Origin: a virus | Length of the DNA: 35,183 nucleotides | Virus genome (UHGV): UHGV-0213391 | Reading direction: 5' to 3' (one strand) | In this document: positions 1 to 35,183 of the stretch, piece after piece | Layout of the letters: each line of letters begins with the position of its first letter | How positions within the stretch are numbered: position 1 is the first letter of the stretch | Program-made: the position numbers and the translations under genes | The notes under the pieces: generated by a model | Told to the model about the DNA's origin: nothing | Seen by the model: only the letters and a program-made list of their open reading frames with translations | Databases searched by the model: none

Positions 1-6
1 ATTATC

Positions 7-411
7 ATGATGTATGATGTTGCCATGAAATATTTCTACTTCTGCGGGAATGTTGTCAAAGGCCCCATATCATTCAGGCAACTACAAATTTTAATTAAAA
101 ATCATGTCATAGGACCTGAAACATTAATTTGCGCAGAAGGAACAAATAAATGGTTCAAGGCTGATGAATTACTAAGGGAAAGCAATAAAACAACTTATTC
201 TACTAAGAAACTTCCAAATCGCAAAGAAAGTAATTCTTTTCTTTCCACAGTCCTTATATTTCTCGCAACCCTATCGATAGGAGGGGGCTTCATTATGGGG
301 ATTGTAAGTTTTGAAGCAGGATTAATTGGTATTGGAATGGGTTATATTCTGGGAGGTGCCGTAGTGGCTGTACTTTGGTACACGCTGTATATTTTACTTG
401 CCAAAAAATAA
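7..411 (+). CDS. Membrane protein with N-terminal GYF-like/DUF4339 domain and C-terminal TM segments
   Basis: N-terminus 'FYFCGNVVKGPISFRQLQILIKNHVIGPETLICAEGTNKWFKADEL' matches the DUF4339 pattern. The C-terminus is Gly-rich and hydrophobic. The region is AT-rich, unlike its neighbours. Confidence 0.45.
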   Translation: MMYDVAMKYFYFCGNVVKGPISFRQLQILIKNHVIGPETLICAEGTNKWFKADELLRESNKTTYSTKKLPNRKESNSFLSTVLIFLATLSIGGGFIMGIVSFEAGLIGIGMGYILGGAVVAVLWYTLYILLAKK

Positions 412-539
412 ATAAAGCCGGGAAAAGAGATTGTCAAAGACAAGCAAAAAAACAGTAGCCTGAAACACAGACAGAAGAATATTGTCAACAACCAACCAAA
501 TTCTCAAGCAGCAGGAACCATAACATTACCATAGATGAC

Positions 540-2690
540 TTGCTGGCTCTCAAGCCATCAAGCCTCACGCACGATCAACAGAGCTTCTCCACGTCCACCA
601 TTACAGCGGTTTACCCCGTCAGGATGCTTGGAGAAACTTTACCGTACAAGCAATTCGATACCGTCACCATCTCCCAAAACGGACAAGTCATCCTAGTGGG
701 GCTGGTGTCCAATATTGAAAAAGTATACAGCGGCAGCCAGCGGTCCTGGAGGATTGTTTTTTCCGACCCCTGGTATTACCTCGCTAATTGCTATGCCTTG
801 GAAAATGGATGGCGGCCGACGTTCGGGCTTTTCCCCCGTAAAGGCGTAGAGGGTATTATTCCCAAGGTCAACCTGAGCGGCGCTTTGTCCAGCGTGCTTG
901 ACATGGCAAAGCACCACCCAGCCAGCTATGAGCTGCGCATCAGAGACGACAAGCAGCTGATACCGTGGAATGCATCCTGCGACACTCTTCAAAGTCTGCT
1001 GCAGTCCATCCGGCGCTGGTCTCCGCGTATGGTCAGTTATTATGACTATACGGGAGAGAAACCGAAACTCATCATTACGGACTACGATTCTCTCGCCCCT
1101 ATTTCCCTGCCGCTGCAACCCTCCGCCACAGTCAAAAGCATAGACGTATCACTGTCACCGCGAGGCGACCTTGTTCCCCCCTGTGTTGCGATTGTGGCAG
1201 AATCTACCGGCAGTTCAGGCTATCGCGTCTCCTACCTTTCCAAGTACCCGTCGGACGGCGACCCTACGCTGCCGCATTCGATCGTCTATCGCGTCTCCTC
1301 TGACTTTTATTTCTCCAATTACAATGAGTCAGGCGGTTCCGCTTCCGAACCCCAGCCCGTAAAGACTTCCAGGTCCGGCAGCTTGGCTTATCAGAAGATG
1401 ATTGTCAAAGGGCGCCGCATTGACGCTGCGGACATGATCAACAGCTTTTGGGCACACCATTTCCCGTGGATGAAAGACATCCCGGCAGGGCAGCTTGTGA
1501 CCTATTCCGACCGGGTCGTCACTCCCAAGGCATGGGAAGGCACGGAAGAGGAAAAACCCAAGGGGTACGACACCACGGCAACCGCATACGAACTTACAGA
1601 CGGGCAGATTCACACAAAATCCCTGCGCCCTAAATGGTGCAATACCACCATCAAGCAGCGTCTAGCCATTCCGGAAAATGCCCCGGCCAAGTGGAGAGAA
1701 AAATTTAAGAACATCGGAGTAATTGGAGGAGGAGACACGCCTTGTTTCTGGCAGGAATTTTCCGTGGACCTGGTGACACTCGACCGCCCCAATGCTACCT
1801 ATCCGATTGACGGCATTTATAACGGCGAACAGCCGTCAAACGATGAAGACGGACCCTCTACCGGACCCAATGACGGAATACCTTATGCCGACATAGCAAG
1901 AACGGTGTGGGAATCCATGCAGGAACTTCCCTATGACGGGTCTATCTCCTTTGCGGCTCGCGGGGGGGCTCAATACTGGCAATACATGGGGCGCCGTGTT
2001 TCCTTGCTTGGCGGCAATCCGGAATGGGAAACTATCAATACCATGGTGCAGACCGTAAGCCGTGACTTGCAGACCAACGTTATTGAACTTTCCTACGGCT
2101 CTCCGTCTCAACTTGGAATCGAAGATTTACTTGAGCTTAATGAAGTGAATGTTATTTCAGATGCCTCTTCCGCGTTGGAAAACATGCAGGGAGCGCCGGA
2201 ACCAATTGACCTGACCTACGACCCCAAGCCGGAATCTCCGACCATTGGACAACAGATTACGACCGCCACCGGGTCTGAAGCTCCTGCGCCGGAATACGGC
2301 TTCCAGGTGCGCCTGACCAAGGACACAGAAGGAAACATCACCGATGCTCGCATCAAACCCGGCGCTCTCTACCTCAACGGCTCTCTCTTGGGATTCTACC
2401 CGACCGGAGACGGCGGCTCCGGCTCCTCCTGGGTGAAACTCCCGATGACCAGCGGGGAGGTCTGGATAAATGTCCACTTCGACCAGGACGCCAAGTTAAC
2501 CAGCGCGGAAATGTCAGGCATACCGGGAACGGTGTACCCGATCATGCTCGCCCAGGAAAAACCCGGCGTCAACTTTGACTATGCTTTTCAGGTTGCCGAC
2601 ATCAACGAAGACCAGGTCACGCAATACGCCCTGGGCATGATCCAGATCCCGGTCTTCGGAGGCACCTTCTACCCCTACGGACCAGCTTAG
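540..2690 (+). CDS. Large hypothetical protein (716 aa, TTG start in the ORF track; true start uncertain)
   Basis: Long uninterrupted ORF with coding-like composition and no recognisable catalytic motif. The ATG at 535 is in another frame. Confidence 0.5.
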   Translation: MLALKPSSLTHDQQSFSTSTITAVYPVRMLGETLPYKQFDTVTISQNGQVILVGLVSNIEKVYSGSQRSWRIVFSDPWYYLANCYALENGWRPTFGLFPRKGVEGIIPKVNLSGALSSVLDMAKHHPASYELRIRDDKQLIPWNASCDTLQSLLQSIRRWSPRMVSYYDYTGEKPKLIITDYDSLAPISLPLQPSATVKSIDVSLSPRGDLVPPCVAIVAESTGSSGYRVSYLSKYPSDGDPTLPHSIVYRVSSDFYFSNYNESGGSASEPQPVKTSRSGSLAYQKMIVKGRRIDAADMINSFWAHHFPWMKDIPAGQLVTYSDRVVTPKAWEGTEEEKPKGYDTTATAYELTDGQIHTKSLRPKWCNTTIKQRLAIPENAPAKWREKFKNIGVIGGGDTPCFWQEFSVDLVTLDRPNATYPIDGIYNGEQPSNDEDGPSTGPNDGIPYADIARTVWESMQELPYDGSISFAARGGAQYWQYMGRRVSLLGGNPEWETINTMVQTVSRDLQTNVIELSYGSPSQLGIEDLLELNEVNVISDASSALENMQGAPEPIDLTYDPKPESPTIGQQITTATGSEAPAPEYGFQVRLTKDTEGNITDARIKPGALYLNGSLLGFYPTGDGGSGSSWVKLPMTSGEVWINVHFDQDAKLTSAEMSGIPGTVYPIMLAQEKPGVNFDYAFQVADINEDQVTQYALGMIQIPVFGGTFYPYGPA

Positions 2691-2702
2691 CCAGACAATA
2701 CG

Positions 2703-3428
2703 ATGATCAGAATCTATCTATTCACCTATGCCGGAGACGCGGATGAGGCGCAAGCCTGCGTCCGGTGCGCCTTGGCAGCCCTCCCTGAAGCCGTCATTAC
2801 CGTGGCGGACGATGATGCCGACCCAGTACCGGAACGCACCAGAAAGGCGCTTCTGGCAGCCGGAGCACGGTATTGCCAAACCAGCTTCCCGCGCCACGGC
2901 AACCTGCGCGGCCCGGAATGCGTCCGGGGCATTATCTCCATGCTGGCCGGAGAAGCGGCGGACGATGACATCGTCGTCAAAATCGACTCGGATACGGCGC
3001 TGCTCAACGGAGCATGGATCAGGGACATGTCTGAAACGGGGGCGCACTGGTGCGCCTCGGGAGCAGATAGTCGGCAATTCTACGGTCTGTGTTATGCCAT
3101 GACCGGACTGGCCGCCAAACGAGCCGCGGAAGTGCTGATGCACGCAGATATGCCGGACAACGCTCCGGAGGATCTTACCATCGGGCACACGGTCATTGAA
3201 CTTTTTGGGGTCAGCAAGGGGAGAATTATCCCCCCCTGGACGCCCCAAAACAGGGCTGGCCGCTGGTCTGCATGGAACTGGTTCAGCATCTCGGTCGCCC
3301 CGGAAAAATATGTTGGGTTTGACGTTGTAACCGTGGGAAGCCCCCGTCCTCCCCATATTCCAAAAGCAAACCGGGTACGCGTCATGGATGCCTTATTCCG
3401 CTGCCGTTTTCACCAGAAAGAAAACTGA
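2703..3428 (+). CDS. Hypothetical protein with DxD motif (possible GT-A-like nucleotide-sugar transferase fold)
   Basis: 'DIVVKIDSDTALL' is a DxD-like motif in an alpha/beta-like context. ATG starts 13 nt after the previous stop. Co-oriented with the 716-aa gene and followed by a terminator. Confidence 0.45.
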   Translation: MIRIYLFTYAGDADEAQACVRCALAALPEAVITVADDDADPVPERTRKALLAAGARYCQTSFPRHGNLRGPECVRGIISMLAGEAADDDIVVKIDSDTALLNGAWIRDMSETGAHWCASGADSRQFYGLCYAMTGLAAKRAAEVLMHADMPDNAPEDLTIGHTVIELFGVSKGRIIPPWTPQNRAGRWSAWNWFSISVAPEKYVGFDVVTVGSPRPPHIPKANRVRVMDALFRCRFHQKEN

Positions 3429-3433
3429 TCATC

Positions 3434-3449
3434 TTGTTGATATCAACAA
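3434..3449. promoter_or_regulatory. Perfect 16-bp palindrome TTGTTGATATCAACAA immediately after the operon stop
   Basis: Read directly; followed by a ~45-bp AT-rich stretch. Confidence 0.4.
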
Positions 3450-3565
3450 CATGACCCTGAGGGTAGGAAAGGAACTGTACAAAAAGCTGAACATTATATT
3501 CATAAGTATATTTATAATCAATAAATATAATCCCTCCCTGTCCGCCAGTTTTTTATTTCGCTAGA

Positions 3566-3608
3566 GCACGGAAAGCCTGATTTTACAAGGTTTCCGTGCT
3601 TTTTTATT
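3566..3608 (+). terminator. Rho-independent terminator
   Basis: Stem GCACGGAAAGCC / GGTTTCCGTGC (11 of 12 bp) with an 11-nt loop, followed by TTTTTTATT. Confidence 0.7.
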
Positions 3609-3641
3609 ACGCTACATTACCACAGAAAACGGAATGCTTGC

Positions 3642-3678
3642 TGTACAAGTGGCTGTACAAGTTTTAAAAATTGTACAG
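3642..3678. repeat. Three TGTACA(A)G repeats overlapping the integrase start (candidate operator or arm-type sites)
   Basis: ctGTACAAGtggctGTACAAGttttaaaaattGTACAGttctATG. TGTACA is self-complementary. A fourth copy lies at about 3474. Confidence 0.4.
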
Positions 3679-3682
3679 TTCT

Positions 3683-4870
3683 ATGGCGGGGATTATCAAA
3701 AGAAGCAATAAATGGGTAGCCGTCTTCAAGACGCTGGACGGCAAAGAGGTCAGGAAAACCACTCGTATTGACGTGGTGCCAAAGGTTATTCCACCCGGGG
3801 CAAACAAAAGAGCGGTCATAGCGCAAAACGAGGCCAGGGCTCGCCTTATTGCCGAAGAGCTTGAGCATGGACACAAGACCGGCTTTGTTGACTCGCAGCG
3901 GCTCAAAGCTATCGCTGGCGGAGATGTTCAGGCGACCAGCCTTGGCAGAAAGGCCGTGAGCGTTGGAGCGTATCTCCATGAATGGCTGCAATCACGATCC
4001 GGTAAGATTCAGGCACACGAAAGAGACGGGAAGGCCATCAAGCAGTTTATTTTGTTCCTGGGAAATGATGGAGGGCAAGCCATAGCATCCATCAACAAAG
4101 ACACCGTGAGACGGTTTTCGGAGACAGAAATGGAGCGCGTGTCATCCGGTACAGTGTCAAGGTATCTCGAATCTCTTTCCTGCGCGTTCAATCAGGCTGT
4201 CGAAAAAGAATTGATCATCTCCAATCCTTTCAGGGGAGCCAGGCTGGACAAGAAAAAAAAGCAGGACGACAAACAGGAGCGCAGCGCGTTCACCGTGGAG
4301 GAAGTCAAAAGGCTTGTAGAAATTTTACCGGGTGAATGGCCGGACATGATACGGGTATGCCTTTATACGGGCGGCCAGCGTTTGGGCGATATTGCCACCC
4401 TCAGATGGGAGCAGATCAACCTTGACGGCGGCCTGATTGCCATGACCTCACAAAAGACCAAGCGGCGTATGAACAAGCCCATCATCGGGCCGCTGAAAGA
4501 GATTTTGGAAGAGAGGGAGAGATATTCCATCAATGAATTTGTGTTCCCTTTGGCCGCCATGAAACATGCACAAGGCGGCGGGAAGTCCAGCAAGCTCTCT
4601 CTTGAGTTTACCGGACTGCTGAAAAAACACGGCATCATTTCTTCCGGGGAAAGGAAAGGGAAGGGAGACAAGCGCGTGCTGTCTGAAAAAAGCTTTCACA
4701 GCCTGAGGGCGACCGCGGTAACGATTTTACGGTTGGCAGGGGTGCCGGCTGACTTGTGCCGATTCATCGTAGGACATGACTCTGAAGAGATTGAACGGGT
4801 GTATTTCCGGCCCGACTCGCAGGATGTCGTGCATGCAATAGAGGAAATATCCAGCAAGATTGTTTTGTAA
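3683..4870 (+). CDS. int: Tyrosine-type phage integrase
   Basis: The N-terminal arm-binding-like segment 'KRSNKWVAVFKTLDGKEVRKTTRI' matches phage integrases. The C-terminus 'HSLRATAVT...GHDSEEIERVYFR' carries the H-x-x-R ... Y catalytic signature. ATG at 3683; the ORF track's TTG is at 3671. Confidence 0.85.
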   Translation: MAGIIKRSNKWVAVFKTLDGKEVRKTTRIDVVPKVIPPGANKRAVIAQNEARARLIAEELEHGHKTGFVDSQRLKAIAGGDVQATSLGRKAVSVGAYLHEWLQSRSGKIQAHERDGKAIKQFILFLGNDGGQAIASINKDTVRRFSETEMERVSSGTVSRYLESLSCAFNQAVEKELIISNPFRGARLDKKKKQDDKQERSAFTVEEVKRLVEILPGEWPDMIRVCLYTGGQRLGDIATLRWEQINLDGGLIAMTSQKTKRRMNKPIIGPLKEILEERERYSINEFVFPLAAMKHAQGGGKSSKLSLEFTGLLKKHGIISSGERKGKGDKRVLSEKSFHSLRATAVTILRLAGVPADLCRFIVGHDSEEIERVYFRPDSQDVVHAIEEISSKIVL

Positions 4871-4973
4871 TCCTCTCGGGAGGAATTTGTCATCACGTGA
4901 ACGGATAATCGATGACACAACGTCTTACCGGAGTCACAAGACATCAAATCTCATGAAAAAACAGGAATTCCTA

Positions 4974-5072
4974 CCCCCCCCCCCCCCCACTTTTATCCCT
5001 TCAATTCCCACGGTGTGTGGTAGAAAAAAAAATAAAAAAAAAAAAAGGAATCCCCACCCCCCCCCCCCCCCC
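4974..5072. repeat. Homopolymer cluster: C15 (4974-4988), A9-T-A13 (5024-5046), C16 (5057-5072), with a GGAAT(T)CC..C-polyC direct repeat
   Basis: Read directly. Each C-run is preceded by GGAATTCCTAC or GGAATCCCCAC. Confidence 0.8.
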
Positions 5073-5137
5073 GTATTATAACGCTTTAAATGCTAGCGTG
5101 TTAGGAGAAAAAATATCAGCAAGAAAGGGTTACGTCC

Positions 5138-5284
5138 ATGTCAGGTAACGTGATGCTTGTGTTTTTCTTGCTGGCCGTTCTTTTCGGGGCCACTTGTTTC
5201 GGTCTCGGCATAGTGGAAGGTTGCCGGAGGACAATCAAAAAAATACTGAGGAATATTTCAAAGGGAGCGAGGGAAGGGGAATAA
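5138..5284 (+). CDS. Small hydrophobic protein (48 aa; one TM, basic C-terminus)
   Basis: AAAGGG sits 8 nt before the ATG. The sequence is MSGNVMLVFFLLAVLFGATCFGLGIVEGCRRTIKKILRNISKGAREGE. Its stop abuts the stop of the convergent repressor gene (TAA TTA). Confidence 0.3.
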   Translation: MSGNVMLVFFLLAVLFGATCFGLGIVEGCRRTIKKILRNISKGAREGE

Positions 5285-5662
5285 TTATTCCTCTTTGTCT
5301 TTCTCCTCCTGAAGCCGTTTGAGAAGCAGTTCTTTATTGTCTCCCGCATATTCCAATACGTAAATAATCCAGTCTACGATATTCATACCGCAGGATTTCG
5401 CATACTTGTTGAATTCGAGGAATTTATCAGGTGAAACCTTGAGGTTAATGTCGAAATCAGGAATAGATACTTGGCTATCGCCTGAAGGCTTGGGTTGGCT
5501 CATTAGGTTGTCGATAATGATCATTGCCTTTTTAGGGATGGTGCGGCTTTTTGAAAACCAGTTGTTGACTACTAGGTATTTCACGCCGCACTGATCTGCC
5601 AGCCATTGCCGAGTTTTCCCAATTTCTTTAAGCCATTGATCTATCTCTTCTTTCGTGTGCAT
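5285..5662 (-). CDS. CI-like HTH (XRE-family) transcriptional repressor
   Basis: 'IGKTRQWLADQCGVKYLVVNNWFSKSRTIPKK' fits a helix-turn-helix. It is transcribed divergently from the early operon, is AT-rich, and the intergenic region carries an operator-like inverted repeat. Confidence 0.6.
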   Translation of the reverse strand: MHTKEEIDQWLKEIGKTRQWLADQCGVKYLVVNNWFSKSRTIPKKAMIIIDNLMSQPKPSGDSQVSIPDFDINLKVSPDKFLEFNKYAKSCGMNIVDWIIYVLEYAGDNKELLLKRLQEEKDKEE

Positions 5663-5793
5663 GACGATGTAATATCATCGTTTAATGACACGAGCAAGCG
5701 AAAAAAAACAATCATACAGTGATATTTTTGTCTTGCTATATAATCAAACAGTGGTAAACATAGGGCATCAACCAACCAAATCATCACAGACCC
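5663..5793. promoter_or_regulatory. Divergent early promoter/operator region
   Basis: Inverted repeat ACGATG-N6-CATCGT at 5664-5681 abuts the repressor start. An extended -10 (TGCTATATAAT, 5734-5744) faces rightward toward 5794. Confidence 0.45.
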
Positions 5794-6036
5794 ATGATAG
5801 ACAACATCCAGATACCAATCCGCAAACTTGCTGAGTCTCCCAAGGCCAGCGAATCAGTAATGACCATCTCAGCCAGGGATAACTTGCCGCTGAGTGATGC
5901 CATTATTCAGACTCTTCGGGTTTTGGCTCATGACGCAACTGACAGCAAGACGAAGCCGAAGAAATCTCAAGCCGCCAACCAGCAACCAGCGCCATCATGT
6001 ACAAAGAATACCCAACAGAAGGAGGTGAAGAAGTGA
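5794..6036 (+). CDS. Hypothetical early protein (80 aa)
   Basis: First ORF of the rightward early operon; no recognisable motif. Confidence 0.4.
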   Translation: MIDNIQIPIRKLAESPKASESVMTISARDNLPLSDAIIQTLRVLAHDATDSKTKPKKSQAANQQPAPSCTKNTQQKEVKK

Positions 6037-6308
6037 AAGCTCTGTTTGCCCTAGTCTTGTCCGGGCTTGTTCTGTGCGGCTGTAATCCGCGCCCTTATGA
6101 CTATATTTCAAAAGGGCAAAGGGAATGGATTATTAAGATCGAACAGCCAGGTCTTCGCGATATTTCTTTTTCCACTAACGACCCTGACAGCGTGCAGACA
6201 ATAAAAGAATATAAAAGTGATATTTATGGCTATCTGGTCACTAAGCCGGACGGAGAACAACTCTTTGTATCCGGCACAGCGAGAATAACACGAAAGGAGG
6301 TGAAATGA
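6036..6308 (+). CDS. Lipoprotein (signal peptide plus lipobox L-C-G-C)
   Basis: SD AAGGAGG lies 10 nt upstream of GTG 6036. The sequence 'VKALFALVLSGLVLCGCNP' is an n-region, h-region and lipobox Cys. Confidence 0.55.
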   Translation, partial: KALFALVLSGLVLCGCNPRPYDYISKGQREWIIKIEQPGLRDISFSTNDPDSVQTIKEYKSDIYGYLVTKPDGEQLFVSGTARITRKEVK

Positions 6309-6409
6309 TAACGGACTGGCAGTCTTTGATAGTCTGGGTTTTTATAACTAATTCTTTATCATTCATAATGAATCTTATTCAGTTTCTTGTAAATATAGAT
6401 AAAGACTAA
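6305..6409 (+). CDS. 34-aa hydrophobic peptide
   Basis: Strong SD AAGGAGGTGAAATG. The sequence is MITDWQSLIVWVFITNSLSFIMNLIQFLVNIDKD, and the region is AT-rich. Confidence 0.3.
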   Translation: MITDWQSLIVWVFITNSLSFIMNLIQFLVNIDKD

Positions 6410-6411
6410 CT

Positions 6412-6684
6412 ATGAACAAAGAACAAACAATAGTCAGCCTCCTCATTGAGCTGGACAGAATGCTCAAAGTCGAAACCCACGAGGACAGCTATCAAGGGTG
6501 CAGCGTTAATGCTTCTGAAGATAAAATTCTTCGGAAGAAATATGCTGGAGCAATTTACGCAGCCCGGCGTTTGTTAGGGTTGAGCCTTGAATGCAAACCC
6601 GGCGCATTATTGCCCTGCGAACCAGTAGACAAGTTTTCTGACTTGGTGAATAAATCCAAACCCTCCGAAGACGATGCTTGTTGA
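6412..6684 (+). CDS. Hypothetical protein (90 aa)
   Basis: ORF with ATG start, tightly packed in the early operon. Confidence 0.45.
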   Translation: MNKEQTIVSLLIELDRMLKVETHEDSYQGCSVNASEDKILRKKYAGAIYAARRLLGLSLECKPGALLPCEPVDKFSDLVNKSKPSEDDAC

Positions 6685-6862
6685 ATACGACGAAGAAGAC
6701 CGCTGCATCCGCGTGGATGATGTGGCCGTGAGTCACGCAGAAGCCGAACAGCTCATGAACGAATATGAAACCGCAGCCGCGGCCCTCGAAAACGCCCTGG
6801 TGCAGCACGAACGGGATCATGTCACCACGGACAACCCTGACGGACACAACGACGACTTTTAA
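6674..6862 (+). CDS. Small acidic hypothetical protein (62 aa)
   Basis: Its start overlaps the end of the previous ORF; composition is acidic. Confidence 0.35.
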   Translation: MLVEYDEEDRCIRVDDVAVSHAEAEQLMNEYETAAAALENALVQHERDHVTTDNPDGHNDDF

Positions 6863-6870
6863 CCAAAGCC

Positions 6871-7212
6871 ATGAACGGGAACGGAAAAACGATAGCCAGC
6901 CTTGCGGATGCCTTGGAAGTGCTGTCCGGAGTGCTGAGGGAATTGGCGGACGCTCCGGTTCCTTCCTCGGCTGAAGCGTCAAGCGTCGGAATGAATAATT
7001 TTGTTCCGGTAGATGAATTCGGAAGCGTGAAAGACTGCGCCGAACGGTTCCACTACTCCGTCAGTGGCATTACTCCTTATTTGGTGGAAGGGGTGAGGCT
7101 CGGGAAAATTACCAAGCTGACCCCCGTGAACAATCAACGGGGCAGGAAGGGCGAAGCACGCTTCAACATGCGCGAAGTCAGAGATTTTCTCTCCAACCAA
7201 TCAAAACAATGA
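6871..7212 (+). CDS. Excisionase/AlpA-like HTH_17 DNA-binding protein
   Basis: 'FVPVDEFGSVKDCAERFHYSVSGITPYLVEGVRLGKITKL...ARFNMREVRDFL' matches the MerR-like Xis fold pattern. Confidence 0.5.
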   Translation: MNGNGKTIASLADALEVLSGVLRELADAPVPSSAEASSVGMNNFVPVDEFGSVKDCAERFHYSVSGITPYLVEGVRLGKITKLTPVNNQRGRKGEARFNMREVRDFLSNQSKQ

Positions 7213-7592
7213 CCACACATCAACACATCATCGACCGGGGGCCCTACAAGGGCATGGTGGAAACACTCACCAACAACCCGCACCCCGCCAAAACGGCGCG
7301 CTGCTACATGTGCGCCGAACCGCTGAACGCCTCGTCTTCGTGGACATCCCTGGTAGGGGACCATCAGGACGGCGTCTTCTGCGCCCGCTATCTGTGTCGC
7401 CTGTGCGCCCGGGAGCGTCTCAACGGCATCCCTGACGAAGCGGAGCGCTGTTGGAACTACACCCAGGCCGCACAATCAAAAGACCTCCTCTCCAAAATCC
7501 TCGCTTACCTGATTTTGTGGTGTGGAGTAATTGCCGCTGGAGGAGGATTTTTATTCTTAATTTTCCTCCTGCTCAAAAATCTTTTTAACTAA
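7209..7592 (+). CDS. Cys-rich (zinc-finger-like) protein with C-terminal TM helix
   Basis: Several Cys (C-x2-C, C-x6-C, C-x2-C) between 'ARCYMCAEP' and 'ARYLCRLCARE'; the C-terminus is 'ILAYLILWCGVIAAGGGFLFLIFLLL'. Confidence 0.45.
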   Translation: MTTHQHIIDRGPYKGMVETLTNNPHPAKTARCYMCAEPLNASSSWTSLVGDHQDGVFCARYLCRLCARERLNGIPDEAERCWNYTQAAQSKDLLSKILAYLILWCGVIAAGGGFLFLIFLLLKNLFN

Positions 7593-7600
7593 AACAAATA

Positions 7601-7634
7601 GCCGGGGTCAGCGCCAACTGATCCCCGGCCTTGT
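7601..7634 (+). terminator. Possible terminator hairpin with a weak U-tract
   Basis: GCCGGGGTCAG...CTGATCCCCGGC is an imperfect stem, followed by CTTGTT. Confidence 0.35.
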
Positions 7635-7656
7635 TACACAGAACCATGCAAAGATT

Positions 7657-8514
7657 ATGAGTAACGCAAAACCTTATAAACCAAAATACGAGGACAGGCA
7701 AGGCCAGCAAACGGCCCTTACCCTGTCAACCCCGAAAGAGCTTGCCGGCTTTTTGATCAAGTCAAAAACCTCCATTGCCGCCGCGCTGCCGGCCCATCTC
7801 AACCCGGACCGCATGATTCGCCTCGCGGTGACTTGCTTTTCCCAAAATCCCGCCTTGCAACGTTGCTCTGCTGTGAGCATCTTTTCCAGCTTGCTCATTG
7901 CTTCCCAGCTTGGACTTGAGCCGGGAGTTGCCGGGCAGGGGTATCTTATCCCCTACAAGGGCAAATGCACCTTTGTTCCCGGCTGGCAGGGTCTTGTTGG
8001 GCTGCTCAATAACACGGGCAGGGCTACCGCCTGGACGGGTGTAGTTTACGAGGGCGACCATTTCCAGTTTGAACTTGGGGCATATCCCATCCTCCGCCAC
8101 GTTCCCGGCATCAACTACGGGGACGAGGACAAAATGACATGGGCCTATGCCTGCGCCCGGGTCAACGGTGCGGAAACCCCTGTCATTGAGGCGTGGCCCA
8201 TGGAGCGCATCTGGCGCCACCGCGACGCGCACAACGAAGTTGGAGAAAAGCACTACTCCTACAAAAACCCCGAAATGTACGCCCGGAAGGTAGTCCTGCT
8301 GCAAGTCCTCAAGTACATGCCGAAAAGCGTCGAAGTAGCAAACGCTATCGAAGTTTCCCACGCCGCGGAAACGGGGCGCATCGTCAAAATCGATGACGGC
8401 GTTGTCATTGACGGCGAAATCGTGCCGGAAGATGACCCCGGCATGGATGACTACCCGCTGGACCGTCAAGACCAGGCTCCCGCCTCTGAACCCTCCACCC
8501 CAAACCTCCTTTAA
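7657..8514 (+). CDS. recT: RecT-family single-strand annealing protein
   Basis: 'LIASQLGLEPGVAGQGYLIPYKGKCTFVPGWQG' is the RecT core motif; the length is about 285 aa. Confidence 0.85.
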   Translation: MSNAKPYKPKYEDRQGQQTALTLSTPKELAGFLIKSKTSIAAALPAHLNPDRMIRLAVTCFSQNPALQRCSAVSIFSSLLIASQLGLEPGVAGQGYLIPYKGKCTFVPGWQGLVGLLNNTGRATAWTGVVYEGDHFQFELGAYPILRHVPGINYGDEDKMTWAYACARVNGAETPVIEAWPMERIWRHRDAHNEVGEKHYSYKNPEMYARKVVLLQVLKYMPKSVEVANAIEVSHAAETGRIVKIDDGVVIDGEIVPEDDPGMDDYPLDRQDQAPASEPSTPNLL

Positions 8515-8519
8515 ACGCC

Positions 8520-9518
8520 ATGAGCGAACAACTTGAAATCATCCCCTTGAATGTGAGCGCCAAAGGCGAAGTGCTTTCTTCCAATCTGGCCGAATTCCGC
8601 GCCTCCGTCAAAACCGTCCTGGACAGCATCAAACTCACCCCCGAAACCGATGAAGAATTCGGATTGGCTGAACAAAACGTCAAAATGCTCAAGGGAGCGG
8701 AAGATACCGTCAAGGCGGCCAGGGAAAAAGCCCTGAAGGATGCCCAGAGCCTCCATGAATTCTTTGCCGCGCTGGACGAATCCAGTGAAGAAATCCGGCA
8801 AGCCCGGCTTACCCTGGAAAAGAAGATCGCCGGAGAGAAAGAGAAAATCCGCAACAAGCTGATCGATGCCGCCCTTGCCTGCCTGGAATGTGCTCCCCAT
8901 TTGCGGAAGAAAGTATTTGGCGGCACAATGGCGGAAGCCATTAAAGGAAAACGCACCATTAAAAGCATTGAAGCTGCTTTAGATGCGGCAGTATCCGGGG
9001 TGAACAGTACCATCACCACCAACCGCGGCATCATCCTCGAATTCATGGAAGCGTACGATGGAAACCTTGTGTTGGATAAAGACGAGCTTGAAACAAGATC
9101 AACGATCTATGTTGAGTCCGAATTGCACCGCCGCCAAGATGCCGCCAACGCTGCCAAAGAGCGGGCCAGGCTGGCCGAAGAAGCCCGGAAGGCACGGGAA
9201 GAAGCCGAACAGGCAAAAACGAAACTGAAGGAGCAGGGCAAGCCTCCTGTCCCTCCGTCTCCTTCCGTCATCAACATGACCGCGTTTGAACCAGACCCGG
9301 AACCAGTTCGTGTTCCGGCTTCCGCGGCATCTCCGGCGCCGGTGAGCGAATCAGAAGAATGGAGTCAATTCCAAGCTGCCGTTTTTGGAGCCTTTGCAAA
9401 GCTCAAGGATGCCCGCGGGAAGCTCACCCACCCCGCCAACAAACGCCGCGTTGCCTATTTTGCTCAGGCCGTCAACAAGGCGTGGGAAACCTGCATAGCG
9501 GAAGGAGGTCAACAGTGA
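8520..9518 (+). CDS. Hypothetical coiled-coil protein with Pro-rich C-terminus, recombination-module associated
   Basis: Lies between recT and the exonuclease gene; no catalytic motif recognised. Confidence 0.5.
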   Translation: MSEQLEIIPLNVSAKGEVLSSNLAEFRASVKTVLDSIKLTPETDEEFGLAEQNVKMLKGAEDTVKAAREKALKDAQSLHEFFAALDESSEEIRQARLTLEKKIAGEKEKIRNKLIDAALACLECAPHLRKKVFGGTMAEAIKGKRTIKSIEAALDAAVSGVNSTITTNRGIILEFMEAYDGNLVLDKDELETRSTIYVESELHRRQDAANAAKERARLAEEARKAREEAEQAKTKLKEQGKPPVPPSPSVINMTAFEPDPEPVRVPASAASPAPVSESEEWSQFQAAVFGAFAKLKDARGKLTHPANKRRVAYFAQAVNKAWETCIAEGGQQ

Positions 9519-10153
9519 AAATCTGGCCCTCCATGGAGCAACGCTCTGACGCCTGGTTCCGCGCCCGCGCTGGCCGCCTGACGGCCAGCAACTTCAAAAA
9601 AGTACTTACCCCGAAAGGTGTAGATTCCCAATCGTGGCACAATCTCGCCCTGGAAATGTGTTGCAGCCGCGTCCGGCCCGATGAAATCCAATGGGAAGGC
9701 AACCGCCATACGGACCGCGGAACAGAACAGGAGCCGGAAGCCCGAGAAGAATTTAGCCGCATCATGGGGCTGGAAGTGGAACAGGTGGGATTTATCGTTC
9801 AAGACAATGAACTGGTGGGGTGCTCCCCTGACGGCATGATCAAAATCAATGGTGAATATGCTGCTGGGGTAGAATTCAAGTGCCCTATTTCCGTAATTCA
9901 CACACAGTACATATTGGATGGCATTTTGCCTGACAAATACAAGGCGCAGGTTCACGGCTCCATGATTGTGACGGGGCTTCCCTATTGGTATTTCATGAGC
10001 TATTGCCGCGGTTTTCGACCGTTTATTTTACGGGTGGAACGGGATAGCTACACCGACGAATTAGAAGATGCTATTGAGCGATTTATAATCTATTACGCAG
10101 ATTTTTATAAACGCAACATGCCTAAATTCGTTGAAGGAAGGAGGGCGGCATGA
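9515..10153 (+). CDS. YqaJ-like viral recombinase-type exonuclease (PD-(D/E)xK)
   Basis: SD GAAGGAGG lies 6 nt before GTG 9515. 'MEQRSDAWFRARAGRLTASNF' is the YqaJ N-terminal signature. The gene is paired with recT. Confidence 0.75.
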   Translation: MKIWPSMEQRSDAWFRARAGRLTASNFKKVLTPKGVDSQSWHNLALEMCCSRVRPDEIQWEGNRHTDRGTEQEPEAREEFSRIMGLEVEQVGFIVQDNELVGCSPDGMIKINGEYAAGVEFKCPISVIHTQYILDGILPDKYKAQVHGSMIVTGLPYWYFMSYCRGFRPFILRVERDSYTDELEDAIERFIIYYADFYKRNMPKFVEGRRAA

Positions 10154-10491
10154 GAACCAGGGCAAGAGCTATCCATCGGCCCGGCGTGATGAACAAGACG
10201 GAAGCCGCCTATGGCTTTTACTTGTCTGACCTCCAAAACAAGGGGGAAATACGGGAATTTAAGTTTGAAGCCGTCAAACTGATCTTGGGGAACCGCTGCT
10301 CATACACACCGGATTTCATGGTTGTCCGCCCAGACGGCACCCTTGAATTCCACGAAGTGAAAGGCTTTTGGCGCGACGATGCCAGGGTAAAAATCAAGAC
10401 GGCCGCCGACAAGTTCCCCTTTGTTTTTATCGCTGCCAAGCAGACAAAAACGGGTTGGGAAATCGAAACAATCCAGGAAGGAGAAAATTGA
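10150..10491 (+). CDS. DUF1064-family phage protein (PD-(D/E)xK-like; start more likely ATG 10189)
   Basis: 'MNKTEAAYGFYLSDLQNKGEIREFKFEAVKL...YTPDFMVVRPDGTLEFHEVKG' matches the DUF1064 pattern. Confidence 0.55.
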   Translation: MRTRARAIHRPGVMNKTEAAYGFYLSDLQNKGEIREFKFEAVKLILGNRCSYTPDFMVVRPDGTLEFHEVKGFWRDDARVKIKTAADKFPFVFIAAKQTKTGWEIETIQEGEN

Positions 10492-10492
10492 A

Positions 10493-10819
10493 ATGAATAG
10501 ATTTAAGAAAACATATAGAGAATGCCTTTGCTTAGTATCATCAGGAGGTTTTGTCGCAGGATGTATTTATCCGATCGTTGGTTGGAATAATGGTCTACAT
10601 GTTATTACAGAAGATAAAAACGGTGAACCATTGGATTATTTGCTTCATAACGGGGGCGGTGATCCTGTTGAAAACGAATATGGGATAACAGGCGATCTTG
10701 CGGCGGTAGATGATAGATTCTACGAAGAACAAGGGAACTTAATATTCCGAACTTTGGTTGACGGTAAAATTGACACATATCCGTGGGAGCTTGAACAGAA
10801 GGGAGGGGCGGAACAATGA
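10493..10819 (+). CDS. Putative lipoprotein (AT-rich moron)
   Basis: SD GGAAGGAG. 'MNRFKKTYRECLCLVSSGGFVAGC' is a signal peptide with a lipobox-like VAGC. GC content is distinctly lower. Confidence 0.4.
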   Translation: MNRFKKTYRECLCLVSSGGFVAGCIYPIVGWNNGLHVITEDKNGEPLDYLLHNGGGDPVENEYGITGDLAAVDDRFYEEQGNLIFRTLVDGKIDTYPWELEQKGGAEQ

Positions 10820-11025
10820 AAAGGACATACGATGTCATTGTTTGGATTGCCACTATAAATAGAGAAACGCACCTAATTGAACCGAAAGATGTTTTAATTG
10901 CTCACGGTTTGAGAACAAAGCGTTCCGCCCGGAAATACATTGAATTTTACAAGGAAGAATACGACCAGAAAGAAAATATGTATGAAATCCTCGTGTCAGA
11001 TGGAAAGGAGGCCAGCAATGATTAA
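10816..11025 (+). CDS. Hypothetical small protein (69 aa)
   Basis: ATG overlaps the previous stop; SD GAAGGGAGG; AT-rich. Confidence 0.4.
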   Translation: MKRTYDVIVWIATINRETHLIEPKDVLIAHGLRTKRSARKYIEFYKEEYDQKENMYEILVSDGKEASND

Positions 11026-11437
11026 CATCCTCGCATCCGTCAGGCGGCCTTTCTCCGGCTTTATCCTGGACGGCAAAAAGCCATGGGAACTGCGTAAAAA
11101 CGCGCCGCGCATCCCCCGCGGAGAACACGTCACGCTCTGGACCTACGAATCCGGCAAAGACGGGGCGCGGGCGATCATCGGCAAGTGCCGGATGGTCTCC
11201 TATGTACGCATGCTTTATATGCCATCCGGGCAAGCCCTGGAACTATTGATCAAAGACGCCTGCGTAACGGAAGAGCACATCCGCGCCTATCTCCCGTTCT
11301 ACGCCTGGGGCGTCCAAGACCCCGTGAGACTGCCCGCCGCCGTGCCGCTCTCTGCCATCGGCCTGACCCGTCCGCCGCAGTCCTGGCAGTACCTTACCCC
11401 GGAGCAGGCGGCGATACTGGAAAGGAGGCTCGCATGA
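11018..11437 (+). CDS. ASCH (PUA-like) domain protein
   Basis: SD GGAGG. 'ILASVRRPFSGFILDGKKPWELRKNAPRIPRGEHVTLWTYESG...AIIGKCRM' matches the ASCH pattern. Confidence 0.5.
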   Translation: MINILASVRRPFSGFILDGKKPWELRKNAPRIPRGEHVTLWTYESGKDGARAIIGKCRMVSYVRMLYMPSGQALELLIKDACVTEEHIRAYLPFYAWGVQDPVRLPAAVPLSAIGLTRPPQSWQYLTPEQAAILERRLA

Positions 11438-11595
11438 AACTGGTGCCTGAGCAGAAAGCTTTTTACAAGTACGGACGGCCTATTATGAAAAATTGTTGCA
11501 CATGTAAGTATGGAGCTTACTTTAAAATGGTTCCATGTTCCATATGCGATGAAAATTTTAGCAGCTGGGCACCGAGAAAGGAGGAAAATGAATGA
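11434..11595 (+). CDS. Small zinc-ribbon protein (53 aa)
   Basis: 'NCCTCKYGAYFKMVPCSICDE' has four Cys in C-x-C and C-x2-C pairs. ATG overlaps the previous stop; AT-rich. Confidence 0.35.
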   Translation: MKLVPEQKAFYKYGRPIMKNCCTCKYGAYFKMVPCSICDENFSSWAPRKEENE

Positions 11596-12577
11596 GCTAC
11601 ATCTTTTCGCGGGCGCTGGTGGAGGAATACTTGGCAGCGAGCTGCTCGGATTCCGCACCGTCTGCGCCGTCGAGCTCGAACCCTATCCCGCAAGCGTACT
11701 GCTCGCCCGACAGAATGACGGCCTACTCCCGCCTTTCCCGGTTTGGGATGACGTATGCACCTTTGACGGGCGACCATGGCGCGGCCTTGTTGACGTGGTA
11801 TCTGGAGGCTTCCCGTGCCAGGACATCAGCGCGGCAGGTAAAGGTGCCGGCATTGATGGCGCCCGCTCTGGACTCTGGCGGGAAATGCACCGGATTGTTG
11901 GCGAGGTACGACCTCAATACGTCTTTGTGGAAAACTCCCCAATGCTCACTGCTCGCGGGCTTGGATGTGTTCTTGGGGACCTGGCCGCGAGCGGGTATGA
12001 TGCGGAATGGATGGTGCTGGGGGCGGATGAAGTGGGGGCGCCGCATGAGCGAAAGCGCATGTGGATACTTGCTGTCAACTCCGCCGCTGGGGCAGGGCAT
12101 GAAATTTGCAACCCCGCAAGCCAGGGATTTCAGGACGGGAGAAGCCAGAAGATGGGACAATCTAGCCCGAAGCCGGAACCTGAACGACCAGATTGCAAAA
12201 TTCCCGACTCCAACCTCACGGGATTGGAAGGACAGCGGCTCCAGCCAGGGCAATCGGAAGTCCCCGAACCTGGGAACTATAGCCAGCAGATTTCCTACCC
12301 CAAGAACAAAAGGCATGTGCGGAGGAAGTGGGGCTTTTCAGAAAATGAAAGCCCTGGAAGCCGAAGGGATTGTCACGACGGAAGAGCGGAAACAGATGAC
12401 TGCGGGGAATGGTGGTCAGCTGAACCCGACGTGGACCGAGTGGCTCATGGGGTGGCCGCTAGAGTGGACCGCATTGAAGCCATTGGCAACGGACAAGTTC
12501 CGGCAGTGGCGGCAACTGCATTCCGGATTTTACTCGGTCGAATCATGAACTACAACCCCCAACTGACGCTTTTTTGA
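11588..12577 (+). CDS. DNA (cytosine-5)-methyltransferase, with apparent internal frame inconsistency (possibly frameshifted)
   Basis: SD AAGGAGG, then ATG. Motif I is LFAGAGGG, IV is GFPCQDIS, VI is ENSP, VIII is PHERKRMWI. Motif X 'AIGNGQVPAVAATAFRIL' is in the same frame. The TP(T/Q)ARD repeats and 'NPTWTEWLMGWPLEWT' lie in the +1 frame (ORF 11592..12548). Confidence 0.75.
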   Translation: MNELHLFAGAGGGILGSELLGFRTVCAVELEPYPASVLLARQNDGLLPPFPVWDDVCTFDGRPWRGLVDVVSGGFPCQDISAAGKGAGIDGARSGLWREMHRIVGEVRPQYVFVENSPMLTARGLGCVLGDLAASGYDAEWMVLGADEVGAPHERKRMWILAVNSAAGAGHEICNPASQGFQDGRSQKMGQSSPKPEPERPDCKIPDSNLTGLEGQRLQPGQSEVPEPGNYSQQISYPKNKRHVRRKWGFSENESPGSRRDCHDGRAETDDCGEWWSAEPDVDRVAHGVAARVDRIEAIGNGQVPAVAATAFRILLGRIMNYNPQLTLF

Positions 12578-12578
12578 T

Positions 12579-13103
12579 ATGGCACGTAAACCAACATCTT
12601 TAATACCGCGGACGCACCGGGAACTGTGCGAAATTGCTGAACGCTGGCTCATGGGCTCTGCCCGTTGCCGGGTGGCGATCGCGGAACCGAACTGCATCGT
12701 TACGGACGAGCAGCCCGACGCTATAGGTTTCAAGGGATCGTATAGCATCCTCGTTGAGGCTAAAACCAGCCGGGCGGATTTTTTGGCAGACCTCAAAAAG
12801 CCGTTCCGCCTCCGTCCTCAAAAGGGTATGGGGTATTGCCGATACTACATCTGTGAGCCGGGGATCATCACAGAAGATGACCTGCCGGAACGGTGGGGAT
12901 TACTGTATGTCCTCCCTGGCGGACGGGTTCGGATAGTTCGGTACAGCAGATATTTCCGTGAGGCAAACTACGCCGCTGAAAGGAGCCTTTTGACCGCATG
13001 CCTGTACATCCAGAAGCCGCTAAAAATCAATACTGTTCAAGGCAGGAAAATACAGCTCTCACCTGCATTTGGCGCAGAAGCAAAAGAGAAGGAGGGGATA
13101 TAG
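12579..13103 (+). CDS. PD-(D/E)xK nuclease-superfamily protein
   Basis: 'IVTDEQPDAIGFKGSYSILVEAKTSRADF' carries PD...E-A-K. Confidence 0.45.
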   Translation: MARKPTSLIPRTHRELCEIAERWLMGSARCRVAIAEPNCIVTDEQPDAIGFKGSYSILVEAKTSRADFLADLKKPFRLRPQKGMGYCRYYICEPGIITEDDLPERWGLLYVLPGGRVRIVRYSRYFREANYAAERSLLTACLYIQKPLKINTVQGRKIQLSPAFGAEAKEKEGI

Positions 13104-13108
13104 TATAT

Positions 13109-13822
13109 ATGGCCGGAGACTGGATAAAGGTTGAAAAAGAACTGCACGATAAACCGGAAGTGCGCCGCATGGCCCGCGCTCTCCGTTTGTCACGTTTCGA
13201 CATTGTAGGACGCTTGGTTTCTGTATGGTCCTGGGCTGATTCTCATTCTTTCACGGGTTCCGGGATGGACATCTCGGAAGAAGACATTGACGACATTGCG
13301 GACCTGGTCGGGTTCGCCGATGCGCTTCGCCAAGTGGGCTGGCTCAAGGGACGCGCTGCCTCCCTTGAGTTCCCCAACTTTGGACGGCACAACGGCCAAT
13401 CCGCGAAACGCCGCGCAATGGAAGCAGAAAGAAAACGCCTGGAAAGAATGGGTTGTAGCGACGATGCGGACAAACGTCCGCAAAGGAAGCGGACAAAATG
13501 CGGACAAAATGCGGACCAGAGAAGAGAAGAAAAGAATTTATCCCCCTTTCTTCCCCCTCCGTGTACCGTGGAGGAAGTCGAAGCCCATTTGCGGGCCGCG
13601 GCTTTTGCGGGCAGGGTTCGGTTAGCTCCTGACCAGATTCCGGATTGTGCAACAGCATACATCTCCAAACGGGATTTGACGGATTGGAAACGCGGAGAAA
13701 TTCCCATCACCGCGGCCAAATGGAAATCTGACTCCATCAATTTTGCCGTCAGTTATTCCGCCAACCATCCCGCACAGACGGGAACAGATAAAGACCCATA
13801 TTCAAACCTTGAAGAACTTTAA
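13109..13822 (+). CDS. Phage replication initiator / replisome-organiser-like protein
   Basis: 'MAGDWIKVEKELHDKPEVRRMARALRL...VGRLVSVWSWAD' resembles the replisome-organiser N-terminal domain. SD AAGGAGGGG. The gene contains iterons and sits directly upstream of dnaB. Confidence 0.5.
   Translation: MAGDWIKVEKELHDKPEVRRMARALRLSRFDIVGRLVSVWSWADSHSFTGSGMDISEEDIDDIADLVGFADALRQVGWLKGRAASLEFPNFGRHNGQSAKRRAMEAERKRLERMGCSDDADKRPQRKRTKCGQNADQRREEKNLSPFLPPPCTVEEVEAHLRAAAFAGRVRLAPDQIPDCATAYISKRDLTDWKRGEIPITAAKWKSDSINFAVSYSANHPAQTGTDKDPYSNLEEL
13460..13560. repeat. Iteron cluster plus A/G-rich tract (candidate phage origin of replication)
   Basis: GCGGAC(A/C) copies at 13465, 13489, 13500 and 13511, of which the middle two are perfect 11-mers GCGGACAAAAT. 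An inverted copy GTCCGC is at 13476. The cluster is followed by AGAGAAGAGAAGAAAAGAATTTATCCCCC. Confidence 0.5.
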
Positions 13823-13842
13823 CAATCAACCTATTTCAAAAC

Positions 13843-15189
13843 ATGATCGACTCTCAAACACTTATTGACGCTGAAAAACTGGTGCTTTCCCAGGCTATGG
13901 ACGGCACCCAGGCATTTACGGACTTCCGGGACAAAGGCATTTCCCGGCAGACATTCAGCCTCCCGGCACATCAACAGATTTGGTCTGCCTTGGAAACCAT
14001 TGCCAAGACAGGCGGCACCGTGGATGCCCTGACCGTCATTGCTCACCTGGAGACTCAAGGCCAGCTTGACGCCGTAGGAGGGCACGCCGGGGTGGTAGAG
14101 ATTGCCACCTATGGAGCCCTTGCCCGCTACAAGACGGACGCTGCGCTGGAAATGGTCACGGAAGCCGCAAAAAGACGTTCTCTGCTCGCTTTTGCGTCCC
14201 GGATTGCGGAATGTGCCGGAGACCAGCTCAAAAGTGCGGAAGAGACATTGGATGAAGTTGAACGCGATATGTCCTCCCTGCGGGACAAATGCGGCGTCAA
14301 GCAAACCGAAACCATCCGCGGAGCGGTGGGCTCCATCATCGAAAACCTGCAATGGCGCATGAAGAACCCCGGCGCCATCAAGGGGCTGTCCTCCGGGTTC
14401 CGCCGTCTGAATCTGACCCTGGACGGGTTGCAGCCCGGCGCCATGATTGTGATCGCCGCCCGGCCCGGCGTCGGGAAAACCGCTGCCCTTGTCAACATCC
14501 TGACCAACATCTGCCTGGAAGGAACCCCCGTGGGAATGTTCAGCCTGGAAATGCCGAAAGCCCAGCTTTTGGAGCGCATTCTTTACGGCATGGCCGGCAT
14601 CAATTCCGACGACATTCGCCGCGGCAAGCCGATGACGGTCGGACAGCAACAGCATTTCACGGCTGCCGTGCGGAAAATCACGGATGCCCCGCTGCACATC
14701 GACGATGAAAGCGCCCTGACCATCGAAAAAATCAAGGCCCGCGGACGCCGGATGGTAAGGGAACACGGTGTCAAGTGCATCGGGGTAGACTACTTGCAGC
14801 TTGTGCGCTCCACGTCCCAGCAGGCCCGCGGGAGCCGGGAGCGGGAAGTCTCTGAAATCTCGGCTGGCCTGAAGGCTATGGCAAAAGAGTTGAATATTCC
14901 CGTCCTGGTGCTGGCCCAGCTCAACCGCGACGTGGAAAAGCGTCAAGGCAAGTCCCAGGGAAAGCCGGTTGTTTCCGACCTGCGCGACTCCGGATCCATT
15001 GAACAGGACGCGGACCAGATCATCATGATTCACCGGCCCGGAATGTATAATCCGGACAAGCACGCGCCCACAGAAGCGCAGTGGATTATTGGCAAAAACC
15101 GCTTTGGGCGTATGGGGCATATTCCGTTCCGTTGGATCGCGGAACTTACGAAATACGAAGAAGAATCTACAACCACCAGCAAATCATGA
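13843..15189 (+). CDS. dnaB: Replicative DNA helicase DnaB
   Basis: Walker A is 'IAARPGVGKTAAL'. 'DYLQLV' and 'SDLRDSGSIEQDADQIIMIHRP' are DnaB C-terminal motifs; the N-terminal domain is present. Confidence 0.9.
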   Translation: MIDSQTLIDAEKLVLSQAMDGTQAFTDFRDKGISRQTFSLPAHQQIWSALETIAKTGGTVDALTVIAHLETQGQLDAVGGHAGVVEIATYGALARYKTDAALEMVTEAAKRRSLLAFASRIAECAGDQLKSAEETLDEVERDMSSLRDKCGVKQTETIRGAVGSIIENLQWRMKNPGAIKGLSSGFRRLNLTLDGLQPGAMIVIAARPGVGKTAALVNILTNICLEGTPVGMFSLEMPKAQLLERILYGMAGINSDDIRRGKPMTVGQQQHFTAAVRKITDAPLHIDDESALTIEKIKARGRRMVREHGVKCIGVDYLQLVRSTSQQARGSREREVSEISAGLKAMAKELNIPVLVLAQLNRDVEKRQGKSQGKPVVSDLRDSGSIEQDADQIIMIHRPGMYNPDKHAPTEAQWIIGKNRFGRMGHIPFRWIAELTKYEEESTTTSKS

Positions 15190-15452
15190 AAAAACTAGAC
15201 ATCATCACTCAACCCTGCGGAGCTCATGCCTTGAGAATGTCCCTCTATTTGGGACCCAAGCGCAAGAGAATGAGAATTTGCATCGGGCTGGAAACACACG
15301 ATTACATGGAAGCCCAGCGCCGCGCATTGCTCCTTCTACGTTACAACAAACGCCTTGGAATTTATGATCAGGATATTCCCGGAGAAGCTGAAATCACATA
15401 TCCCGCAAAAACGGATGACTTGCCCCTGTTCCGGGGCGACAATGGCGAATAA
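15186..15452 (+). CDS. Hypothetical 88-aa protein; possible N-terminal remnant of a DnaC-like loader
   Basis: ATG overlaps the dnaB stop. 'LYLGPKRKRMRICIGL' weakly recalls a degenerate P-loop region. Confidence 0.4.
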   Translation: MKKLDIITQPCGAHALRMSLYLGPKRKRMRICIGLETHDYMEAQRRALLLLRYNKRLGIYDQDIPGEAEITYPAKTDDLPLFRGDNGE

Positions 15453-15454
15453 AA

Positions 15455-15838
15455 ATGGTAACACCCGTTGACATATTCCGGCGCAAGAAGTGCGTCCTCT
15501 ACTCCAAGGCCTATGATTACACGATGGCCCTGCGGGAGACGTTCAACGGCGGCGGCTCTGAATCGTCCGTCATGGCTCGCTACAAGGCGCCGTATCTGCT
15601 GGCCCTGGACGAGTATCACGAGGTAAAGGACACGGACTTTACAGGCCCGGCGCTGGAACGGCTCATTGACTACCGGCACCAGAACGGCAAGCCGACCATC
15701 ATCATTGCCAACTACAGCCCCGCCGCCCTGGAAGCTCATTTAGGCCCGGCCGTTGTTTCCCGCATCCATCTATGCGGCACCATCATCACGTGTGATTGGC
15801 AGTCCTATAGGGAGATCAACTACAACCTCCGGGAATAG
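15455..15838 (+). CDS. DnaC/IstB-like AAA+ helicase-loader C-terminal homologue lacking Walker A
   Basis: Compared from memory with E. coli DnaC. 'YLLALDEYH' is Walker B-like (DLLVIDEIG). 'NGKPTIIIANYS' resembles KRPTGMLTNSN. 'CDWQSYREI' resembles FNWDSYRSR. Confidence 0.6.
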   Translation: MVTPVDIFRRKKCVLYSKAYDYTMALRETFNGGGSESSVMARYKAPYLLALDEYHEVKDTDFTGPALERLIDYRHQNGKPTIIIANYSPAALEAHLGPAVVSRIHLCGTIITCDWQSYREINYNLRE

Positions 15839-15840
15839 CC

Positions 15841-15884
15841 CTGGAATCTCGTATACCCCCTGGAATCTCGTATAGGGCCCTATA
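15841..15884. repeat. Tandem direct repeat CTGGAATCTCGTATA x2 ending in palindrome TATAGGGCCCTATA (15871-15884), at the junction of convergent gene blocks
   Basis: Read directly. A further CCTATAGG palindrome lies at 15803-15810. Confidence 0.7.
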
Positions 15885-16182
15885 GGCTTTCTTCCTCCCA
15901 CAGTGGCGAAGGGTCATTAGGGTCAAGGGCTGGCAAGTCCGGCTGAATGAGGTACTTTGCGATGACGTCAACACCGTGCAGCAGCTTTTTCTGCATGCCG
16001 TCAAGCTGGCCTATGCAATAGCCAATGGTGCGGAGATCTCCGCGGGCTGTGGCGCGTTCCATTTCTTTGATGAGCTCCCGGAACTGGCGTTCATAACTTT
16101 CCTTCCATTCCGTGAGGATTTTGACGGCTTTTCCGCGTGTCTTCACACGCATAAGTTTTTCTTTCAGTGTTTTGCGTGCCAT
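15880..16182 (-). CDS. Hypothetical protein (100 aa, Lys/Glu-rich, helical)
   Basis: Last gene of the leftward accessory block. Confidence 0.45.
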   Translation of the reverse strand: MARKTLKEKLMRVKTRGKAVKILTEWKESYERQFRELIKEMERATARGDLRTIGYCIGQLDGMQKKLLHGVDVIAKYLIQPDLPALDPNDPSPLWEEESL

Positions 16183-16211
16183 AAAAAAGCCGCCCGGAAA
16201 TCCGGGCGGGG
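16183..16211 (-). terminator. Rho-independent terminator (minus strand)
   Basis: Minus-strand stem CCGCCCGG-ATTT-CCGGGCGG followed by CTTTTTTAT. Confidence 0.55.
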
Positions 16212-16218
16212 GCTGGGG

Positions 16219-16500
16219 TTAGGCAATCAAACAATGTTGAGCTACCACGGCATTACGCAGCATTGAGCAGGCATCAATCACCAGAGGAGAGTTATTGCCA
16301 ATCATGATTTTGCAGTCTTTTCCGGAAAAATAAATGTCTCCGATCATGTCCCCCTTTTCATCGATGATCCAGAGCTGAGGAGAAAAGCAGCGTGCCTTGT
16401 CAGTCATCAGATATTCAACAATCCATTCAACGGCATCATTAAGGGAGGCGTGAGTTTTAGCTGGTCCGTAAGCGGTGGTGATGTAGGTGTATTGATTCAT
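16219..16500 (-). CDS. Hypothetical protein (93 aa)
   Basis: Preceded (on the minus strand) by copy B of the duplicated promoter/leader element. Confidence 0.5.
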   Translation of the reverse strand: MNQYTYITTAYGPAKTHASLNDAVEWIVEYLMTDKARCFSPQLWIIDEKGDMIGDIYFSGKDCKIMIGNNSPLVIDACSMLRNAVVAQHCLIA

Positions 16501-16600
16501 TGTTTTGTTCTTTCAGTTTGTTGTTCTGTTTCCGGATCCTTACCTTCCGTCAACAAGACCAATATACTAAACAATGTTTAGTGACGCAAGAGAAAATTAC
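16501..16600 (-). promoter_or_regulatory. Copy B of the duplicated ~95-bp promoter/leader element, with 17-bp palindrome ACTAAACAATGTTTAGT (16566-16582)
   Basis: Near-identical to 17703-17800. Minus-sense order is palindrome, TTGTTGACGG, CTGAAAGAACAAAA, then ATG. Confidence 0.6.
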
Positions 16601-16811
16601 TTTCCCGACAACTTTTTTTCAAATCATGGTTTTCAATCGTCACAGCGATTAACTGCTGCATATAAGGCTGTAGCTTCCTTTTTCCATTTTTCCAATGATA
16701 GATACTCATTTCCGTAACCTTTAAAAGCTCCATAGCCTTTTTTACCGCATCATAAGGATTTTTTAATTCATAGGTCTTGTAAATCCAGTCGAGGAATTCT
16801 TGGATAGTCAT
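16578..16811 (-). CDS. Small HTH DNA-binding regulator (77 aa)
   Basis: 'AVKKAMELLKVTEMSIYHWKNGKRKL' is a helix-turn-helix. Its stop codon lies inside the palindrome of copy B. Confidence 0.5.
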   Translation of the reverse strand: MTIQEFLDWIYKTYELKNPYDAVKKAMELLKVTEMSIYHWKNGKRKLQPYMQQLIAVTIENHDLKKSCRESNFLLRH

Positions 16812-16826
16812 GATTTTGTTTTCTGT

Positions 16827-17702
16827 TTAGTCCCACATGGCCTCTTGAGGGAGCCAGTTGTCAAGAATTGATTGAGCTTCTTCCAAGCTTCCGCCATTTT
16901 TCAAGAGTTCCAGGGCTTTTTTTCCTGCGGCTATTTTGCTGTGATGGCTCGCCAGGGTATAGCTTGTTGCGTTTAGGGCCAGTGCGGCGCGGGGGTATTT
17001 GGCGCGGGCGGCGTTTAACTCGGATTCAATGGCTGCGGTGTTGATGGGGCTATACGCAGGGTTGTTTTCGATGTTGTCCCATGCCCGGCGGTTTTTATCC
17101 CATGCCTTGTTCCAACGCGCGGTTATTTCCCGGAGTTCAGAAATTCCGGGGAAAAGCCTTTCTTCTTGTTTTTGGAAAAGCTGCTGACGTTTGGCAATGA
17201 TGTCCGTGATGACGTCTTCTGCAACGGTGATAAACAAGTTTTCCCCGGTCGGAACCTTGCCGCGCAGGGCAAATTGCCCCTTCAGGGGTGCAATGTCCGC
17301 TTCCGTGGTGAATTTGCCAAAAGGAGGAATTGTGAGTTCAGCGGTGATTGTATCTGCCGTGAGAGTGATTGCTACTTCCGTTCCGCGGGTTGTTGTGGTG
17401 TTGATGGTGGCTGATTCTCCGGCAGGTTTTTCCTGCGGCTCTTCCGCAGAGGCGGAAGGGGTTACAATGTCTCGGATGGCTTCGACGGCTTCGTCTCCAA
17501 TGGTGAGTGTCCGCTTGCCGCTTTTGTCGTTGGTGATGGTTCCGTCCGGGAGGATAGTAACAAAATCACGGCCAAAGTAGATTCGGGATTGCGTGTTGCC
17601 GTTCCAGACGCGGGCAGATTCGCCATAGTAGAGATAGCCTTTAGAATTGAGTGCCCGGACAATCTGTTCCGCCGTCAAGTTTTTGGTGTTGGTGATTTCC
17701 AT
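16827..17702 (-). CDS. Hypothetical protein (291 aa), first gene of the leftward accessory block
   Basis: Long ORF with no recognisable motifs. Its start abuts copy A of the promoter/leader element. Confidence 0.55.
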   Translation of the reverse strand: MEITNTKNLTAEQIVRALNSKGYLYYGESARVWNGNTQSRIYFGRDFVTILPDGTITNDKSGKRTLTIGDEAVEAIRDIVTPSASAEEPQEKPAGESATINTTTTRGTEVAITLTADTITAELTIPPFGKFTTEADIAPLKGQFALRGKVPTGENLFITVAEDVITDIIAKRQQLFQKQEERLFPGISELREITARWNKAWDKNRRAWDNIENNPAYSPINTAAIESELNAARAKYPRAALALNATSYTLASHHSKIAAGKKALELLKNGGSLEEAQSILDNWLPQEAMWD

Positions 17703-17800
17703 GATTTTGTTCTTTCAGTTGTTCAGTCTCTGGGTTCCTTACCTCCCGTCAACAAGGTTAATTTACTAAACAATGTTTAGTAGTGCAAGAGGAAAATGCA
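17703..17800 (-). promoter_or_regulatory. Copy A of the duplicated promoter/leader element, with palindrome ACTAAACAATGTTTAGT (17765-17781)
   Basis: About 85% identical to copy B over about 95 bp, including the start-codon context. Confidence 0.6.
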
Positions 17801-17868
17801 GCATGTGCAAAAAAAACTTTGCTCGGCTTCAAAAAATGTGGGAAAAGAAGGTATTCTGAATGTTCTTT

Positions 17869-17990
17869 CAGATGCCGCCCTTCGGGGCGTGGATTGAAAA
17901 ACTGCCTGTTTAGGGAATTCTCCCTTTGGCCGTGTATCGTCCAATTCCTTACAAGAGGGCGGCTGCTTCGGCGGCCGCCCTTTTGCTTAT
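17869..17990 (+). ncRNA. Candidate small structured RNA or terminator: two UUCG-tetraloop hairpins, the second followed by a U-tract
   Basis: Hairpin 1 is CCGCCC-TTCG-GGGCG (17869-17886). Hairpin 2 is GGGCGGCTGC-TTCG-GCGGCCGCCC (17957-17980), followed by TTTTGCTT. Confidence 0.35.
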
Positions 17991-18011
17991 GGAGAGACAA
18001 GAACAAACAAC

Positions 18012-18569
18012 ATGCTTGATTTACGGGAGCAAAATCTCTTATGGTGCACCCGCAGGAAAAAGAAACAATCACCTACCACCAACAAGAAAATAGGACGGCC
18101 CAGCCTCTATACGGAGGCACTAGCCGCCGAGATAGCCTCCAGGCTGGCTGCTGGGGAAACGATGAAGTCCATCTGCTCGGACGATCACATGCCGGAGGTT
18201 TGGACGGTTTGGAATTGGCGTGAAACCAAGCCGGAGTTTTCCAAACTCATTCAACGCGCACGGGAAGCGCAGTCGGAAGCACTGCTTGACGAGTGCCAGT
18301 CTTTGTCAGATGCCGCTGCTCAGGTTGCGCTCGACCCTGAATGTGGCTCTGCCTCCGTCGCCGCGAAGAAGCTCGCCATTGAAACGCGGCTGAAAGTGGC
18401 CGCCCGCTTCGCCCCCGAGAAATTCGGCGACCGAGTCCGGCAGGATGTAGCGGGCGTTCCAGGCGCTCCATTGGAACGCAAGATCACTCTGGACCCCGAG
18501 CAGCTTGCCCGGCTCCAGGAAGACGAGAAAACCGCGCTGGAAACCATCGCTGGCAAGCTCAATCCCTAG
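18012..18569 (+). CDS. terS: Terminase small subunit
   Basis: 'GRPSLYTEALAAEIASRLAAGETMKSICSDDHMPEVWTVWNWRETKPEFSKLIQRAREAQSEALLDE' matches the Terminase_2-type TerS pattern. Confidence 0.75.
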   Translation: MLDLREQNLLWCTRRKKKQSPTTNKKIGRPSLYTEALAAEIASRLAAGETMKSICSDDHMPEVWTVWNWRETKPEFSKLIQRAREAQSEALLDECQSLSDAAAQVALDPECGSASVAAKKLAIETRLKVAARFAPEKFGDRVRQDVAGVPGAPLERKITLDPEQLARLQEDEKTALETIAGKLNP

Positions 18570-18640
18570 ACATCAGGCCATACCTCCCCGTTAGCTTCTT
18601 CCTTCGCCACATCCTCCGCCTGGATCCCTATCCCTGGCAG

Positions 18641-19948
18641 GTGGAGGCCATCAAGGCGCTATCCCTTGGCAAGATTGCCCTGGGCGGAAAAAGCGTGGCT
18701 CTGGTAGCCCCCAACGGATCAGGCAAGACAAGCAACTGCATTGCGCCGGCCATCCTGTACTTTCTCACCTGTTTTCCGCGGGGACAGGTTCCCGTCACGT
18801 CCTCTTCGTGGATGCAAGTGGAAAAGCAGCTCTTCCCGTCGCTGCGCCGCTACATGGACAACCCCTTCTTCGCCGGCTGGACGTTCAACAAGACGGAAAT
18901 CCGTACCCCTGAAGGAGGTTTTGCCGTGGGATTCTCCACCGACAACGCCGGACGCGCGGAAGGATGGCACCCGAAAATATCGCCCGACGTGGACCCGGTC
19001 TTTTACGTCCTCGACGAAGCCAAGACCATCCCGGACCCCATCTTTACCGCGGTTTCCCGCTGCACGCTCTTTCATGCGTTCATCACATCGTCACCTGGAG
19101 CTGACTCCGGCACCTTCTACGACTGCTTCCACAAAAATTCCTCCCTCTACTACAAAATCCGCGTCAAGTACGAGGACTGCCCCCACATTGAAATCAACGA
19201 CCCAGGCAAGGCTGCCCGCATCAAAAAAGAATACGGCGAGCAATCCTCCTTCTATCGCTCCGCCATCCTCGGAGAATTCACGGACCTTGACGGGCAATCC
19301 GTCATTTCCCGCCGCGCCCTCATGGAGCTGCTTAACAATCCGCCTCCCTTTTTGGACACCGGGGAGACCTGCGGCGGCTTTGACTTCGCCGCCGGAGGCG
19401 ATGAAAACGTCTTTGCTGCCGGGCAGGGCAACCGGTTCTTCATCGCGGACCACTGGGCAGACCCGGACACCGTAGGAGCGCGCGGACGGTTCCGCCGCAA
19501 GGCCGCCGAACTCGGCATTCCAGCCGACCGCATTTTCGCGGATGGAGACGGCCTTGGACTCCCCCTCATTGACGACTTCCGCGCCGAGGGCTTCCCGGTG
19601 CACTCCTACCGGGGCGGATTTCCCGCCGACGATACGCAGGCCTTTGTCAACATCCGCGCCCAGGCATGGAGAGCATTGGCACGTGCGATCGAGGAAAAAG
19701 AGCTCATCCTCGACATTGATGAGGACACCATTGAGCAGCTTGTCGCGCCGCGCGTCCAGACGGACGCAATTGGCCGCGTCAAAATCGAGAGTAAGGAGGA
19801 CATGGCGAAGCGCGGCGTCCGCTCTCCCGACCGTGCTGATGCGCTCGTCATGGCCTGGCACGCGCGCCGGCACAGCGGGCTTGTCCGGGAGCTTGGAGCG
19901 TGGTATGCCAGACATCCGGCACAAAAACGCTCCATTGGCAGATATTAG
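18641..19948 (+). CDS. terL: Terminase large subunit (probable true start upstream at AGG 18575)
   Basis: Walker A-like 'VALVAPNGSGKT', Walker B 'YVLDEAK', and a nuclease-domain C-terminus. The conserved '...LDPYPWQ' lies in-frame upstream of the first canonical start (GTG 18641). Confidence 0.85.
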   Translation: MEAIKALSLGKIALGGKSVALVAPNGSGKTSNCIAPAILYFLTCFPRGQVPVTSSSWMQVEKQLFPSLRRYMDNPFFAGWTFNKTEIRTPEGGFAVGFSTDNAGRAEGWHPKISPDVDPVFYVLDEAKTIPDPIFTAVSRCTLFHAFITSSPGADSGTFYDCFHKNSSLYYKIRVKYEDCPHIEINDPGKAARIKKEYGEQSSFYRSAILGEFTDLDGQSVISRRALMELLNNPPPFLDTGETCGGFDFAAGGDENVFAAGQGNRFFIADHWADPDTVGARGRFRRKAAELGIPADRIFADGDGLGLPLIDDFRAEGFPVHSYRGGFPADDTQAFVNIRAQAWRALARAIEEKELILDIDEDTIEQLVAPRVQTDAIGRVKIESKEDMAKRGVRSPDRADALVMAWHARRHSGLVRELGAWYARHPAQKRSIGRY

Positions 19949-20000
19949 GGTTGACAATATATCAACATATCTATATGTGTTGATGTATATTCAACCGCAG
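19945..20000. promoter_or_regulatory. AT-rich dyad-symmetric island with TTGACA between terL and the portal gene
   Basis: gggTTGACAATATATCAACATATCTATATGTGTTGATGTATATTCAACC is an extended imperfect palindrome in a GC-rich context. Confidence 0.4.
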
Positions 20001-20191
20001 GGTGGTGAAACGGTATCATATGAGGTTCCTGTCCTCATGTCGGAGGTCCAACTCCTCCCCCTGCAACCAACCTTTTTCTTTCCTCCCGCCGCAGGTTTAA
20101 CGCTGTCCGAAATATCCTCAACGCTCCGAAGCTGGTCGCCCAACAGGAGACCAGAATCAAGGAACTGGAAACAGACCTCGCCCGGCAAGCC

Positions 20192-21457
20192 TTGACGGAC
20201 CGGAGCCGCATTCCTGGCCGCCCTCAATGGTTTGAATACTGGGACCCTCTTCAGGGCGCTGGCTTGCAAACACTTATCGATGCACGCAACGAAGCTAGAC
20301 GCGGCGCCTTTGCGCGGCAAATGCTCATCTGGGACGAGGTTATCTACTCGGACGGACTTCTGGGCATGCTCTACTCCCGGTTAATTGAAAGCGTTTCCAT
20401 GCAGGGCTGGAAGATTGACGCCGCGGACGACAGCCCGGAAGCCCAGCAGCAGAAAAACGCCCTGGAAGAATTCTACAACTCCGTCAACGGACTTCAGCAG
20501 TCCTTCGGGCATCTGGCCTCCGCTCTGTTCTACGGCTACGCCCACCTCCAATATATTGAGGACGCCTGGGGCCGGAGGTTTGAATTCATTCCCCAGCGTT
20601 ACTGGGTGCGGCCCGGGGAACTTAATGAGTGGCAATTTAACCCCCACTGTTATATCGGCGTCGATATCGGGGAAAGCGTGGAAGACGAAACTCTCGTCGT
20701 GATGGAGCACCGTTACCCCATCCTGTTCCCTGCTTCCCGCGCATCCTTTGAGCGCAACCACGCCAAGATGATCTGGGACAACCACATGGACCGTTACGGC
20801 TCCGCCCCGGCTATTATCACAGCCCCCAAGGAGGCAAGCGCCGCTGTCATGGACGCACTTGAGCGCGCCTGCGAAGAGCTCAAGTCTGGCGCATCCGTCG
20901 TCCTGCCTCCCAGCTGTACAGCAGAACCCCTCAAGGCATCCTCCATCAATGAAAACTATTTCCTCTCCCGCATCAACATGGCCGACAAGGACCAGGTGCG
21001 CTTTGTCATGGCAGGAACGCTGACCGTCTTGAATGAATCAGGTTCCGGCACTCTGGCCGGGTCTGCGCATACGGACAGCTGGAACTCGGTAGTCTCCGCC
21101 GTGTGCTCCAAGGTGGCGGAAGCTTTTAACGCCTCCATCAGCCCGCTGGTACTGGGAGACGGCGAACCACTGGCCCGCCTCCAAATCACCTTTGACACCG
21201 TTCAGACGCCGCTGCAGAAGGCCGAGGAAATTGCCACTCTTGCGGATGGAGGCGTCCGTCCCGAGAAAACCGAAATCGAGGAAAAGATCGGCATGTCCAT
21301 CGAAGACACAAGGGAAACCGCTCCCGCAGCGGCTGCCGTCAACCGGGAACCGGAAGGCGCACACATCCCGCCCGACGCCTACGAACAGCTGCAGCAGCTC
21401 ATTTATACCGGGCTCATGAAAGGATTTAGCGATGATCAGTACCAAACAAATCAATGA
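20192..21457 (+). CDS. Portal protein (Mu gp29/DUF935-like; probable true start at AGG 20093)
   Basis: Position directly after terL; 421+ aa. The in-frame upstream extension 'FNAVRNILNAPKLVAQQETRIKELE...' looks coding. Confidence 0.65.
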   Translation: MTDRSRIPGRPQWFEYWDPLQGAGLQTLIDARNEARRGAFARQMLIWDEVIYSDGLLGMLYSRLIESVSMQGWKIDAADDSPEAQQQKNALEEFYNSVNGLQQSFGHLASALFYGYAHLQYIEDAWGRRFEFIPQRYWVRPGELNEWQFNPHCYIGVDIGESVEDETLVVMEHRYPILFPASRASFERNHAKMIWDNHMDRYGSAPAIITAPKEASAAVMDALERACEELKSGASVVLPPSCTAEPLKASSINENYFLSRINMADKDQVRFVMAGTLTVLNESGSGTLAGSAHTDSWNSVVSAVCSKVAEAFNASISPLVLGDGEPLARLQITFDTVQTPLQKAEEIATLADGGVRPEKTEIEEKIGMSIEDTRETAPAAAAVNREPEGAHIPPDAYEQLQQLIYTGLMKGFSDDQYQTNQ

Positions 21458-22553
21458 CCTGTCCAATCCCGCCAACGGCTGGTTCCACGTCGAGAAAAGC
21501 GGAGATCATGAGGTCGACTACGGCGAGGGGCCTGCGGTGCTCCGCATAGACGAGCAGGCAATCAAGTCCATGGTGGACGAATTCAACTCCCGCACCTTTG
21601 ACGGGCCCGGCATGCTCATTGACGGCGACCACTTGAGCCATGACCTTTCACGCGACACTCGCGCCCTCGGATGGCTCAAGCGGCTGGACACCTACCGCGA
21701 TCCTTCCGGCGCGTTGGAGCTGTACGGCTTCATCGAATGGACACCGCGCGGGCAGCAAATGTTGGCCGACAAAGAATATACGCAATCCTCCACTGAATAT
21801 GGAGAGGGCATGACCTTTAACGACGGCATTTACCGCCCTGCCAAGCTGACAGGCTTCGCCCTGACCAACCGGCCCCGCATCAAGGGCAAGCGCCCTCTGG
21901 TCAACCGACAGACTTCCCCCGCCTCCACAGAGGCCGGGGGCGAACAACAAAGCCCCGAACAGGGGGAAAACAACCCAGAAACCAATATGGAAAACGACGA
22001 CAGAGAATATCCGTCCAAGGAAATGGACAAGGCCCAGCGGGCCCTGTTCGATTCCCTGCTTGACAAGCTGGATGTCGAATTTGACGGCACCGACGACATG
22101 AGCAGGGATATCCTCGGACGCCTCGATGAACTGCTCTCGCTGGAAAAGCGAGAGAAAGACCACGTGAACGCCGAAGTGGACGACGCCGTCAGCACGTACG
22201 AAAACGAGCTGGACGAGGAAGAACGCAAGGAATTCACGGAAGAACGCCGGGAAGAGCTGAAAAACTCTCTCCGGGAAAGCCCCGCCGCACTGGGCGCCTT
22301 TGTCAAGGCTCTCAATCGGTCCGCGAAGTCAAAGCCGCCGCATGACGTTGTTGATGAAAGCCGCCGAAATCCAGCTGGAAGAACGTCCTTGAACCGCCGC
22401 GCCACCCAGGCGCCGCCCAATCCGTTCCGCAAAAAGGAATCCATCGACGGATTCCAGAACCGCGTGGACGAATTGATGAAGGGCGGCATGAAGCGGTACG
22501 ATGCCTTCCAGAAAGCCACCGAAGAAGGCTACATTGTAACCTCCGAACGATAA
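21432..22553 (+). CDS. Mu gpI-like head protease/scaffold protein
   Basis: 'GWFHV...LIDGDHLSHD...ALGWLKRL...IEWTPRGQQMLADKEYTQSSTEY...LTGFALTNRP' matches the Mu I-protein family pattern. Confidence 0.7.
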   Translation: MISTKQINDLSNPANGWFHVEKSGDHEVDYGEGPAVLRIDEQAIKSMVDEFNSRTFDGPGMLIDGDHLSHDLSRDTRALGWLKRLDTYRDPSGALELYGFIEWTPRGQQMLADKEYTQSSTEYGEGMTFNDGIYRPAKLTGFALTNRPRIKGKRPLVNRQTSPASTEAGGEQQSPEQGENNPETNMENDDREYPSKEMDKAQRALFDSLLDKLDVEFDGTDDMSRDILGRLDELLSLEKREKDHVNAEVDDAVSTYENELDEEERKEFTEERREELKNSLRESPAALGAFVKALNRSAKSKPPHDVVDESRRNPAGRTSLNRRATQAPPNPFRKKESIDGFQNRVDELMKGGMKRYDAFQKATEEGYIVTSER

Positions 22554-22573
22554 CCCCAACCTGATACAAACCA

Positions 22574-23005
22574 ATGCCATCACTCAATGTAACCCAGAAA
22601 AGCGCCATCGTCTATTTCAACACCCCGGAGGGTGTTGACCTGTGCGGACAGGAAGGAACCGTCGTAGCGCTGACCGCCAACCCGGACATCCCCGAGTTTA
22701 TCGGGACGCCGTTGTCCGCCATCCCTACGCAGACGCAACTGCTCGGCGTAGTCCTGCAAGGGCAGCCCAACCAGGGAACCTGCGTCGCCGCCCTCGTCGG
22801 AATGTATGCCGGCCTGATCAAGGCGGCTCTTTCCGACACGCCAGGCACGATCAACGCCGGAACGCCCCTCACCATCACGGCCAACGGAGCATGGAAGGCC
22901 GCCGCCAGCGGTGAAACCGTCTATGCCCGCGTGATTCACGCCCAGTGGGAACAAGGCATGGTGGAAATCGGCTTCGTCCCCTCCTACCAGGTCGCGGCTG
23001 CGTAA
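22574..23005 (+). CDS. Hypothetical head protein (143 aa; possible decoration or DUF2190-like)
   Basis: Lies between the protease/scaffold and capsid genes; Ala/Gly-rich. Confidence 0.45.
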   Translation: MPSLNVTQKSAIVYFNTPEGVDLCGQEGTVVALTANPDIPEFIGTPLSAIPTQTQLLGVVLQGQPNQGTCVAALVGMYAGLIKAALSDTPGTINAGTPLTITANGAWKAAASGETVYARVIHAQWEQGMVEIGFVPSYQVAAA

Positions 23006-23225
23006 CATCAACCCCAACCAATAGAAAGACCAAAAAACAAGGGCTACTCCATTTTGCTCAGCCGTCCAGTTCACCGATGTCCTGACCGCCTACTCAGCCG
23101 GCTCCGGGAATACCGAAGAGAACTCCATTATCAGCCGCATCGCGCCGATCGTCCCGGTCTACGACCTTAACTTCCAGTACAAGGTCTGGGACACGGATTC
23201 GGCATTCACGGTCCAGCCAATCCAG

Positions 23226-23963
23226 GTGGGACCGGGCGAACCTCCCCGCCAGACCATCCTGCGCGGCAGGAACGAAACCGACACCCTTCAGGGTTACGGC
23301 TTGACCTTGCCGATTCCGGATGCCTTGCTGGGCGTCAACCGTGAAAAGGCGCAGGCTATCACCCTGGCGGAATACAAGCTCATCGAATCACAGTTCGTGA
23401 CCTCGTATGAGTATGAACGCGCCAAGCTCATCACCAGCCAGCTGCCTGCCGCAGCCGGGTACGGGGACTGGGCCAACGAACAGAAGAACCCGCTGGCGGA
23501 CCTCGACAAGGCAATCCTGTCCATCAATGCGGCTACCGGACGCATGCCGAATACCATCGTCTTTGGCATCAACGCCTGGCAGCTCCTGCGAGCCAACCCC
23601 ATTGCCAGACAGGTGGTGTCATTCAACAGTGTCGGCCTTTTCAACGAAGACCTGCTCCGCAATGCGCTGATTCGGCCTATCAGGGATATTTACATCGCAG
23701 CCATGCCCTACCGCGACGCTTCCGGCGACGCCAAGACCATCATGGAGAACGAAGTCTATGTCCTGTACAAGGAAGACTCCCCGACGCAGTTCGACGCCTC
23801 TGCCATCAAGACGTTTGGTTTGTCCGGCAAGCTCCGTCGCGAAGTCATCACGGAATACAAGCCGACTCCCGCTCTGACGCTGGTAACCAACCGTGTCTAC
23901 TCGCTGACCAAGCTGACCAACCCGTCCGCCATCGTCCGCATCGACGCGACGGCCACGGCTTAA
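23226..23963 (+). CDS. Putative major capsid protein (coding appears to begin at AGG 23040)
   Basis: Position after the protease/scaffold. The in-frame upstream 'ATPFCSAVQFTDVLTAYSAGSGNTEENSIISRIAPIVPVYDLNFQYKVWDTD' looks coding and has no ATG/GTG/TTG. Confidence 0.55.
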   Translation: MGPGEPPRQTILRGRNETDTLQGYGLTLPIPDALLGVNREKAQAITLAEYKLIESQFVTSYEYERAKLITSQLPAAAGYGDWANEQKNPLADLDKAILSINAATGRMPNTIVFGINAWQLLRANPIARQVVSFNSVGLFNEDLLRNALIRPIRDIYIAAMPYRDASGDAKTIMENEVYVLYKEDSPTQFDASAIKTFGLSGKLRREVITEYKPTPALTLVTNRVYSLTKLTNPSAIVRIDATATA

Positions 23964-23985
23964 CCCGCGCCAACCCGCCTCCATC

Positions 23986-24462
23986 ATGTCTGCCTTTCCC
24001 GCCTGGTCCACCATCACTACGGATGAAGCCGACCGACTGCTCGGCCTCAACACCGCAGAACGCGACGCCCTGGTGAAAGCCGGGGAACAGCGCAGCCTGG
24101 ACTACCGGGACGTCATGATGGAGGCGGTCAACGATGTCTGCATGGCCATCCGCGGGGCGCTGGCCAACAACCTCGCCCTGCGGCAATCGCTCCAAAACAG
24201 CGGGATGTACGACATCCCGCAGAGCATGCGCTCCCTGGCGTGGCCGCTGATCATCCGGCAGCTCTACCTGCGCTACCAGATCAACCTGACCGAAACGCGC
24301 CAGAAGGCAGCCGAATCGGCTGATGAGATGTTGTCCCGCTATGCACGCGGGGAAATGCTGCCGGAAAGCGTGGACGGCTCCGCACCCGCGGATCCCGCCT
24401 ACATGATGCCGCGCTACACGCGCCGCCCCTGGTTCAACCCCATGAGAAGCACCTACCGATGA
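23986..24462 (+). CDS. Hypothetical head-tail protein (158 aa)
   Basis: ORF with ATG start in the structural module. Confidence 0.5.
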   Translation: MSAFPAWSTITTDEADRLLGLNTAERDALVKAGEQRSLDYRDVMMEAVNDVCMAIRGALANNLALRQSLQNSGMYDIPQSMRSLAWPLIIRQLYLRYQINLTETRQKAAESADEMLSRYARGEMLPESVDGSAPADPAYMMPRYTRRPWFNPMRSTYR

Positions 24463-25595
24463 TGACCGCCGCCCAGATGGAGATGATCGCCAACGACTAC
24501 GCCGAGCGCGCCTTTTTCGTGTCCGGGGTGGAACCCGGCGTCATCCTGTCCGACTTTGAGGATAAGGCCGGCAAGGTCGCCACCGGCGCCTTGAGCTACG
24601 AGGAAGCGCAGCAGGCCATCCGTGAAACCCTGCGCCAGCAAGGCTATCGTCCTCCGGAGACAGGGCAGGGCGGCATTCAGGATTTGTCCTCCTGGCTCCG
24701 CATCCAGGTCGTCATGGAAACCAACGCGGCCATGGCCCACGGGTATCGGAACTGGTACAACTGGACACAGGACGACAGCACGGCCGCCTTCAAATTTTAC
24801 CGCTCCCAGGGCCGGGAAGATCCCCGCTACTGGGCCGAACGCTGGAACCGGGCCAGAGCCGGATTAGAAGAAGAAGCCACGGAAGCGGTATCATCCGGCT
24901 TCATCCGCGGCGAGATCGTCGGCTATGCGCTGGCGTCCTCCGATATTTGGGTGCGTCTCTCGCGGTTCGGCACGCCTTACCCGCCCTTTGACTACCTGTC
25001 CGGCATGAACATCGCCCCCGTGGGCGCCGAAGAAGCCCGCGCGGCCGGGCTGGACGTGTCGCGCGTCCGTCCTGCTCCTGCCAGCTTCAACGCCACATTG
25101 GAAAGCAACGCCAAAGGCGTGACGGAATCCAACAAGAACAAGATCCGCCGCATCCTGAAAGAAGCCGTGCGTGTCACGCAAGAGAACGACGGCAATACCA
25201 CCTTTACCTATACCGACCCGAACGGGACGCGCCCTTACACGGACGCGGAACTGGCGGAAGTCCTGTCCGGGGATTTCCCGGAAGAGATCCCCTTGCGTCA
25301 GGCCCAGGCGTTCCGTCTGGCGGCAGCCGGGGGAGCCGTGGCCGGAACGCTGGCATCACTTTACCTCGACCGCCTGCTGGACCGTCTGGCTTCCGAGCCG
25401 GAAGGCGTCTGGTACGCGCGGCCCGCGGACGTGGCTTCCGCGTCCTCCCTTCAGTATATCCCCGTTTCTCAGAAGGAAGAGGGAGAATTCACCTATCCCA
25501 TTACCTCCGGGCACGTCAGGAAAGTGGAAGACGTCGCCGGAGCCCTCAATGTGGAACTGTCAACCCCTTACGTTTTACCCGTCAAATGGCTGTAA
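24459..25595 (+). CDS. Hypothetical structural protein (378 aa; possibly head-morphogenesis-like)
   Basis: Long ORF; 'RIQVVMETNAAMAHGYRNWYNW' weakly recalls Mu F/SPP1 gp7-type domains. Confidence 0.5.
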   Translation: MMTAAQMEMIANDYAERAFFVSGVEPGVILSDFEDKAGKVATGALSYEEAQQAIRETLRQQGYRPPETGQGGIQDLSSWLRIQVVMETNAAMAHGYRNWYNWTQDDSTAAFKFYRSQGREDPRYWAERWNRARAGLEEEATEAVSSGFIRGEIVGYALASSDIWVRLSRFGTPYPPFDYLSGMNIAPVGAEEARAAGLDVSRVRPAPASFNATLESNAKGVTESNKNKIRRILKEAVRVTQENDGNTTFTYTDPNGTRPYTDAELAEVLSGDFPEEIPLRQAQAFRLAAAGGAVAGTLASLYLDRLLDRLASEPEGVWYARPADVASASSLQYIPVSQKEEGEFTYPITSGHVRKVEDVAGALNVELSTPYVLPVKWL

Positions 25596-26251
25596 CCGTC
25601 CACATCGACCAATCCGCGATTGACCGCGCGTTTGCCGGCATGGCGCCGTCCGCCGCCCTGCACAAGACCGCCATCCGCAAGGCGGGCGTTGCCCTCAGTC
25701 TGATGATTCAGCAAACCTTGCGCCAACAGGGCAAGGACTACTACGACGCCGCGGCGGACGCCACCAGCATGGAAGAAACCGCCGAAGGCGTCAGCGTCTC
25801 CATTGCCTGGCGCGGCATCGGCCTGCACTGGATAGGCACGCAGGGCTACCTGGGCGGCCCGCTGCGGCCCACCGGACGCACTTCGGAAGTCACCGGCAAG
25901 CCGATTCAGAACCTCGCCATCCCCACCATCAACGCGCCACGAGGGCATGGAGGGACCCGAAGCATTTACAGCGCAGGCTTCCGCAAAGACGATTTGCAAT
26001 TCATCCCCTCCAAAAACGGAGGACGGAATGGAAATGTAACCGGCGTCCTGATTCTCAAGACGGCCCAGTCCTCCACCGGAAAGAAAGCGGCCCGCAAGCT
26101 GTTCCGGCAGGGAGCCAGAACCGGCGACGTGCTCTACGTGCTGTGCCGTGAAGTCACGATCCCGCCAACGCCGGGCATTCTCCCGACGATGGACCGGATG
26201 GCGCAGCGCGCCGCGGAAACTTACCTCGCCAACATCGGAAACGCATCATGA
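25586..26251 (+). CDS. Hypothetical virion-morphogenesis protein (221 aa)
   Basis: Start overlaps the previous ORF end; structural module. Confidence 0.5.
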   Translation: MAVTVHIDQSAIDRAFAGMAPSAALHKTAIRKAGVALSLMIQQTLRQQGKDYYDAAADATSMEETAEGVSVSIAWRGIGLHWIGTQGYLGGPLRPTGRTSEVTGKPIQNLAIPTINAPRGHGGTRSIYSAGFRKDDLQFIPSKNGGRNGNVTGVLILKTAQSSTGKKAARKLFRQGARTGDVLYVLCREVTIPPTPGILPTMDRMAQRAAETYLANIGNAS

Positions 26252-26775
26252 TCCCATCCATCGACCAAACCATGTGCCGGCGCATCATTGAACGCCTCAA
26301 GAGCCTGGGAGCGCTGAACTGCCACATCTTTGAACGGCCCTTCGACCCCCAGTACGCCGCCAATGATATCATCATGTCGGCCATGGGAAACAACGGCGTT
26401 GTTCTGGTGTGTCCCGGCGAAGCTGCCGAATACCAGGACGGGCACGGCCAGACCGCCGTCCCGACCATGTGGCGGCAGTATTTCATCATCGCCGCCATTT
26501 ATCACAACGCATCCCTGTTCCCGAAAGAATGCCTGACGCCGGATTACTATCTGCGCGCCCTGGGCGACCTGATTGAGGAAACCCTTTGGGACTGGAACCC
26601 TTTTCCCTTTGCCGCTTCCGCCTCCATGAAAGGAAAGGTCAAGGGCCGCTTCGCTTCCTCCGCCCGCATTGACGGAGAGGAACGCCAAATGAACGTTTTG
26701 ACCGTGGATTACCGTGTCCCGGTCAACATCAACATAAGAAACCATCCGAAATTCGATGAACACACCCACAACTGA
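26248..26775 (+). CDS. Hypothetical tail/neck protein (175 aa)
   Basis: ATGA overlap with the previous gene. Confidence 0.5.
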   Translation: MIPSIDQTMCRRIIERLKSLGALNCHIFERPFDPQYAANDIIMSAMGNNGVVLVCPGEAAEYQDGHGQTAVPTMWRQYFIIAAIYHNASLFPKECLTPDYYLRALGDLIEETLWDWNPFPFAASASMKGKVKGRFASSARIDGEERQMNVLTVDYRVPVNINIRNHPKFDEHTHN

Positions 26776-27019
26776 CAAGAAGGCCGTGCGGAAGAGCGTC
26801 CCCAAGCCGGACGATCCCCGCGAAACCGCCGACAAAACGTCGGCAACGCCGAACGAAAAGAAGAAAACCACTGACAAGAAGGCCGTGCGGGTCATTCGCA
26901 CCCGCGCCGAACTGGACGGAGGGCTGATTCTCAGCCTCTCCATGAAAACCGATACCCCGGAACTTCCCGCGCCCGTCGCGGAAGCTCTGGCAACCCTCAA
27001 CCTTGTTGACATCAAATGA
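26756..27019 (+). CDS. Small Lys/Thr-rich protein with internal duplication (TTDKKAVR x2)
   Basis: A 22-bp direct repeat, ACTGACAAGAAGGCCGTGCGG, occurs at 26770-26791 and 26869-26890. Confidence 0.4.
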   Translation: MNTPTTDKKAVRKSVPKPDDPRETADKTSATPNEKKKTTDKKAVRVIRTRAELDGGLILSLSMKTDTPELPAPVAEALATLNLVDIK

Positions 27020-27213
27020 GCAAAGCAACTACATCCAACACCGAACCGGAGAAGAAGACGGAGCAGGCCGCCGTCATCGACACGAATATCCTCATCCTCG
27101 CCAAAGAAGTGAGGATAGGGCGCTCAACCTTCTTGAAAGGGGCGCGCATCCGTGCTACAAAAGAACTCGCCGATAAACTGGAAGCCGACGGCAAGGCATC
27201 CATCATTTACTAA
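27016..27213 (+). CDS. Hypothetical small protein (65 aa)
   Basis: ATGA overlap with the previous gene. Confidence 0.4.
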   Translation: MSKATTSNTEPEKKTEQAAVIDTNILILAKEVRIGRSTFLKGARIRATKELADKLEADGKASIIY

Positions 27214-27320
27214 TCATTTCCAGCATCAGGGCTACTACATACGATCCCACCTTTTCTAACCGCAACGTCACGCCGCAGATTACCGGCGTTCTGGCGATTT
27301 TCCTCCCCGACGGCATCAAG

Positions 27321-27878
27321 GTGACCGAAGACGGGGGAGTTTCCTACGTCACCGGACCGGACCAGTTTCCGACGCCTCCCACGGCTCCGCCCGCCGATCC
27401 GACAGCCGGGCCTGAACAGCCCTGGGTGAGTTTCGGGCTTTTGGGCGCGTTCCAGTCCGTCGCCACACAGGTCGAAGGGGAAGTAACGCGCTTTTACGGC
27501 GGCAATCTCGGCTACCGGCAGCAGCGAAAGAACACCACGACCGGCAAGCGGTTGACGTTCACCACGCCGGACATGTCCCCGGAATATTTCCAACTGGCGT
27601 TCGCTCTGGGAGCCGCCCCCGCCAACGGCGAGGAATCGACCACCGTCGGACACGGAGGCGACAACAAGATCGAAGGGTATCTTCATTTCTGGTATCAGAA
27701 TGACGTGGGTACGATCTATTTGGTCGGAACCGCGCATGGCGCTTTGCGCCTGCTGCAGGACCCCGAGCACACCACGGCGATTGCTTCGCCCCAGTTCGAG
27801 TTCGAAATGGATTACCGCGGCCAGTACCAGTTCACGCCCTCCAATGTGCAGGACGTGACGCCGGTCCCGGGCTCCTGA
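27321..27878 (+). CDS. Putative major tail protein (coding appears to begin at AGG 27228)
   Basis: Followed by a strong terminator. The in-frame upstream '[31 protein letters not shown]' starts 15 nt after the previous stop. Confidence 0.5.
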
Positions 27879-27890
27879 CGTGTTTCACCA

Positions 27891-27922
27891 GGGGGCCGCG
27901 CGCCCCCGCATCCCCTTTTTTT
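27891..27922 (+). terminator. Rho-independent terminator
   Basis: GGGGGC-CGCGC-GCCCCC hairpin followed by a T7 run. Confidence 0.65.
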
Positions 27923-27985
27923 CCCAGGCAGCAGGCAGGCAAATACGATATACGGACAGTCACGGGGCTCAACCAGTCACTGGTA

Positions 27986-30043
27986 GTGCGCGTGGTGGAT
28001 TTCCAGGGGGATCCCGTCGATATGGGCGGCGTCACCCTGCGCGGAGCCGTTCGCCTCAAGACGGGTATCGCCGAGTTCGGCTTTTCCCGTGACGACGAGG
28101 GCAACGGCGTGATTTCGTGGGCCTCGGTGCCCGCGGGCATGTGGTCCTACGATGTCTTCATGGATGACGGCAATGAGGAAAGCCCGCTTCTCTATGGATG
28201 CTTTGTTTCCTCAGGCCGGGTGACGCCGGACTTGCCGGACGAGCAGCAGGCGGTAGCGGGTGCGGTCGTCGTGCAGCTGCCGGAAGGAAGCGGATGCGTG
28301 CAGGTGGTGCTTGATAATGCGTCAAGCGCCGCCTGGTACGCGGAGCAGGCCAAGAAGTACGCCGAGAATTTCAATCTTTCGGTGGACCGGGTCACTACCG
28401 GCGAACCTGGCACTCCTGCCGCAGCGGAAGCCGTGAAAGGCTCGGAAGCGGGCTCTTATCTGTTGTCGTTTACCATCCCCAAAGGAGACGCCGGCCCCGA
28501 AGGCCCACCAGGCCCGCAGGGGGAACCGGGCGAAACCGGCCCCGAAGGCCCCCAGGGTCCCAGGGGCGACGCAGGACCTCAAGGTCCTCAGGGAGCGACC
28601 GGAGAACAGGGACCAAGAGGCGACATTGGAGAAACCGGACCGCAGGGTCCTGCCGGCCCGCAAGGACCCGAGGGGCCGGAGGGGCCCCAAGGGCCCCGTG
28701 GCGAGAAAGGAGATACGGGGGATGTTAATCCGGACGGTTCTTATAACTGGACGCAGCCGCAGACCTACGACGCCACGATCACCGCAATCGAAGGAGTCCG
28801 TGTGCCGCTGCCCGCCACAGGGCAGAATGCCATTTCCTATGAGGGAATGATAACCATGACGGCTGCCGGCCAATGGAGCCGCACCAATTATTTTCTGGAA
28901 TCCGTCATTCCGTCATGGGTGACTGCCTTGGCGGAAGCCCAGTCGTTGAGCACAAGCTACGCAATTGCTACCGCTAACGCCTCCCTGAAGAAGGGAGTAT
29001 TTAATAACGACTTGTGCGATATGGTGTTAACCATGACGGCGGCAGGGGGTGTTTCTGTTATCGGCAAATCCACGGGATCATGGAAATTTGCCAATTACAT
29101 GGGCAACAATAGAAATAACGAATATGCTGCCGCTTGCGTCTGGCGGATACTTGGCTCTGACAAGGTGTCGGTCCTCTTGGGCAGCACTGCCCAAGGGTAC
29201 GCTACGACTGCCGATCCGCTGGCGTCCTGCTATGCACATCCTGTGCACTGGGTGGATTATGCCTGGGATAATGCAAATTACAGATACCCTCAAAACAATA
29301 CAGTCAATGGAGCGAGAGGGGGCGACAATGTGCCGGCGTATCAGATCACTACCTACCCTATGGGGTATCTGGGGAGCAATAAGTCGGCCTTGATAAGAGG
29401 AACGTTTTATGGACCCCTCAAGGTAGATTCCCATTATGTTTGGGCATTGGCTCCGGCTTTTACCTACGTCTCCGCGGCCATGACGCCACCCAACCCCGAT
29501 GACCAGGAGATTTACAATCGCTGGGCTTTGTTTGTGGACAAGCAATATGTAATGGATATGGCTTCCTCCTTTTGGGGCGCCGGCAACACAGCATGCCTTA
29601 CAACCAAATTCAAAGCACACGAAGTCAGCGGGACTTATCAGGCGGGCCTCCGTATGGGAGGGATAAGGATAGACAATGTACCCTCACTGGGCATAACCAA
29701 TTCCTGGGGCCTCATGAAGGACACGGTAATGGAGGGTGTGACGCCTAAACCAGTTCCAGAAGTAACGGCTTCTGCGCAGGAAGTTCCGGCCTCTGGCGGC
29801 GAGGTGACATTGACGGCGTCTTCCACCCTCTCCGAAGCTATCTATGTGCTGAACGATACCATGTGCGGACATGACCCCGCCGCTGTGTGGTGCACGCAAT
29901 CCTCTGAAGAAATAGGGTCCGGCGGCCAGGTTGTCCTGACGCTGGCGGCCAACACGACCGGGCAACCCCGGCAAGTGTGGGCGTTTGTCGGCCACCATTA
30001 CGCCGAGGCCGCTGTTGTAGAAATCAACCAATTAGCACAATAA
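27986..30043 (+). CDS. Collagen-like tail fibre protein (probable start at AGG 27926)
   Basis: About 80 G-X-Y triplets ([29 protein letters not shown]...). The C-terminal globular domain is typical of a receptor-binding fibre. Confidence 0.8.
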
Positions 30044-30047
30044 CACC

Positions 30048-30458
30048 ATGAAAGAGATACATTTACAGTTCCCTGAGCCTGGACGGTGGAACGAATTTGT
30101 TATGACCGCCAGATTTCCCGACAATAACGGCTTTGTACTCTCCCTCTGCTATACACAAGCGGATATACCCGCCGACCAAGCCCCGGCCTTGAAAGCAGCG
30201 GTGGCCGCGATCGCCGGCATGGACGAGGACTGGCAAGCGGCGCAGGTTTGGGTGCGGTGCAACTGGGTATTCCAGGCGCCGACTGGAGATGCAGACAATT
30301 ACCAGTCCACAGAGGCGGTGATCCTTACGGTTGAGGCCGTTAATGCGGATGGGGGCCGCCGGACATTCACGGCTTCGGACTACCCGGAATTCATCATCAC
30401 GGATTCCGCGGCTGTGTCGTTTTTCAAATACTTCACCAATAACAACATAATCATATGA
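30048..30458 (+). CDS. Hypothetical protein (136 aa)
   Basis: ATG 5 nt after the fibre stop. Confidence 0.5.
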   Translation: MKEIHLQFPEPGRWNEFVMTARFPDNNGFVLSLCYTQADIPADQAPALKAAVAAIAGMDEDWQAAQVWVRCNWVFQAPTGDADNYQSTEAVILTVEAVNADGGRRTFTASDYPEFIITDSAAVSFFKYFTNNNIII

Positions 30459-30907
30459 CTACTAATGATCAATGCAATCATTCCGAGGCTATCGCCAAGG
30501 ATTTTTATGAGGTGGTTTCCGAGGATAACGGCGGCGGCTGGAAGTCCTGGAAAGAATTAACCGATCCGCAGCGGGCAGCGTTTGTGCGATTGGCGCAGCA
30601 AGCCCTGCCTATTATTGGCAGGCATGCGCTGGGGGATGTCCGGGACTACCTCGGTATTAAGGCTGCCGGCAAGTCTAGCTGGTGGGAAAAGGCCCTGTAT
30701 ACCGCCGGAGCAGTTATTGCCGGGGCCATCCTTGGCGGCTTGGGAATGTCCCTCTCCGGCTGCGGGCATAACGTGGACATTACCCCGGACCGCACGGAGG
30801 TCTGCAAGGACGGTTCCTGCCTGATCATCGAGCCGGGCCACCTGTCCTACAGCCAGGCCCAGCCCGCCACGGATACGCCGCCCGTAGTTCAAGCCACCAA
30901 GAAATAA
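30455..30907 (+). CDS. Membrane protein with central TM segment (holin-like or lysis accessory)
   Basis: 'YTAGAVIAGAILGGLGMSLSG' is a TM helix. The gene is upstream of the amidase. Confidence 0.45.
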   Translation: MTTNDQCNHSEAIAKDFYEVVSEDNGGGWKSWKELTDPQRAAFVRLAQQALPIIGRHALGDVRDYLGIKAAGKSSWWEKALYTAGAVIAGAILGGLGMSLSGCGHNVDITPDRTEVCKDGSCLIIEPGHLSYSQAQPATDTPPVVQATKK

Positions 30908-30911
30908 GACC

Positions 30912-31163
30912 ATGTGCAAACTCTCCGAAGTACCGGCACGTTTCTTCGATTTCGCCAAGGCTTTCCCCGCCTGGGCCTGCGTCATGCTCTCGCTGGGCAT
31001 TTGTGGCGCGGCCTGCTGGTACATCGGAGATGTCATGGGACATCACAACGACCGACTTTGCGATCTGATGACGATGCAGACGCAGGCCCAGGTAGAGACG
31101 GCAAAGGCTATTCAGCTTCTTGCCATCAGAATAGAGAATATCGAGCGGAAGCTTGAAAAATAG
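30912..31163 (+). CDS. Putative holin (83 aa, one TM, charged C-terminus)
   Basis: 'FPAWACVMLSLGICGAACWYIG' is the TM helix and the C-terminus is polar and charged. The gene sits immediately upstream of the amidase. Confidence 0.45.
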   Translation: MCKLSEVPARFFDFAKAFPAWACVMLSLGICGAACWYIGDVMGHHNDRLCDLMTMQTQAQVETAKAIQLLAIRIENIERKLEK

Positions 31164-31334
31164 TCAACTGTAAAGTTTTTCTTACAAGTTCATACATATT
31201 AATAACCAATCAATTAAAGGAGAATACCCAGGAAAATAGCCATTGATATAGGCCATGCCAACAACACCGGAGCCCGTGGAAACAGGCTTGAAGAACACGC
31301 CGTAGCAGCGACGATTGCGGAACGCCTCGCGCCT

Positions 31335-31760
31335 ATGCTCAGAAAGCTGGGCGCCCAGGTGGATGTAATTGACTTTCCGACCCGGAACAACACGGACGAC
31401 CTGAACGCCACCATCAAGGCCGCCAACGAAGGCGGCTACGACTTCGGGATTTCCCTGCATTGTGACTCATCGGATAATGTGCAAGCTCACGGCGCCCATG
31501 TGTGCTTCTATCCCGGGAGCGTTAAGGGAAGCCGGCTTGCCATGTGCGTCGCGGAACCTCTTGCCCGGCTGCTCCCAGGACGGGCCAACACCGTGCAGTC
31601 CCGTCCGGGGCTGGCCGTCCTGAAAAGGACGCGCTGCCCGTGGGTGCTGTGCGAATGCGGCTTTATCACCAATCCTGAAAATGCCGCCCTTATGAAGGAC
31701 CATCCCGAAGCCATTGCGGAAGCCATTGCGGAAGGAGTGAAGGCCTATTCCAAGCTGTAG
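31335..31760 (+). CDS. N-acetylmuramoyl-L-alanine amidase (Amidase_3) endolysin; the catalytic N-terminus starts at AGG 31230
   Basis: In-frame upstream 'KIAIDIGHANNTGARGNRLEEHAV' carries the Zn ligands H and E. 'ISLHCDS' and 'CECGFITNPENAA' are also present. SD AAGGAG lies 7 nt before AGG 31230. The first canonical ATG is 31335. Confidence 0.85.
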   Translation: MLRKLGAQVDVIDFPTRNNTDDLNATIKAANEGGYDFGISLHCDSSDNVQAHGAHVCFYPGSVKGSRLAMCVAEPLARLLPGRANTVQSRPGLAVLKRTRCPWVLCECGFITNPENAALMKDHPEAIAEAIAEGVKAYSKL

Positions 31761-31766
31761 ACGATC

Positions 31767-32990
31767 ATGATCTATGAGGCCCCATACTCCGCATGGTACG
31801 TTTCCGGAGCCGGAAACACGCTCCAACTCCTCAACCTCTGGGATGCCACGCCGGAGCCTCCCCGGTTCGGCGGAGACATGGAAGTCTTTGAAACGTCCCT
31901 GGTGGACGGCACGAGGGCTTTTGCGGAAGGATTGGGGTCTGCCGTAGAACACCGCACCTTTGCCTTTTACCGATGGTTTAAGGACTACGAAGACATGGCC
32001 AGGTATCAGGAAAACCTGACTGTCTGGATGGCAACCAACCAGAACGGCACTCTGTACATGCAGTTTGCCGACCAGCCTCAATGGAGATTCACGTCCGTCC
32101 TTGCCGGCTACCAATTTGAAACGGAGAACTTCATTCCTCCTCCGTCGCCGGAAGACGGTTATTTGTGTCTGCTGGTATCCATCAACATGACGCTCACGGA
32201 CCGGGTTCCCGACAATTCAGCCTGGGTGTTCTCCGTGGCTCCTTCCTCGGTTTCCGTCCCGGCTGCCGGCGGACAATATGCGTTCTCCGTCGTCTCCTAC
32301 TTCAACCCGGGCGAAATCGGGCAGGGCTGGAAAGCCTTTGAGAACGACGGCATCTCCATCTCCAACATCATCAACGGAAACAATGGCTCCTTCCGGGTTA
32401 CAGTGCCTCCCAACGAAACTACGGAAGAAAAAAGCATTTATCTGACAGTTTCCCAGGACGGAACCGGAATCGCTCCTCTCATTGAGATCACCCAGGCGGC
32501 AGCCACGCCCCAGGAGAAAACGGTGGGCTCTCCCGTCTTCCTGGAAGGAGATACTGCCAAGATTGCCGCCTTGGGAACGTTTAACTGGCGGCAATACCGC
32601 ATGAAGTGGGGAGAACAGGTAGACGGTGATCCGCCGCCGGCAGCCTCCATCAAATCCGTCACCGTGGCCCGCGGGAGCGCCAACAATATCAGCGCTGCCC
32701 TTTCCTTGTACGTCCTCAATGAGGATGGGTCCACCACAACGCTGCTGGCTACCAGTAACGCCGCGGTTAATGACGCCGCCAGCCAGCAGGCGACATTCAC
32801 CTTCCCGGCGCCGCCCAAGGTGGAAGCCGGGATGCAGCTCATCTTCCAGCCCGGCGCCGTCGTATACACCAAAATTGAGAATATCACGGCCTACGATTGG
32901 GGCGGCATCGCCTACCTGCCTTATCCGGCTGCAATCACCACGCCTGCCGTGATGCCGGCCATGTCACTGGACATCGAATACATCGGATAA
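31767..32990 (+). CDS. Structural/adhesion protein with BACON/Ig-like beta-sandwich segments
   Basis: 'SVSVPAAGGQYAFSVVSYFNPGEIGQGW...SFRVTVPPNETTEEKSIYLTVSQDGTGIAPLIEITQAA' matches the BACON-like pattern. Confidence 0.45.
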   Translation: MIYEAPYSAWYVSGAGNTLQLLNLWDATPEPPRFGGDMEVFETSLVDGTRAFAEGLGSAVEHRTFAFYRWFKDYEDMARYQENLTVWMATNQNGTLYMQFADQPQWRFTSVLAGYQFETENFIPPPSPEDGYLCLLVSINMTLTDRVPDNSAWVFSVAPSSVSVPAAGGQYAFSVVSYFNPGEIGQGWKAFENDGISISNIINGNNGSFRVTVPPNETTEEKSIYLTVSQDGTGIAPLIEITQAAATPQEKTVGSPVFLEGDTAKIAALGTFNWRQYRMKWGEQVDGDPPPAASIKSVTVARGSANNISAALSLYVLNEDGSTTTLLATSNAAVNDAASQQATFTFPAPPKVEAGMQLIFQPGAVVYTKIENITAYDWGGIAYLPYPAAITTPAVMPAMSLDIEYIG

Positions 32991-33017
32991 CAACACCTTT
33001 TTAACATACCACCAATC

Positions 33018-33308
33018 ATGACTGACCAATCCACTCAACCTGAAAACGGAATGGAACGGCTTTTCGGAGAATTCGCCGAAGCCTGCCTCAAGAACCCCTC
33101 CCTGGACCAGGCGACGCGAGCCTTGCGGGAAAGCGTCTTTGCCGCTGCCGGACAAGCCGGCGTCAACCCCTCCGAAGCCTTCGGCATCATCTTCCGCGAT
33201 ATGATGATGCTTGAATACTTCCAAAAACGCGTGGACGACGCCCGCGCCAGCCTCGCGGACGGGAAGCTGCCTGCTTTCGTCATCGAAGAAGCCCGCCCTC
33301 AACAATAA
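33018..33308 (+). CDS. Hypothetical protein (96 aa)
   Basis: ORF with ATG start. Confidence 0.45.
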   Translation: MTDQSTQPENGMERLFGEFAEACLKNPSLDQATRALRESVFAAAGQAGVNPSEAFGIIFRDMMMLEYFQKRVDDARASLADGKLPAFVIEEARPQQ

Positions 33309-33326
33309 CCCTCCACATCTACCACC

Positions 33327-35177
33327 ATGGCCACCAAGAAAGAAATCGAAATCAAACTCAAGTCCACGCTGGACGGAAAAGGCGTAGAAGAAGCAAAGCA
33401 GAAGATTGACTCCCTGAATAAATCCACAGACCAGCTCGACAAAGGCAGTCAAAAGGCGACCAAGAGCATCAAGAACATGGGGCAGGGCGCCTTACAGGCG
33501 GCCTACTTCTTCGATGACCTGCAATACGGCATCAAGGGCATCCTGAACAATATTCCGGGCCTTGTAATAGGCTTCGGTGGCGGGGCGGGCCTGGCCGGCG
33601 CGCTTTCCCTTGCCACGCTGGCCGGCGCGAAGCTCTACGAGTGGCTTTCCTCGACGGAAGAGAAGTCAGTTGATTTGACTAAAAAACTTGAAGAAGAAAG
33701 AGAGGCTTTCAAAAAGTTAAAAGAAGAAGTTGGTGAAATTTCTCGGCAAAACAACAATGAACAAATATTACGGGCGGCAATAGATAGTGCAAAAAAAATA
33801 GCTGATTATCGTAAAGAAGAAGCTAACGCATTAAAATATTCTTTGGATTATCGTAAAGAGTTGATTGCTTTAGAATCTGGAATTAATGACGATGAAGCAG
33901 AGATCGCCCGCCTAAAAGTAGAGGAAGATTTTGCTAATGGGAAATTAGGTGAAGGCGCCGAGGCTGAGCGTCGAAGAGCTCGCTTGTTAGAAGGCATCGA
34001 ATTAGATAGCCGCGCAAGAAGGAGAAATGAAAGAGAAGAATCAGCAAAATTAGATGTGTCCGACGCAGTCAATAAGAGAATTGATGCAGCTCGTACCGCA
34101 AGAGAAGCTCAAGAGTCACTCCAAAATGCAAAATCTAATTCTTACGATATCATGTCTCTTGAAGAAAGAAGGGCGTCAGAAGTTTCTTTAAGTGAAATGA
34201 GAAAATCTTTAATAAATGATTTATATGGAGCTTTAAAATCGTATAGAGATAAAGAAAGAGATTCCGGAGCCTTACGATATAGGAATGTAAGTGATAAATC
34301 TATTTATGATACAGCTAATGAGTTTGTAAATGGAGAAGAAATTTCAAATAAATTGGTGTATGCATTGCTCGATAAATACCGACCTAGCGACGCAGAATCT
34401 AGAAGAGCAAAAATATTTGATATTCAAGGAAACATAGAGAGAAGTGACATTTCTCTTCAGGATAAAGGTTTTAATTTGGGTGATATGACTTTTGGAGATG
34501 GAGGTTATTTGAATGCCTATAAATCTTATGCTGAAACCGTAGAAACTCTTGAAAAAGAATATGAAGAATCGGAAAAGTCTTTAATATCAGCAAAGAATGA
34601 TGAAGAAATAGCAACGCGAAAGCTATCTGATGTAAAGAGAAAAAACGCCTCGGAAGCCGCTGTTGATATACAACGCGGTAGGACGTCTCAAGCTCAGGAG
34701 AGAAGGCAAATCCGTGAAGAAACAGAAAAAGAGGATACCGAGAATGAAATCGAAGGCAGAAAAAAAGAAATAGAAACCAAAAAAGATGCTCTGAAGAAGA
34801 ATAAGGATAATTTTTCTGCTGAACTGGAGCGTTTAGTTGTTGCTGCAGGGGAGTCTGCCAGTGAGCAACAGAAAGCGATGGTTAGAGCCGCTTCGGAGGC
34901 TATTCGGAATCAGGTTAAAAACGCCTCGGCAGATGGAATAATTGACTCAGCAGAATATACACAAATAGGAGTTGCCTTTAGAGATGCTTTGAGGCAGCAA
35001 GGAATTCAAAACACCTCAATTCTGAATGGACTTACCACAAATATGAAACAAGCTCTTTCCCTTGTTAATCAACAAGCGGCAGAATTAAGAGTTCAGCAGG
35101 CACGAATCGATCAGTTAACTCGAGAGCTAAAACAAGCTCAAAATAATATTGGAGGATTACGGCGCAGAAAACATTGA
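33327..35177 (+). CDS. Coiled-coil tape-measure-like protein (616 aa)
   Basis: The N-terminal Gly-rich hydrophobic segment is 'GLVIGFGGGAGLAGALSLATLAGA'. It is followed by a long Lys/Glu-rich helical region whose DNA is markedly AT-rich. Confidence 0.45.
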   Translation: MATKKEIEIKLKSTLDGKGVEEAKQKIDSLNKSTDQLDKGSQKATKSIKNMGQGALQAAYFFDDLQYGIKGILNNIPGLVIGFGGGAGLAGALSLATLAGAKLYEWLSSTEEKSVDLTKKLEEEREAFKKLKEEVGEISRQNNNEQILRAAIDSAKKIADYRKEEANALKYSLDYRKELIALESGINDDEAEIARLKVEEDFANGKLGEGAEAERRRARLLEGIELDSRARRRNEREESAKLDVSDAVNKRIDAARTAREAQESLQNAKSNSYDIMSLEERRASEVSLSEMRKSLINDLYGALKSYRDKERDSGALRYRNVSDKSIYDTANEFVNGEEISNKLVYALLDKYRPSDAESRRAKIFDIQGNIERSDISLQDKGFNLGDMTFGDGGYLNAYKSYAETVETLEKEYEESEKSLISAKNDEEIATRKLSDVKRKNASEAAVDIQRGRTSQAQERRQIREETEKEDTENEIEGRKKEIETKKDALKKNKDNFSAELERLVVAAGESASEQQKAMVRAASEAIRNQVKNASADGIIDSAEYTQIGVAFRDALRQQGIQNTSILNGLTTNMKQALSLVNQQAAELRVQQARIDQLTRELKQAQNNIGGLRRRKH

Positions 35178-35183
35178 AGAAAA

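Follow-up and report, generated by a model that had tools for sequence, protein, structure and literature searches.

The window considered here is the whole stretch of DNA analyzed, 35,183 nt in length, and, by its correspondence to a known phage, it is a complete, circularly permuted genome of a temperate Akkermansia phage. Across most of its length it is 70–85% identical to Akkermansia phage DTMo-2021a (CP084202; hereafter DTMo), in a circularly permuted order: window positions 115–3536 correspond to the end of DTMo and positions 3633–4873 to its start. Since the window ends abut in DTMo coordinates, the window represents the whole circular genome. A phage-encoded tRNA-Arg(CCT) is located mid-genome, at positions 19996–20069.

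The gene preceding the studied tract, on the plus strand at positions 3671–4870, encodes a tyrosine integrase (Pfam PF00589, E-value 3e-12, with SAM-like domains); its DNA is 79% identical to the int gene of DTMo-2021a, and the cassette containing the tract starts directly downstream. The attP core, at approximately 3529–3548, matches the 3′ end of tRNA-Ser(GCU). The homology of integrated relatives to the window starts at position 3529, inside the 3′ end of this tRNA gene (10046–10138 in contig L034, 328–420 in L013, 7428–7520 in L022, and 8778–8870 in L043). One relative, L044, adjoins tRNA-Ser(GGA) instead of tRNA-Ser(GCU).

On the other side of the tract, a convergent minus-strand gene at 5285–5662 encodes a putative transcriptional regulator of 125 aa, with a weak match to phrog_4779 (E-value 9e-6) and no match in Pfam. 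The original prediction had placed the tract between the integrase and the repressor; the integrase is indeed upstream, the downstream gene has only weak PHROG regulator matches, and a 48-aa ORF (5138–5284), not listed in that prediction, lies in between. Farther away, the intergenic region between the divergent regulator and early genes contains AATCATACAGTGATA and AATCAAACAGTGGTA, direct repeats separated by 32 nt (5710–5756). These are candidate operators and have no relation to the TGTCAT palindromes found close to the tract.

The tract itself reads exactly as originally described, with C15 at 4974–4988 and C16 at 5057–5072, and no other run of C or G in the window reaches eight nucleotides; approximately 1e-4 runs of at least 15 C are expected from its base composition. 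The 68-nt spacer (4989–5056) includes A9 (5024–5032), T5033, and A13 (5034–5046), and ends, after A13, with GGAATCCCCA. The reported direct repeat is present and is longer than had been stated: positions 4956–4996 and 5039–5079 align over 41 nt with 85% identity and a period of 83. Two mechanically called ORFs run through this region, of 73 aa (4860–5081) and 43 aa (5017–5148), and their products have no match in the protein collection. The inverted match TTATCCCTTCA between positions 4993–5003 and 4898–4908 was judged to be due to chance.

The plus-strand ORF at 5138–5284 encodes a predicted single-pass membrane protein of 48 aa (MSGNVMLVFFLLAVLFGATCFGLGIVEGCRRTIKKILRNISKGAREGE), which has a hydrophobic segment near the N-terminus and a basic tail at the C-terminus. 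Most substitutions relative to the DTMo copy fall in third codon positions, and thus the ORF is a real gene. The homologues of the protein form 14 protein clusters, all unnamed, and no family was found for it in Pfam, PHROG, or PADLOC. Approximately 60 related loci carry the gene, each with one poly-C tract about 65 nt upstream of the ORF start.

The gene and the tract are parts of a conserved cassette, in which a palindrome is followed by a conserved 45-nt block, the poly-C tract, an AT-rich leader, and the 48-aa ORF. The palindrome, TGTCATC-N16-GATGACA at 4888–4917, was read from the sequence and could function as an operator or as a hairpin in the leader; its counterpart in DTMo-type relatives is TGTCATGAC...GTCATGACA, and the palindrome is retained in contigs L010 and L053. 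In the latter two the cassette has no integrase upstream. The cassette moves as a unit, and hence the tract belongs to the small gene rather than to int. In L053 (the same as L010), positions 1–1450 contain the palindromes, the block, C16, and the small ORF, and ahead of them lie two ORFs on the minus strand, encoding 158 and 109 aa.

The flank upstream of C15 (4920–4973, plus strand), whose conserved block ends with GTCACAAGACATCAAATCTCATGAAAAAACAGGAATTCCTA, is identical or near-identical across all of the approximately 32 relatives spanning the tract, and holds a conserved ATG (4953–4955) of a possible leader ORF. The sequence downstream of C16 (5073–5137, plus strand) is the leader of the small ORF, with an AT-rich imperfect dyad and a Shine–Dalgarno-like AAAGGG. 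Some changes in the dyad are symmetric (AC/GT vs. TT/AG), and mismatches are equally numerous. An RNA hairpin (5117–5173, plus strand) is predicted to cover the Shine–Dalgarno-like sequence and the start codon of the small ORF. Its 10-bp outer stem, CAGCAAGAAA/TTTCTTGCTG, is a perfect 10-nt inverted repeat (5117–5126/5164–5173), and the hairpin appears in both the minimum free energy and centroid folds, with a z-score of only -1.7. In the consensus fold of 14 variants the outer stem is invariant, and hence provides no covariation, and the inner stem is kept via G–U changes, with one compensatory pair. A hairpin that encloses the start of a small ORF in this way recalls translationally silenced mRNAs of type I toxins.

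The tract in related phages

Related loci were collected with a 21-mer conserved on the downstream side of the tract, which retrieved 17 viral, 24 metagenomic, and one genomic contig, by a protein-based scan (eight viral contigs), and by exact-protein look-up (seven more). All of them either contain a single tract or terminate in one, and two tracts occur in none outside the window. Hence, the comparison with related genomes, which the original prediction had proposed as a check, did not recover the doubled structure, and instead yielded a single tract at the same site. For example, in DTMo-2021a, the prophage of a cultured strain, one C12 run occupies the homologous site between the same flanks. 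In the spanning contigs the tract lies between ...CATGAAAAAACAGGAAnTnnTA and G(C/T)ATT(A/TG/TA)TAAC.

Within the family, the tract consists of 5, 8, 9, 10, 12 (the mode), 13, 15, 16, 18, or 19 C, nearly always of at least eight; lengths 8, 12, and 18 are found within one flank type. Interrupted versions are CCAC9 in L033 and C4TC11 in L044. The most informative relatives are five contigs from five samples (L070–L074), which are 99.9–100% identical to the window over 1.4 kb on the left and 98.2–99.9% over 1.3–1.7 kb on the right (four out of five at 99.4% or more), and carry the private GTATTATAAC variant of the window. In all five there is only one tract, which is C10, C13, C16, C9, and C15, respectively. 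The length of a homopolymer determined from short reads may err by a base or two, and the difference between 9 and 16 exceeds that. Two further contigs, L075 and L076, end inside the C-run.

Lengths from 9 to 16 among near-identical genomes indicate that the tract mutates far faster than its flanks: its length shifts while the flanks gain 0–1 substitutions per 3 kb, a pattern that reads as the signature of slipped-strand hypermutability. The originally predicted hypermutability is thus supported for the poly-C itself, with its position kept in every relative and its length varying among C9, C10, C13, C15, and C16 in near-identical genomes. It also fits the host, as in Akkermansia muciniphila a slipped-strand change from G9 to G10 in Amuc_1413 has been observed in culture (PMC13055324).

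Two features of contingency loci, a G/C run of at least about eight nucleotides and length polymorphism among near-identical genomes, are both present here, and the real tract plausibly represents, by these features, a homopolymer contingency-type locus in an Akkermansia prophage. The proposal of a phase-variable locus hence agrees with the fixed position and the length polymorphism of the tract; a switch in expression is putative. We found no description of this tract in literature searches.

Across the tract, left-flank types are combined with different right-flank types (A-1/A-4, E-5/E-1, D′-4/D′-6), with module boundaries also at approximately 5265, at the 3′ end of the small ORF. By the distribution of these types, the tract region is a mosaic junction within the phage family.

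Origin of the doubled structure

The second C-run, together with the poly-A and the direct repeat, is very probably an artefact of short-read assembly on one real tract; we infer this from the sequence pattern, the near-identical genomes, and analogous contig ends. The suggested mechanism is as follows. Forward reads that pass the C-run, and reverse reads that pass the G-run, would lose phase and continue as error-ridden copies of the far flank, and the assembler would then have joined the two degraded tails at their A-rich parts. The resulting order would be the true upstream flank, C15, a degraded downstream flank, poly-A, a degraded upstream flank, C16, and the true downstream flank. Accounted for in this way, positions 4989–5038 would be the error-laden forward-read tail after the homopolymer, that is, the true downstream flank (GTATTATAACGC...GGAGAAAAAATA) repeated in register in degraded form, with an inflated A-run at its end, and positions 5039–5056 would be the error-laden reverse-read tail after the poly-G, which repeats the true upstream flank, likewise degraded, and belongs to the 41-nt repeat family. 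C15 and C16 would be the first and the second representation of the same single tract, which is present once in the near-identical L070–L074 and has 5–19 C in the relatives. A join of two dephased read tails at the point where both turn A-rich is, in our opinion, highly likely, and for the explanation as a whole, i.e., one real hypervariable tract belonging to the small gene and doubled in the window by misassembly, we estimate a probability of about 80%.

Several observations support this reading. The extra 83 nt occur in none of the approximately 32 relatives spanning the tract, including the five near-identical genomes, and a 28-mer from the spacer had no match in exact scans of viral, metagenome, and genome collections. 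The first 35 nt of the spacer, compared with the true downstream flank in register, agree at 19 out of 35 positions (about 54%; shuffle p of about 0.001 with seven offsets allowed), and MAFFT places the real flank of the relatives on the spacer, up to GAAAAAATA. This likeness is significant only in the pre-specified in-register test: in local alignment of the spacer against all segments of the window, scores elsewhere were at chance level, and the plain local score to the flank was unexceptional. The last 18 nt of the insert are the upstream flank AAAAAACAGGAATTCCTA read as AAAAAAAAGGAATCCCCA. A search for another source of the spacer in the window found no second copy at up to three mismatches. 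A repeat pair of a diversity-generating retroelement was also considered and rejected, the mismatches being mixed (A to T, G to C, T to C, C to G) and not confined to adenines.

The inner copies are about 54% and 80% identical to the respective flanks, that is, about 46% and 20% diverged, and for the remainder of the genome the divergence from the closest relatives is 0–2%. Divergence of about 46% in an inner copy, compared with 0–2% elsewhere, rules out gradual decay of a real duplication. Moreover, the degraded halves are exactly the sides that are reached only after the homopolymer: 3′ of C15 on the plus strand and after G16 on the minus strand.

Similar damage is seen at the ends of related contigs. 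Approximately 22 of about 58 end in the tract, at it, or a few bases beyond it, and approximately 25 of the 58 break or turn chimeric there. For example, within the first 100 nt of L020 an Alu-like human sequence is fused at the tract via CCTCCC/poly-C, and the contigs L011 and L063 end in the Nextera adapter. The contigs L038 and L060 open with degraded copies of the upstream flank beside C18 and C27, respectively, and share the errors of the window: CATGAAAAAC is changed to CAAAAAAAAC, with CATG absorbed into the A-run, and T or A beside the run is changed to C.

We consider it quite unlikely that the window has instead a real private 83-bp tandem duplication, formed by slippage between GAAAAAA microhomologies and yielding two hypermutable tracts. 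The boundaries of the repeated unit coincide with two A6 runs (4956–4961 and within GGAGAAAAAATA at about 5104–5115), which are a plausible substrate for slippage, and absence from databases leaves room for a private mutation. However, fresh copies should be identical, and the inner halves are 46% and 20% diverged; the insert is missing in five genomes that are near-identical to the outer flanks of the window; and the errors occur only on the post-homopolymer sides, in the same pattern as at the contig ends of L038 and L060. Neither near-identical copies nor presence in close relatives, either of which would mark a genuine tandem duplication, was found.

The assembly artefact, one of the options raised in the original prediction, is therefore supported for the doubled structure by the absence of the insert from near-identical genomes and by the degradation of the inner copies. 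The type of artefact differs from the one that had been named: it is unlike the collapse of homopolymers on a single-molecule platform and resembles short-read dephasing combined with a false join. The window is mainly a caution for phage genomics: at long G/C homopolymers, assemblies from short reads can break or become corrupted, and about 40% of the contigs of this family fail at the tract. If the insert is an artefact, the window carries 83 fabricated nucleotides and a spurious 73-aa ORF, and any gene call through the insert is spurious.

Possible roles of the tract

The real tract plausibly acts as a contingency-type switch or a rheostat for the small membrane-protein gene, which we regard as its most likely function. 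Among the routes by which its length could affect the small ORF, we prefer one via the leader reading frame, a change of promoter geometry being an alternative mechanism. In the preferred mechanism, the leader frame that starts at the conserved ATG would read the tract as poly-proline codons; in one of three length classes it would stay open across the hairpin and stop 8 nt inside the small ORF, so that translation of the two would be coupled. Length modulo 3 of the poly-C within the leader frame would thereby gate the passage of ribosomes through the hairpin that buries the start of the 48-aa ORF. Taken on its own, this specific gating scheme is tentative and rather doubtful.

The leader ATG (4953–4955, starting MKKQEFL) lies 20–21 nt upstream of the tract and is conserved in all relatives. 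Two of the frames entered after the tract stop within 5–9 codons. The third is open in every flank type; it crosses the hairpin with the Shine–Dalgarno-like AAAGGG and the start codon, and its stop lies 8 nt inside the small ORF. Of the 26 spanning relatives scored, 9, 8, and 9 have the respective frames. No Shine–Dalgarno sequence was found for the leader ORF, and its peptide differs between flank types (MKKQE.. vs. MKNWK..). In a coding test of the long frame, variable columns were distributed as 7/5/7 by codon position, giving no sign of selection at the peptide level. All five stop triplets avoid the long frame, which is not significant ((2/3)^5 = 0.13). The frame-variable ORF beginning with MKKQEFL, as suggested in the original prediction, thus exists as an ATG-initiated frame, but has no Shine–Dalgarno sequence, no conserved peptide, and no frame preference.

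The absence of frame preference agrees also with another possibility, namely, that the tract is a hypermutable but functionally neutral hotspot in the leader between the genes, with a bias toward expansion maintaining its length. It is consistent with the lack of a canonical promoter around the tract, with the tolerated lengths from 5 to 19, and with the interrupted versions in L033 and L044. On the other hand, the position of the tract is identical in every relative, with at least six left-flank and at least six right-flank types, and also in the L010/L053 context, and the tract nearly always has at least eight C, while neutral long homopolymers are normally lost. We treat neutrality as a serious rival, although not as the favoured outcome.

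Similarly, the tract could be a spacer or an upstream phasing element of a promoter of the small ORF, in the style of Bordetella fim or Neisseria opc/porA. It is located about 65 nt upstream of a discrete gene with its own terminator-like hairpin (5273–5296), -10-like hexamers (AAAAAT or TAAATT) are found 24–29 nt before the ATG in all variants, and the modal length of 12 could be the "ON" length. Yet no -35-like hexamer is located 16–18 bp from any -10 candidate across the tract; a scan of the plus strand for sigma-70 -35/-10 pairs found no site bracketing it, and hence the flanking elements at about 16–18 bp that define a promoter-spacer switch are absent. The bases to the left of the tract vary (ATATTA, TTCCTA, TTTCTA, ATTGTA, and others), none resembling TTGACA, and these 6 nt are the least conserved part of the flank. 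Moreover, a 14-bp range of lengths would leave most variants off. Overall, this role seems rather unlikely.

Still less likely is a leftward transcription unit, in which a minus-strand promoter would start in the G-run and produce an antisense RNA against the small-ORF leader or the 3′ end of int. Such a unit could be of the type I toxin–antitoxin kind or retroregulatory, with the length of the G-run tuning initiation, e.g., by reiterative transcription. A minus-strand sigma-70-like site, CTAACA-18-TATAAT, is found at 5104–5075, with the predicted start inside the G-run; it is the only sigma-70-like match beside the tract, agrees at 10/12 positions, and has its perfect TATAAT at a distance of 2 nt from the G-run, and promoters of A. 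muciniphila are of the -35/-10 type (PMC4782308). The small ORF also resembles a type I toxin, having 48 aa, an N-terminal transmembrane segment, a basic tail, and a hairpin-buried start. In DTMo-type relatives a strong minus-strand terminator lies just past int, implying that some leftward transcript must cross the cassette in these phages. At the same time, about 40% of the relatives (the TTTGTA and TTTATA flank types) have TACAAA or TATAAA, with the critical final T lost, the -35 element is weak (3–4 out of 6), and the window type is devoid of the minus-strand terminator. No RNA family supports the unit either: a search of Rfam at E-values up to 1 returned only a chance match to a plant miRNA (20 bits).

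The terminator was seen in L002 (DTMo-2021a) at 1353–1328 on the minus strand, right after the int stop, as an 11-bp GC stem followed by T7; it is part of a 110-nt segment absent from the window type.

Finally, we consider a role of the tract in attachment or recombination, or as a G-quadruplex or i-motif element, as had also been proposed originally, very improbable: the flank types are reassorted across the tract, so that recombination junctions fall nearby, and G15–16 could fold into a quadruplex, but the start of prophage homology at 3529, in tRNA-Ser, places attP 1.4 kb away and leads to rejection of the att reading, and most relatives have 8–13 C, too short for a three-tetrad G-quadruplex or a stable i-motif, so that a run of folding length (about 15 or more G) is not conserved.

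The real feature is thus a position-conserved poly-C of fast-changing length in the lysogeny module of widespread A. muciniphila prophages. The host is a health-relevant gut commensal in which phase variation via a G9 tract has already been shown. If the leader-frame scheme holds, clones of Akkermansia lysogens would stochastically turn the 48-aa gene of the prophage on or off, and if the tract gates the 48-aa protein, it offers a testable case of prophage-driven phenotypic heterogeneity in A. muciniphila. A cultured A. muciniphila lysogen carrying DTMo-2021a exists (NBRC 114322).

Comparison with known systems

Similarly to the tracts of Neisseria opc/porA, Bordetella fim, and the G9 of Amuc_1413 (PMC13055324), the tract described here is a G/C homopolymer at a fixed position 5′ of a gene, whose length differs between otherwise identical genomes. 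Unlike these contingency loci, it is phage-borne, precedes a gene for a 48-aa membrane protein, and is located outside annotated coding sequences. It also differs from the promoter tracts of Neisseria and Bordetella, as no -35/-10 pair brackets it.

Among phages, Campylobacter phages reportedly have hypermutable poly-G tracts in the genes of receptor-binding proteins. Those tracts are likewise phage-borne G/C homopolymers that create subpopulations by slipped-strand changes; however, they act via frameshift inside structural genes of virulent phages, whereas the tract studied here lies in a leader within the lysogeny module of a temperate phage. No comparable tract was found in Akkermansia phage Chantilly (L077). 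This phage has a G9 at 8197–8205 inside a tiny CDS (8186–8281, minus strand) among structural genes, which may be a slippage-prone site in an unrelated Akkermansia phage.

The small gene shares with hok/mok/sok, TxpA, and BsrG the general layout of a prophage gene for a small hydrophobic peptide with a hairpin-enclosed start. With these loci it may further share an upstream overlapping frame, which could couple translation, and a candidate antisense promoter, both being predictions. There is no sequence similarity to type I toxin–antitoxin loci, and the likeness is in gene architecture only. The 48-aa peptide fits the size range of type I toxins (hydrophobic, less than 60 aa), which, with no family match, makes it compatible with such a function and nothing beyond that. 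To our knowledge, a homopolymer that sets the leader frame is no feature of known type I systems.

The genes of superinfection-exclusion proteins Sie2009 and Ltp are located between int and the repressor gene of temperate siphophages. The likeness here consists in a gene for a small membrane-associated protein in the int–repressor interval, predicted to be expressed in the prophage; the difference is that the 48-aa protein has no homology to Sie2009 or Ltp and no evidence of a lipobox or a signal peptide. Under the leader-frame scheme, the gated 48-aa protein could serve in superinfection exclusion or act as a toxin of the type I kind.

As for the doubled structure of the window, its counterpart is found in homopolymer-induced errors of short-read assembly, with the same contig breaks, degraded flank copies, chimeras, and adapter remnants, and with no difference between the two.

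Follow-up and report, generated by a model that had tools for sequence, protein, structure and literature searches.

A phage C5 cytosine methyltransferase gene with its conserved motifs divided between two co-extensive reading frames, proposed to encode a heteromeric enzyme

Results

One gene in the window, by which we mean the whole 35,183-nucleotide stretch of virus genome UHGV-0213391 analysed here, holds the conserved motifs of a C5 cytosine methyltransferase in two co-extensive ORFs on the same strand, and we consider it probable that these give two polypeptides, which are proposed to form a heteromeric methyltransferase. The sequence is genuine, the two-frame layout is conserved in diverged relatives with both frames open, the second frame has a start of its own, and selection acts on the two frames segment by segment. 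The features of the locus are collected in Table 1. The original prediction had put motifs I, IV, VI, VIII and X in one frame (frame A) and TP repeats together with the sequence recognised here as motif IX in the +1 frame (frame B), and had described an intervening frame-A segment of low complexity; all of these were found in place, the low-complexity segment at residues ~165-274. The double change of frame that it reported was also borne out, in that homology to canonical C5 methyltransferases passes from frame A to frame B at ~12075-12110 and returns to frame A at ~12470, and these switch points coincide with C5 methyltransferase domain boundaries. Frame B is a complete ORF and more than an internal patch, which the prediction had overlooked; its ATG lies 4 nt past the frame-A ATG and its end 29 nt before the frame-A stop.

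Table 1. Features of the two-frame methyltransferase gene and its start region, in window coordinates
Feature	Position	Strand	Basis or remark
Shine-Dalgarno (SD) sequence GGAGG	11580..11584	+	Read off the sequence
Frame A ORF, 329 aa	11588..12577	+	ORF list, translation
Frame B ORF, 318 aa, +1 frame	11592..12548	+	ORF list, translation
Start box ATGAATGA	11588..11595	+	ATG (A), TGA, ATG (B), TGA
Motif I LFAGAGGG, frame A	11603..11626	+	Invariant across both family alignments
Motif IV GFPCQDIS with catalytic Cys, frame A	11807..11830	+	Invariant across both family alignments
Motif VI ENSP, frame A	11930..11941	+	Translation, family alignments
Motif VIII PHERKRMWI, frame A	12041..12067	+	Translation, family alignment
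Low-complexity linker, frame A residues 165-274	12080..12409	+	Passenger reading of the frame-B target-recognition domain (TRD)
N-terminal part of frame B, residues 1-161	11592..12074	+	Overprinted on the motif I-VIII coding sequence
TRD modules, frame B	12111..12314	+	TPQARD 12111-12128, PTPTSRD 12204-12224, PTPRTKG 12294-12314
Motif IX LNPTWTEWLMGWPLEWT, frame B	12420..12470	+	Nearly invariant in relatives
Frame A segment WWSAEPDVDRVAHGVAARVDRIE	12410..12478	+	Overlaps motif IX; nearly invariant; dual constraint
Motif X AIGNGQVP, followed by C-terminal helix, frame A	12479..12502	+	Translation, family alignments
Tail of frame B ALKPLATDKFRQWRQLHSGFYSVES	12471..12548	+	Translation, conservation

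The GGAGG sequence stands 3 nt 5' of the frame-A ATG and 7 nt 5' of the frame-B ATG, and most relatives have a purine-rich SD-like sequence at the same position. The first of the two TGA triplets in the start box is an in-frame stop just 5' of the frame-B start, and the second is the stop of an upstream 53-aa ORF. The Asn codon is AAT in 78/78 loci, so that each of them has an in-phase frame-B ATG 4 nt past the frame-A start, the latter being often GTG or TTG in relatives. A stop lies directly 5' of that frame-B ATG in 73 of the 78 loci, and in the remaining five the frame-B ORF opens earlier, with an ATG that precedes the frame-A ATG by 5 nt. A promoter search found no internal promoter.

Stop codons were counted against a null of synonymous-codon shuffles that preserve composition and codon usage. 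For the window gene, shuffling of frame A gave an expectation of 5.9 stops in the +1 frame, and none of 300 shuffles was stop-free; neither frame A nor frame B is interrupted anywhere in the gene, against 18-19 stops in the third frame, and the open frame B exceeds what chance would give. Over 78 genes, frame B had 1 stop against 425 expected, being stop-free in 77 of the 78 relatives with 5.5 stops expected per gene. The +2 frame of the same gene set had 1316 stops against 1118 expected, and the third frame of the relatives contains 9-28 stops per gene. When the frame-B codons were shuffled instead (77 genes), the middle of frame A showed 0 stops against 261 expected. The N-terminal part of frame B (residues 1-161) is free of stops family-wide, and both frames are also open in the loci retrieved via frame B from many bacterial phyla, and in cultured Salmonella, Vibrio, Pseudomonas, Acinetobacter and Microcystis phages.

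The 990-nt gene was base-for-base identical in 10 independent metagenome assemblies, and the window sequence is genuine and no artefact. The two-frame layout was found in ~150 diverged loci, which comprise Akkermansia, Salmonella, Vibrio, Pseudomonas, Acinetobacter and Microcystis phages as well as prophages, from many phyla. Among these, ~75 viral loci have the same layout with both frames open at 48-64% identity, and ~50 prophage loci with the same layout, again from many phyla, were retrieved via frame B; the layout was found in cultured phages of four genera besides the first two. A full-text literature search gave no description of this two-frame phage methyltransferase family.

Several candidate relatives were considered and rejected. 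Acinetobacter ABMM1 and Microcystis Mel-JY01 had been taken as canonical single-frame relatives on the strength of full-length one-piece matches to an A-B-A chimera of the two frames, and turned out on direct alignment to be of the frame-A type (309 vs 251 bits); their genes carry the same hidden +1 ORF. Two proteins were tried as natural single-chain forms. In P0075 (locus L099) motif IX is not in frame and stops break frame B, and the locus is a rare variant with part of the TRD in frame A. P0218 has two frame switches; going by its protein sequence only, we took it for an indel variant or an assembly error. The Sinorhizobium prophage methyltransferase is an unrelated protein of ~700 aa, and M.BatI of a Bacillus prophage was considered as a comparison and set aside.

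The Pfam DNA_methylase domain was matched in residues 3-168 of frame A only (E = 1.2e-28). The PF00145 motif set I, IV, VI, VIII and X lies in one polypeptide, that of frame A, and is invariant across 74 homologues, but the TRD and motif IX of a single-chain PF00145 enzyme are absent between VIII and X of this frame. Frame A matches PHROG 363 and frame B matches PHROG 1008, 'DNA methyltransferase'; frame B has 4795 database protein matches, many of them over 100% of the length and none with a Pfam domain, and a PDB profile search with frame B returned chance matches only (E > 0.5). The middle of frame B has its homologues in mycobacteriophage methylases, where TRD and motif IX are in frame: the TRD aligns to 'LPTPSARDFKGG' of Maminiaina gp83, and the homologue of motif IX is 'FPEWMMGWPAGW', in frame in both RitaG and Maminiaina.

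In the AF2 model of frame A, residues ~90-170 and 303-322 are ordered, the latter as a helix with pLDDT 72-90, and residues 170-300 have pLDDT < 50. The match of the model to M.HaeIII and M.HhaI is confined to the large domain (~170 aligned columns). As modelled, frame A would consist of the large domain, a disordered stretch of 130 aa and the motif X helix. AF2 of frame B alone, with an alignment of 81 sequences, gave a pLDDT of 45, a pTM of 0.19 and no usable fold, the N-terminal part being of low confidence too; since AF2 does not fold frame B alone, an autonomous small-domain subunit is structurally unsupported. Residues 1-161, roughly half of frame B, would form a long N-terminal extension with apparently little structure.

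Selection differs along the gene. In the N-terminal half frame A is constrained, with an SN rate of 0.40 vs an NS rate of 0.12, and in the middle it is frame B that is constrained, with NS 0.28 vs SN 0.16. The frame-A linker is close to neutral (dN/dS-like ratio NN/SN = 0.95) and its alignment is gappy and unconserved, and the corresponding ratio in the TRD region of frame B, NN/NS, is 0.56; the PTP cores of this TRD are conserved across relatives and the number of modules varies. Evidence for constraint on the N-terminus of frame B is mixed, as two tests disagree: NN/NS for residues 1-161 is 0.87 among close relatives, which means weak amino-acid constraint, whereas the fourfold third positions of frame A over the same part have a site-specific conservation of 0.675 vs 0.479 in the null at deep divergences.

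The motif IX segment is constrained at the amino-acid level in both frames. Fourfold third positions of frame A are 100% fixed where the frame-B motif IX needs them, and those of frame B are fixed for frame A in GGT (W276) and CTG (E279), both at 100%; at R295, frame B has ACA or ACC, both of which give the frame-A arginine. A segment read in only one frame would hardly be expected to show such dual constraint. The bases of motif VIII double as the first 'GLWPTP' of frame B in many relatives. Residues K296, P297, L298, K302, W306, Q308 and H310 of the frame-B tail are at least 90% conserved, and this conservation is largely a shadow of the frame-A motif X.

Discussion

Our data suggest that one ancestral C5 cytosine methyltransferase now resides in two co-extensive same-strand ORFs, one base out of phase, and that the locus belongs to a large family of phage and prophage genes built in this way. 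Frame A would encode the complete large domain for AdoMet binding and catalysis, with motifs I-VIII and the motif X helix, and a variable, disordered linker of low complexity in place of the small domain; its product is the proposed catalytic (large-domain) subunit. Frame B would be translated from the ATG 4 nt downstream, with a ribosome-binding site (RBS) common to frame A, and its product, the proposed recognition subunit, would consist of an overprinted N-terminal stretch followed by the small domain, with the TP-repeat target-recognition modules and motif IX, and a short tail. We infer that each ORF is translated from a start of its own, and, by analogy with M.EcoHK31I alpha/beta, the A and B polypeptides may associate to one active heteromeric enzyme that methylates the phage DNA. 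The number of recognition modules would be free to vary, because frame A reads that stretch only as a disordered linker. Extended across phyla, the model describes a family in which the ancestral large and small domains are split between the frames of co-extensive genes (overlap ~0.75-1.2 kb) with one RBS and starts 4 nt apart, and in which the products reassemble as a heteromer; this wider claim we favour with some reserve. Several observations speak against a two-subunit model. Among them are the poor AF2 result for frame B and its long N-terminal extension, for which the signs of constraint are mixed. Canonical single-chain relatives such as RitaG also exist, which implies that a single chain read across the two frames would be a viable enzyme, and the L099 variant has stops in frame B and part of the TRD in frame A.

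A precedent is M.EcoHK31I of E. coli HK31 (YGGCCR), a heterodimeric C5 methyltransferase that requires two chains, where alpha has motifs I-VIII and X, beta, with motif IX, is read in a different frame from within the alpha gene, and the N-terminus of beta is required for association with alpha (PMC2836561; PMC3404938). The TRD is assigned to alpha, an assignment itself described as 'predicted' (PMC3404938). By its description, M.EcoHK31I is like the present gene in that the gene of the first chain also holds the second chain in another frame, which here is a family-wide trait, and in having motifs I-VIII and X in the large chain and IX in the second. It differs in that our second ORF is co-extensive with the first (318 vs 329 codons), offset by 4 nt and served by the same RBS, and is not nested in the variable region. 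The TRD-like modules are here in the second frame, and the variable region of frame A is a neutrally evolving low-complexity linker, whereas in M.EcoHK31I the TRD is assigned to alpha. Moreover, M.EcoHK31I is part of a restriction-modification system, while our gene has phage replication genes around it and no visible nuclease partner.

M.AquI alpha/beta is likewise a C5 methyltransferase split into two polypeptides from overlapping ORFs in different frames (PMC3404938). M.AquI and genes 84 and 83 of Maminiaina share with our gene a split after motif VIII or within the variable region, and overlapping ORFs in different frames, but motifs IX and X are both on their C-terminal chain, and the ORFs overlap only briefly (~100 nt in Maminiaina), whereas here motif X is back in the first frame and the overlap is the whole gene. 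The single-chain PF00145 enzyme RitaG gp71 is similar in motif set and order, in the TP-repeat style of its TRD and in the 'EW(L/M)MGWP.GW' motif IX; RitaG-type enzymes differ in having all motifs in one frame and several stops in the +1 frame. Overprinted viral genes, whose passenger parts are typically disordered or of low complexity (PMC8227390; bioRxiv 10.1101/229690), also give two proteins from the same bases in different phases. Here, however, neither frame is wholly new; each is a passenger in one segment and encodes ancestral methyltransferase domains in the other, and the overlap looks as if a single ancestral gene had been divided between the frames domain by domain.

The original prediction had offered a pseudogene, two local indel errors or unusual recoding to account for the double frame switch, and of this interpretation the switch itself stands while the pseudogene and the indels do not. 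Taken in isolation, an out-of-frame TRD and motif IX look broken, and frame B of the L099 variant is indeed interrupted by stops. A pseudogene, or a pair of compensating indels introduced during sequencing or assembly, is nevertheless hardly credible for DNA that is identical in independent assemblies and for a layout, with both frames open, that recurs in so many diverged loci and phyla, with stops excluded from both frames and purifying selection on the motif-bearing parts. On the comparison of sequences this reading is refuted, and the two-frame layout is real and conserved, not sequencing damage. The contrary case named by the prediction was a low-complexity recognition domain conserved in a single frame, with the +1-frame motifs absent from relatives; what we find is that relatives keep the single-frame ORF open without conserving its sequence, and that they do have the +1-frame motifs. 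It is also very unlikely that frame A alone is functional, as a TRD-less or low-specificity methyltransferase, and that frame B is an untranslated relic kept open by composition. Annotation pipelines do label frame A 'DNA cytosine methyltransferase', but shuffles that preserve composition and codon usage still place several stops in frame B of each gene, the middle of frame B is under purifying selection where that of frame A is neutral, third positions of frame A are fixed for the frame-B motif IX, and a frame-B ATG stands at the gene start in every locus.

Double programmed frameshifting, +1 just after motif VIII and -1 just after IX, would yield one canonical chain with motifs I-VIII, TRD, IX and X. 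The homology switches at exactly these two points, neither polypeptide alone resembles a complete enzyme, and single-frame enzymes of mycobacteriophages, e.g. RitaG, can be aligned in one piece to 95% of the A-B-A chimera. We still regard such frameshifting as unlikely, since a slippery heptamer of the type X_XXY_YYZ occurs at junction 2 in 0/77 loci, junction 1 spans 13 to 139 nt with no common motif, and no stable RNA structure was found downstream in the window sequence (z = +1.33 for 12078-12170 and -0.78 for 12471-12560). A homopolymer of 6 or more was present in only 6 of 77 loci. We know of no precedent for two efficient shifts in one mRNA. The frame-A WW..EP..R constraint would also be left unexplained, as the chimera would never translate that segment, and so would the first 160 codons of frame B and the middle of frame A, both stop-free, and the conserved frame-B ATG. 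With stop-free passenger segments, an own frame-B ATG and two-frame constraint at motif IX unaccounted for, recoding is not the best reading of the double switch, and two polypeptides explain it better. A mixed output is improbable too: A and B would both be translated, and a single +1 shift after motif VIII would add a fusion of the A N-terminus and the B C-terminus (I-VIII, TRD, IX). It resembles cluster-A mycobacteriophages, in which a Maminiaina-type N-terminal half and a TRD-IX-X half are overlapping +1 ORFs, and open frames on either side would tolerate a shift; the fusion would, however, be without motif X, there is no conserved shift site, and nothing demands it.

Of these readings we prefer two polypeptides, and separate catalytic and DNA-recognition proteins are the likely purpose of the two full-length frames that thousands of phages keep open over the same ~1 kb. 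If this is true, few of the conserved dual-coding regions known from prokaryotic viruses would match these genes in length and spread, and the family is currently mis-annotated, as methyltransferase or as hypothetical protein. Pipelines keep one frame and drop the other, so that frame A appears as 'DNA cytosine methyltransferase' and frame B as 'hypothetical protein', with thousands of each in the databases; half of the enzyme would thereby become invisible, and TRD-based prediction of specificity would fail for this family. Any clone of the frame-A ORF silently includes frame B, and activity assays can show that the second product is required only when frame B is disrupted by changes silent in frame A. 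The locus offers a clean and testable case of long same-strand dual coding, in which each frame is driver in one segment and passenger in the other, and the two-frame design may let the number of TRD modules change without harm to the catalytic chain. The methyltransferase gene is very probably functional, and the phage therefore probably still methylates its own DNA.

Results

The methyltransferase gene is open in two reading frames of the same strand, here called frame A and frame B (Table). Translation agreed with the original prediction on which motifs each frame holds, with motifs I (LFAGAGGG), IV (GFPCQDIS), VI (ENSP), VIII (PHERKRMWI) and X (AIGNGQVP) in frame A, and the repeats TPQARD, PTPTSRD and PTPRTKG together with LNPTWTEWLMGWPLEWT in frame B. 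The low complexity expected between motifs VIII and X was likewise found in frame A (residues ~165-274), and the Pfam DNA_methylase match is confined to its residues 3-168. The third frame has 18-19 stops across the gene. At the positions corresponding to 12041-12090 of the window, the bases encoding 'RIWIVA' of motif VIII in frame A double as 'ESGLWPTP' in frame B in many relatives, so that the first TRD module and motif VIII overlap physically in those relatives.

Features at the methyltransferase gene of the window
Feature	Position	Strand	Remarks
GGAGG	11580-11584		3 nt from frame-A ATG, 7 nt from frame-B ATG
Start region ATGAATGA	11588-11595		in order: frame-A ATG, in-frame stop before frame B, frame-B ATG, TGA of the upstream 53-aa ORF
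Frame A ORF	11588-12577	+	329 aa
Frame B ORF	11592-12548	+	318 aa; one base out of phase with frame A

The sequence itself is genuine. The exact 329-aa frame-A protein is present on at least 14 contigs, and all ten of the contigs that were fetched, which come from separate runs and different assemblers, carry the 990-nt gene base for base as in the window. This identity rules out the two indel errors that had been suggested as one origin of the split. Homologues of frame A, many of them from Akkermansia, number in the thousands and align across 97-100% of its length. Frame B as sole query matches 4795 database proteins, many at 100% coverage, and gene callers therefore often choose frame B over frame A. 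Pfam domains are missing in the best 120 of these 4795 matches, save two fusion proteins (P0191 and P0218). In the lineage of P0191 the frame-B ORF is extended at its C-terminal end by a SAM-methyltransferase domain (Methyltransf_25), and the product is 466 aa long.

Window positions 12545-12800, mostly the first ~220 nt of the gene at 12579-13103, are 84% identical to Akkermansia phage DTMo-2021a, and the neighbouring genes encode a YqaJ-type exonuclease (upstream) and a DnaB helicase (downstream). The window is therefore from an Akkermansia phage or prophage, with the methyltransferase gene in the replication module.

The two-frame layout characterizes the methyltransferase family. A frame-A profile retrieved 80 viral loci (48-64% identity, GC 0.46-0.66), and in nearly all of them the +1 frame is interrupted only at codon 0 and within ~10 codons of where frame A ends. 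The +2 frame contains 9-28 stops. When frame-A codons were shuffled synonymously in 78 genes, 425 frame-B stops were expected (5.5 per gene) and one was observed; +2-frame stops were not depleted (1316 observed, 1118 expected). In the reverse test, shuffling frame-B codons in 77 genes, 261 frame-A stops were expected in the middle segment and none was observed. Reciprocally, a frame-B profile was used to sample 76 prophage loci in bacterial genomes; these span Verrucomicrobiota, Planctomycetota, Proteobacteria, Patescibacteria, Actinomycetota and others and match the viral picture, the PCQ and GN motifs lying in the partner frame. The methyltransferases annotated in Acinetobacter phage ABMM1 and Microcystis phage Mel-JY01 belong to the frame-A type, each with a fully open +1 ORF that starts 'MSWLFS' and carries WPTP-type repeats and 'LNPNW(V/I)EWLMG(W/F)PIGW'. 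Short versions of ~240 aa with the same layout occur in Salmonella phage S9-5 (P22-like), Vibrio phage ZQ26, Pseudomonas phage phPA-G and an environmental myovirus.

The GenBank record of phage VB_PaD_phPA-G (L096, 1505-2233) gives frame B as a 'hypothetical protein' and omits the methyltransferase frame, which illustrates how a two-frame methyltransferase family becomes mis-annotated. An Akkermansia-type variant found on two contigs (L099, 1201-2400, Logan SRR26276591; protein P0075) has ~100 codons of TRD modules in frame A and three internal stops in frame B; loci L069 and L082 aside, it alone clearly breaks the rule that both frames are open.

A start codon of its own is conserved in frame B. 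The Asn of 'NEL' is encoded by AAT in 78 of 78 loci and by AAC in none, whereby an ATG arises in frame B. This ATG lies 4 nt past the frame-A start, immediately after an in-frame stop, in 73 of the 78, and in the other five frame B opens with an ATG located 5 nt before that of frame A. Frame A starts with ATG in 31 loci, with GTG in 22 and with TTG in 11; in the remainder its start lies further upstream. In the window, the upstream 53-aa ORF ends in a TGA that shares bases with the frame-B ATG (ATGA), which suggests translational coupling of that gene to frame B.

Selection was followed by sorting each nucleotide difference between the window and six Akkermansia-type relatives by its effect in frames A and B, in that order (S, synonymous; N, nonsynonymous). 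In the N-terminal half, the per-site rates (SN 0.40, NS 0.12, NN 0.11) indicate that A is constrained and B is near neutral (NN/NS 0.87); in the middle (NS 0.28, SN 0.16, NN 0.155), B is constrained (NN/NS 0.56) and A is neutral (NN/SN 0.95). Deep comparisons concur. Frame-B fourfold third positions are free to vary in the TRD (major-base frequency 0.43) and at motif IX are fixed exactly at the requirements of frame A, with GGT (100%) giving W276 of A, CTG (100%) its E279, and ACA and ACC both giving its R295; frame-A fourfold positions are 100% fixed where motif IX of frame B requires them. Both frames are thus under protein-level constraint over 12410-12478. In the N-terminal half, frame-A fourfold-site conservation is 0.675, compared with 0.479 under a codon-usage null, a hint of some constraint on the N-terminus of frame B that is absent from the close-relative test.

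Canonical relatives exist. Mycobacteriophage RitaG gp71 has motifs I, IV, VI and VIII in a single frame with 'LLPTPSASD', FPEWMMGWPAGW (motif IX) and 'GNGVCP' (motif X). A chimera read in frame A to after motif VIII, in frame B through the TRD and motif IX, and again in frame A from motif X aligns in one piece with such enzymes, and the middle of frame B aligns with the TRD and motif IX of Maminiaina gp83. The two predicted frame changes were thus recovered, and they coincide with the small-domain boundaries of C5 methyltransferases. For frame A, AF2 predicts an N-terminal domain that is ordered, a stretch of 130 residues at pLDDT <50 and, with confidence, a C-terminal helix (303-322); the model matches M.HaeIII, M.HhaI and DNMT1 over ~170-200 columns, the large domain only. 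Frame B alone gave no predicted fold in AF2 (pLDDT 45). In the otherwise single-frame RitaG gp71 (L013, 586-1674), the 0 frame is of low complexity for ~55 residues after motif VIII, where the +1 frame reads the TRD-like LLLPSPVAHPSGNSPEAHLRKKPGRSRVTDLAIIVENNLL; this may be left over from frame switching in its clade.

Discussion

That the gene is a pseudogene, or an artefact, is contradicted by the identical gene in independent contigs, the layout kept family-wide with both frames open, the frame-B start and the segment-wise selection on both frames. Function of frame A only conflicts with the frame-B database matches, the openness and start of frame B and the selection on it.

The most economical reading is that of two polypeptides, for which we infer translation of both ORFs and assembly of their products. 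Both would start at one RBS, A forming the large domain with a linker replacing the small domain, and B the small domain, preceded by an overprinted N-terminal extension; together they would assemble into the active enzyme. This reading explains why the passenger segments stay open, why frame B has a start codon and why motif IX is under dual constraint. Double programmed frameshifting to a canonical single chain accounts for none of these and seems improbable, as a slippery heptamer is present at the return to frame A in 0 of 77 loci, the exit from frame A after motif VIII varies in length and sequence, and folding of the window sequence gave no unusual RNA structure after either junction. 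A single +1 fusion yielding an extra product alongside A and B is likewise doubtful.

Judged from descriptions of its arrangement, M.EcoHK31I is a direct precedent for two polypeptides, and the phage locus would work in a similar way. The second ORF is however co-extensive with the first here and nested in M.EcoHK31I, TRD-like modules sit in the second ORF here, and a large phage and prophage family stands against one restriction-modification enzyme. Full-text literature searches found no description of a two-frame phage methyltransferase family. The C5 methylase annotated as two overlapping genes in cluster-A mycobacteriophages (Maminiaina, L014, 586-1615; also search matches H39, H44, H49 and H57-H59) has motifs I-VIII in gene 84 and the TRD and motifs IX and X in gene 83 (+1 frame), with an overlap of ~100 nt; this split is M.AquI-like and is found repeatedly in many phages.

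Overall, the methyltransferase gene of the window is very probably functional, so that self-methylation by the phage probably persists.

What the first reader, a model, noticed from the sequence alone, without database searches (positions are those of the whole stretch)
15880..17800. Leftward accessory block of four unknown genes driven by a duplicated promoter/leader carrying a 17-bp palindrome
An island transcribed against the rest of the phage sits between the replication and packaging modules. It holds proteins of 291, 77 (HTH), 93 and 100 aa. A ~95-bp element is present twice (17703-17800 and 16501-16600, about 85% identical). In each copy it lies directly upstream of a gene start and includes the start-codon context (CTGAAAGAACAAAAYMATG), a TTGTTGACGG -35-like box and a perfect 17-bp palindrome ACTAAACA-A-TGTTTAGT. 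Copy B's palindrome overlaps the stop codon of the HTH gene. This looks like a co-regulated, probably repressor-controlled, two-promoter module with an autoregulatory HTH protein. Cargo at this position in temperate phages is often defence, anti-defence or toxin-antitoxin functions. None of the four proteins has a recognisable domain.
Basis: partly seen in the sequence, partly recalled or inferred. Interest (0 to 1): 0.7.

Follow-up and report, generated by a model that had tools for sequence, protein, structure and literature searches.

The report
Self-repressed variable-cargo operons in Akkermansia phage
A gut Akkermansia prophage carries two backward-facing gene cassettes whose promoters hold the same 17-bp palindrome, most likely the binding site of a small DNA-binding protein encoded in the first cassette; the layout matches phage counter-defence operons, but what the cargo proteins do is unknown.

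Summary
Four minus-strand genes (291, 77, 93 and 100 aa) lie between the dnaB/dnaC and terS genes of an Akkermansia prophage. A ~100-bp promoter/leader is present twice, at 82-84% identity. Each copy holds the perfect palindrome ACTAAACAATGTTTAGT, found nowhere else in the window.

Two details need correcting. The promoter is TTGCnn-17 bp-TAWATT with the palindrome inside the spacer; TTGTTGACGG lies downstream, around the predicted transcript start. The 100-aa gene lies behind a strong terminator.

Roughly 35-40 related Akkermansia-phage contigs share the promoter/leader scaffold. It carries six different spacer palindromes, and each goes with its own variants of a Cro-like HTH protein. That protein is normally the last or second-to-last gene. 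Upstream cargo is shuffled: a pentapeptide-repeat protein, very acidic proteins and unknowns.

This supports HTH autorepression. The architecture is that of anti-CRISPR/Aca (counter-defence) operons. Membership is unproven: the HTH matched no solved Aca protein by sequence, and the 291- and 93-aa proteins have confident models but no known fold.

Verdict: new member of a known kind, moderately interesting.

The parts
17783..17788 (-). Promoter A, -35 hexamer TTGCAC
   Evidence: TTG is invariant in 13 aligned promoter variants, and spacing to the -10 is always 17 bp. The hexamer reads TTGACA in operator class 2.
17765..17781 (.). Operator A: perfect 17-bp palindrome ACTAAACA-A-TGTTTAGT inside the promoter spacer, overlapping the first base of the -10
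   Evidence: The same site is seen in about 15 Akkermansia-phage contigs.
17760..17765 (-). Promoter A, -10 hexamer TAAATT
   Evidence: TAnnTT is conserved in all variants.
17703..17753 (-). Leader A. The predicted start is near G17753. It holds the invariant TTGTTGA, a G-rich GGGAGGTAAGG block with a weak hairpin (17731-17748), and an A-rich ribosome site without a Shine-Dalgarno motif
   Evidence: (z = +1.0 for this copy). The transcription start is inferred, not measured.
16827..17702 (-). 291-aa cargo protein made of three parts: an alpha/beta N-domain (1-80), a beta domain (98-158) and a helical domain (162-289)
16578..16811 (-). 77-aa Cro/YdaS-like HTH protein, the proposed repressor of both promoters
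   Evidence: Weak HTH matches only. It co-occurs with the operator, and its recognition helix varies with operator class.
16584..16589 (-). Promoter B, -35 hexamer TTGCGT, lying inside the last codons of the 77-aa ORF
16566..16582 (.). Operator B: the same 17-bp palindrome. It contains the stop codon of the 77-aa gene (16578-16580)
16561..16566 (-). Promoter B, -10 hexamer TATATT
16501..16554 (-). Leader B. The predicted start is near G16554. It has a hairpin CGGA...TCCG (16533-16549)
   Evidence: -9.2 kcal/mol, z = -1.95
16219..16500 (-). 93-aa cargo protein with an alpha/beta fold
16183..16209 (-). Intrinsic terminator: an 8-bp all-GC stem, a 4-nt loop and CTTTTTT, ending at the ATG of the next gene
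15880..16182 (-). 100-aa protein. In sister phages it is the gene directly after the HTH gene
   Evidence: 18 homologue clusters and no Pfam hit. It sits next to the HTH gene, with a 4-nt gap or an overlap, in L072, L079 and L081-L084.
17796..17984 (.). Conserved upstream stretch that travels with the module. It holds two GC hairpins, the second followed by a T-run on the + strand (17955-17985)
   Evidence: Similarity between the window and L006 runs up to 17984, although the flanking genes differ. Only sub-threshold Rfam hits.

Best explanation
The block is a composite accessory locus made of two cassettes under one repressor.

**Promoters (inferred).** Each cassette starts with a sigma-70-type promoter, TTGCnn-17 bp-TAWATT, read leftward. 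Its spacer is filled by the 17-bp palindrome.

**Repressor (inferred).** The 77-aa Cro-like HTH protein is the second gene of cassette 1. It is proposed to bind the palindrome as a dimer and exclude RNA polymerase from both promoters. The predicted behaviour is a burst of cargo when phage DNA enters a cell that lacks the HTH, or when the genome copy number rises. Shut-down to a low steady level would follow.

**Cassettes (shown).** Cassette 1 encodes the 291-aa protein and the HTH. Cassette 2 encodes the 93-aa protein and ends at a strong terminator. The 100-aa gene normally follows the HTH gene directly in sister phages. Here it has been displaced behind that terminator.

**Origin of cassette 2 (inferred).** The second promoter copy most likely arose when a promoter-plus-cargo cassette was inserted by recombination in the conserved leader.

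**Leader (inferred).** The conserved 5' leader hairpin probably affects mRNA stability or translation in a general way. It does not change with operator class.

**Cargo (inferred).** The layout works like an anti-CRISPR/Aca locus. The cargo proteins are therefore most likely inhibitors of host defence systems.

**What is shown:** the sequence anatomy, conservation, co-occurrence, operator/HTH co-variation and cassette swapping.

**What is inferred:** promoter activity, the direction of regulation, and the cargo function.

**My estimates:** about 0.8 for the regulatory architecture and about 0.4 for the counter-defence function.
For: **Promoter.** The -35 TTG, the 17-bp spacing and the -10 TAnnTT are invariant across 13 aligned variants. 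The positions that vary are the non-critical ones. Class 2 has a consensus TTGACA.

**Operator.** The palindrome is exact in both copies and occurs nowhere else in the window.

**Link between HTH and operator.**
- An HTH homologue lies 0.4-1 kb downstream of the element in every contig long enough.
- Six operator classes sit on the same scaffold. Each HTH recognition-helix variant maps to only one operator class.
- In one case a symmetric change in both half-sites (GAATAC..GTATTC to GGATAC..GTATCC) goes with a Tyr-to-Asn change in the helix.
- L009 and L020 carry two tandem operons, each with its own operator and its own HTH.

**Cargo is variable and shuffled.**
- The window and L006 differ by an exact swap of 16188-16497.
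- Sister cargo includes a pentapeptide-repeat protein (PF00805, E = 6e-38).
- It also includes proteins of pI 4.0-4.9 with net charge down to -28.

**The cargo genes encode real proteins.** pLDDT is 85.5 for the 291-aa protein and 82.9 for the 93-aa protein.

**Published parallels for acr-aca operons.**
- An inverted repeat inside the core promoter, repressed by a downstream HTH (PMC9410906, PMC6765145).
- Structured 5' UTR motifs, and Aca proteins controlling adjacent operons (PMC13551039).

**Selective pressure.**
- Akkermansia also carries BREX and restriction-modification loci (PMC10799925).
Against: - There are no experimental data.
- The window's own -35 hexamers match the consensus at only 3 of 6 positions. 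The consensus scan did not flag either promoter.
- The HTH assignment rests on sub-threshold matches: N15 Cro at E = 0.018, and YdaS or HTH_23 at E = 0.002-0.03.
- The HTH shows no sequence similarity to any solved Aca protein.
- Operator class 3 goes with three rather different recognition helices, so the mapping is many-to-one.
- None of the window's cargo proteins resembles a known anti-defence protein by sequence or fold.
- The window's cargo is only mildly acidic (pI 5.1-5.4).
- At 291 aa, the first protein is longer than typical Acr proteins.
- The leader hairpin of copy A is no more stable than shuffled sequence.
Confidence: 0.5

Rival explanations
1. The cargo genes are prophage-expressed morons that benefit the lysogen, for example by superinfection exclusion or defence against other phages. 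The HTH only keeps their expression at a steady level.
For: The block has its own promoters and a terminator, and it runs opposite to the phage genes. It is present in some related phages and absent in others. An identical 291-aa protein is common in Akkermansia assemblies, on 194 contigs including a 547-kb one. This fits stable carriage in lysogens.
Against: There are no PADLOC hits. Sister cargo is small, soluble and very acidic, or is a pentapeptide-repeat protein. These are the hallmarks of inhibitors and DNA mimics rather than defence effectors. No membrane or nuclease features were seen. Negative feedback from a terminal HTH is the pattern described for anti-defence operons (PMC9410906).
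Confidence: 0.2
2. The block is a second immunity or antirepressor region, like immI of phage P22. The cargo would inactivate the main CI-like repressor or otherwise steer the lysis-lysogeny decision, held in check by the small HTH.
For: Like P22 Ant (about 300 aa, from my own knowledge), the 291-aa cargo sits in a separately repressed operon outside the main immunity region. The window has a separate CI/Cro-like region at about 5.1-6.0 kb.
Against: There is no ANT, KilAC or Bro domain hit. The cargo is non-homologous between phages with similar backbones. That is unexpected for a factor that must fit one repressor. The palindrome is absent from the CI/Cro region.
Confidence: 0.1
3. The block holds one or two type II toxin-antitoxin pairs, with the HTH as the autoregulating antitoxin. 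Candidate pairs are 291 aa with HTH, or HTH with the 100-aa protein.
For: A palindromic operator with an HTH autoregulator is also the toxin-antitoxin pattern. In sister phages the HTH gene and the 100-aa gene are separated by 4 nt or overlap.
Against: The HTH stays while its upstream partners are unrelated proteins. The 66-aa HTH phages lack the 100-aa gene altogether. In the window the 100-aa gene is uncoupled from the HTH by a cassette and a terminator. No toxin family hit was found. The 93-aa cassette has no partner gene. The HTH has no extra domain that could neutralise a toxin.
Confidence: 0.05
4. The cargo serves another early phage function, such as host takeover, or helping replication or packaging. 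The resemblance to acr-aca operons would be regulatory only.
For: The fold searches found no informative match. The block lies between the replication and packaging modules.
Against: The nearest phages lack the block. The module sits in a different genomic neighbourhood in L006, L079 and L081, next to lysis genes or the integrase. So it is not tied to replication or packaging.
Confidence: 0.15

Closest known systems
Anti-CRISPR/Aca (acr-aca) operons of phages and prophages
   Same: Variable, mostly small and acidic cargo genes are followed in the same operon by a conserved small HTH. An inverted repeat sits inside the core promoter. The 5' UTR is structured and conserved. The same operator appears on an adjacent operon. 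See PMC9410906, PMC6765145 and PMC13551039, compared.
   Different: The HTH shows no detectable sequence relation to solved Aca proteins. No cargo is a known Acr. One cargo protein is 291 aa. The host phylum is Verrucomicrobiota, and the 2026 Aca survey (PMC13551039) does not mention it. Six operator specificities share one constant promoter/leader scaffold. The leader hairpin does not vary with the regulator, unlike the Aca1 and Aca2 RNA motifs.
Phage morons (extra genes with their own promoter and terminator inserted between conserved phage genes)
   Same: The block has its own promoters, the 93-aa cassette has a terminator, related phages differ in presence or absence, and cassettes are replaced exactly.
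   Different: Morons are usually described as single constitutive units (from my own knowledge). Here a dedicated repressor and a reusable promoter/leader scaffold organise a multi-cassette locus.
P22 immI region (ant operon controlled by Mnt and Arc)
   Same: A separately repressed operon lies outside the main immunity region, with a small repressor encoded in the operon (from my own knowledge).
   Different: Arc and Mnt are ribbon-helix-helix proteins, and Arc is the first gene of its operon. The cargo here has no antirepressor domains and is not conserved.
Type II toxin-antitoxin modules with an HTH antitoxin
   Same: Autoregulation through a palindromic operator, and tightly spaced small genes.
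   Different: There is no conserved cognate partner and no toxin domain. The HTH is a minimal DNA-binding domain.

Membership tests
acr-aca operon | A small HTH regulator is encoded in the same operon, downstream of the cargo | tested here: met
   In the window the 77-aa gene starts 15 nt after the 291-aa gene. In sister contigs the HTH is the last or second-to-last gene.
acr-aca operon | An inverted repeat lies within the core promoter (IR1 of PMC9410906) | tested here: met
   The 17-bp palindrome fills the 17-bp spacer of both promoters. The same build is seen in all six operator classes.
acr-aca operon | The regulator belongs to a defined Aca family (Aca1-14) | tested here: not met
   Profiles of the HTH family (A3, A6) searched against all PDB chains at E up to 10 returned only N15 Cro, a generic HTH entry (2a6c) and non-HTH noise. 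No Aca entry appeared. Aca1, Aca2 and Aca10 have published structures (PMC8633003, PMC8434428, PMC9410881). The Aca HMM library itself was not available, so the other families remain untested.
acr-aca operon | At least one cargo gene is a validated Acr or a homologue of one | tested here: not met
acr-aca operon | AcaFinder short-gene-operon rules: same strand, intergenic gaps under 250 bp, all proteins under 200 aa (PMC9765179) | tested here: not met
   Strand and gaps (15, 77 and 36 nt) fit the rules. The 291-aa protein exceeds the length limit.
acr-aca operon | The HTH represses the promoter, and the cargo inhibits CRISPR-Cas | not testable with these tools
   This needs reporter, gel-shift and phage-challenge experiments.
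Type II toxin-antitoxin | A cognate two-gene pair is co-conserved across genomes | tested here: not met
   The same HTH variants occur with unrelated upstream genes. The 100-aa gene is absent from the 66-aa-HTH phages.
Type II toxin-antitoxin | A recognisable toxin domain | tested here: not met
   Pfam, NCBIfam and PADLOC gave no hit for the 291-, 93- or 100-aa proteins.
Phage moron | Own promoter and terminator, inserted between genes that are adjacent in related phages | tested here: met
   Promoters are inferred from conservation. The block is missing from Chantilly, Chambord and DTMo-2021a, which match only the flanks. Promoter activity itself has not been tested.
Cro/YdaS-like HTH (Pfam clan CL0123) | A match above the Pfam gathering score to an HTH family | tested here: inconclusive
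   Of 11 family members, 6 hit YdaS (best E = 0.0034) and 5 hit HTH_23 (best E = 0.0016). All are below the cut-off, but all fall on the same segment. N15 Cro matches at E = 0.018.
P22 immI-type antirepressor operon | Cargo with ANT, KilAC or Bro antirepressor domains | tested here: not met
   No such Pfam or PHROG hit.

The most novel reading that the evidence does not exclude
The constant promoter/leader scaffold plus the Cro-like HTH marks a previously undescribed counter-defence cassette locus of Akkermansia phages. On this reading the 291-aa and 93-aa proteins of this window are new inhibitors of Akkermansia immune systems (CRISPR-Cas, BREX or restriction-modification). So are the pentapeptide-repeat and acidic proteins of sister phages. 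The six operator/HTH specificity classes would have evolved to escape cross-repression by the regulators of resident prophages.
Probability: 0.35. Interest if true: 0.7.

Novelty: new member of a known kind. Interest (0 to 1): 0.55.

Why it matters
Akkermansia muciniphila is a major gut commensal and a probiotic candidate, and little is known about how its phages deal with host immunity. Relatives of this phage are among the viruses most heavily targeted by CRISPR in Akkermansia genomes.

If the reading is right, two practical things follow:
- The conserved 19-nt leader motif and the HTH family give a search handle, by guilt by association, for a pool of candidate anti-defence proteins in a phylum where none are known.
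- The operator/HTH classes provide a ready-made set of mutually distinct repressor-promoter pairs for genetic tools in Akkermansia.

If the cargo turns out to protect the lysogen instead, the same handle would index prophage-encoded defence cargo.

Tried and rejected
- **TTGTTGACGG as a -35 box: rejected.** The bases 16-18 nt downstream are variable and never look like a -10.
- **ArdC-like anti-restriction domain in the 291-aa protein: rejected.** The hit is E = 0.015, below the cut-off, and only 4 of 19 close homologues show it.
- **Known RNA family for the leader: none.** Rfam gives only sub-threshold hits on an upstream hairpin.
- **GGGAGGT as a functional Shine-Dalgarno site or leader peptide: rejected.** No start codon follows it, and none of 30 genes checked in the window uses such a motif.
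- **Leader hairpin as an HTH-specific RNA operator (Aca2-like): disfavoured.** It stays the same across operator classes.
- **Palindrome shared with the CI/Cro region: no**.
- **SOS (LexA) box: set aside from memory only.** It was not compared with any LexA motif here.
- **Element present outside Akkermansia: no.** The genome-wide scan gave 34 hits. Only the A. muciniphila hit has the full scaffold, and the rest are chance.
- **Consensus structure of the leader with alifold: uninformative.** The MAFFT alignment was not structure-consistent.
Full report
**1. What is there**

The window is a temperate Akkermansia phage or prophage. Its DnaB region is 84% identical in DNA to Akkermansia phages Chantilly and Chambord. 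Its terminase region is 85% identical to phage DTMo-2021a. Window positions about 15490-18047 match none of the three.

The gene order is as follows:
- integrase (3671-4870)
- CI-like repressor (5285-5662, minus strand)
- RecT and a RecE-like exonuclease
- a DNA methyltransferase
- a replication initiator
- DnaB (13843-15189)
- a DnaC-like fragment (15455-15838)
- the leftward block
- TerS (18012-18569) and TerL (18641-19948)

**2. The repeat**

Copy A (about 17700-17795) and copy B (about 16498-16596) are 82-84% identical. Both contain the perfect palindrome ACTAAACAATGTTTAGT. No other site with up to three mismatches exists in the window (0.07 expected).

Sister contigs have one more A in an A-run and encode a 71-aa protein that ends before the promoter. 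The overlap is therefore a frameshift in the C-terminal tail, not a design feature.

**3.

I collected 14 distinct versions of the element from related contigs, plus divergent ones. Read on the transcribed strand, the conserved features are:
- a T-rich stretch
- TTG, the start of the -35
- exactly 17 bp that contain the palindrome
- TAnnTT, the -10

The bases that vary are the last three of the -35 hexamer and the base next to the palindrome. A sigma-70-type promoter tolerates change at these positions.

In the window the hexamers are TTGCAC/TAAATT (17788-17783 and 17765-17760) and TTGCGT/TATATT (16589-16584 and 16566-16561). The simple consensus scan missed them because the -35 matches only 3 of 6 positions.

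TTGTTGACGG lies after the -10, around the predicted transcript start. Nothing resembling a -10 follows it in any variant.

**4. Link between the HTH and the palindrome**

A homologue of the 77-aa protein (44-47% identical) lies 0.4-1 kb downstream of the element in every related contig long enough to show it.

Searching with the conserved leader instead of the palindrome, and with the HTH alignment, showed that one promoter/leader scaffold carries six different spacer palindromes. Each goes with its own recognition-helix variants:

| Class | Operator | HTH recognition-helix region |
|---|---|---|
| 1 | ACTAAACA-W-TGTTTAGT | TEMSIYHW (window type) and TEMAVWQW |
| 2 | ACTATC-N5-GATAGT | TRVTVWRW |
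| 3 | ACTATAAA-T-TTTATAGT | SEHTIKAR, TEDAVWKW and SEITIWKW |
| 4a | GAATAC-CTA-GTATTC | TKDGIYKW |
| 4b | GGATAC-CTA-GTATCC | TKDGINKW |
| 5 | GTGTAC-TAG-GTGCAC | TKWLVYRW |
| 6 | ATCATT-G-AATGAT | KEITVWEW |

- No helix variant appears with two operator classes.
- Between 4a and 4b, a symmetric change in both half-sites goes with a Tyr-to-Asn change in the helix.
- Contigs L009 and L020 carry two tandem operons, each with its own operator and its own HTH.
- Class 3 is many-to-one. That weakens a strict code.

This is correlative evidence, but it is the pattern expected of cognate repressor-operator pairs. A palindrome that fills an optimal 17-bp spacer implies repression by blocking polymerase. 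That step is inference.

**5. Is the 77-aa protein an HTH?**

The evidence is weak but consistent:
- PHROG transcription-regulator families match at E = 0.06-0.16.
- YdaS, P22_Cro and HTH_23 match family members at E = 0.002-0.03, always on the same segment.
- Phage N15 Cro is the best PDB match to the family profile, at E = 0.018.

No solved Aca protein was retrieved.

**6. The cargo**

*The 291-aa protein.*
- It has only 20 homologue clusters, and the only named one is from Akkermansia.
- It is modular. Its roughly 85-aa N-domain is also fused to two unrelated acidic domains. Its C-terminal part also occurs alone.
- The model is confident (pLDDT 85.5).
- The sub-threshold ArdC-N hit is noise.

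*The 93-aa protein.* It has a confident alpha/beta model (pLDDT 82.9) and no significant match.

*The 100-aa protein.*
- It has 18 homologue clusters and no domain.
- In sister phages its gene follows the HTH gene directly, with a 4-nt gap or an overlap.
- In the window and in L006, a second promoter-plus-cargo cassette sits between the two genes.
- In the window that cassette brings a strong terminator (16209-16190) that ends at the ATG of the 100-aa gene.

*Cassette swap.* The window and L006 differ by an exact replacement of 16188-16497, a 93-aa gene against a 121-aa gene. The boundaries are the conserved leader on one side and the 100-aa gene on the other.

*Sister cargo.*
- a pentapeptide-repeat protein (PF00805, E = 6e-38)
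- proteins with pI 4.0-4.9 and net charge down to -28
- several small proteins of unknown function

These modules are shuffled among operator classes.

**7. The leader**

All variants keep YTTGTTGA and a G-rich GGGAGGTAAGG-like block just after the -10. Most fold into a small 5'-proximal hairpin. Some stem changes are compensatory (CGGA/TCCG, CGGG/CCCG, GGGG/CCCC, CGGGAGGT/ACCTCCCG).

The stability z-scores are modest, from -0.8 to -4.2. The window's copy A is no better than shuffled sequence.

None of 30 genes checked in the window has a Shine-Dalgarno motif, so the G-rich block is unusual here. It does not change with operator class. A general role in mRNA stability or translation is therefore more likely than HTH-specific RNA binding.

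No Rfam family matches.

**8. Distribution**

True copies of the scaffold occur only in Akkermansia-type viral contigs. In the one-genome-per-species collection they occur in a single A. muciniphila genome. The other 33 hits there are chance matches without the scaffold.

The module is usually between dnaC and terS. In other phages it lies next to the lysis genes or the integrase. It is therefore a mobile accessory module and not part of replication or packaging.

**9. Comparison with what is known**

The closest known system is the anti-CRISPR/Aca operon. Its published features are:
- variable cargo followed by a conserved small HTH
- an inverted repeat within the core promoter, through which the HTH represses (PMC9410906, PMC6765145)
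- structured 5' UTR motifs, and control of adjacent operons by the same regulator (PMC13551039)

All the architectural features are met here. Three membership features are not met:
- the regulator matches no solved Aca protein
- no cargo is a known Acr
- one cargo protein is above the usual size limit (PMC9765179)

I therefore say it works like an acr-aca locus, but I do not file it as one.

The context makes counter-defence plausible. Viruses classified as phage DTMo-2021a, a relative of this phage, are targeted by spacers in about 85% of the genomes of two Akkermansia species. Akkermansia also carries BREX and restriction-modification loci (PMC10799925). DNA mimics such as Ocr inhibit BREX (PMC7261183) and, from my own knowledge, type I restriction.

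**10. Rivals**

- *Lysogen-benefit moron (0.2).* It fits the autonomous promoter and terminator. It fits the nature of the cargo less well.
- *Some other early function (0.15).* It cannot be excluded.
- *Antirepressor region (0.1).* It lacks any antirepressor domain, and the cargo is not conserved.
- *Toxin-antitoxin (0.05).* It is contradicted by the non-conserved partners.

**11. Verdict**

The regulatory interpretation is well supported by comparative evidence (about 0.8). The function of the cargo is unresolved, and counter-defence is the best guess (about 0.4). I found no description of this locus in the searchable literature.

It is a new member of a known kind of system in a poorly studied phage group. 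It comes with a useful search handle and a natural set of repressor-operator pairs. Interest is moderate, at 0.55.

Noticed in passing
window 15839-15884: Two tandem copies of CCCTGGAATCTCGTATA follow the dnaC-like stop codon. They run into a 14-bp palindrome, TATAGGGCCCTATA, that overlaps the stop of the 100-aa gene. The same unit occurs in 1 to 6 tandem copies at this junction in sister phages, with six in L009. Function unknown; it could be a protein-binding array or an unusual terminator.
   Followed up: partly
window 15455-15838: The DnaC-like helicase-loader gene encodes only the C-terminal 127 aa. It aligns to residues 126-246 of the 246-aa protein in L015, which carries the Walker A motif GTGKT in its N-terminal half. 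The window has unrelated sequence at 15190-15454. The loader may be truncated or split.
   Followed up: partly
window 16590-16605: A poly-A run has 7 A in the window and 8 A in L005, L006 and L007. This shifts the C-terminal tail of the HTH protein (77 aa against 71 aa) and moves its stop codon into operator B.
   Followed up: yes
window 17796-17984: A 190-bp stretch upstream of promoter A is conserved with L006, although the neighbouring genes differ. It holds a palindrome CTGAAAGAACATTCAG (17859-17874) that repeats the leader's CTGAAAGAACA. It also holds two GC hairpins. The second (17955-17985) has a T-run on the + strand just before terS. It may be a small RNA, a terminator for late-gene control, or a relic of a third cassette junction.
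   Followed up: partly
whole window (30 gene starts): No gene start has a Shine-Dalgarno-like motif. Upstream regions are rich in A and C. This suggests Shine-Dalgarno-independent initiation in this phage and host.
   Followed up: partly
L072 4318-4983: In one sister contig, a 68-aa ORF and a 138-aa ORF follow the operon (cargo, HTH, 98-aa gene). By eye they look like a HicA-like toxin and a HicB/XRE-like antitoxin. They were not scanned against any family library.
   Followed up: no
L013 4883-5398 and equivalents in L011, L015, L025, L029: Many sister phages carry a 171-aa Cys-rich zinc-ribbon protein between terS and the promoter, on the same strand as the operon. It has a weak YacG-like hit at E = 0.005. 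The window lacks it.
   Followed up: no
L009 (reverse strand) 2800-3785; L020 (reverse strand) 9060-10042: A second operon lies upstream, with the same promoter build but a different palindrome. It encodes a 93-94-aa protein and a 196-aa protein made of a very acidic N-terminal part fused to the HTH domain.
   Followed up: yes

Follow-up and report, generated by a model that had tools for sequence, protein, structure and literature searches.

Introduction

In Streptomyces, the bldA tRNA-Leu(UAA) gates developmental genes that contain TTA codons, placing a set of genes under one dedicated tRNA and a late programme under post-transcriptional control. This tRNA is an elongator, the rare sense codon keeps its normal meaning, and the start codon is not involved. 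In gut phages, codon meaning itself is changed by phage-encoded tRNAs, with suppressor tRNAs that read TAG or TGA in late genes (bioRxiv 10.1101/2021.08.26.457843; PMC9523058). Late structural and lysis genes hold most of the recoded codons and early genes hold none, and the genes concerned are mis-annotated by standard gene callers. Initiation has been redirected by design in E. coli, where anticodon-mutant tRNAfMet retains an initiator body and is directed to a complementary non-AUG start, such as AGG or amber (bioRxiv 10.64898/2026.04.16.719103; 10.1101/2024.07.29.605542; PMC11744186).

The DNA analyzed here, UHGV-0213391 (35,183 nt; hereafter the window), represents the whole genome of a temperate Akkermansia phage, and the element is found integrated in Akkermansia genomes. 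In the assembly of cultured A. muciniphila NBRC 114322, a relative, CP084202, forms a separate replicon of 31.9 kb, so the phage is probably viable. In the window, AGG codons stand at the starts of late genes, and a tRNA gene carries the matching anticodon. As with bldA, a gene set would depend on a single dedicated tRNA; as in stop-codon recoding, a phage tRNA would change what a codon means in late structural and lysis genes, and here too standard gene callers annotate the genes wrongly. Unlike a recoded stop, AGG is a sense codon that would gain a second meaning at initiation only, at a single position per gene, with elongation decoding and stops unchanged. Whereas the engineered initiators are synthetic, the phage system would be natural, conserved in a phage lineage and tied to particular late genes. 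We found no description in the literature of a natural AGG second start codon with a matching phage tRNA.

Results

AGG codons occupy the start positions of late genes

An earlier note on this DNA, made from the letters alone, had placed the starts of six late genes at in-frame AGG codons. Its coordinates were exact: each AGG is in frame with a long ORF and is followed by 20 to 62 codons free of any canonical start, as the note had said (Table 1). The placing of the TerL AGG behind terS and of AAGGAG ahead of the amidase AGG also holds. The gap before the gene at 27228 is 14 nt rather than the 15 given, its label as a major tail gene found no match in protein-family searches, and the C preceding AGG, to which the note had drawn attention, is not distinctive, since C also stands before 18 of the window's 37 ATG starts. 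Absent from that list was a seventh late gene, at 513, whose product has no family match. Its AGG is kept in 24/24 contigs, where the next eight codons vary mainly at the third position; a conserved TTG at 540, nine codons downstream, is a weaker alternative start.

Table 1. Positions of the AGG-start genes, the tRNA gene and the element 5' of it in the window.
Feature	Coordinates	Strand	Codons without ATG/GTG/TTG after AGG	Codons to in-frame stop upstream of AGG	Remarks
Late gene, 725 aa	513..2690	+			AGG start
TerL (large terminase)	18575..19948	+	22	65	AGG start, 5 nt after terS stop; phrog_2
TTGACA and imperfect palindrome/hairpin	19954..19993	+			Directly 5' of tRNA; conserved; promoter-like
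tRNA, anticodon CCU (reads AGG), encoded CCA end	19996..20069	+			ARAGORN; Rfam; between TerL and portal
Portal (Portal_Mu)	20093..21457	+	33	24	AGG start, 24 nt past tRNA 3' end
Major capsid	23040..23963	+	62	6	AGG start; phrog_1005 and capsid homologues
Structural gene, family unassigned	27228..27878	+	31	18	AGG start
Collagen-like tail fibre	27926..30043	+	20	75	AGG start directly after terminator-like hairpin and T-run
Amidase_3 endolysin	31230..31760	+	35	5	AGG start; AAGGAG 7 nt upstream

Comparison with homologues agrees with the earlier view of the AGG codons as true start positions. Residues 3-171 of the amidase align to positions 1-173 of the 174 in the Amidase_3 profile, and residues 2-170 to residues 3-174 of PDB 3qay_A. 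Capsid residues 13-264 align to positions 14-274 of the major-head family phrog_1005; the capsid homologues P0001, P0005 and P0047 have Met exactly at the AGG-aligned residue, and more distant capsids, 21-26% identical, carry ATG at the aligned codon. The alignment of TerL to phrog_2 begins at residue 16, and two related lineages have a TerL ATG one codon downstream (L036) or two codons upstream (L033) of the AGG position. These family matches assign the N-terminal stretches after AGG to the predicted proteins. Between AGG and the first canonical start, variable columns numbered 59, 43 and 174 at codon positions 1, 2 and 3, respectively (p = 8e-25). Because this variation is concentrated at position 3, the stretches upstream of the first canonical start evolve as coding sequence, under purifying selection.

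The tRNA and the AGG codons are retained, with diverged upstream leaders, in about 100 related Akkermansia phage and prophage contigs from many projects, comprising a GenBank phage record, a GTDB MAG, ~45 IMG/VR contigs and 54 metagenome contigs. AGG stood at the aligned start in 44/45 (TerL), 46/46 (portal), 45/46 (capsid), 37/37 (gene 27228) and 36/36 (fibre) sequences of a first set of relatives; in a second set, of metagenome contigs, the corresponding counts were 47/47, 52/52, 54/54, 38/39 and 36/36. Since AGG accounts for only 4.4 per 1000 late-gene codons, its conservation at aligned starts is not due to chance, and the judgement that six random start lesions would be implausible is upheld. 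The endolysin start alternates, with 12 AGG and 10 ATG in the first set and 23 AGG and 6 ATG in the second; a UPGMA tree of 35 unique sequences gives at least four switches between the two codons, among close relatives.

A tRNA(CCU) gene has features of bacterial initiators

The key feature, missed by the earlier note, is a tRNA(CCU) gene inside the very interval it had described. It is the only tRNA found in the window by ARAGORN and Rfam, scoring 49.9 bits with the Rfam tRNA model (gathering score 29), and ARAGORN labels it Arg(CCU). Judged by the hallmarks defined for bacterial initiator tRNA (PMC5389676), its predicted features are of the initiator type and unlike those of an arginine elongator. 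As in bacterial tRNAfMet, it has a C1xA72 mismatch, G2:C71, C3:G70, A73-CCA, and consecutive purine:pyrimidine pairs at 29-31:39-41 with the invariant G30:C40. The anticodon stem in the window (A29:U41 / G30:C40 / G31:C39) has the au/GC/GC pattern of a known natural initiator variant (PMC5389676). The acceptor stem is identical at 12/14 positions to that of E. coli tRNAfMet and at 2/14 to that of E. coli tRNA-Arg(CCU), E. coli serving as the reference for both. Among 15 variants of the tRNA, position 1:72 was unpaired in 15/15, every other pair was maintained (stems 100% paired), and 8 pairs showed compensatory changes, so that the tRNA is foldable and under selection. G2:C71 was present in 14/15, C3:G70 in 15/15 and G30:C40 in 15/15; 29:41 was G:C in 13 and A:U in 2, and 31:39 was G:C in 13 and U:G in 2. 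Counting against the initiator reading are U11:A24 in place of the secondary initiator feature A11:U24, the presence in the window variant of only two of the three anticodon-stem G:C pairs, an unusual T-loop (UCCAACU), and G19, which varies among relatives. The tRNA further differs from tRNAfMet in having CCU for CAU, G37 for A37 and a short D-loop, and in being phage-encoded.

Nearly all relatives retain TTGACA immediately ahead of the tRNA; the hairpin there occurs in two sequence types, and a promoter-like match lies at 19962-19991. The tRNA-less L033 has TTGACA-N17-TATGTT in the same TerL-portal gap. This element is probably the promoter region of the head operon, in which case the tRNA would be the first element of the portal-capsid transcript.

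AGG starts co-occur with the tRNA and are confined to late genes

All related contigs that span the TerL-portal gap carry both the tRNA and AGG starts, apart from L033-35, the sole related lineage found without the tRNA, which uses ATG or TTG in each of the six genes. In L033, ATG is found at the capsid (same codon), gene 27228 and the fibre, and TTG at the portal (same codon). L036, in which the tRNA is present, is a mosaic with ATG at TerL and capsid, the latter at the codon that is AGG in the window, and AGG at the portal, gene 27228 and the fibre. The co-occurrence among these relatives is strict, and it rests partly on shared ancestry because only one independent tRNA-less lineage was found.

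The AGG sites also have the features of translation-initiation regions. In 53-nt windows, mean folding energy was -3.7 kcal/mol at AGG starts and -3.0 at late ATG starts, compared to -13.2 kcal/mol at 327 other late-region AGG triplets (p = 1.5e-5), and upstream G content was 9% at AGG starts against 27% at the other AGG triplets. Unstructured, G-poor leaders are common to the AGG starts and the ATG starts of this phage. Of the 24 late genes, 7 start at AGG, against 0 of the 26 early/lysogeny genes (Fisher p = 0.0035); the seventeen other late genes, including terS, protease/scaffold and connector genes, keep ATG. Inside late genes AGG is less frequent than inside early ones (9.5 per 1000 codons), which argues against the tRNA serving codon supplementation.

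Discussion

The best explanation, to which we give a probability of roughly 80% on the sequence comparisons, is that a phage-encoded initiator tRNA(CCU) drives dedicated initiation at AGG, limited to late genes. Among the four options that the earlier note had set out with no preference, non-canonical initiation is the one borne out, whereas artefact, base modification and decay or silencing are excluded. Such initiation is feasible: engineered i-tRNA(CCU)/AGG was consistently the best non-canonical initiation pair across six E. coli strains, with 35- to 402-fold induction (bioRxiv 10.64898/2026.04.16.719103). The phage tRNA would enter the ribosomal P site at initiation and pair with AGG, and TerL, portal, capsid, gene 27228, fibre, endolysin and gene 513 would be translated from that codon, which host fMet-tRNA(CAU) would read poorly or not at all. 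Host elongator tRNAs would go on decoding internal AGG as arginine, since the C1xA72 mismatch should bar the phage tRNA from elongation. The amino acid on the tRNA is most likely Arg, judging from C35/U36/A73, and Met is possible. Charging weighs against the model: bacterial ArgRS normally needs A20, where this tRNA apparently has U, and MetRS normally needs CAU; for E. coli formyltransferase, basic aminoacyl groups are poor substrates.

As to purpose, we tentatively prefer, at somewhat less than even odds, a two-key gate or threshold on late genes, with the logic proposed for phage stop-codon recoding. Late-protein output would scale as late mRNA times tRNA, because the tRNA lies just downstream of the promoter-like element heading the portal-capsid operon. 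A simple on/off gate is weakened by the apparent co-transcription of the tRNA with its targets and by an endolysin that does equally well with ATG.

Possible, and less likely than gating, is that the same initiator tRNA serves orthogonality. Virion and lysis translation might continue when the phage or a host defence (e.g., an initiator-tRNA nuclease) stops fMet-tRNA initiation, or a genetic firewall might make the genes useless to competing phages or satellites without the tRNA. Co-transcription with the targets, probable from the position of the tRNA just downstream of the promoter-like element, would suit self-sufficiency better than an independent switch, and key structural genes have AGG in nearly all relatives while the endolysin alternates. 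With seventeen late genes starting at ATG, however, the phage would still need host initiation, and family searches of the window recognized no host-shutoff or tRNA-targeting gene.

It is improbable that the tRNA is a conventional tRNA-Arg(CCU) elongator serving rare AGG codons and that the AGG starts are deliberately weak, near-cognate sites read by host fMet-tRNA, holding late proteins low. Elongator tRNAs are common in phages and, like this gene, lie within structural modules; the ARAGORN label fits as well. Elongators, however, pair 1:72, which is unpaired here in every variant, and the acceptor and anticodon stems resemble tRNAfMet and not tRNA-Arg. An Arg elongator that reads AGG would not typically have G37 and U20, the codon concerned stands at starts and is depleted inside late genes, and the tRNA-less relative has no AGG starts. 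Low-level AGG initiation by the native initiator tRNA has been described (earlier work cited in bioRxiv 10.64898/2026.04.16.719103), but a very weak start is implausible for the capsid, one of the proteins that a phage is expected to make in greatest abundance.

That the window is a prophage in decay or under domestication, its late genes silenced through start-codon loss, is highly improbable: the element is indeed integrated in Akkermansia genomes, but no frameshifts or premature stops were found, codon-position variation indicates purifying selection even in the stretches ahead of the first canonical start, lineages only ~70% identical share one and the same G substitution at seven starts, and one relative was assembled as a replicon of its own from a cultured strain. 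Least credible is an error of sequencing or assembly, or a modified thymine that was called as G, for which nothing speaks but the oddity itself, against identical AGGs in ~100 independently assembled contigs, including the GenBank phage record, 584 normally read ATG triplets across the window, a co-occurring matching tRNA, and an endolysin with both AGG and ATG among relatives.

If dedicated initiation at AGG does act as a gate on late genes, it would make virion and lysis expression less leaky in lysogens and impose a delay after induction. The phage system would be the natural counterpart of what has been engineered with i-tRNA(CCU)/AGG, and would parallel, at the start codon, the recoding of stop codons in phages.

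Late genes that begin at in-frame AGG codons

An earlier note had placed AGG codons at the starts of six late genes. All six positions proved correct, each AGG being in frame with a long ORF, and 20-62 codons separate each from the first canonical start 3' of it. The note had also taken the stretches upstream of the first canonical start to be N-terminal parts of the proteins, and this is borne out by both family profiles and homologue alignments. Pfam Amidase_3 positions 1-173 of 174 correspond to residues 3-171 of the AGG-started endolysin, and residue 3 of the solved endolysin 3qay_A aligns with its residue 2. For the capsid, profile position 14 of phrog_1005 (major head) aligns with residue 13, and the capsid homologues P0001, P0005 and P0047 have their initiator Met exactly in the AGG-aligned column; ATG stands at exactly the AGG-aligned codon even in distant capsids of only 21-26% identity. 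The capsid N-terminal peptide encoded in the window from AGG is X-ATPFCSAVQFTDVLTAYSAGSGNTEENSIISR, and the phage of A. muciniphila NBRC 114322 (CP084202) encodes a diverged form of it. Variable columns between AGG and the first canonical start fall at codon positions 1, 2 and 3 in the numbers 59, 43 and 174 (chi-square p = 8e-25), and this strong codon periodicity argues that the segments are translated in that frame.

To these six we add a seventh, at 513, where AGG is kept in 24/24 relatives and the codons that follow vary mainly at the third position; a conserved TTG nine codons 3' of it is a weaker candidate for the start. A scan for further AGG starts, taking those with a G-poor leader free of structure and an ORF of 35 codons or more, gave back six of the seven known sites and no convincing new gene. 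The AAGGAG Shine-Dalgarno (SD) sequence of the endolysin (31215-31232) itself holds an in-frame AGG at 31218, directly 3' of a TAA stop, and with an AGG-reading initiator the SD could also act as an additional start four codons further upstream; AGG 31218 is not aligned with the ATG of relatives' endolysins.

The AGG starts expose a systematic annotation error in public databases. Capsid records (P0002-P0046), among them the NCBI 'major capsid protein [Akkermansia muciniphila]', are N-terminally truncated to 245, 246 or 278 aa instead of 307. Gene callers ignore the AGG start, and so in these prophages the capsid and major-tail genes are entered short; the same shortening affects the calls of portal, terminase and endolysin in the window and in one related contig.

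Genome layout

The window is a complete temperate phage genome of 35.2 kb, circularly permuted. Its late region is ~83% identical to Akkermansia phage DTMo-2021a (CP084202.1), and positions 115-3536 match the end of that record and 3633-4873 its start, which places the permutation junction near 3536-3633. Since the integrase gene follows directly after the junction, the attachment site probably lies near 3540-3630, judging from this gene order. Contigs of Akkermansia muciniphila, up to 283 kb long, carry related elements as prophages. The protein of the gene at 27228 found no match in Pfam or PHROG, only close homologues, and Pfam scans of the 50 predicted proteins found no formyltransferase, aminoacyl-tRNA synthetase, deformylase or IF-like protein. 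Over the whole window CTAG (observed/expected 0.42), GATC (0.66), ACGT (0.67) and GGCC (0.69) occur less often than expected, which fits an avoidance of restriction sites.

Features of the phage genome, with positions on the window
Feature	Position	Region and start
Gene at 513	513	725-aa late protein, AGG start
Integrase	3671-4870	early/lysogeny region
RecT		early/lysogeny region
YqaJ exonuclease		early/lysogeny region
DnaB helicase		early/lysogeny region
terS	18012	late module
TerL	18575	late module, AGG start
tRNA, anticodon CCU	19996-20069 (+)	between TerL stop and portal AGG
Mu-type portal	20093	late module, AGG start
Mu-like protease/scaffold	21432	late module
Major head protein (capsid)	23040	late module, AGG start
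Gene at 27228	27228	AGG start
Collagen-like fibre	27926	late module, AGG start
Amidase_3 endolysin	31230	late module, AGG start

A phage tRNA with initiator-like features

A single tRNA gene turned up in the window with ARAGORN and Rfam, and its CCU anticodon is complementary to AGG; the earlier note had described the AGG starts of this interval correctly and had missed the tRNA gene inside it. The tRNA reads CGCAGGG-UG-GUGA-AACGGUA-UCAU-A-UGAGG-UUCCUGU-CCUCA-UGUC-GGAGG-UCCAACU-CCUCC-CCCUGCA-A-CCA and scores 49.9 bits with the Rfam tRNA model. In the 15 distinct variants that relatives provide, pairing is complete (100%) in all four stems except at 1:72, with compensatory double changes in eight pairs. 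The paired stems, the compensatory changes and the Rfam score together indicate a cloverleaf tRNA under selection.

The exception at 1:72 is a C1xA72 mismatch in 15/15 variants, a standard pair never occurring, and it is followed by G:C at 2:71 (14/15, with one G:U) and C:G at 3:70 (15/15). This mismatch with 2:71 and 3:70 is the major formyltransferase determinant, and G:C pairs at 29-31:39-41 are the P-site licence of bacterial initiator tRNAs, where G30:C40 can suffice and au/GC/GC, the pattern of the window, is a natural initiator variant (PMC5389676). The phage tRNA has GC/GC/GC at 29:41, 30:40 and 31:39 in 11/15 variants: G30:C40 is present in all 15, 29:41 is G:C in 13 and A:U in two (the window type), and 31:39 is G:C in 13 and U:G in two. 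The discriminator is A73. Measured against E. coli rather than Akkermansia references, both confirmed by exact matches to annotated genes, the acceptor stem is identical at 12/14 positions to tRNAfMet and at 2/14 to tRNA-Arg(CCU); E. coli argW has G1:C72.

Other features are unlike those of initiators. More than 100 copies of the tRNA all have the anticodon CCU, not CAU, and all loci examined for tRNAs hold a CCU tRNA only. Position 11:24 is U:A in 15/15 variants rather than the A11:U24 of initiators, position 37 is G in most variants, the D-loop is short, and the T-loop is UCCAACU. Thus the tRNA, with the main structural marks of a bacterial initiator (1:72, 2:71, 3:70 and 29-31:39-41) but without CAU, appears to be initiator-like in its working without being a tRNAfMet. 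Arg(CCU) elongators carry A20 and A37, A20 being a major ArgRS identity element in bacteria; by our own numbering, the phage tRNA has U at position 20 (D-loop AACGGUA). In most variants the T-loop (20047-20053) places C at the near-universal U55 position, and G19 (D-loop 20009-20015) varies among G, C, U and A in relatives; constraint on the tRNA elbow seems, from these sequences, to be relaxed or unusual.

Directly 5' of the tRNA, at 19954-19993, lies a conserved TTGACA with an imperfect palindrome or hairpin, of which relatives have two sequence types that both keep the inverted-repeat character. Possible roles of this element are a promoter with operator and a signal for RNA processing. A relative that lacks the tRNA has a promoter-like TTGACA-N17-TATGTT in the same gap between TerL and portal.

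Co-occurrence of the tRNA and AGG starts among relatives

A 23-mer of the tRNA 5' half has matches in 30 IMG/VR contigs, with anticodon CCU in all. Capsid-anchored searches yielded further IMG/VR loci and 54 metagenome contigs, the two sets sharing some assemblies. In the first set the tRNA is present in 46/48 contigs, the exceptions being L046, a contig that begins downstream of the tRNA site, and the related locus L033. AGG stands at the aligned start of TerL in 44/45, portal in 46/46, capsid in 45/46, gene 27228 in 37/37 and fibre in 36/36 cases of the first set, and in 47/47, 52/52, 54/54, 38/39 and 36/36, respectively, of the metagenome set. The AGG is fixed while the 20 nt directly upstream diverge with indels.

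The only related lineage without the tRNA (L033-L035) has ATG at the capsid, gene 27228, fibre and endolysin, TTG at the portal, and in TerL an ATG two codons upstream. A mosaic relative with the tRNA (L036) has ATG at TerL and capsid and AGG at portal, gene 27228 and fibre. At the endolysin, close relatives divide between AGG and ATG 12:10 in the first set and 23:6 in the metagenome set, and a UPGMA tree needs at least four switches. Thus AGG and ATG can replace each other at these positions, AGG being seen only in company of the tRNA. L033, a Logan contig (SRR21426516), has 43% GC, compared to 59% in the late region of the window, and probably infects a different host. Scanning metagenomes for more tRNA-less relatives returned tRNA-bearing members of the same lineage only. 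A search of IMG/VR for other initiator-like tRNAs, using the pattern CGCGGGG...GGG-YU-NNN-RN-CCC...CCCCGCA with every non-CAU anticodon class, returned only reverse-strand matches to normal tRNA-Met(CAU) and one non-tRNA match, a weak negative given the strict pattern. One 55-kb contig, IMGVR_UViG_2850266918_000004 (L101 and L105), carries two copies of the gene-513 homologue ~24 kb apart, which may be tandem or neighbouring related prophages.

Initiation regions and codon use

The phage is mostly without SD motifs, in ATG and AGG genes alike; SD dependence was therefore discarded as a criterion for AGG starts, and its absence there is uninformative. The leaders of ATG starts are A/C-rich, G-poor and unstructured, and the seven AGG starts share this signature. 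In 53-nt windows the mean MFE is -3.7 kcal/mol at AGG starts, compared to -3.0 at late ATG starts and -13.2 +/- 5.1 at the 327 other AGG triplets of the late region (p = 1.5e-5 between the two AGG groups), and the upstream G content is 9% at AGG starts and 27% at those other triplets. The fibre has the lowest folding energy of the seven (-8.0 kcal/mol) because of a GC-rich hairpin (27884-27925, GGGGGCCGCGCGCCCCC); as the earlier note had observed of its terminator, a T7 run follows the hairpin and ends 3 nt 5' of the AGG, so that the fibre needs read-through or a promoter of its own. The early genes at 10125-11592 have strong GGAGG-type SD sequences, most other genes having none and A/C-rich leaders instead, which suggests that initiation in this phage comes in two styles.

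Of 24 late genes 7 have AGG starts, against none of 26 early/lysogeny genes, both strands counted (Fisher p = 0.0035). Per 1000 codons, late genes use 4.4 internal AGG and early genes 9.5, the opposite of what a codon-usage elongator would predict. Quadruplet pairing of C at -1 of the AGG with G37 of the tRNA (cf. PMC10018350) was considered and rejected: C also precedes 18/37 ATG starts of the window (Fisher p = 0.11), and where the tRNA has A37, in two variants, the AGG starts still keep C at -1.

Discussion

We put at roughly 0.7 the probability that this virus encodes a non-CAU initiator tRNA and that key virion and lysis starts have been rewritten to AGG. This would be a natural orthogonal initiation, in which the proteins begin with a residue other than Met (probably Arg, possibly formylated) and are made only with the viral tRNA. 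The tRNA would be the first element of the portal-capsid transcript and be cut out of it, which would put the new 5' end 24 nt from the portal AGG; the charged tRNA would then enter the P site with IF2 and IF3 and pair with AGG, and internal AGG would still be read as Arg by host elongators. We infer that the tRNA initiates translation; its aminoacyl group may be formylated. As to the amino acid, C35, U36 and A73 favour ArgRS, though A20 is missing; MetRS normally needs CAU. Engineered i-tRNA(CCU) behaves in this way in E. coli, where in each of six strains no other non-canonical pair did better than AGG/CCU, with 35- to 402-fold induction (bioRxiv 10.64898/2026.04.16.719103).

The purpose that we prefer for such a system is a two-key threshold for making virion and lysis proteins, their output being late mRNA multiplied by tRNA, which would suppress leakage in lysogens and delay assembly. 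The same leak-suppressing, delaying role has been proposed for stop-codon recoding in phages (10.1101/2021.08.26.457843). An orthogonality or firewall role in place of the threshold is a serious alternative.

An ordinary Arg elongator combined with deliberately weak AGG starts would account for the anticodon, which is that of tRNA-Arg(CCU), but the invariant 1:72 mismatch, stems like those of tRNAfMet, the lack of A20 and A37, and late genes low in AGG rather than enriched all contradict it; the capsid, moreover, needs high expression. The systematic artefact or modified base that the earlier note had entertained is excluded, since the same AGGs recur in ~100 independent assemblies and the matching tRNA co-occurs. 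Decay, like the silencing in a domesticated prophage that the note had listed, is excluded by the coding constraint and the intact ORFs; moreover, assembly of a cultured strain gave the relative CP084202 as a replicon of its own (PMC8941912).

A parallel in logic is stop-codon recoding, where the phage tRNA is likewise complementary to the reassigned codon (here CCU to AGG) and that codon is likewise confined to late, structural and lysis genes. The difference is that here, in place of an in-frame stop read by a suppressor tRNA, a sense codon is involved, at the initiation step only, and the ORFs are intact under table 11. To our knowledge, every natural initiator tRNA has a CAU anticodon, non-AUG starts being read by wobble with the same tRNA. 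In the full-text literature we found no natural phage non-CAU initiator tRNA and no AGG start codons in phages, only engineered analogues. The evidence for a natural system of CCU initiator and AGG starts is computational throughout.

Phage tRNA surveys by isotype only would have filed this molecule as 'tRNA-Arg'. The engineering of orthogonal initiation and phage biocontainment would gain a part that evolved in nature, and the system is directly testable in a culturable, medically relevant gut bacterium, as A. muciniphila NBRC 114322 carries a relative of the phage. If true, it would be the first natural exception known to us, cellular or viral, to the CAU-initiator rule, and a conserved natural CCU/AGG pair would show that viruses can recode initiation as well as termination.

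Follow-up and report, generated by a model that had tools for sequence, protein, structure and literature searches.

Initiator tRNAs and Non-Canonical Start Codons

To our knowledge, every natural cellular or phage system described so far starts its proteins with a single initiator tRNA(CAU), starts at codons other than AUG being read through imperfect pairing by this same tRNA. The AUU codon of infC is one of these rare natural non-canonical starts. The 1:72 mismatch of an initiator tRNA, together with its 2:71 and 3:70 pairs, directs formylation and keeps the molecule off EF-Tu, and the G:C pairs of the anticodon stem favour P-site binding. IF3 checks codon–anticodon complementarity, not AUG as such, and an older engineered amber initiator tRNA(CUA) of E. 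coli pairs with a UAG start. Phage tRNAs that modify decoding are found in the crAss-like and Lak phages, in which suppressor tRNAs are encoded by stop-codon-recoded genomes.

In wild-type E. coli, IF3 suppresses initiation at AGG, which there counts as non-cognate (PMC6868393). When the initiator tRNA of E. coli is engineered to carry a CCU anticodon and combined with an AGG start, the fold-changes are the largest in every strain tested, 35- to 402-fold, which makes this pair the best of 12 codon–anticodon pairs (bioRxiv 10.64898/2026.04.16.719103). The GTC start of Streptomyces sigR is a further natural non-canonical start (PMC5472188). A search of the full-text literature, covering few subscription journals, returned engineered systems only and no natural phage system in which an initiator tRNA(CCU) serves an AGG start, an absence that is not proof.

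The stretch of viral DNA analysed here (UHGV-0213391, 35,183 nucleotides, hereafter the window) is an Akkermansia (pro)phage: a 15-kb query matches Akkermansia phage DTMo-2021a at 83.7% identity over 80% of its length. It encodes an initiator-like tRNA(CCU) that probably makes AGG a start codon for seven late genes. As with the engineered E. coli i-tRNA(CCU), an initiator body with a non-CAU anticodon would be matched to a complementary non-AUG start, and the CCU/AGG pair is the same. The engineered i-tRNAs are man-made point mutants of tRNAfMet used with reporters, whereas the phage tRNA is natural, diverged (74 nt, U11:A24, an odd T-loop) and tied to defined late genes, and we infer its function here. 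The suppressor-tRNA phages offer a second parallel: a phage tRNA would alter codon reading in the phage's own late, structural and lysis genes, expression would depend on that tRNA, and gene callers mis-annotate the genes concerned. Those phages, however, reassign stop codons in elongation, whereas the AGG system would reassign a sense codon at initiation. The infC and sigR starts resemble AGG in that a start other than ATG, GTG or TTG is conserved for regulatory reasons, but they are read by host tRNAfMet as near-cognate codons with low, IF3-tuned expression, whereas the phage would employ a dedicated cognate tRNA for genes that include those of its most abundant virion proteins.

The Phage tRNA(CCU)

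The tRNA gene is located on the plus strand at positions 19996–20069, between the genes of the large terminase subunit (terL) and the portal. It is the only tRNA that ARAGORN detects in the window, is 74 nt long with an encoded CCA, and is labelled tRNA-Arg, its CCU anticodon reading AGG. Its sequence, CGCAGGG-UG-GUGA-AACGGUA-UCAU-A-UGAGG-UUCCUGU-CCUCA-UGUC-GGAGG-UCCAACU-CCUCC-CCCUGCA-A-CCA, scores 49.9 bits against the Rfam tRNA model, with pair 1:72 flagged as non-standard. Relatives were obtained from IMG/VR via the capsid gene (35 contigs, 15 of which reach the amidase), and the tRNA(CCU) is present in every one that reaches its site.

The 35 copies compared represent 12 distinct variants. 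Twenty stem pairs are paired in 100% of these variants, with compensatory double changes at eight of them. C1×A72 is unpaired in 12/12, even where the acceptor pairs 4:69 and 7:66 co-vary, and every variant keeps the remaining six pairs of the acceptor stem, two of them with covariation. The CCU anticodon, G2:C71, C3:G70 and A73 are invariant. In most variants the anticodon stem reads CGGGG/CCCCG and provides three consecutive G:C pairs (29–31 with 39–41); the window's own tRNA possesses two of the three (A29:U41, G30:C40, G31:C39), and a few copies carry U31:G39. The variants reveal an RNA whose structure is under selection and in which both the 1:72 mismatch and the CCU anticodon are conserved. 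An attP site or integration remnant was also considered for this element and rejected, as it is full-length, structurally conserved and placed between terL and the portal gene.

The likeness to bacterial tRNAfMet resides in C1×A72, G2:C71, C3:G70, A73 and the anticodon-stem G:C pairs (three in most relatives), the acceptor stem being CGCAGGG/CCCUGCA in the phage and CGCGGGG/CCCCGCA in E. coli tRNAfMet. The differences are the CCU anticodon instead of CAU, U11:A24 instead of A11:U24, shorter D and variable loops, and the T-loop UCCAACU. The D-stem pair U11:A24 is found in 12/12 variants and is elongator-like; together with the unusual T-loop and, in the window's copy, A29:U41, it counts against initiator identity. 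With CCU in place of CAU the molecule is not a tRNAfMet, and CCU is no MetRS anticodon; charging with methionine is unlikely. The D-loop AACGGUA supplies U20, as in tRNAfMet, and not the A20 of tRNA-Arg, which is the base used by E. coli ArgRS. The 1:72 mismatch, U20 and the lack of a frequent codon to supply are all at odds with an elongator tRNA-Arg(CCU). Indeed, the late genes use AGG internally less than any of the other five Arg codons (21 of 5503 codons, 3.8 per 1000), so that codon supply fails to account for the tRNA and was rejected as its role.

Directly 5' of the tRNA, on the plus strand, lies a 22-nt imperfect inverted repeat (19949–19996; arms 19949–19970 and 19975–19996, 82% complementary) that contains the hexamer TTGACA at 19951–19956. 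TTGACA is kept in all relatives, and one is also present at the same intergenic site of L040, a syntenic genome devoid of the tRNA. The hexamer and its repeat are possibly a regulated promoter or operator of the tRNA. The mRNA base −1 stays C whether tRNA position 37 is G or, as in the L026 type, A, so that the two show no covariation.

AGG Starts in the Late Genes

The AGG starts were found by scanning open frames whose first canonical start is far downstream; the AGG codons of such frames sit just past the stop of the previous gene, or past a terminator. Seven late genes of the window open with AGG, namely those of the small (terS) and large terminase subunits, the portal, the major capsid protein, a tail protein, the tail fibre and the amidase. 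AGG is thus the start in 7 of about 21 late genes, as compared to the low internal frequency given above; at that background frequency, the binomial probability of such a count is near 1e-12, a value that is illustrative only, as AGG guided the choice of the starts. Conservation among relatives is free of the circularity that affects this figure. An AGG at position 513, followed nine codons downstream by TTG, is a candidate eighth case at a position that no relative spans.

The six genes other than the amidase are all on the plus strand. The terS gene (18054–18569, PHROG phrog_1482) has AGG in 34/34 relatives, among which the sequence 5' of this codon is unrelated and, in many, contains an in-frame TAG three codons upstream. 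An alternative terS start, ATG 18012, was rejected, since relatives have GTG or GCG in its place, whereas AGG 18054 is kept in all 34. The terL gene (18575–19948, PHROG phrog_2) starts 5 nt past the terS stop, again with AGG in 34/34 relatives; in the relative L039, terL starts with an ATG one codon away from the AGG position. The Mu-type portal gene (20093–21457, Pfam Portal_Mu) starts 23 nt past the tRNA with an AGG found in 34/34 relatives, in which indels of a length that is not a multiple of three occur directly 5' of it; the equivalent gene of the tRNA-less L040 has a TTG start.

The major capsid gene (23040–23963, PHROG phrog_1005) has AGG in 35/35 relatives, and the segment from AGG to the first GTG displays 2/1/26 variable sites by codon position. 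In the capsid homologues that start canonically, P0001 (83% identical), P0005 (67%) and P0047 (55%), the Met falls exactly at the AGG column, with N-termini such as MPNNFCTAVQF and MANLFYSAVQF as compared to (AGG)ATPFCSAVQF in the window. The tail-region gene, of unassigned family (27228–27878), has AGG in 26/26 relatives and ATG in L040, with 3/3/16 variable sites by codon position among relatives. Finally, the collagen-repeat tail fibre gene (27926–30043, Pfam Collagen, PHROG tail fibre) has AGG in 25/25 relatives and ATG in L039 and L040; its AGG adjoins a terminator-like hairpin followed by a T-run (27892–27925). Another AGG, at 27890, was rejected as the fibre start: it lies inside the GC hairpin, with the T-run after it, and is AAG in four relatives, whereas AGG 27926 is conserved.

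These six AGG codons are invariant in 25–35 contigs, whereas the second and third codons and the 5' DNA vary, with frame-breaking indels upstream. Summed over six of the AGG-start genes, the segments from AGG to the first canonical start harbor 16/8/79 variable sites by codon position. The ATG-start genes of the window have ATG in all relatives too. AGG is a conserved start position, and the segments upstream of the first ATG are coding.

Co-Occurrence of the tRNA and AGG Starts

Further relatives illustrate how the two features are associated. L036, a chromosomal prophage of A. muciniphila, encodes the tRNA and has five to six AGG starts (terL, portal, capsid, tail, fibre and probably terS), its amidase starting with ATG. 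L039 also encodes the tRNA, with two to three AGG starts (portal, tail gene and possibly terS), its terL, capsid and fibre genes starting with ATG. In the syntenic L040/L041, the capsid of which is 83% identical, the tRNA is absent, there are no AGG starts, and all these genes are canonical. This gene-by-gene distribution indicates that start codons switched between ATG and AGG repeatedly. Among the relatives compared, none with even a single AGG start has lost the tRNA; the tRNA and AGG starts co-occur.

A pattern search for initiator-type acceptor stems combined with a CCU anticodon extended the comparison to unrelated lineages. Of the 17 matches of the genome-wide scan, 15 fell in ABC-transporter coding sequence and were discarded as chance matches. 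The viral contig L048 (41% GC) and the Clostridia metagenome-assembled genome (MAG) L061 both possess a C1×A72 tRNA(CCU), and in both a Shine-Dalgarno (SD) sequence, 8 nt and AGG open the major head gene as well as one or more further genes. The first canonical start of this head gene is 78 codons downstream of the AGG, which is common to both contigs, and positions 4–294 of the PHROG major head profile align from residue 2. L045 (33% GC) has a tRNA(CCU) that passes the Rfam tRNA threshold, and seven SD-led AGG-start structural genes, including those of the portal, major head, major tail and tape-measure proteins, as compared to five SD–ATG starts in the same 15 kb; its major tail ORF has no ATG, GTG or TTG anywhere. 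The Alphaproteobacteria MAG L067 contains a textbook initiator tRNA, with 72 of 77 bases as in E. coli tRNAfMet, and a CCU anticodon; no AGG-start genes were seen near it. Similar tRNAs are present in L047 and L050, with no clear AGG starts within the short DNA of each. A natural AGG start and a C1×A72 tRNA(CCU), the two defining features of the proposed class, are thus found together in the Akkermansia family, in L048/L061 and in L045.

The rival explanation that best withstands these observations, although improbable, is that AGG is read inefficiently by the normal fMet-tRNA(CAU) of the host, to which it is near-cognate with a mismatch at the middle base, and that the phage tRNA is an elongator tRNA-Arg involved in rare AGG supply or in escape from a host tRNA nuclease. 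AGG is one base from AUG, E. coli shows a low but measurable level of initiation from AGG (PMC6868393), and the ARAGORN label as well as the U11:A24 pair fit an elongator. However, an IF3-suppressed codon is a misfit for the major capsid, portal and major tail proteins, which have to be made in large amounts, and the tRNA is missing exactly where the AGG starts are missing. Moreover, C1×A72, a mismatch that disfavours EF-Tu binding, is present in 12/12 variants and is shared by three phage lineages that are unrelated, and the rarity of internal AGG is against a supply role. A phage tRNA that itself initiates at AGG is the reading retained for the amidase gene.

The Amidase Gene and Its Start Codon

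The endolysin gene encodes an N-acetylmuramoyl-L-alanine amidase (Amidase_3) and, read from the AGG at 31230–31232, extends over 31230–31760 on the plus strand (176 codons and a stop). The leader reads TAA(31215–17) AGG AGA ATA CCC AGG(31230) AAA ATA GCC ATT GAT ATA GGC CAT, followed by GCC AAC AAC ACC GGA GCC CGT GGA; the residues after the AGG are KIAIDIGHANNTGARG. The order given in the initial annotation, an SD-like AAGGAG (31217–31222, plus strand), a 7-nt spacer (aataccc) and AGG 31230, is borne out by direct reading. The frame runs uninterrupted from 31218 to its stop codon (31758–31760), and its first in-frame ATG, GTG or TTG is ATG 31335, codon 36 from the AGG.

Translated from AGG, residues 3–171 match positions 1–173 of the 174-position Pfam Amidase_3 profile (PF01520; E=8e-29, 101.3 bits for a cut-off of 27), and the protein belongs to the PHROG endolysin family phrog_435 (E=3e-42). 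Residues 2–170 align to PDB 3QAY, the solved structure of endolysin CD27L; by homology, the predicted Zn-ligand equivalents are H9 (31254–31256), E21 (31290–31292) and H77 (31458), and the conserved Glu is E142, in an LCECGF motif. The 34 N-terminal codons that would be lost by starting at ATG 31335 (31233–31334, plus strand) hold H9 and E21. The alignment with 3QAY hence agrees with the earlier claim that the ATG 31335 product would lack two of the three zinc ligands. The window amidase shares with the Amidase_3 endolysins CD27L (3QAY) and PlyPSA (1XOV) a single-domain Zn amidase with H...E...H and the conserved Glu, and differs from them by the absence of a cell-wall-binding domain, its Akkermansia host and its AGG start.

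The 15 IMG/VR relatives that reach the amidase have, at the same codon, AGG in 11 cases and ATG in four; ATG is also the amidase start in L036 and in the more distant L040. The SD leader is kept as AAAGGAGAATA in 14 of the 15 related contigs, before AGG and ATG starts alike. Between AGG 31230 and ATG 31335, relatives display 7/2/17 variable sites at codon positions 1/2/3 and 86 synonymous versus 29 non-synonymous codon differences, a pattern which implies that this segment is translated and under purifying selection. On these comparative grounds, AGG 31230 is the true start codon of the amidase and the gene is intact.

It is quite improbable that the amidase instead starts at ATA 31224, ATA 31248 or ATT 31242, with AGG as an internal Arg codon. 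These ATA and ATT codons do exist in frame, and the public 178-aa (MPRKIAID...) and 170-aa (MGHANN...) versions of the protein imply ATA starts, which the NCBI pipeline has adopted for some copies. However, ATA 31224 is 1 nt and ATT 31242 19 nt past the SD, whereas AGG is at the optimal 7 nt, and the 170-aa version deletes profile positions 1–5. The ATG of relatives is located exactly at the AGG position; one of these ATG-start relatives has an in-frame TAA directly 5' of its ATG, between the ATA and the ATG, which rules out the upstream ATA as the amidase start there. Furthermore, the other six AGG genes have no ATA or ATT at the conserved boundary, the capsid sequence being aaaaaaca AGG gct.

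A damaged gene, yielding only a 141-aa product from ATG 31335 and hence an inactive amidase or a lysis-defective prophage, or carrying a sequencing error that turned ATG into AGG, is scarcely credible: a 141-aa ORF does figure in most public annotations and AGG is no recognised start codon, but the amidase AGG is present in 11 independent assemblies, more than 1000 contigs contain the exact 141-aa ORF, purifying selection acts on the 34 upstream codons as described above, and six other essential genes share the AGG feature. Sequencing or assembly error was rejected for the AGG codons in general, which are found in as many as 35 independently assembled metagenomic contigs. The initial annotation had left a choice between a lysis-defective prophage and dependence on unusual initiation. 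The second part stands, based on the interchange of AGG and ATG behind the same SD, the coding upstream segment and the full Amidase_3 domain; the first is unsupported, because the AGG arrangement is kept across dozens of independent assemblies.

Proposed Mechanism and Significance

With initiation by the phage tRNA as the preferred reading, the tRNA encoded at 19996–20069 would decode the AGG codons in the ribosomal P site, through cognate pairing, and would act as a second initiator. C1×A72, G2:C71, C3:G70, A73 and the anticodon-stem G:C pairs are the features of its body that would steer it to initiation and not elongation. The tRNA would be aminoacylated; the formyltransferase, IF2 and IF3 would all accept it, and it would initiate at AGG. 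In its presence, all seven proteins, the amidase included, would be made full length. The amino acid that it carries could be Arg, the obvious candidate in view of C35 and U36, or possibly, though less likely, Met. The predicted N-terminus of the amidase would then be X-KIAIDIGHANNTGAR, X being the residue carried by the tRNA.

As the AGG-start genes of all three lineages are packaging, virion and lysis genes, a gate on late functions is suggested. It may serve as a translational lock or late switch, such that no late proteins are made from stray transcripts in the lysogen; terminase and endolysin, for example, would be kept silent in lysogens, or their synthesis timed. About two-thirds of the late genes still use ATG, which counts against the initiator model. 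On balance, it appears likely, judging from sequence comparison, that several unrelated temperate and lytic lineages (of Akkermansia, Clostridia and a low-GC host) possess a private orthogonal initiation channel, in which an initiator-derived tRNA(CCU) reassigns AGG as the start of packaging, virion and lysis genes, probably with a non-Met first residue, as a late switch or safety lock.

If true, this would represent a natural orthogonal initiation system, with a second initiator and a matching start codon, which until now has been a construct of synthetic biology only. It would also add a new layer of phage gene control, the translation of capsid, terminase and endolysin being gated by a phage tRNA, and would raise the question of the first amino acid of AGG-start proteins. 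Ready-made, evolution-tested parts would become available for orthogonal expression and phage biocontainment, and the prophages concerned would be those of a medically interesting gut bacterium, Akkermansia muciniphila. Lastly, such a system would explain a systematic mis-annotation in public databases, where the amidase is recorded as a protein of 141 aa (more than 1000 contigs) and also of 170, 176 and 178 aa, the capsid as one of 245 or 278 aa instead of 307, and the phage tRNA as tRNA-Arg.

AGG starts and CCU tRNAs in other phages

The pairing of an initiator-type tRNA(CCU) with AGG starts recurs in contigs from other phages. L045, a tRNA-rich phage contig of 33% GC, represents a third lineage. 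Its initiator-type tRNA (231-304) carries CUCCUAA in the anticodon loop region, and seven structural genes, among them those of the portal, major head, major tail and tape-measure proteins, possess SD-led AGG starts (1794, 3995, 6344, 8628, 9047, 10283, and 14166). One ORF, at 9047-9490, contains no ATG, GTG or TTG over its whole length. Within its tRNA cluster, this contig also matches the Rfam skipping-rope RNA (1317-1430, 56.7 bits).

A tRNA(CCU) with a C1xA72 mismatch is also present in L048, an IMG/VR contig of an unrelated phage (41% GC), and in L061, a prophage in a Clostridia MAG. In both, the genes of the major head protein and of other proteins start with the same arrangement, an SD followed by 8 nt and AGG, and the AGG start is kept between the two contigs. 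The tRNA lies at 13179-13253 in L048, with AGG-start features at 9109-10161, 8109-9047, and 12547-12909, all on the minus strand; in L061 the tRNA is located at 2058-2132 and the AGG-start features at 5151 and 2411.

Two other viral contigs possess a C1xA72 tRNA(CCU) gene, L047 (41% GC, 11546-11619) and L050 (27% GC, 336-409, minus strand); convincing AGG-start genes were not found in the short DNA flanking either tRNA. L067, an Alphaproteobacteria MAG contig, encodes at 140-216 a canonical bacterial initiator tRNA in which CCU replaces the CAU anticodon. It is identical to E. coli tRNAfMet at 72 of 77 bases and is flanked by promoter-like and terminator-like sequences of its own, and no AGG-start genes were seen in the 8 kb of L067 sequence covered. 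This tRNA could be a genuine variant or else an assembly error.

Surroundings of the AGG starts

In the window, the base at -1 is C at six of the seven AGG starts (18054, 18575, 20093, 23040, 27228, 27926, and 31230), as compared to 7 of 13 ATG starts. Covariation of this base with tRNA position 37 is absent in L026, the relative whose tRNA has A37. The interval between the tail and fibre genes contains a GC-rich palindrome (GGGGCCGCGCGCCCCC) with a T-run behind it (27892-27925), which resembles a terminator; the AGG start of the fibre gene comes directly after this element. The AGG at 513 in the early region (frame 459-2690; caagcagc AGG aac cat) may be an eighth such start; a TTG follows only 9 codons later, and none of the related contigs spans this position.

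The tRNA locus

An imperfect inverted repeat (19949-19996; 22 nt, 82% complementary) abuts the 5' end of the window tRNA and contains a conserved TTGACA. This repeat may be an operator or promoter governing tRNA expression. L040, a syntenic relative that lacks the tRNA, likewise has a TTGACA (1588-1593) in the corresponding intergenic position. The T-loop of the window tRNA (20047-20053) reads UCCAACU, with C in place of the near-universal U55; the D and T loops of the L045 tRNA are atypical as well, and the elbow of both tRNAs may be unusual. The ATG ORF of 217 codons overlapping the tRNA gene (19542-20195, plus strand) is almost certainly spurious, since terL extends to 19948 and the start of the portal gene is at 20093.

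Public annotation of the amidase and capsid genes

Comparison of four public records (DAP17403.1, GKI07898.1, WP_257228347.1, and WP_404838803.1) reveals four different N-termini for the amidase (window region 31224-31335): a version of 141 amino acids starts at an ATG, those of 170 and 178 amino acids start at assumed ATA codons, and the 176-residue version corresponds to natural ATG variants. Capsid homologues are also shortened in public records, to 245 or 278 amino acids.
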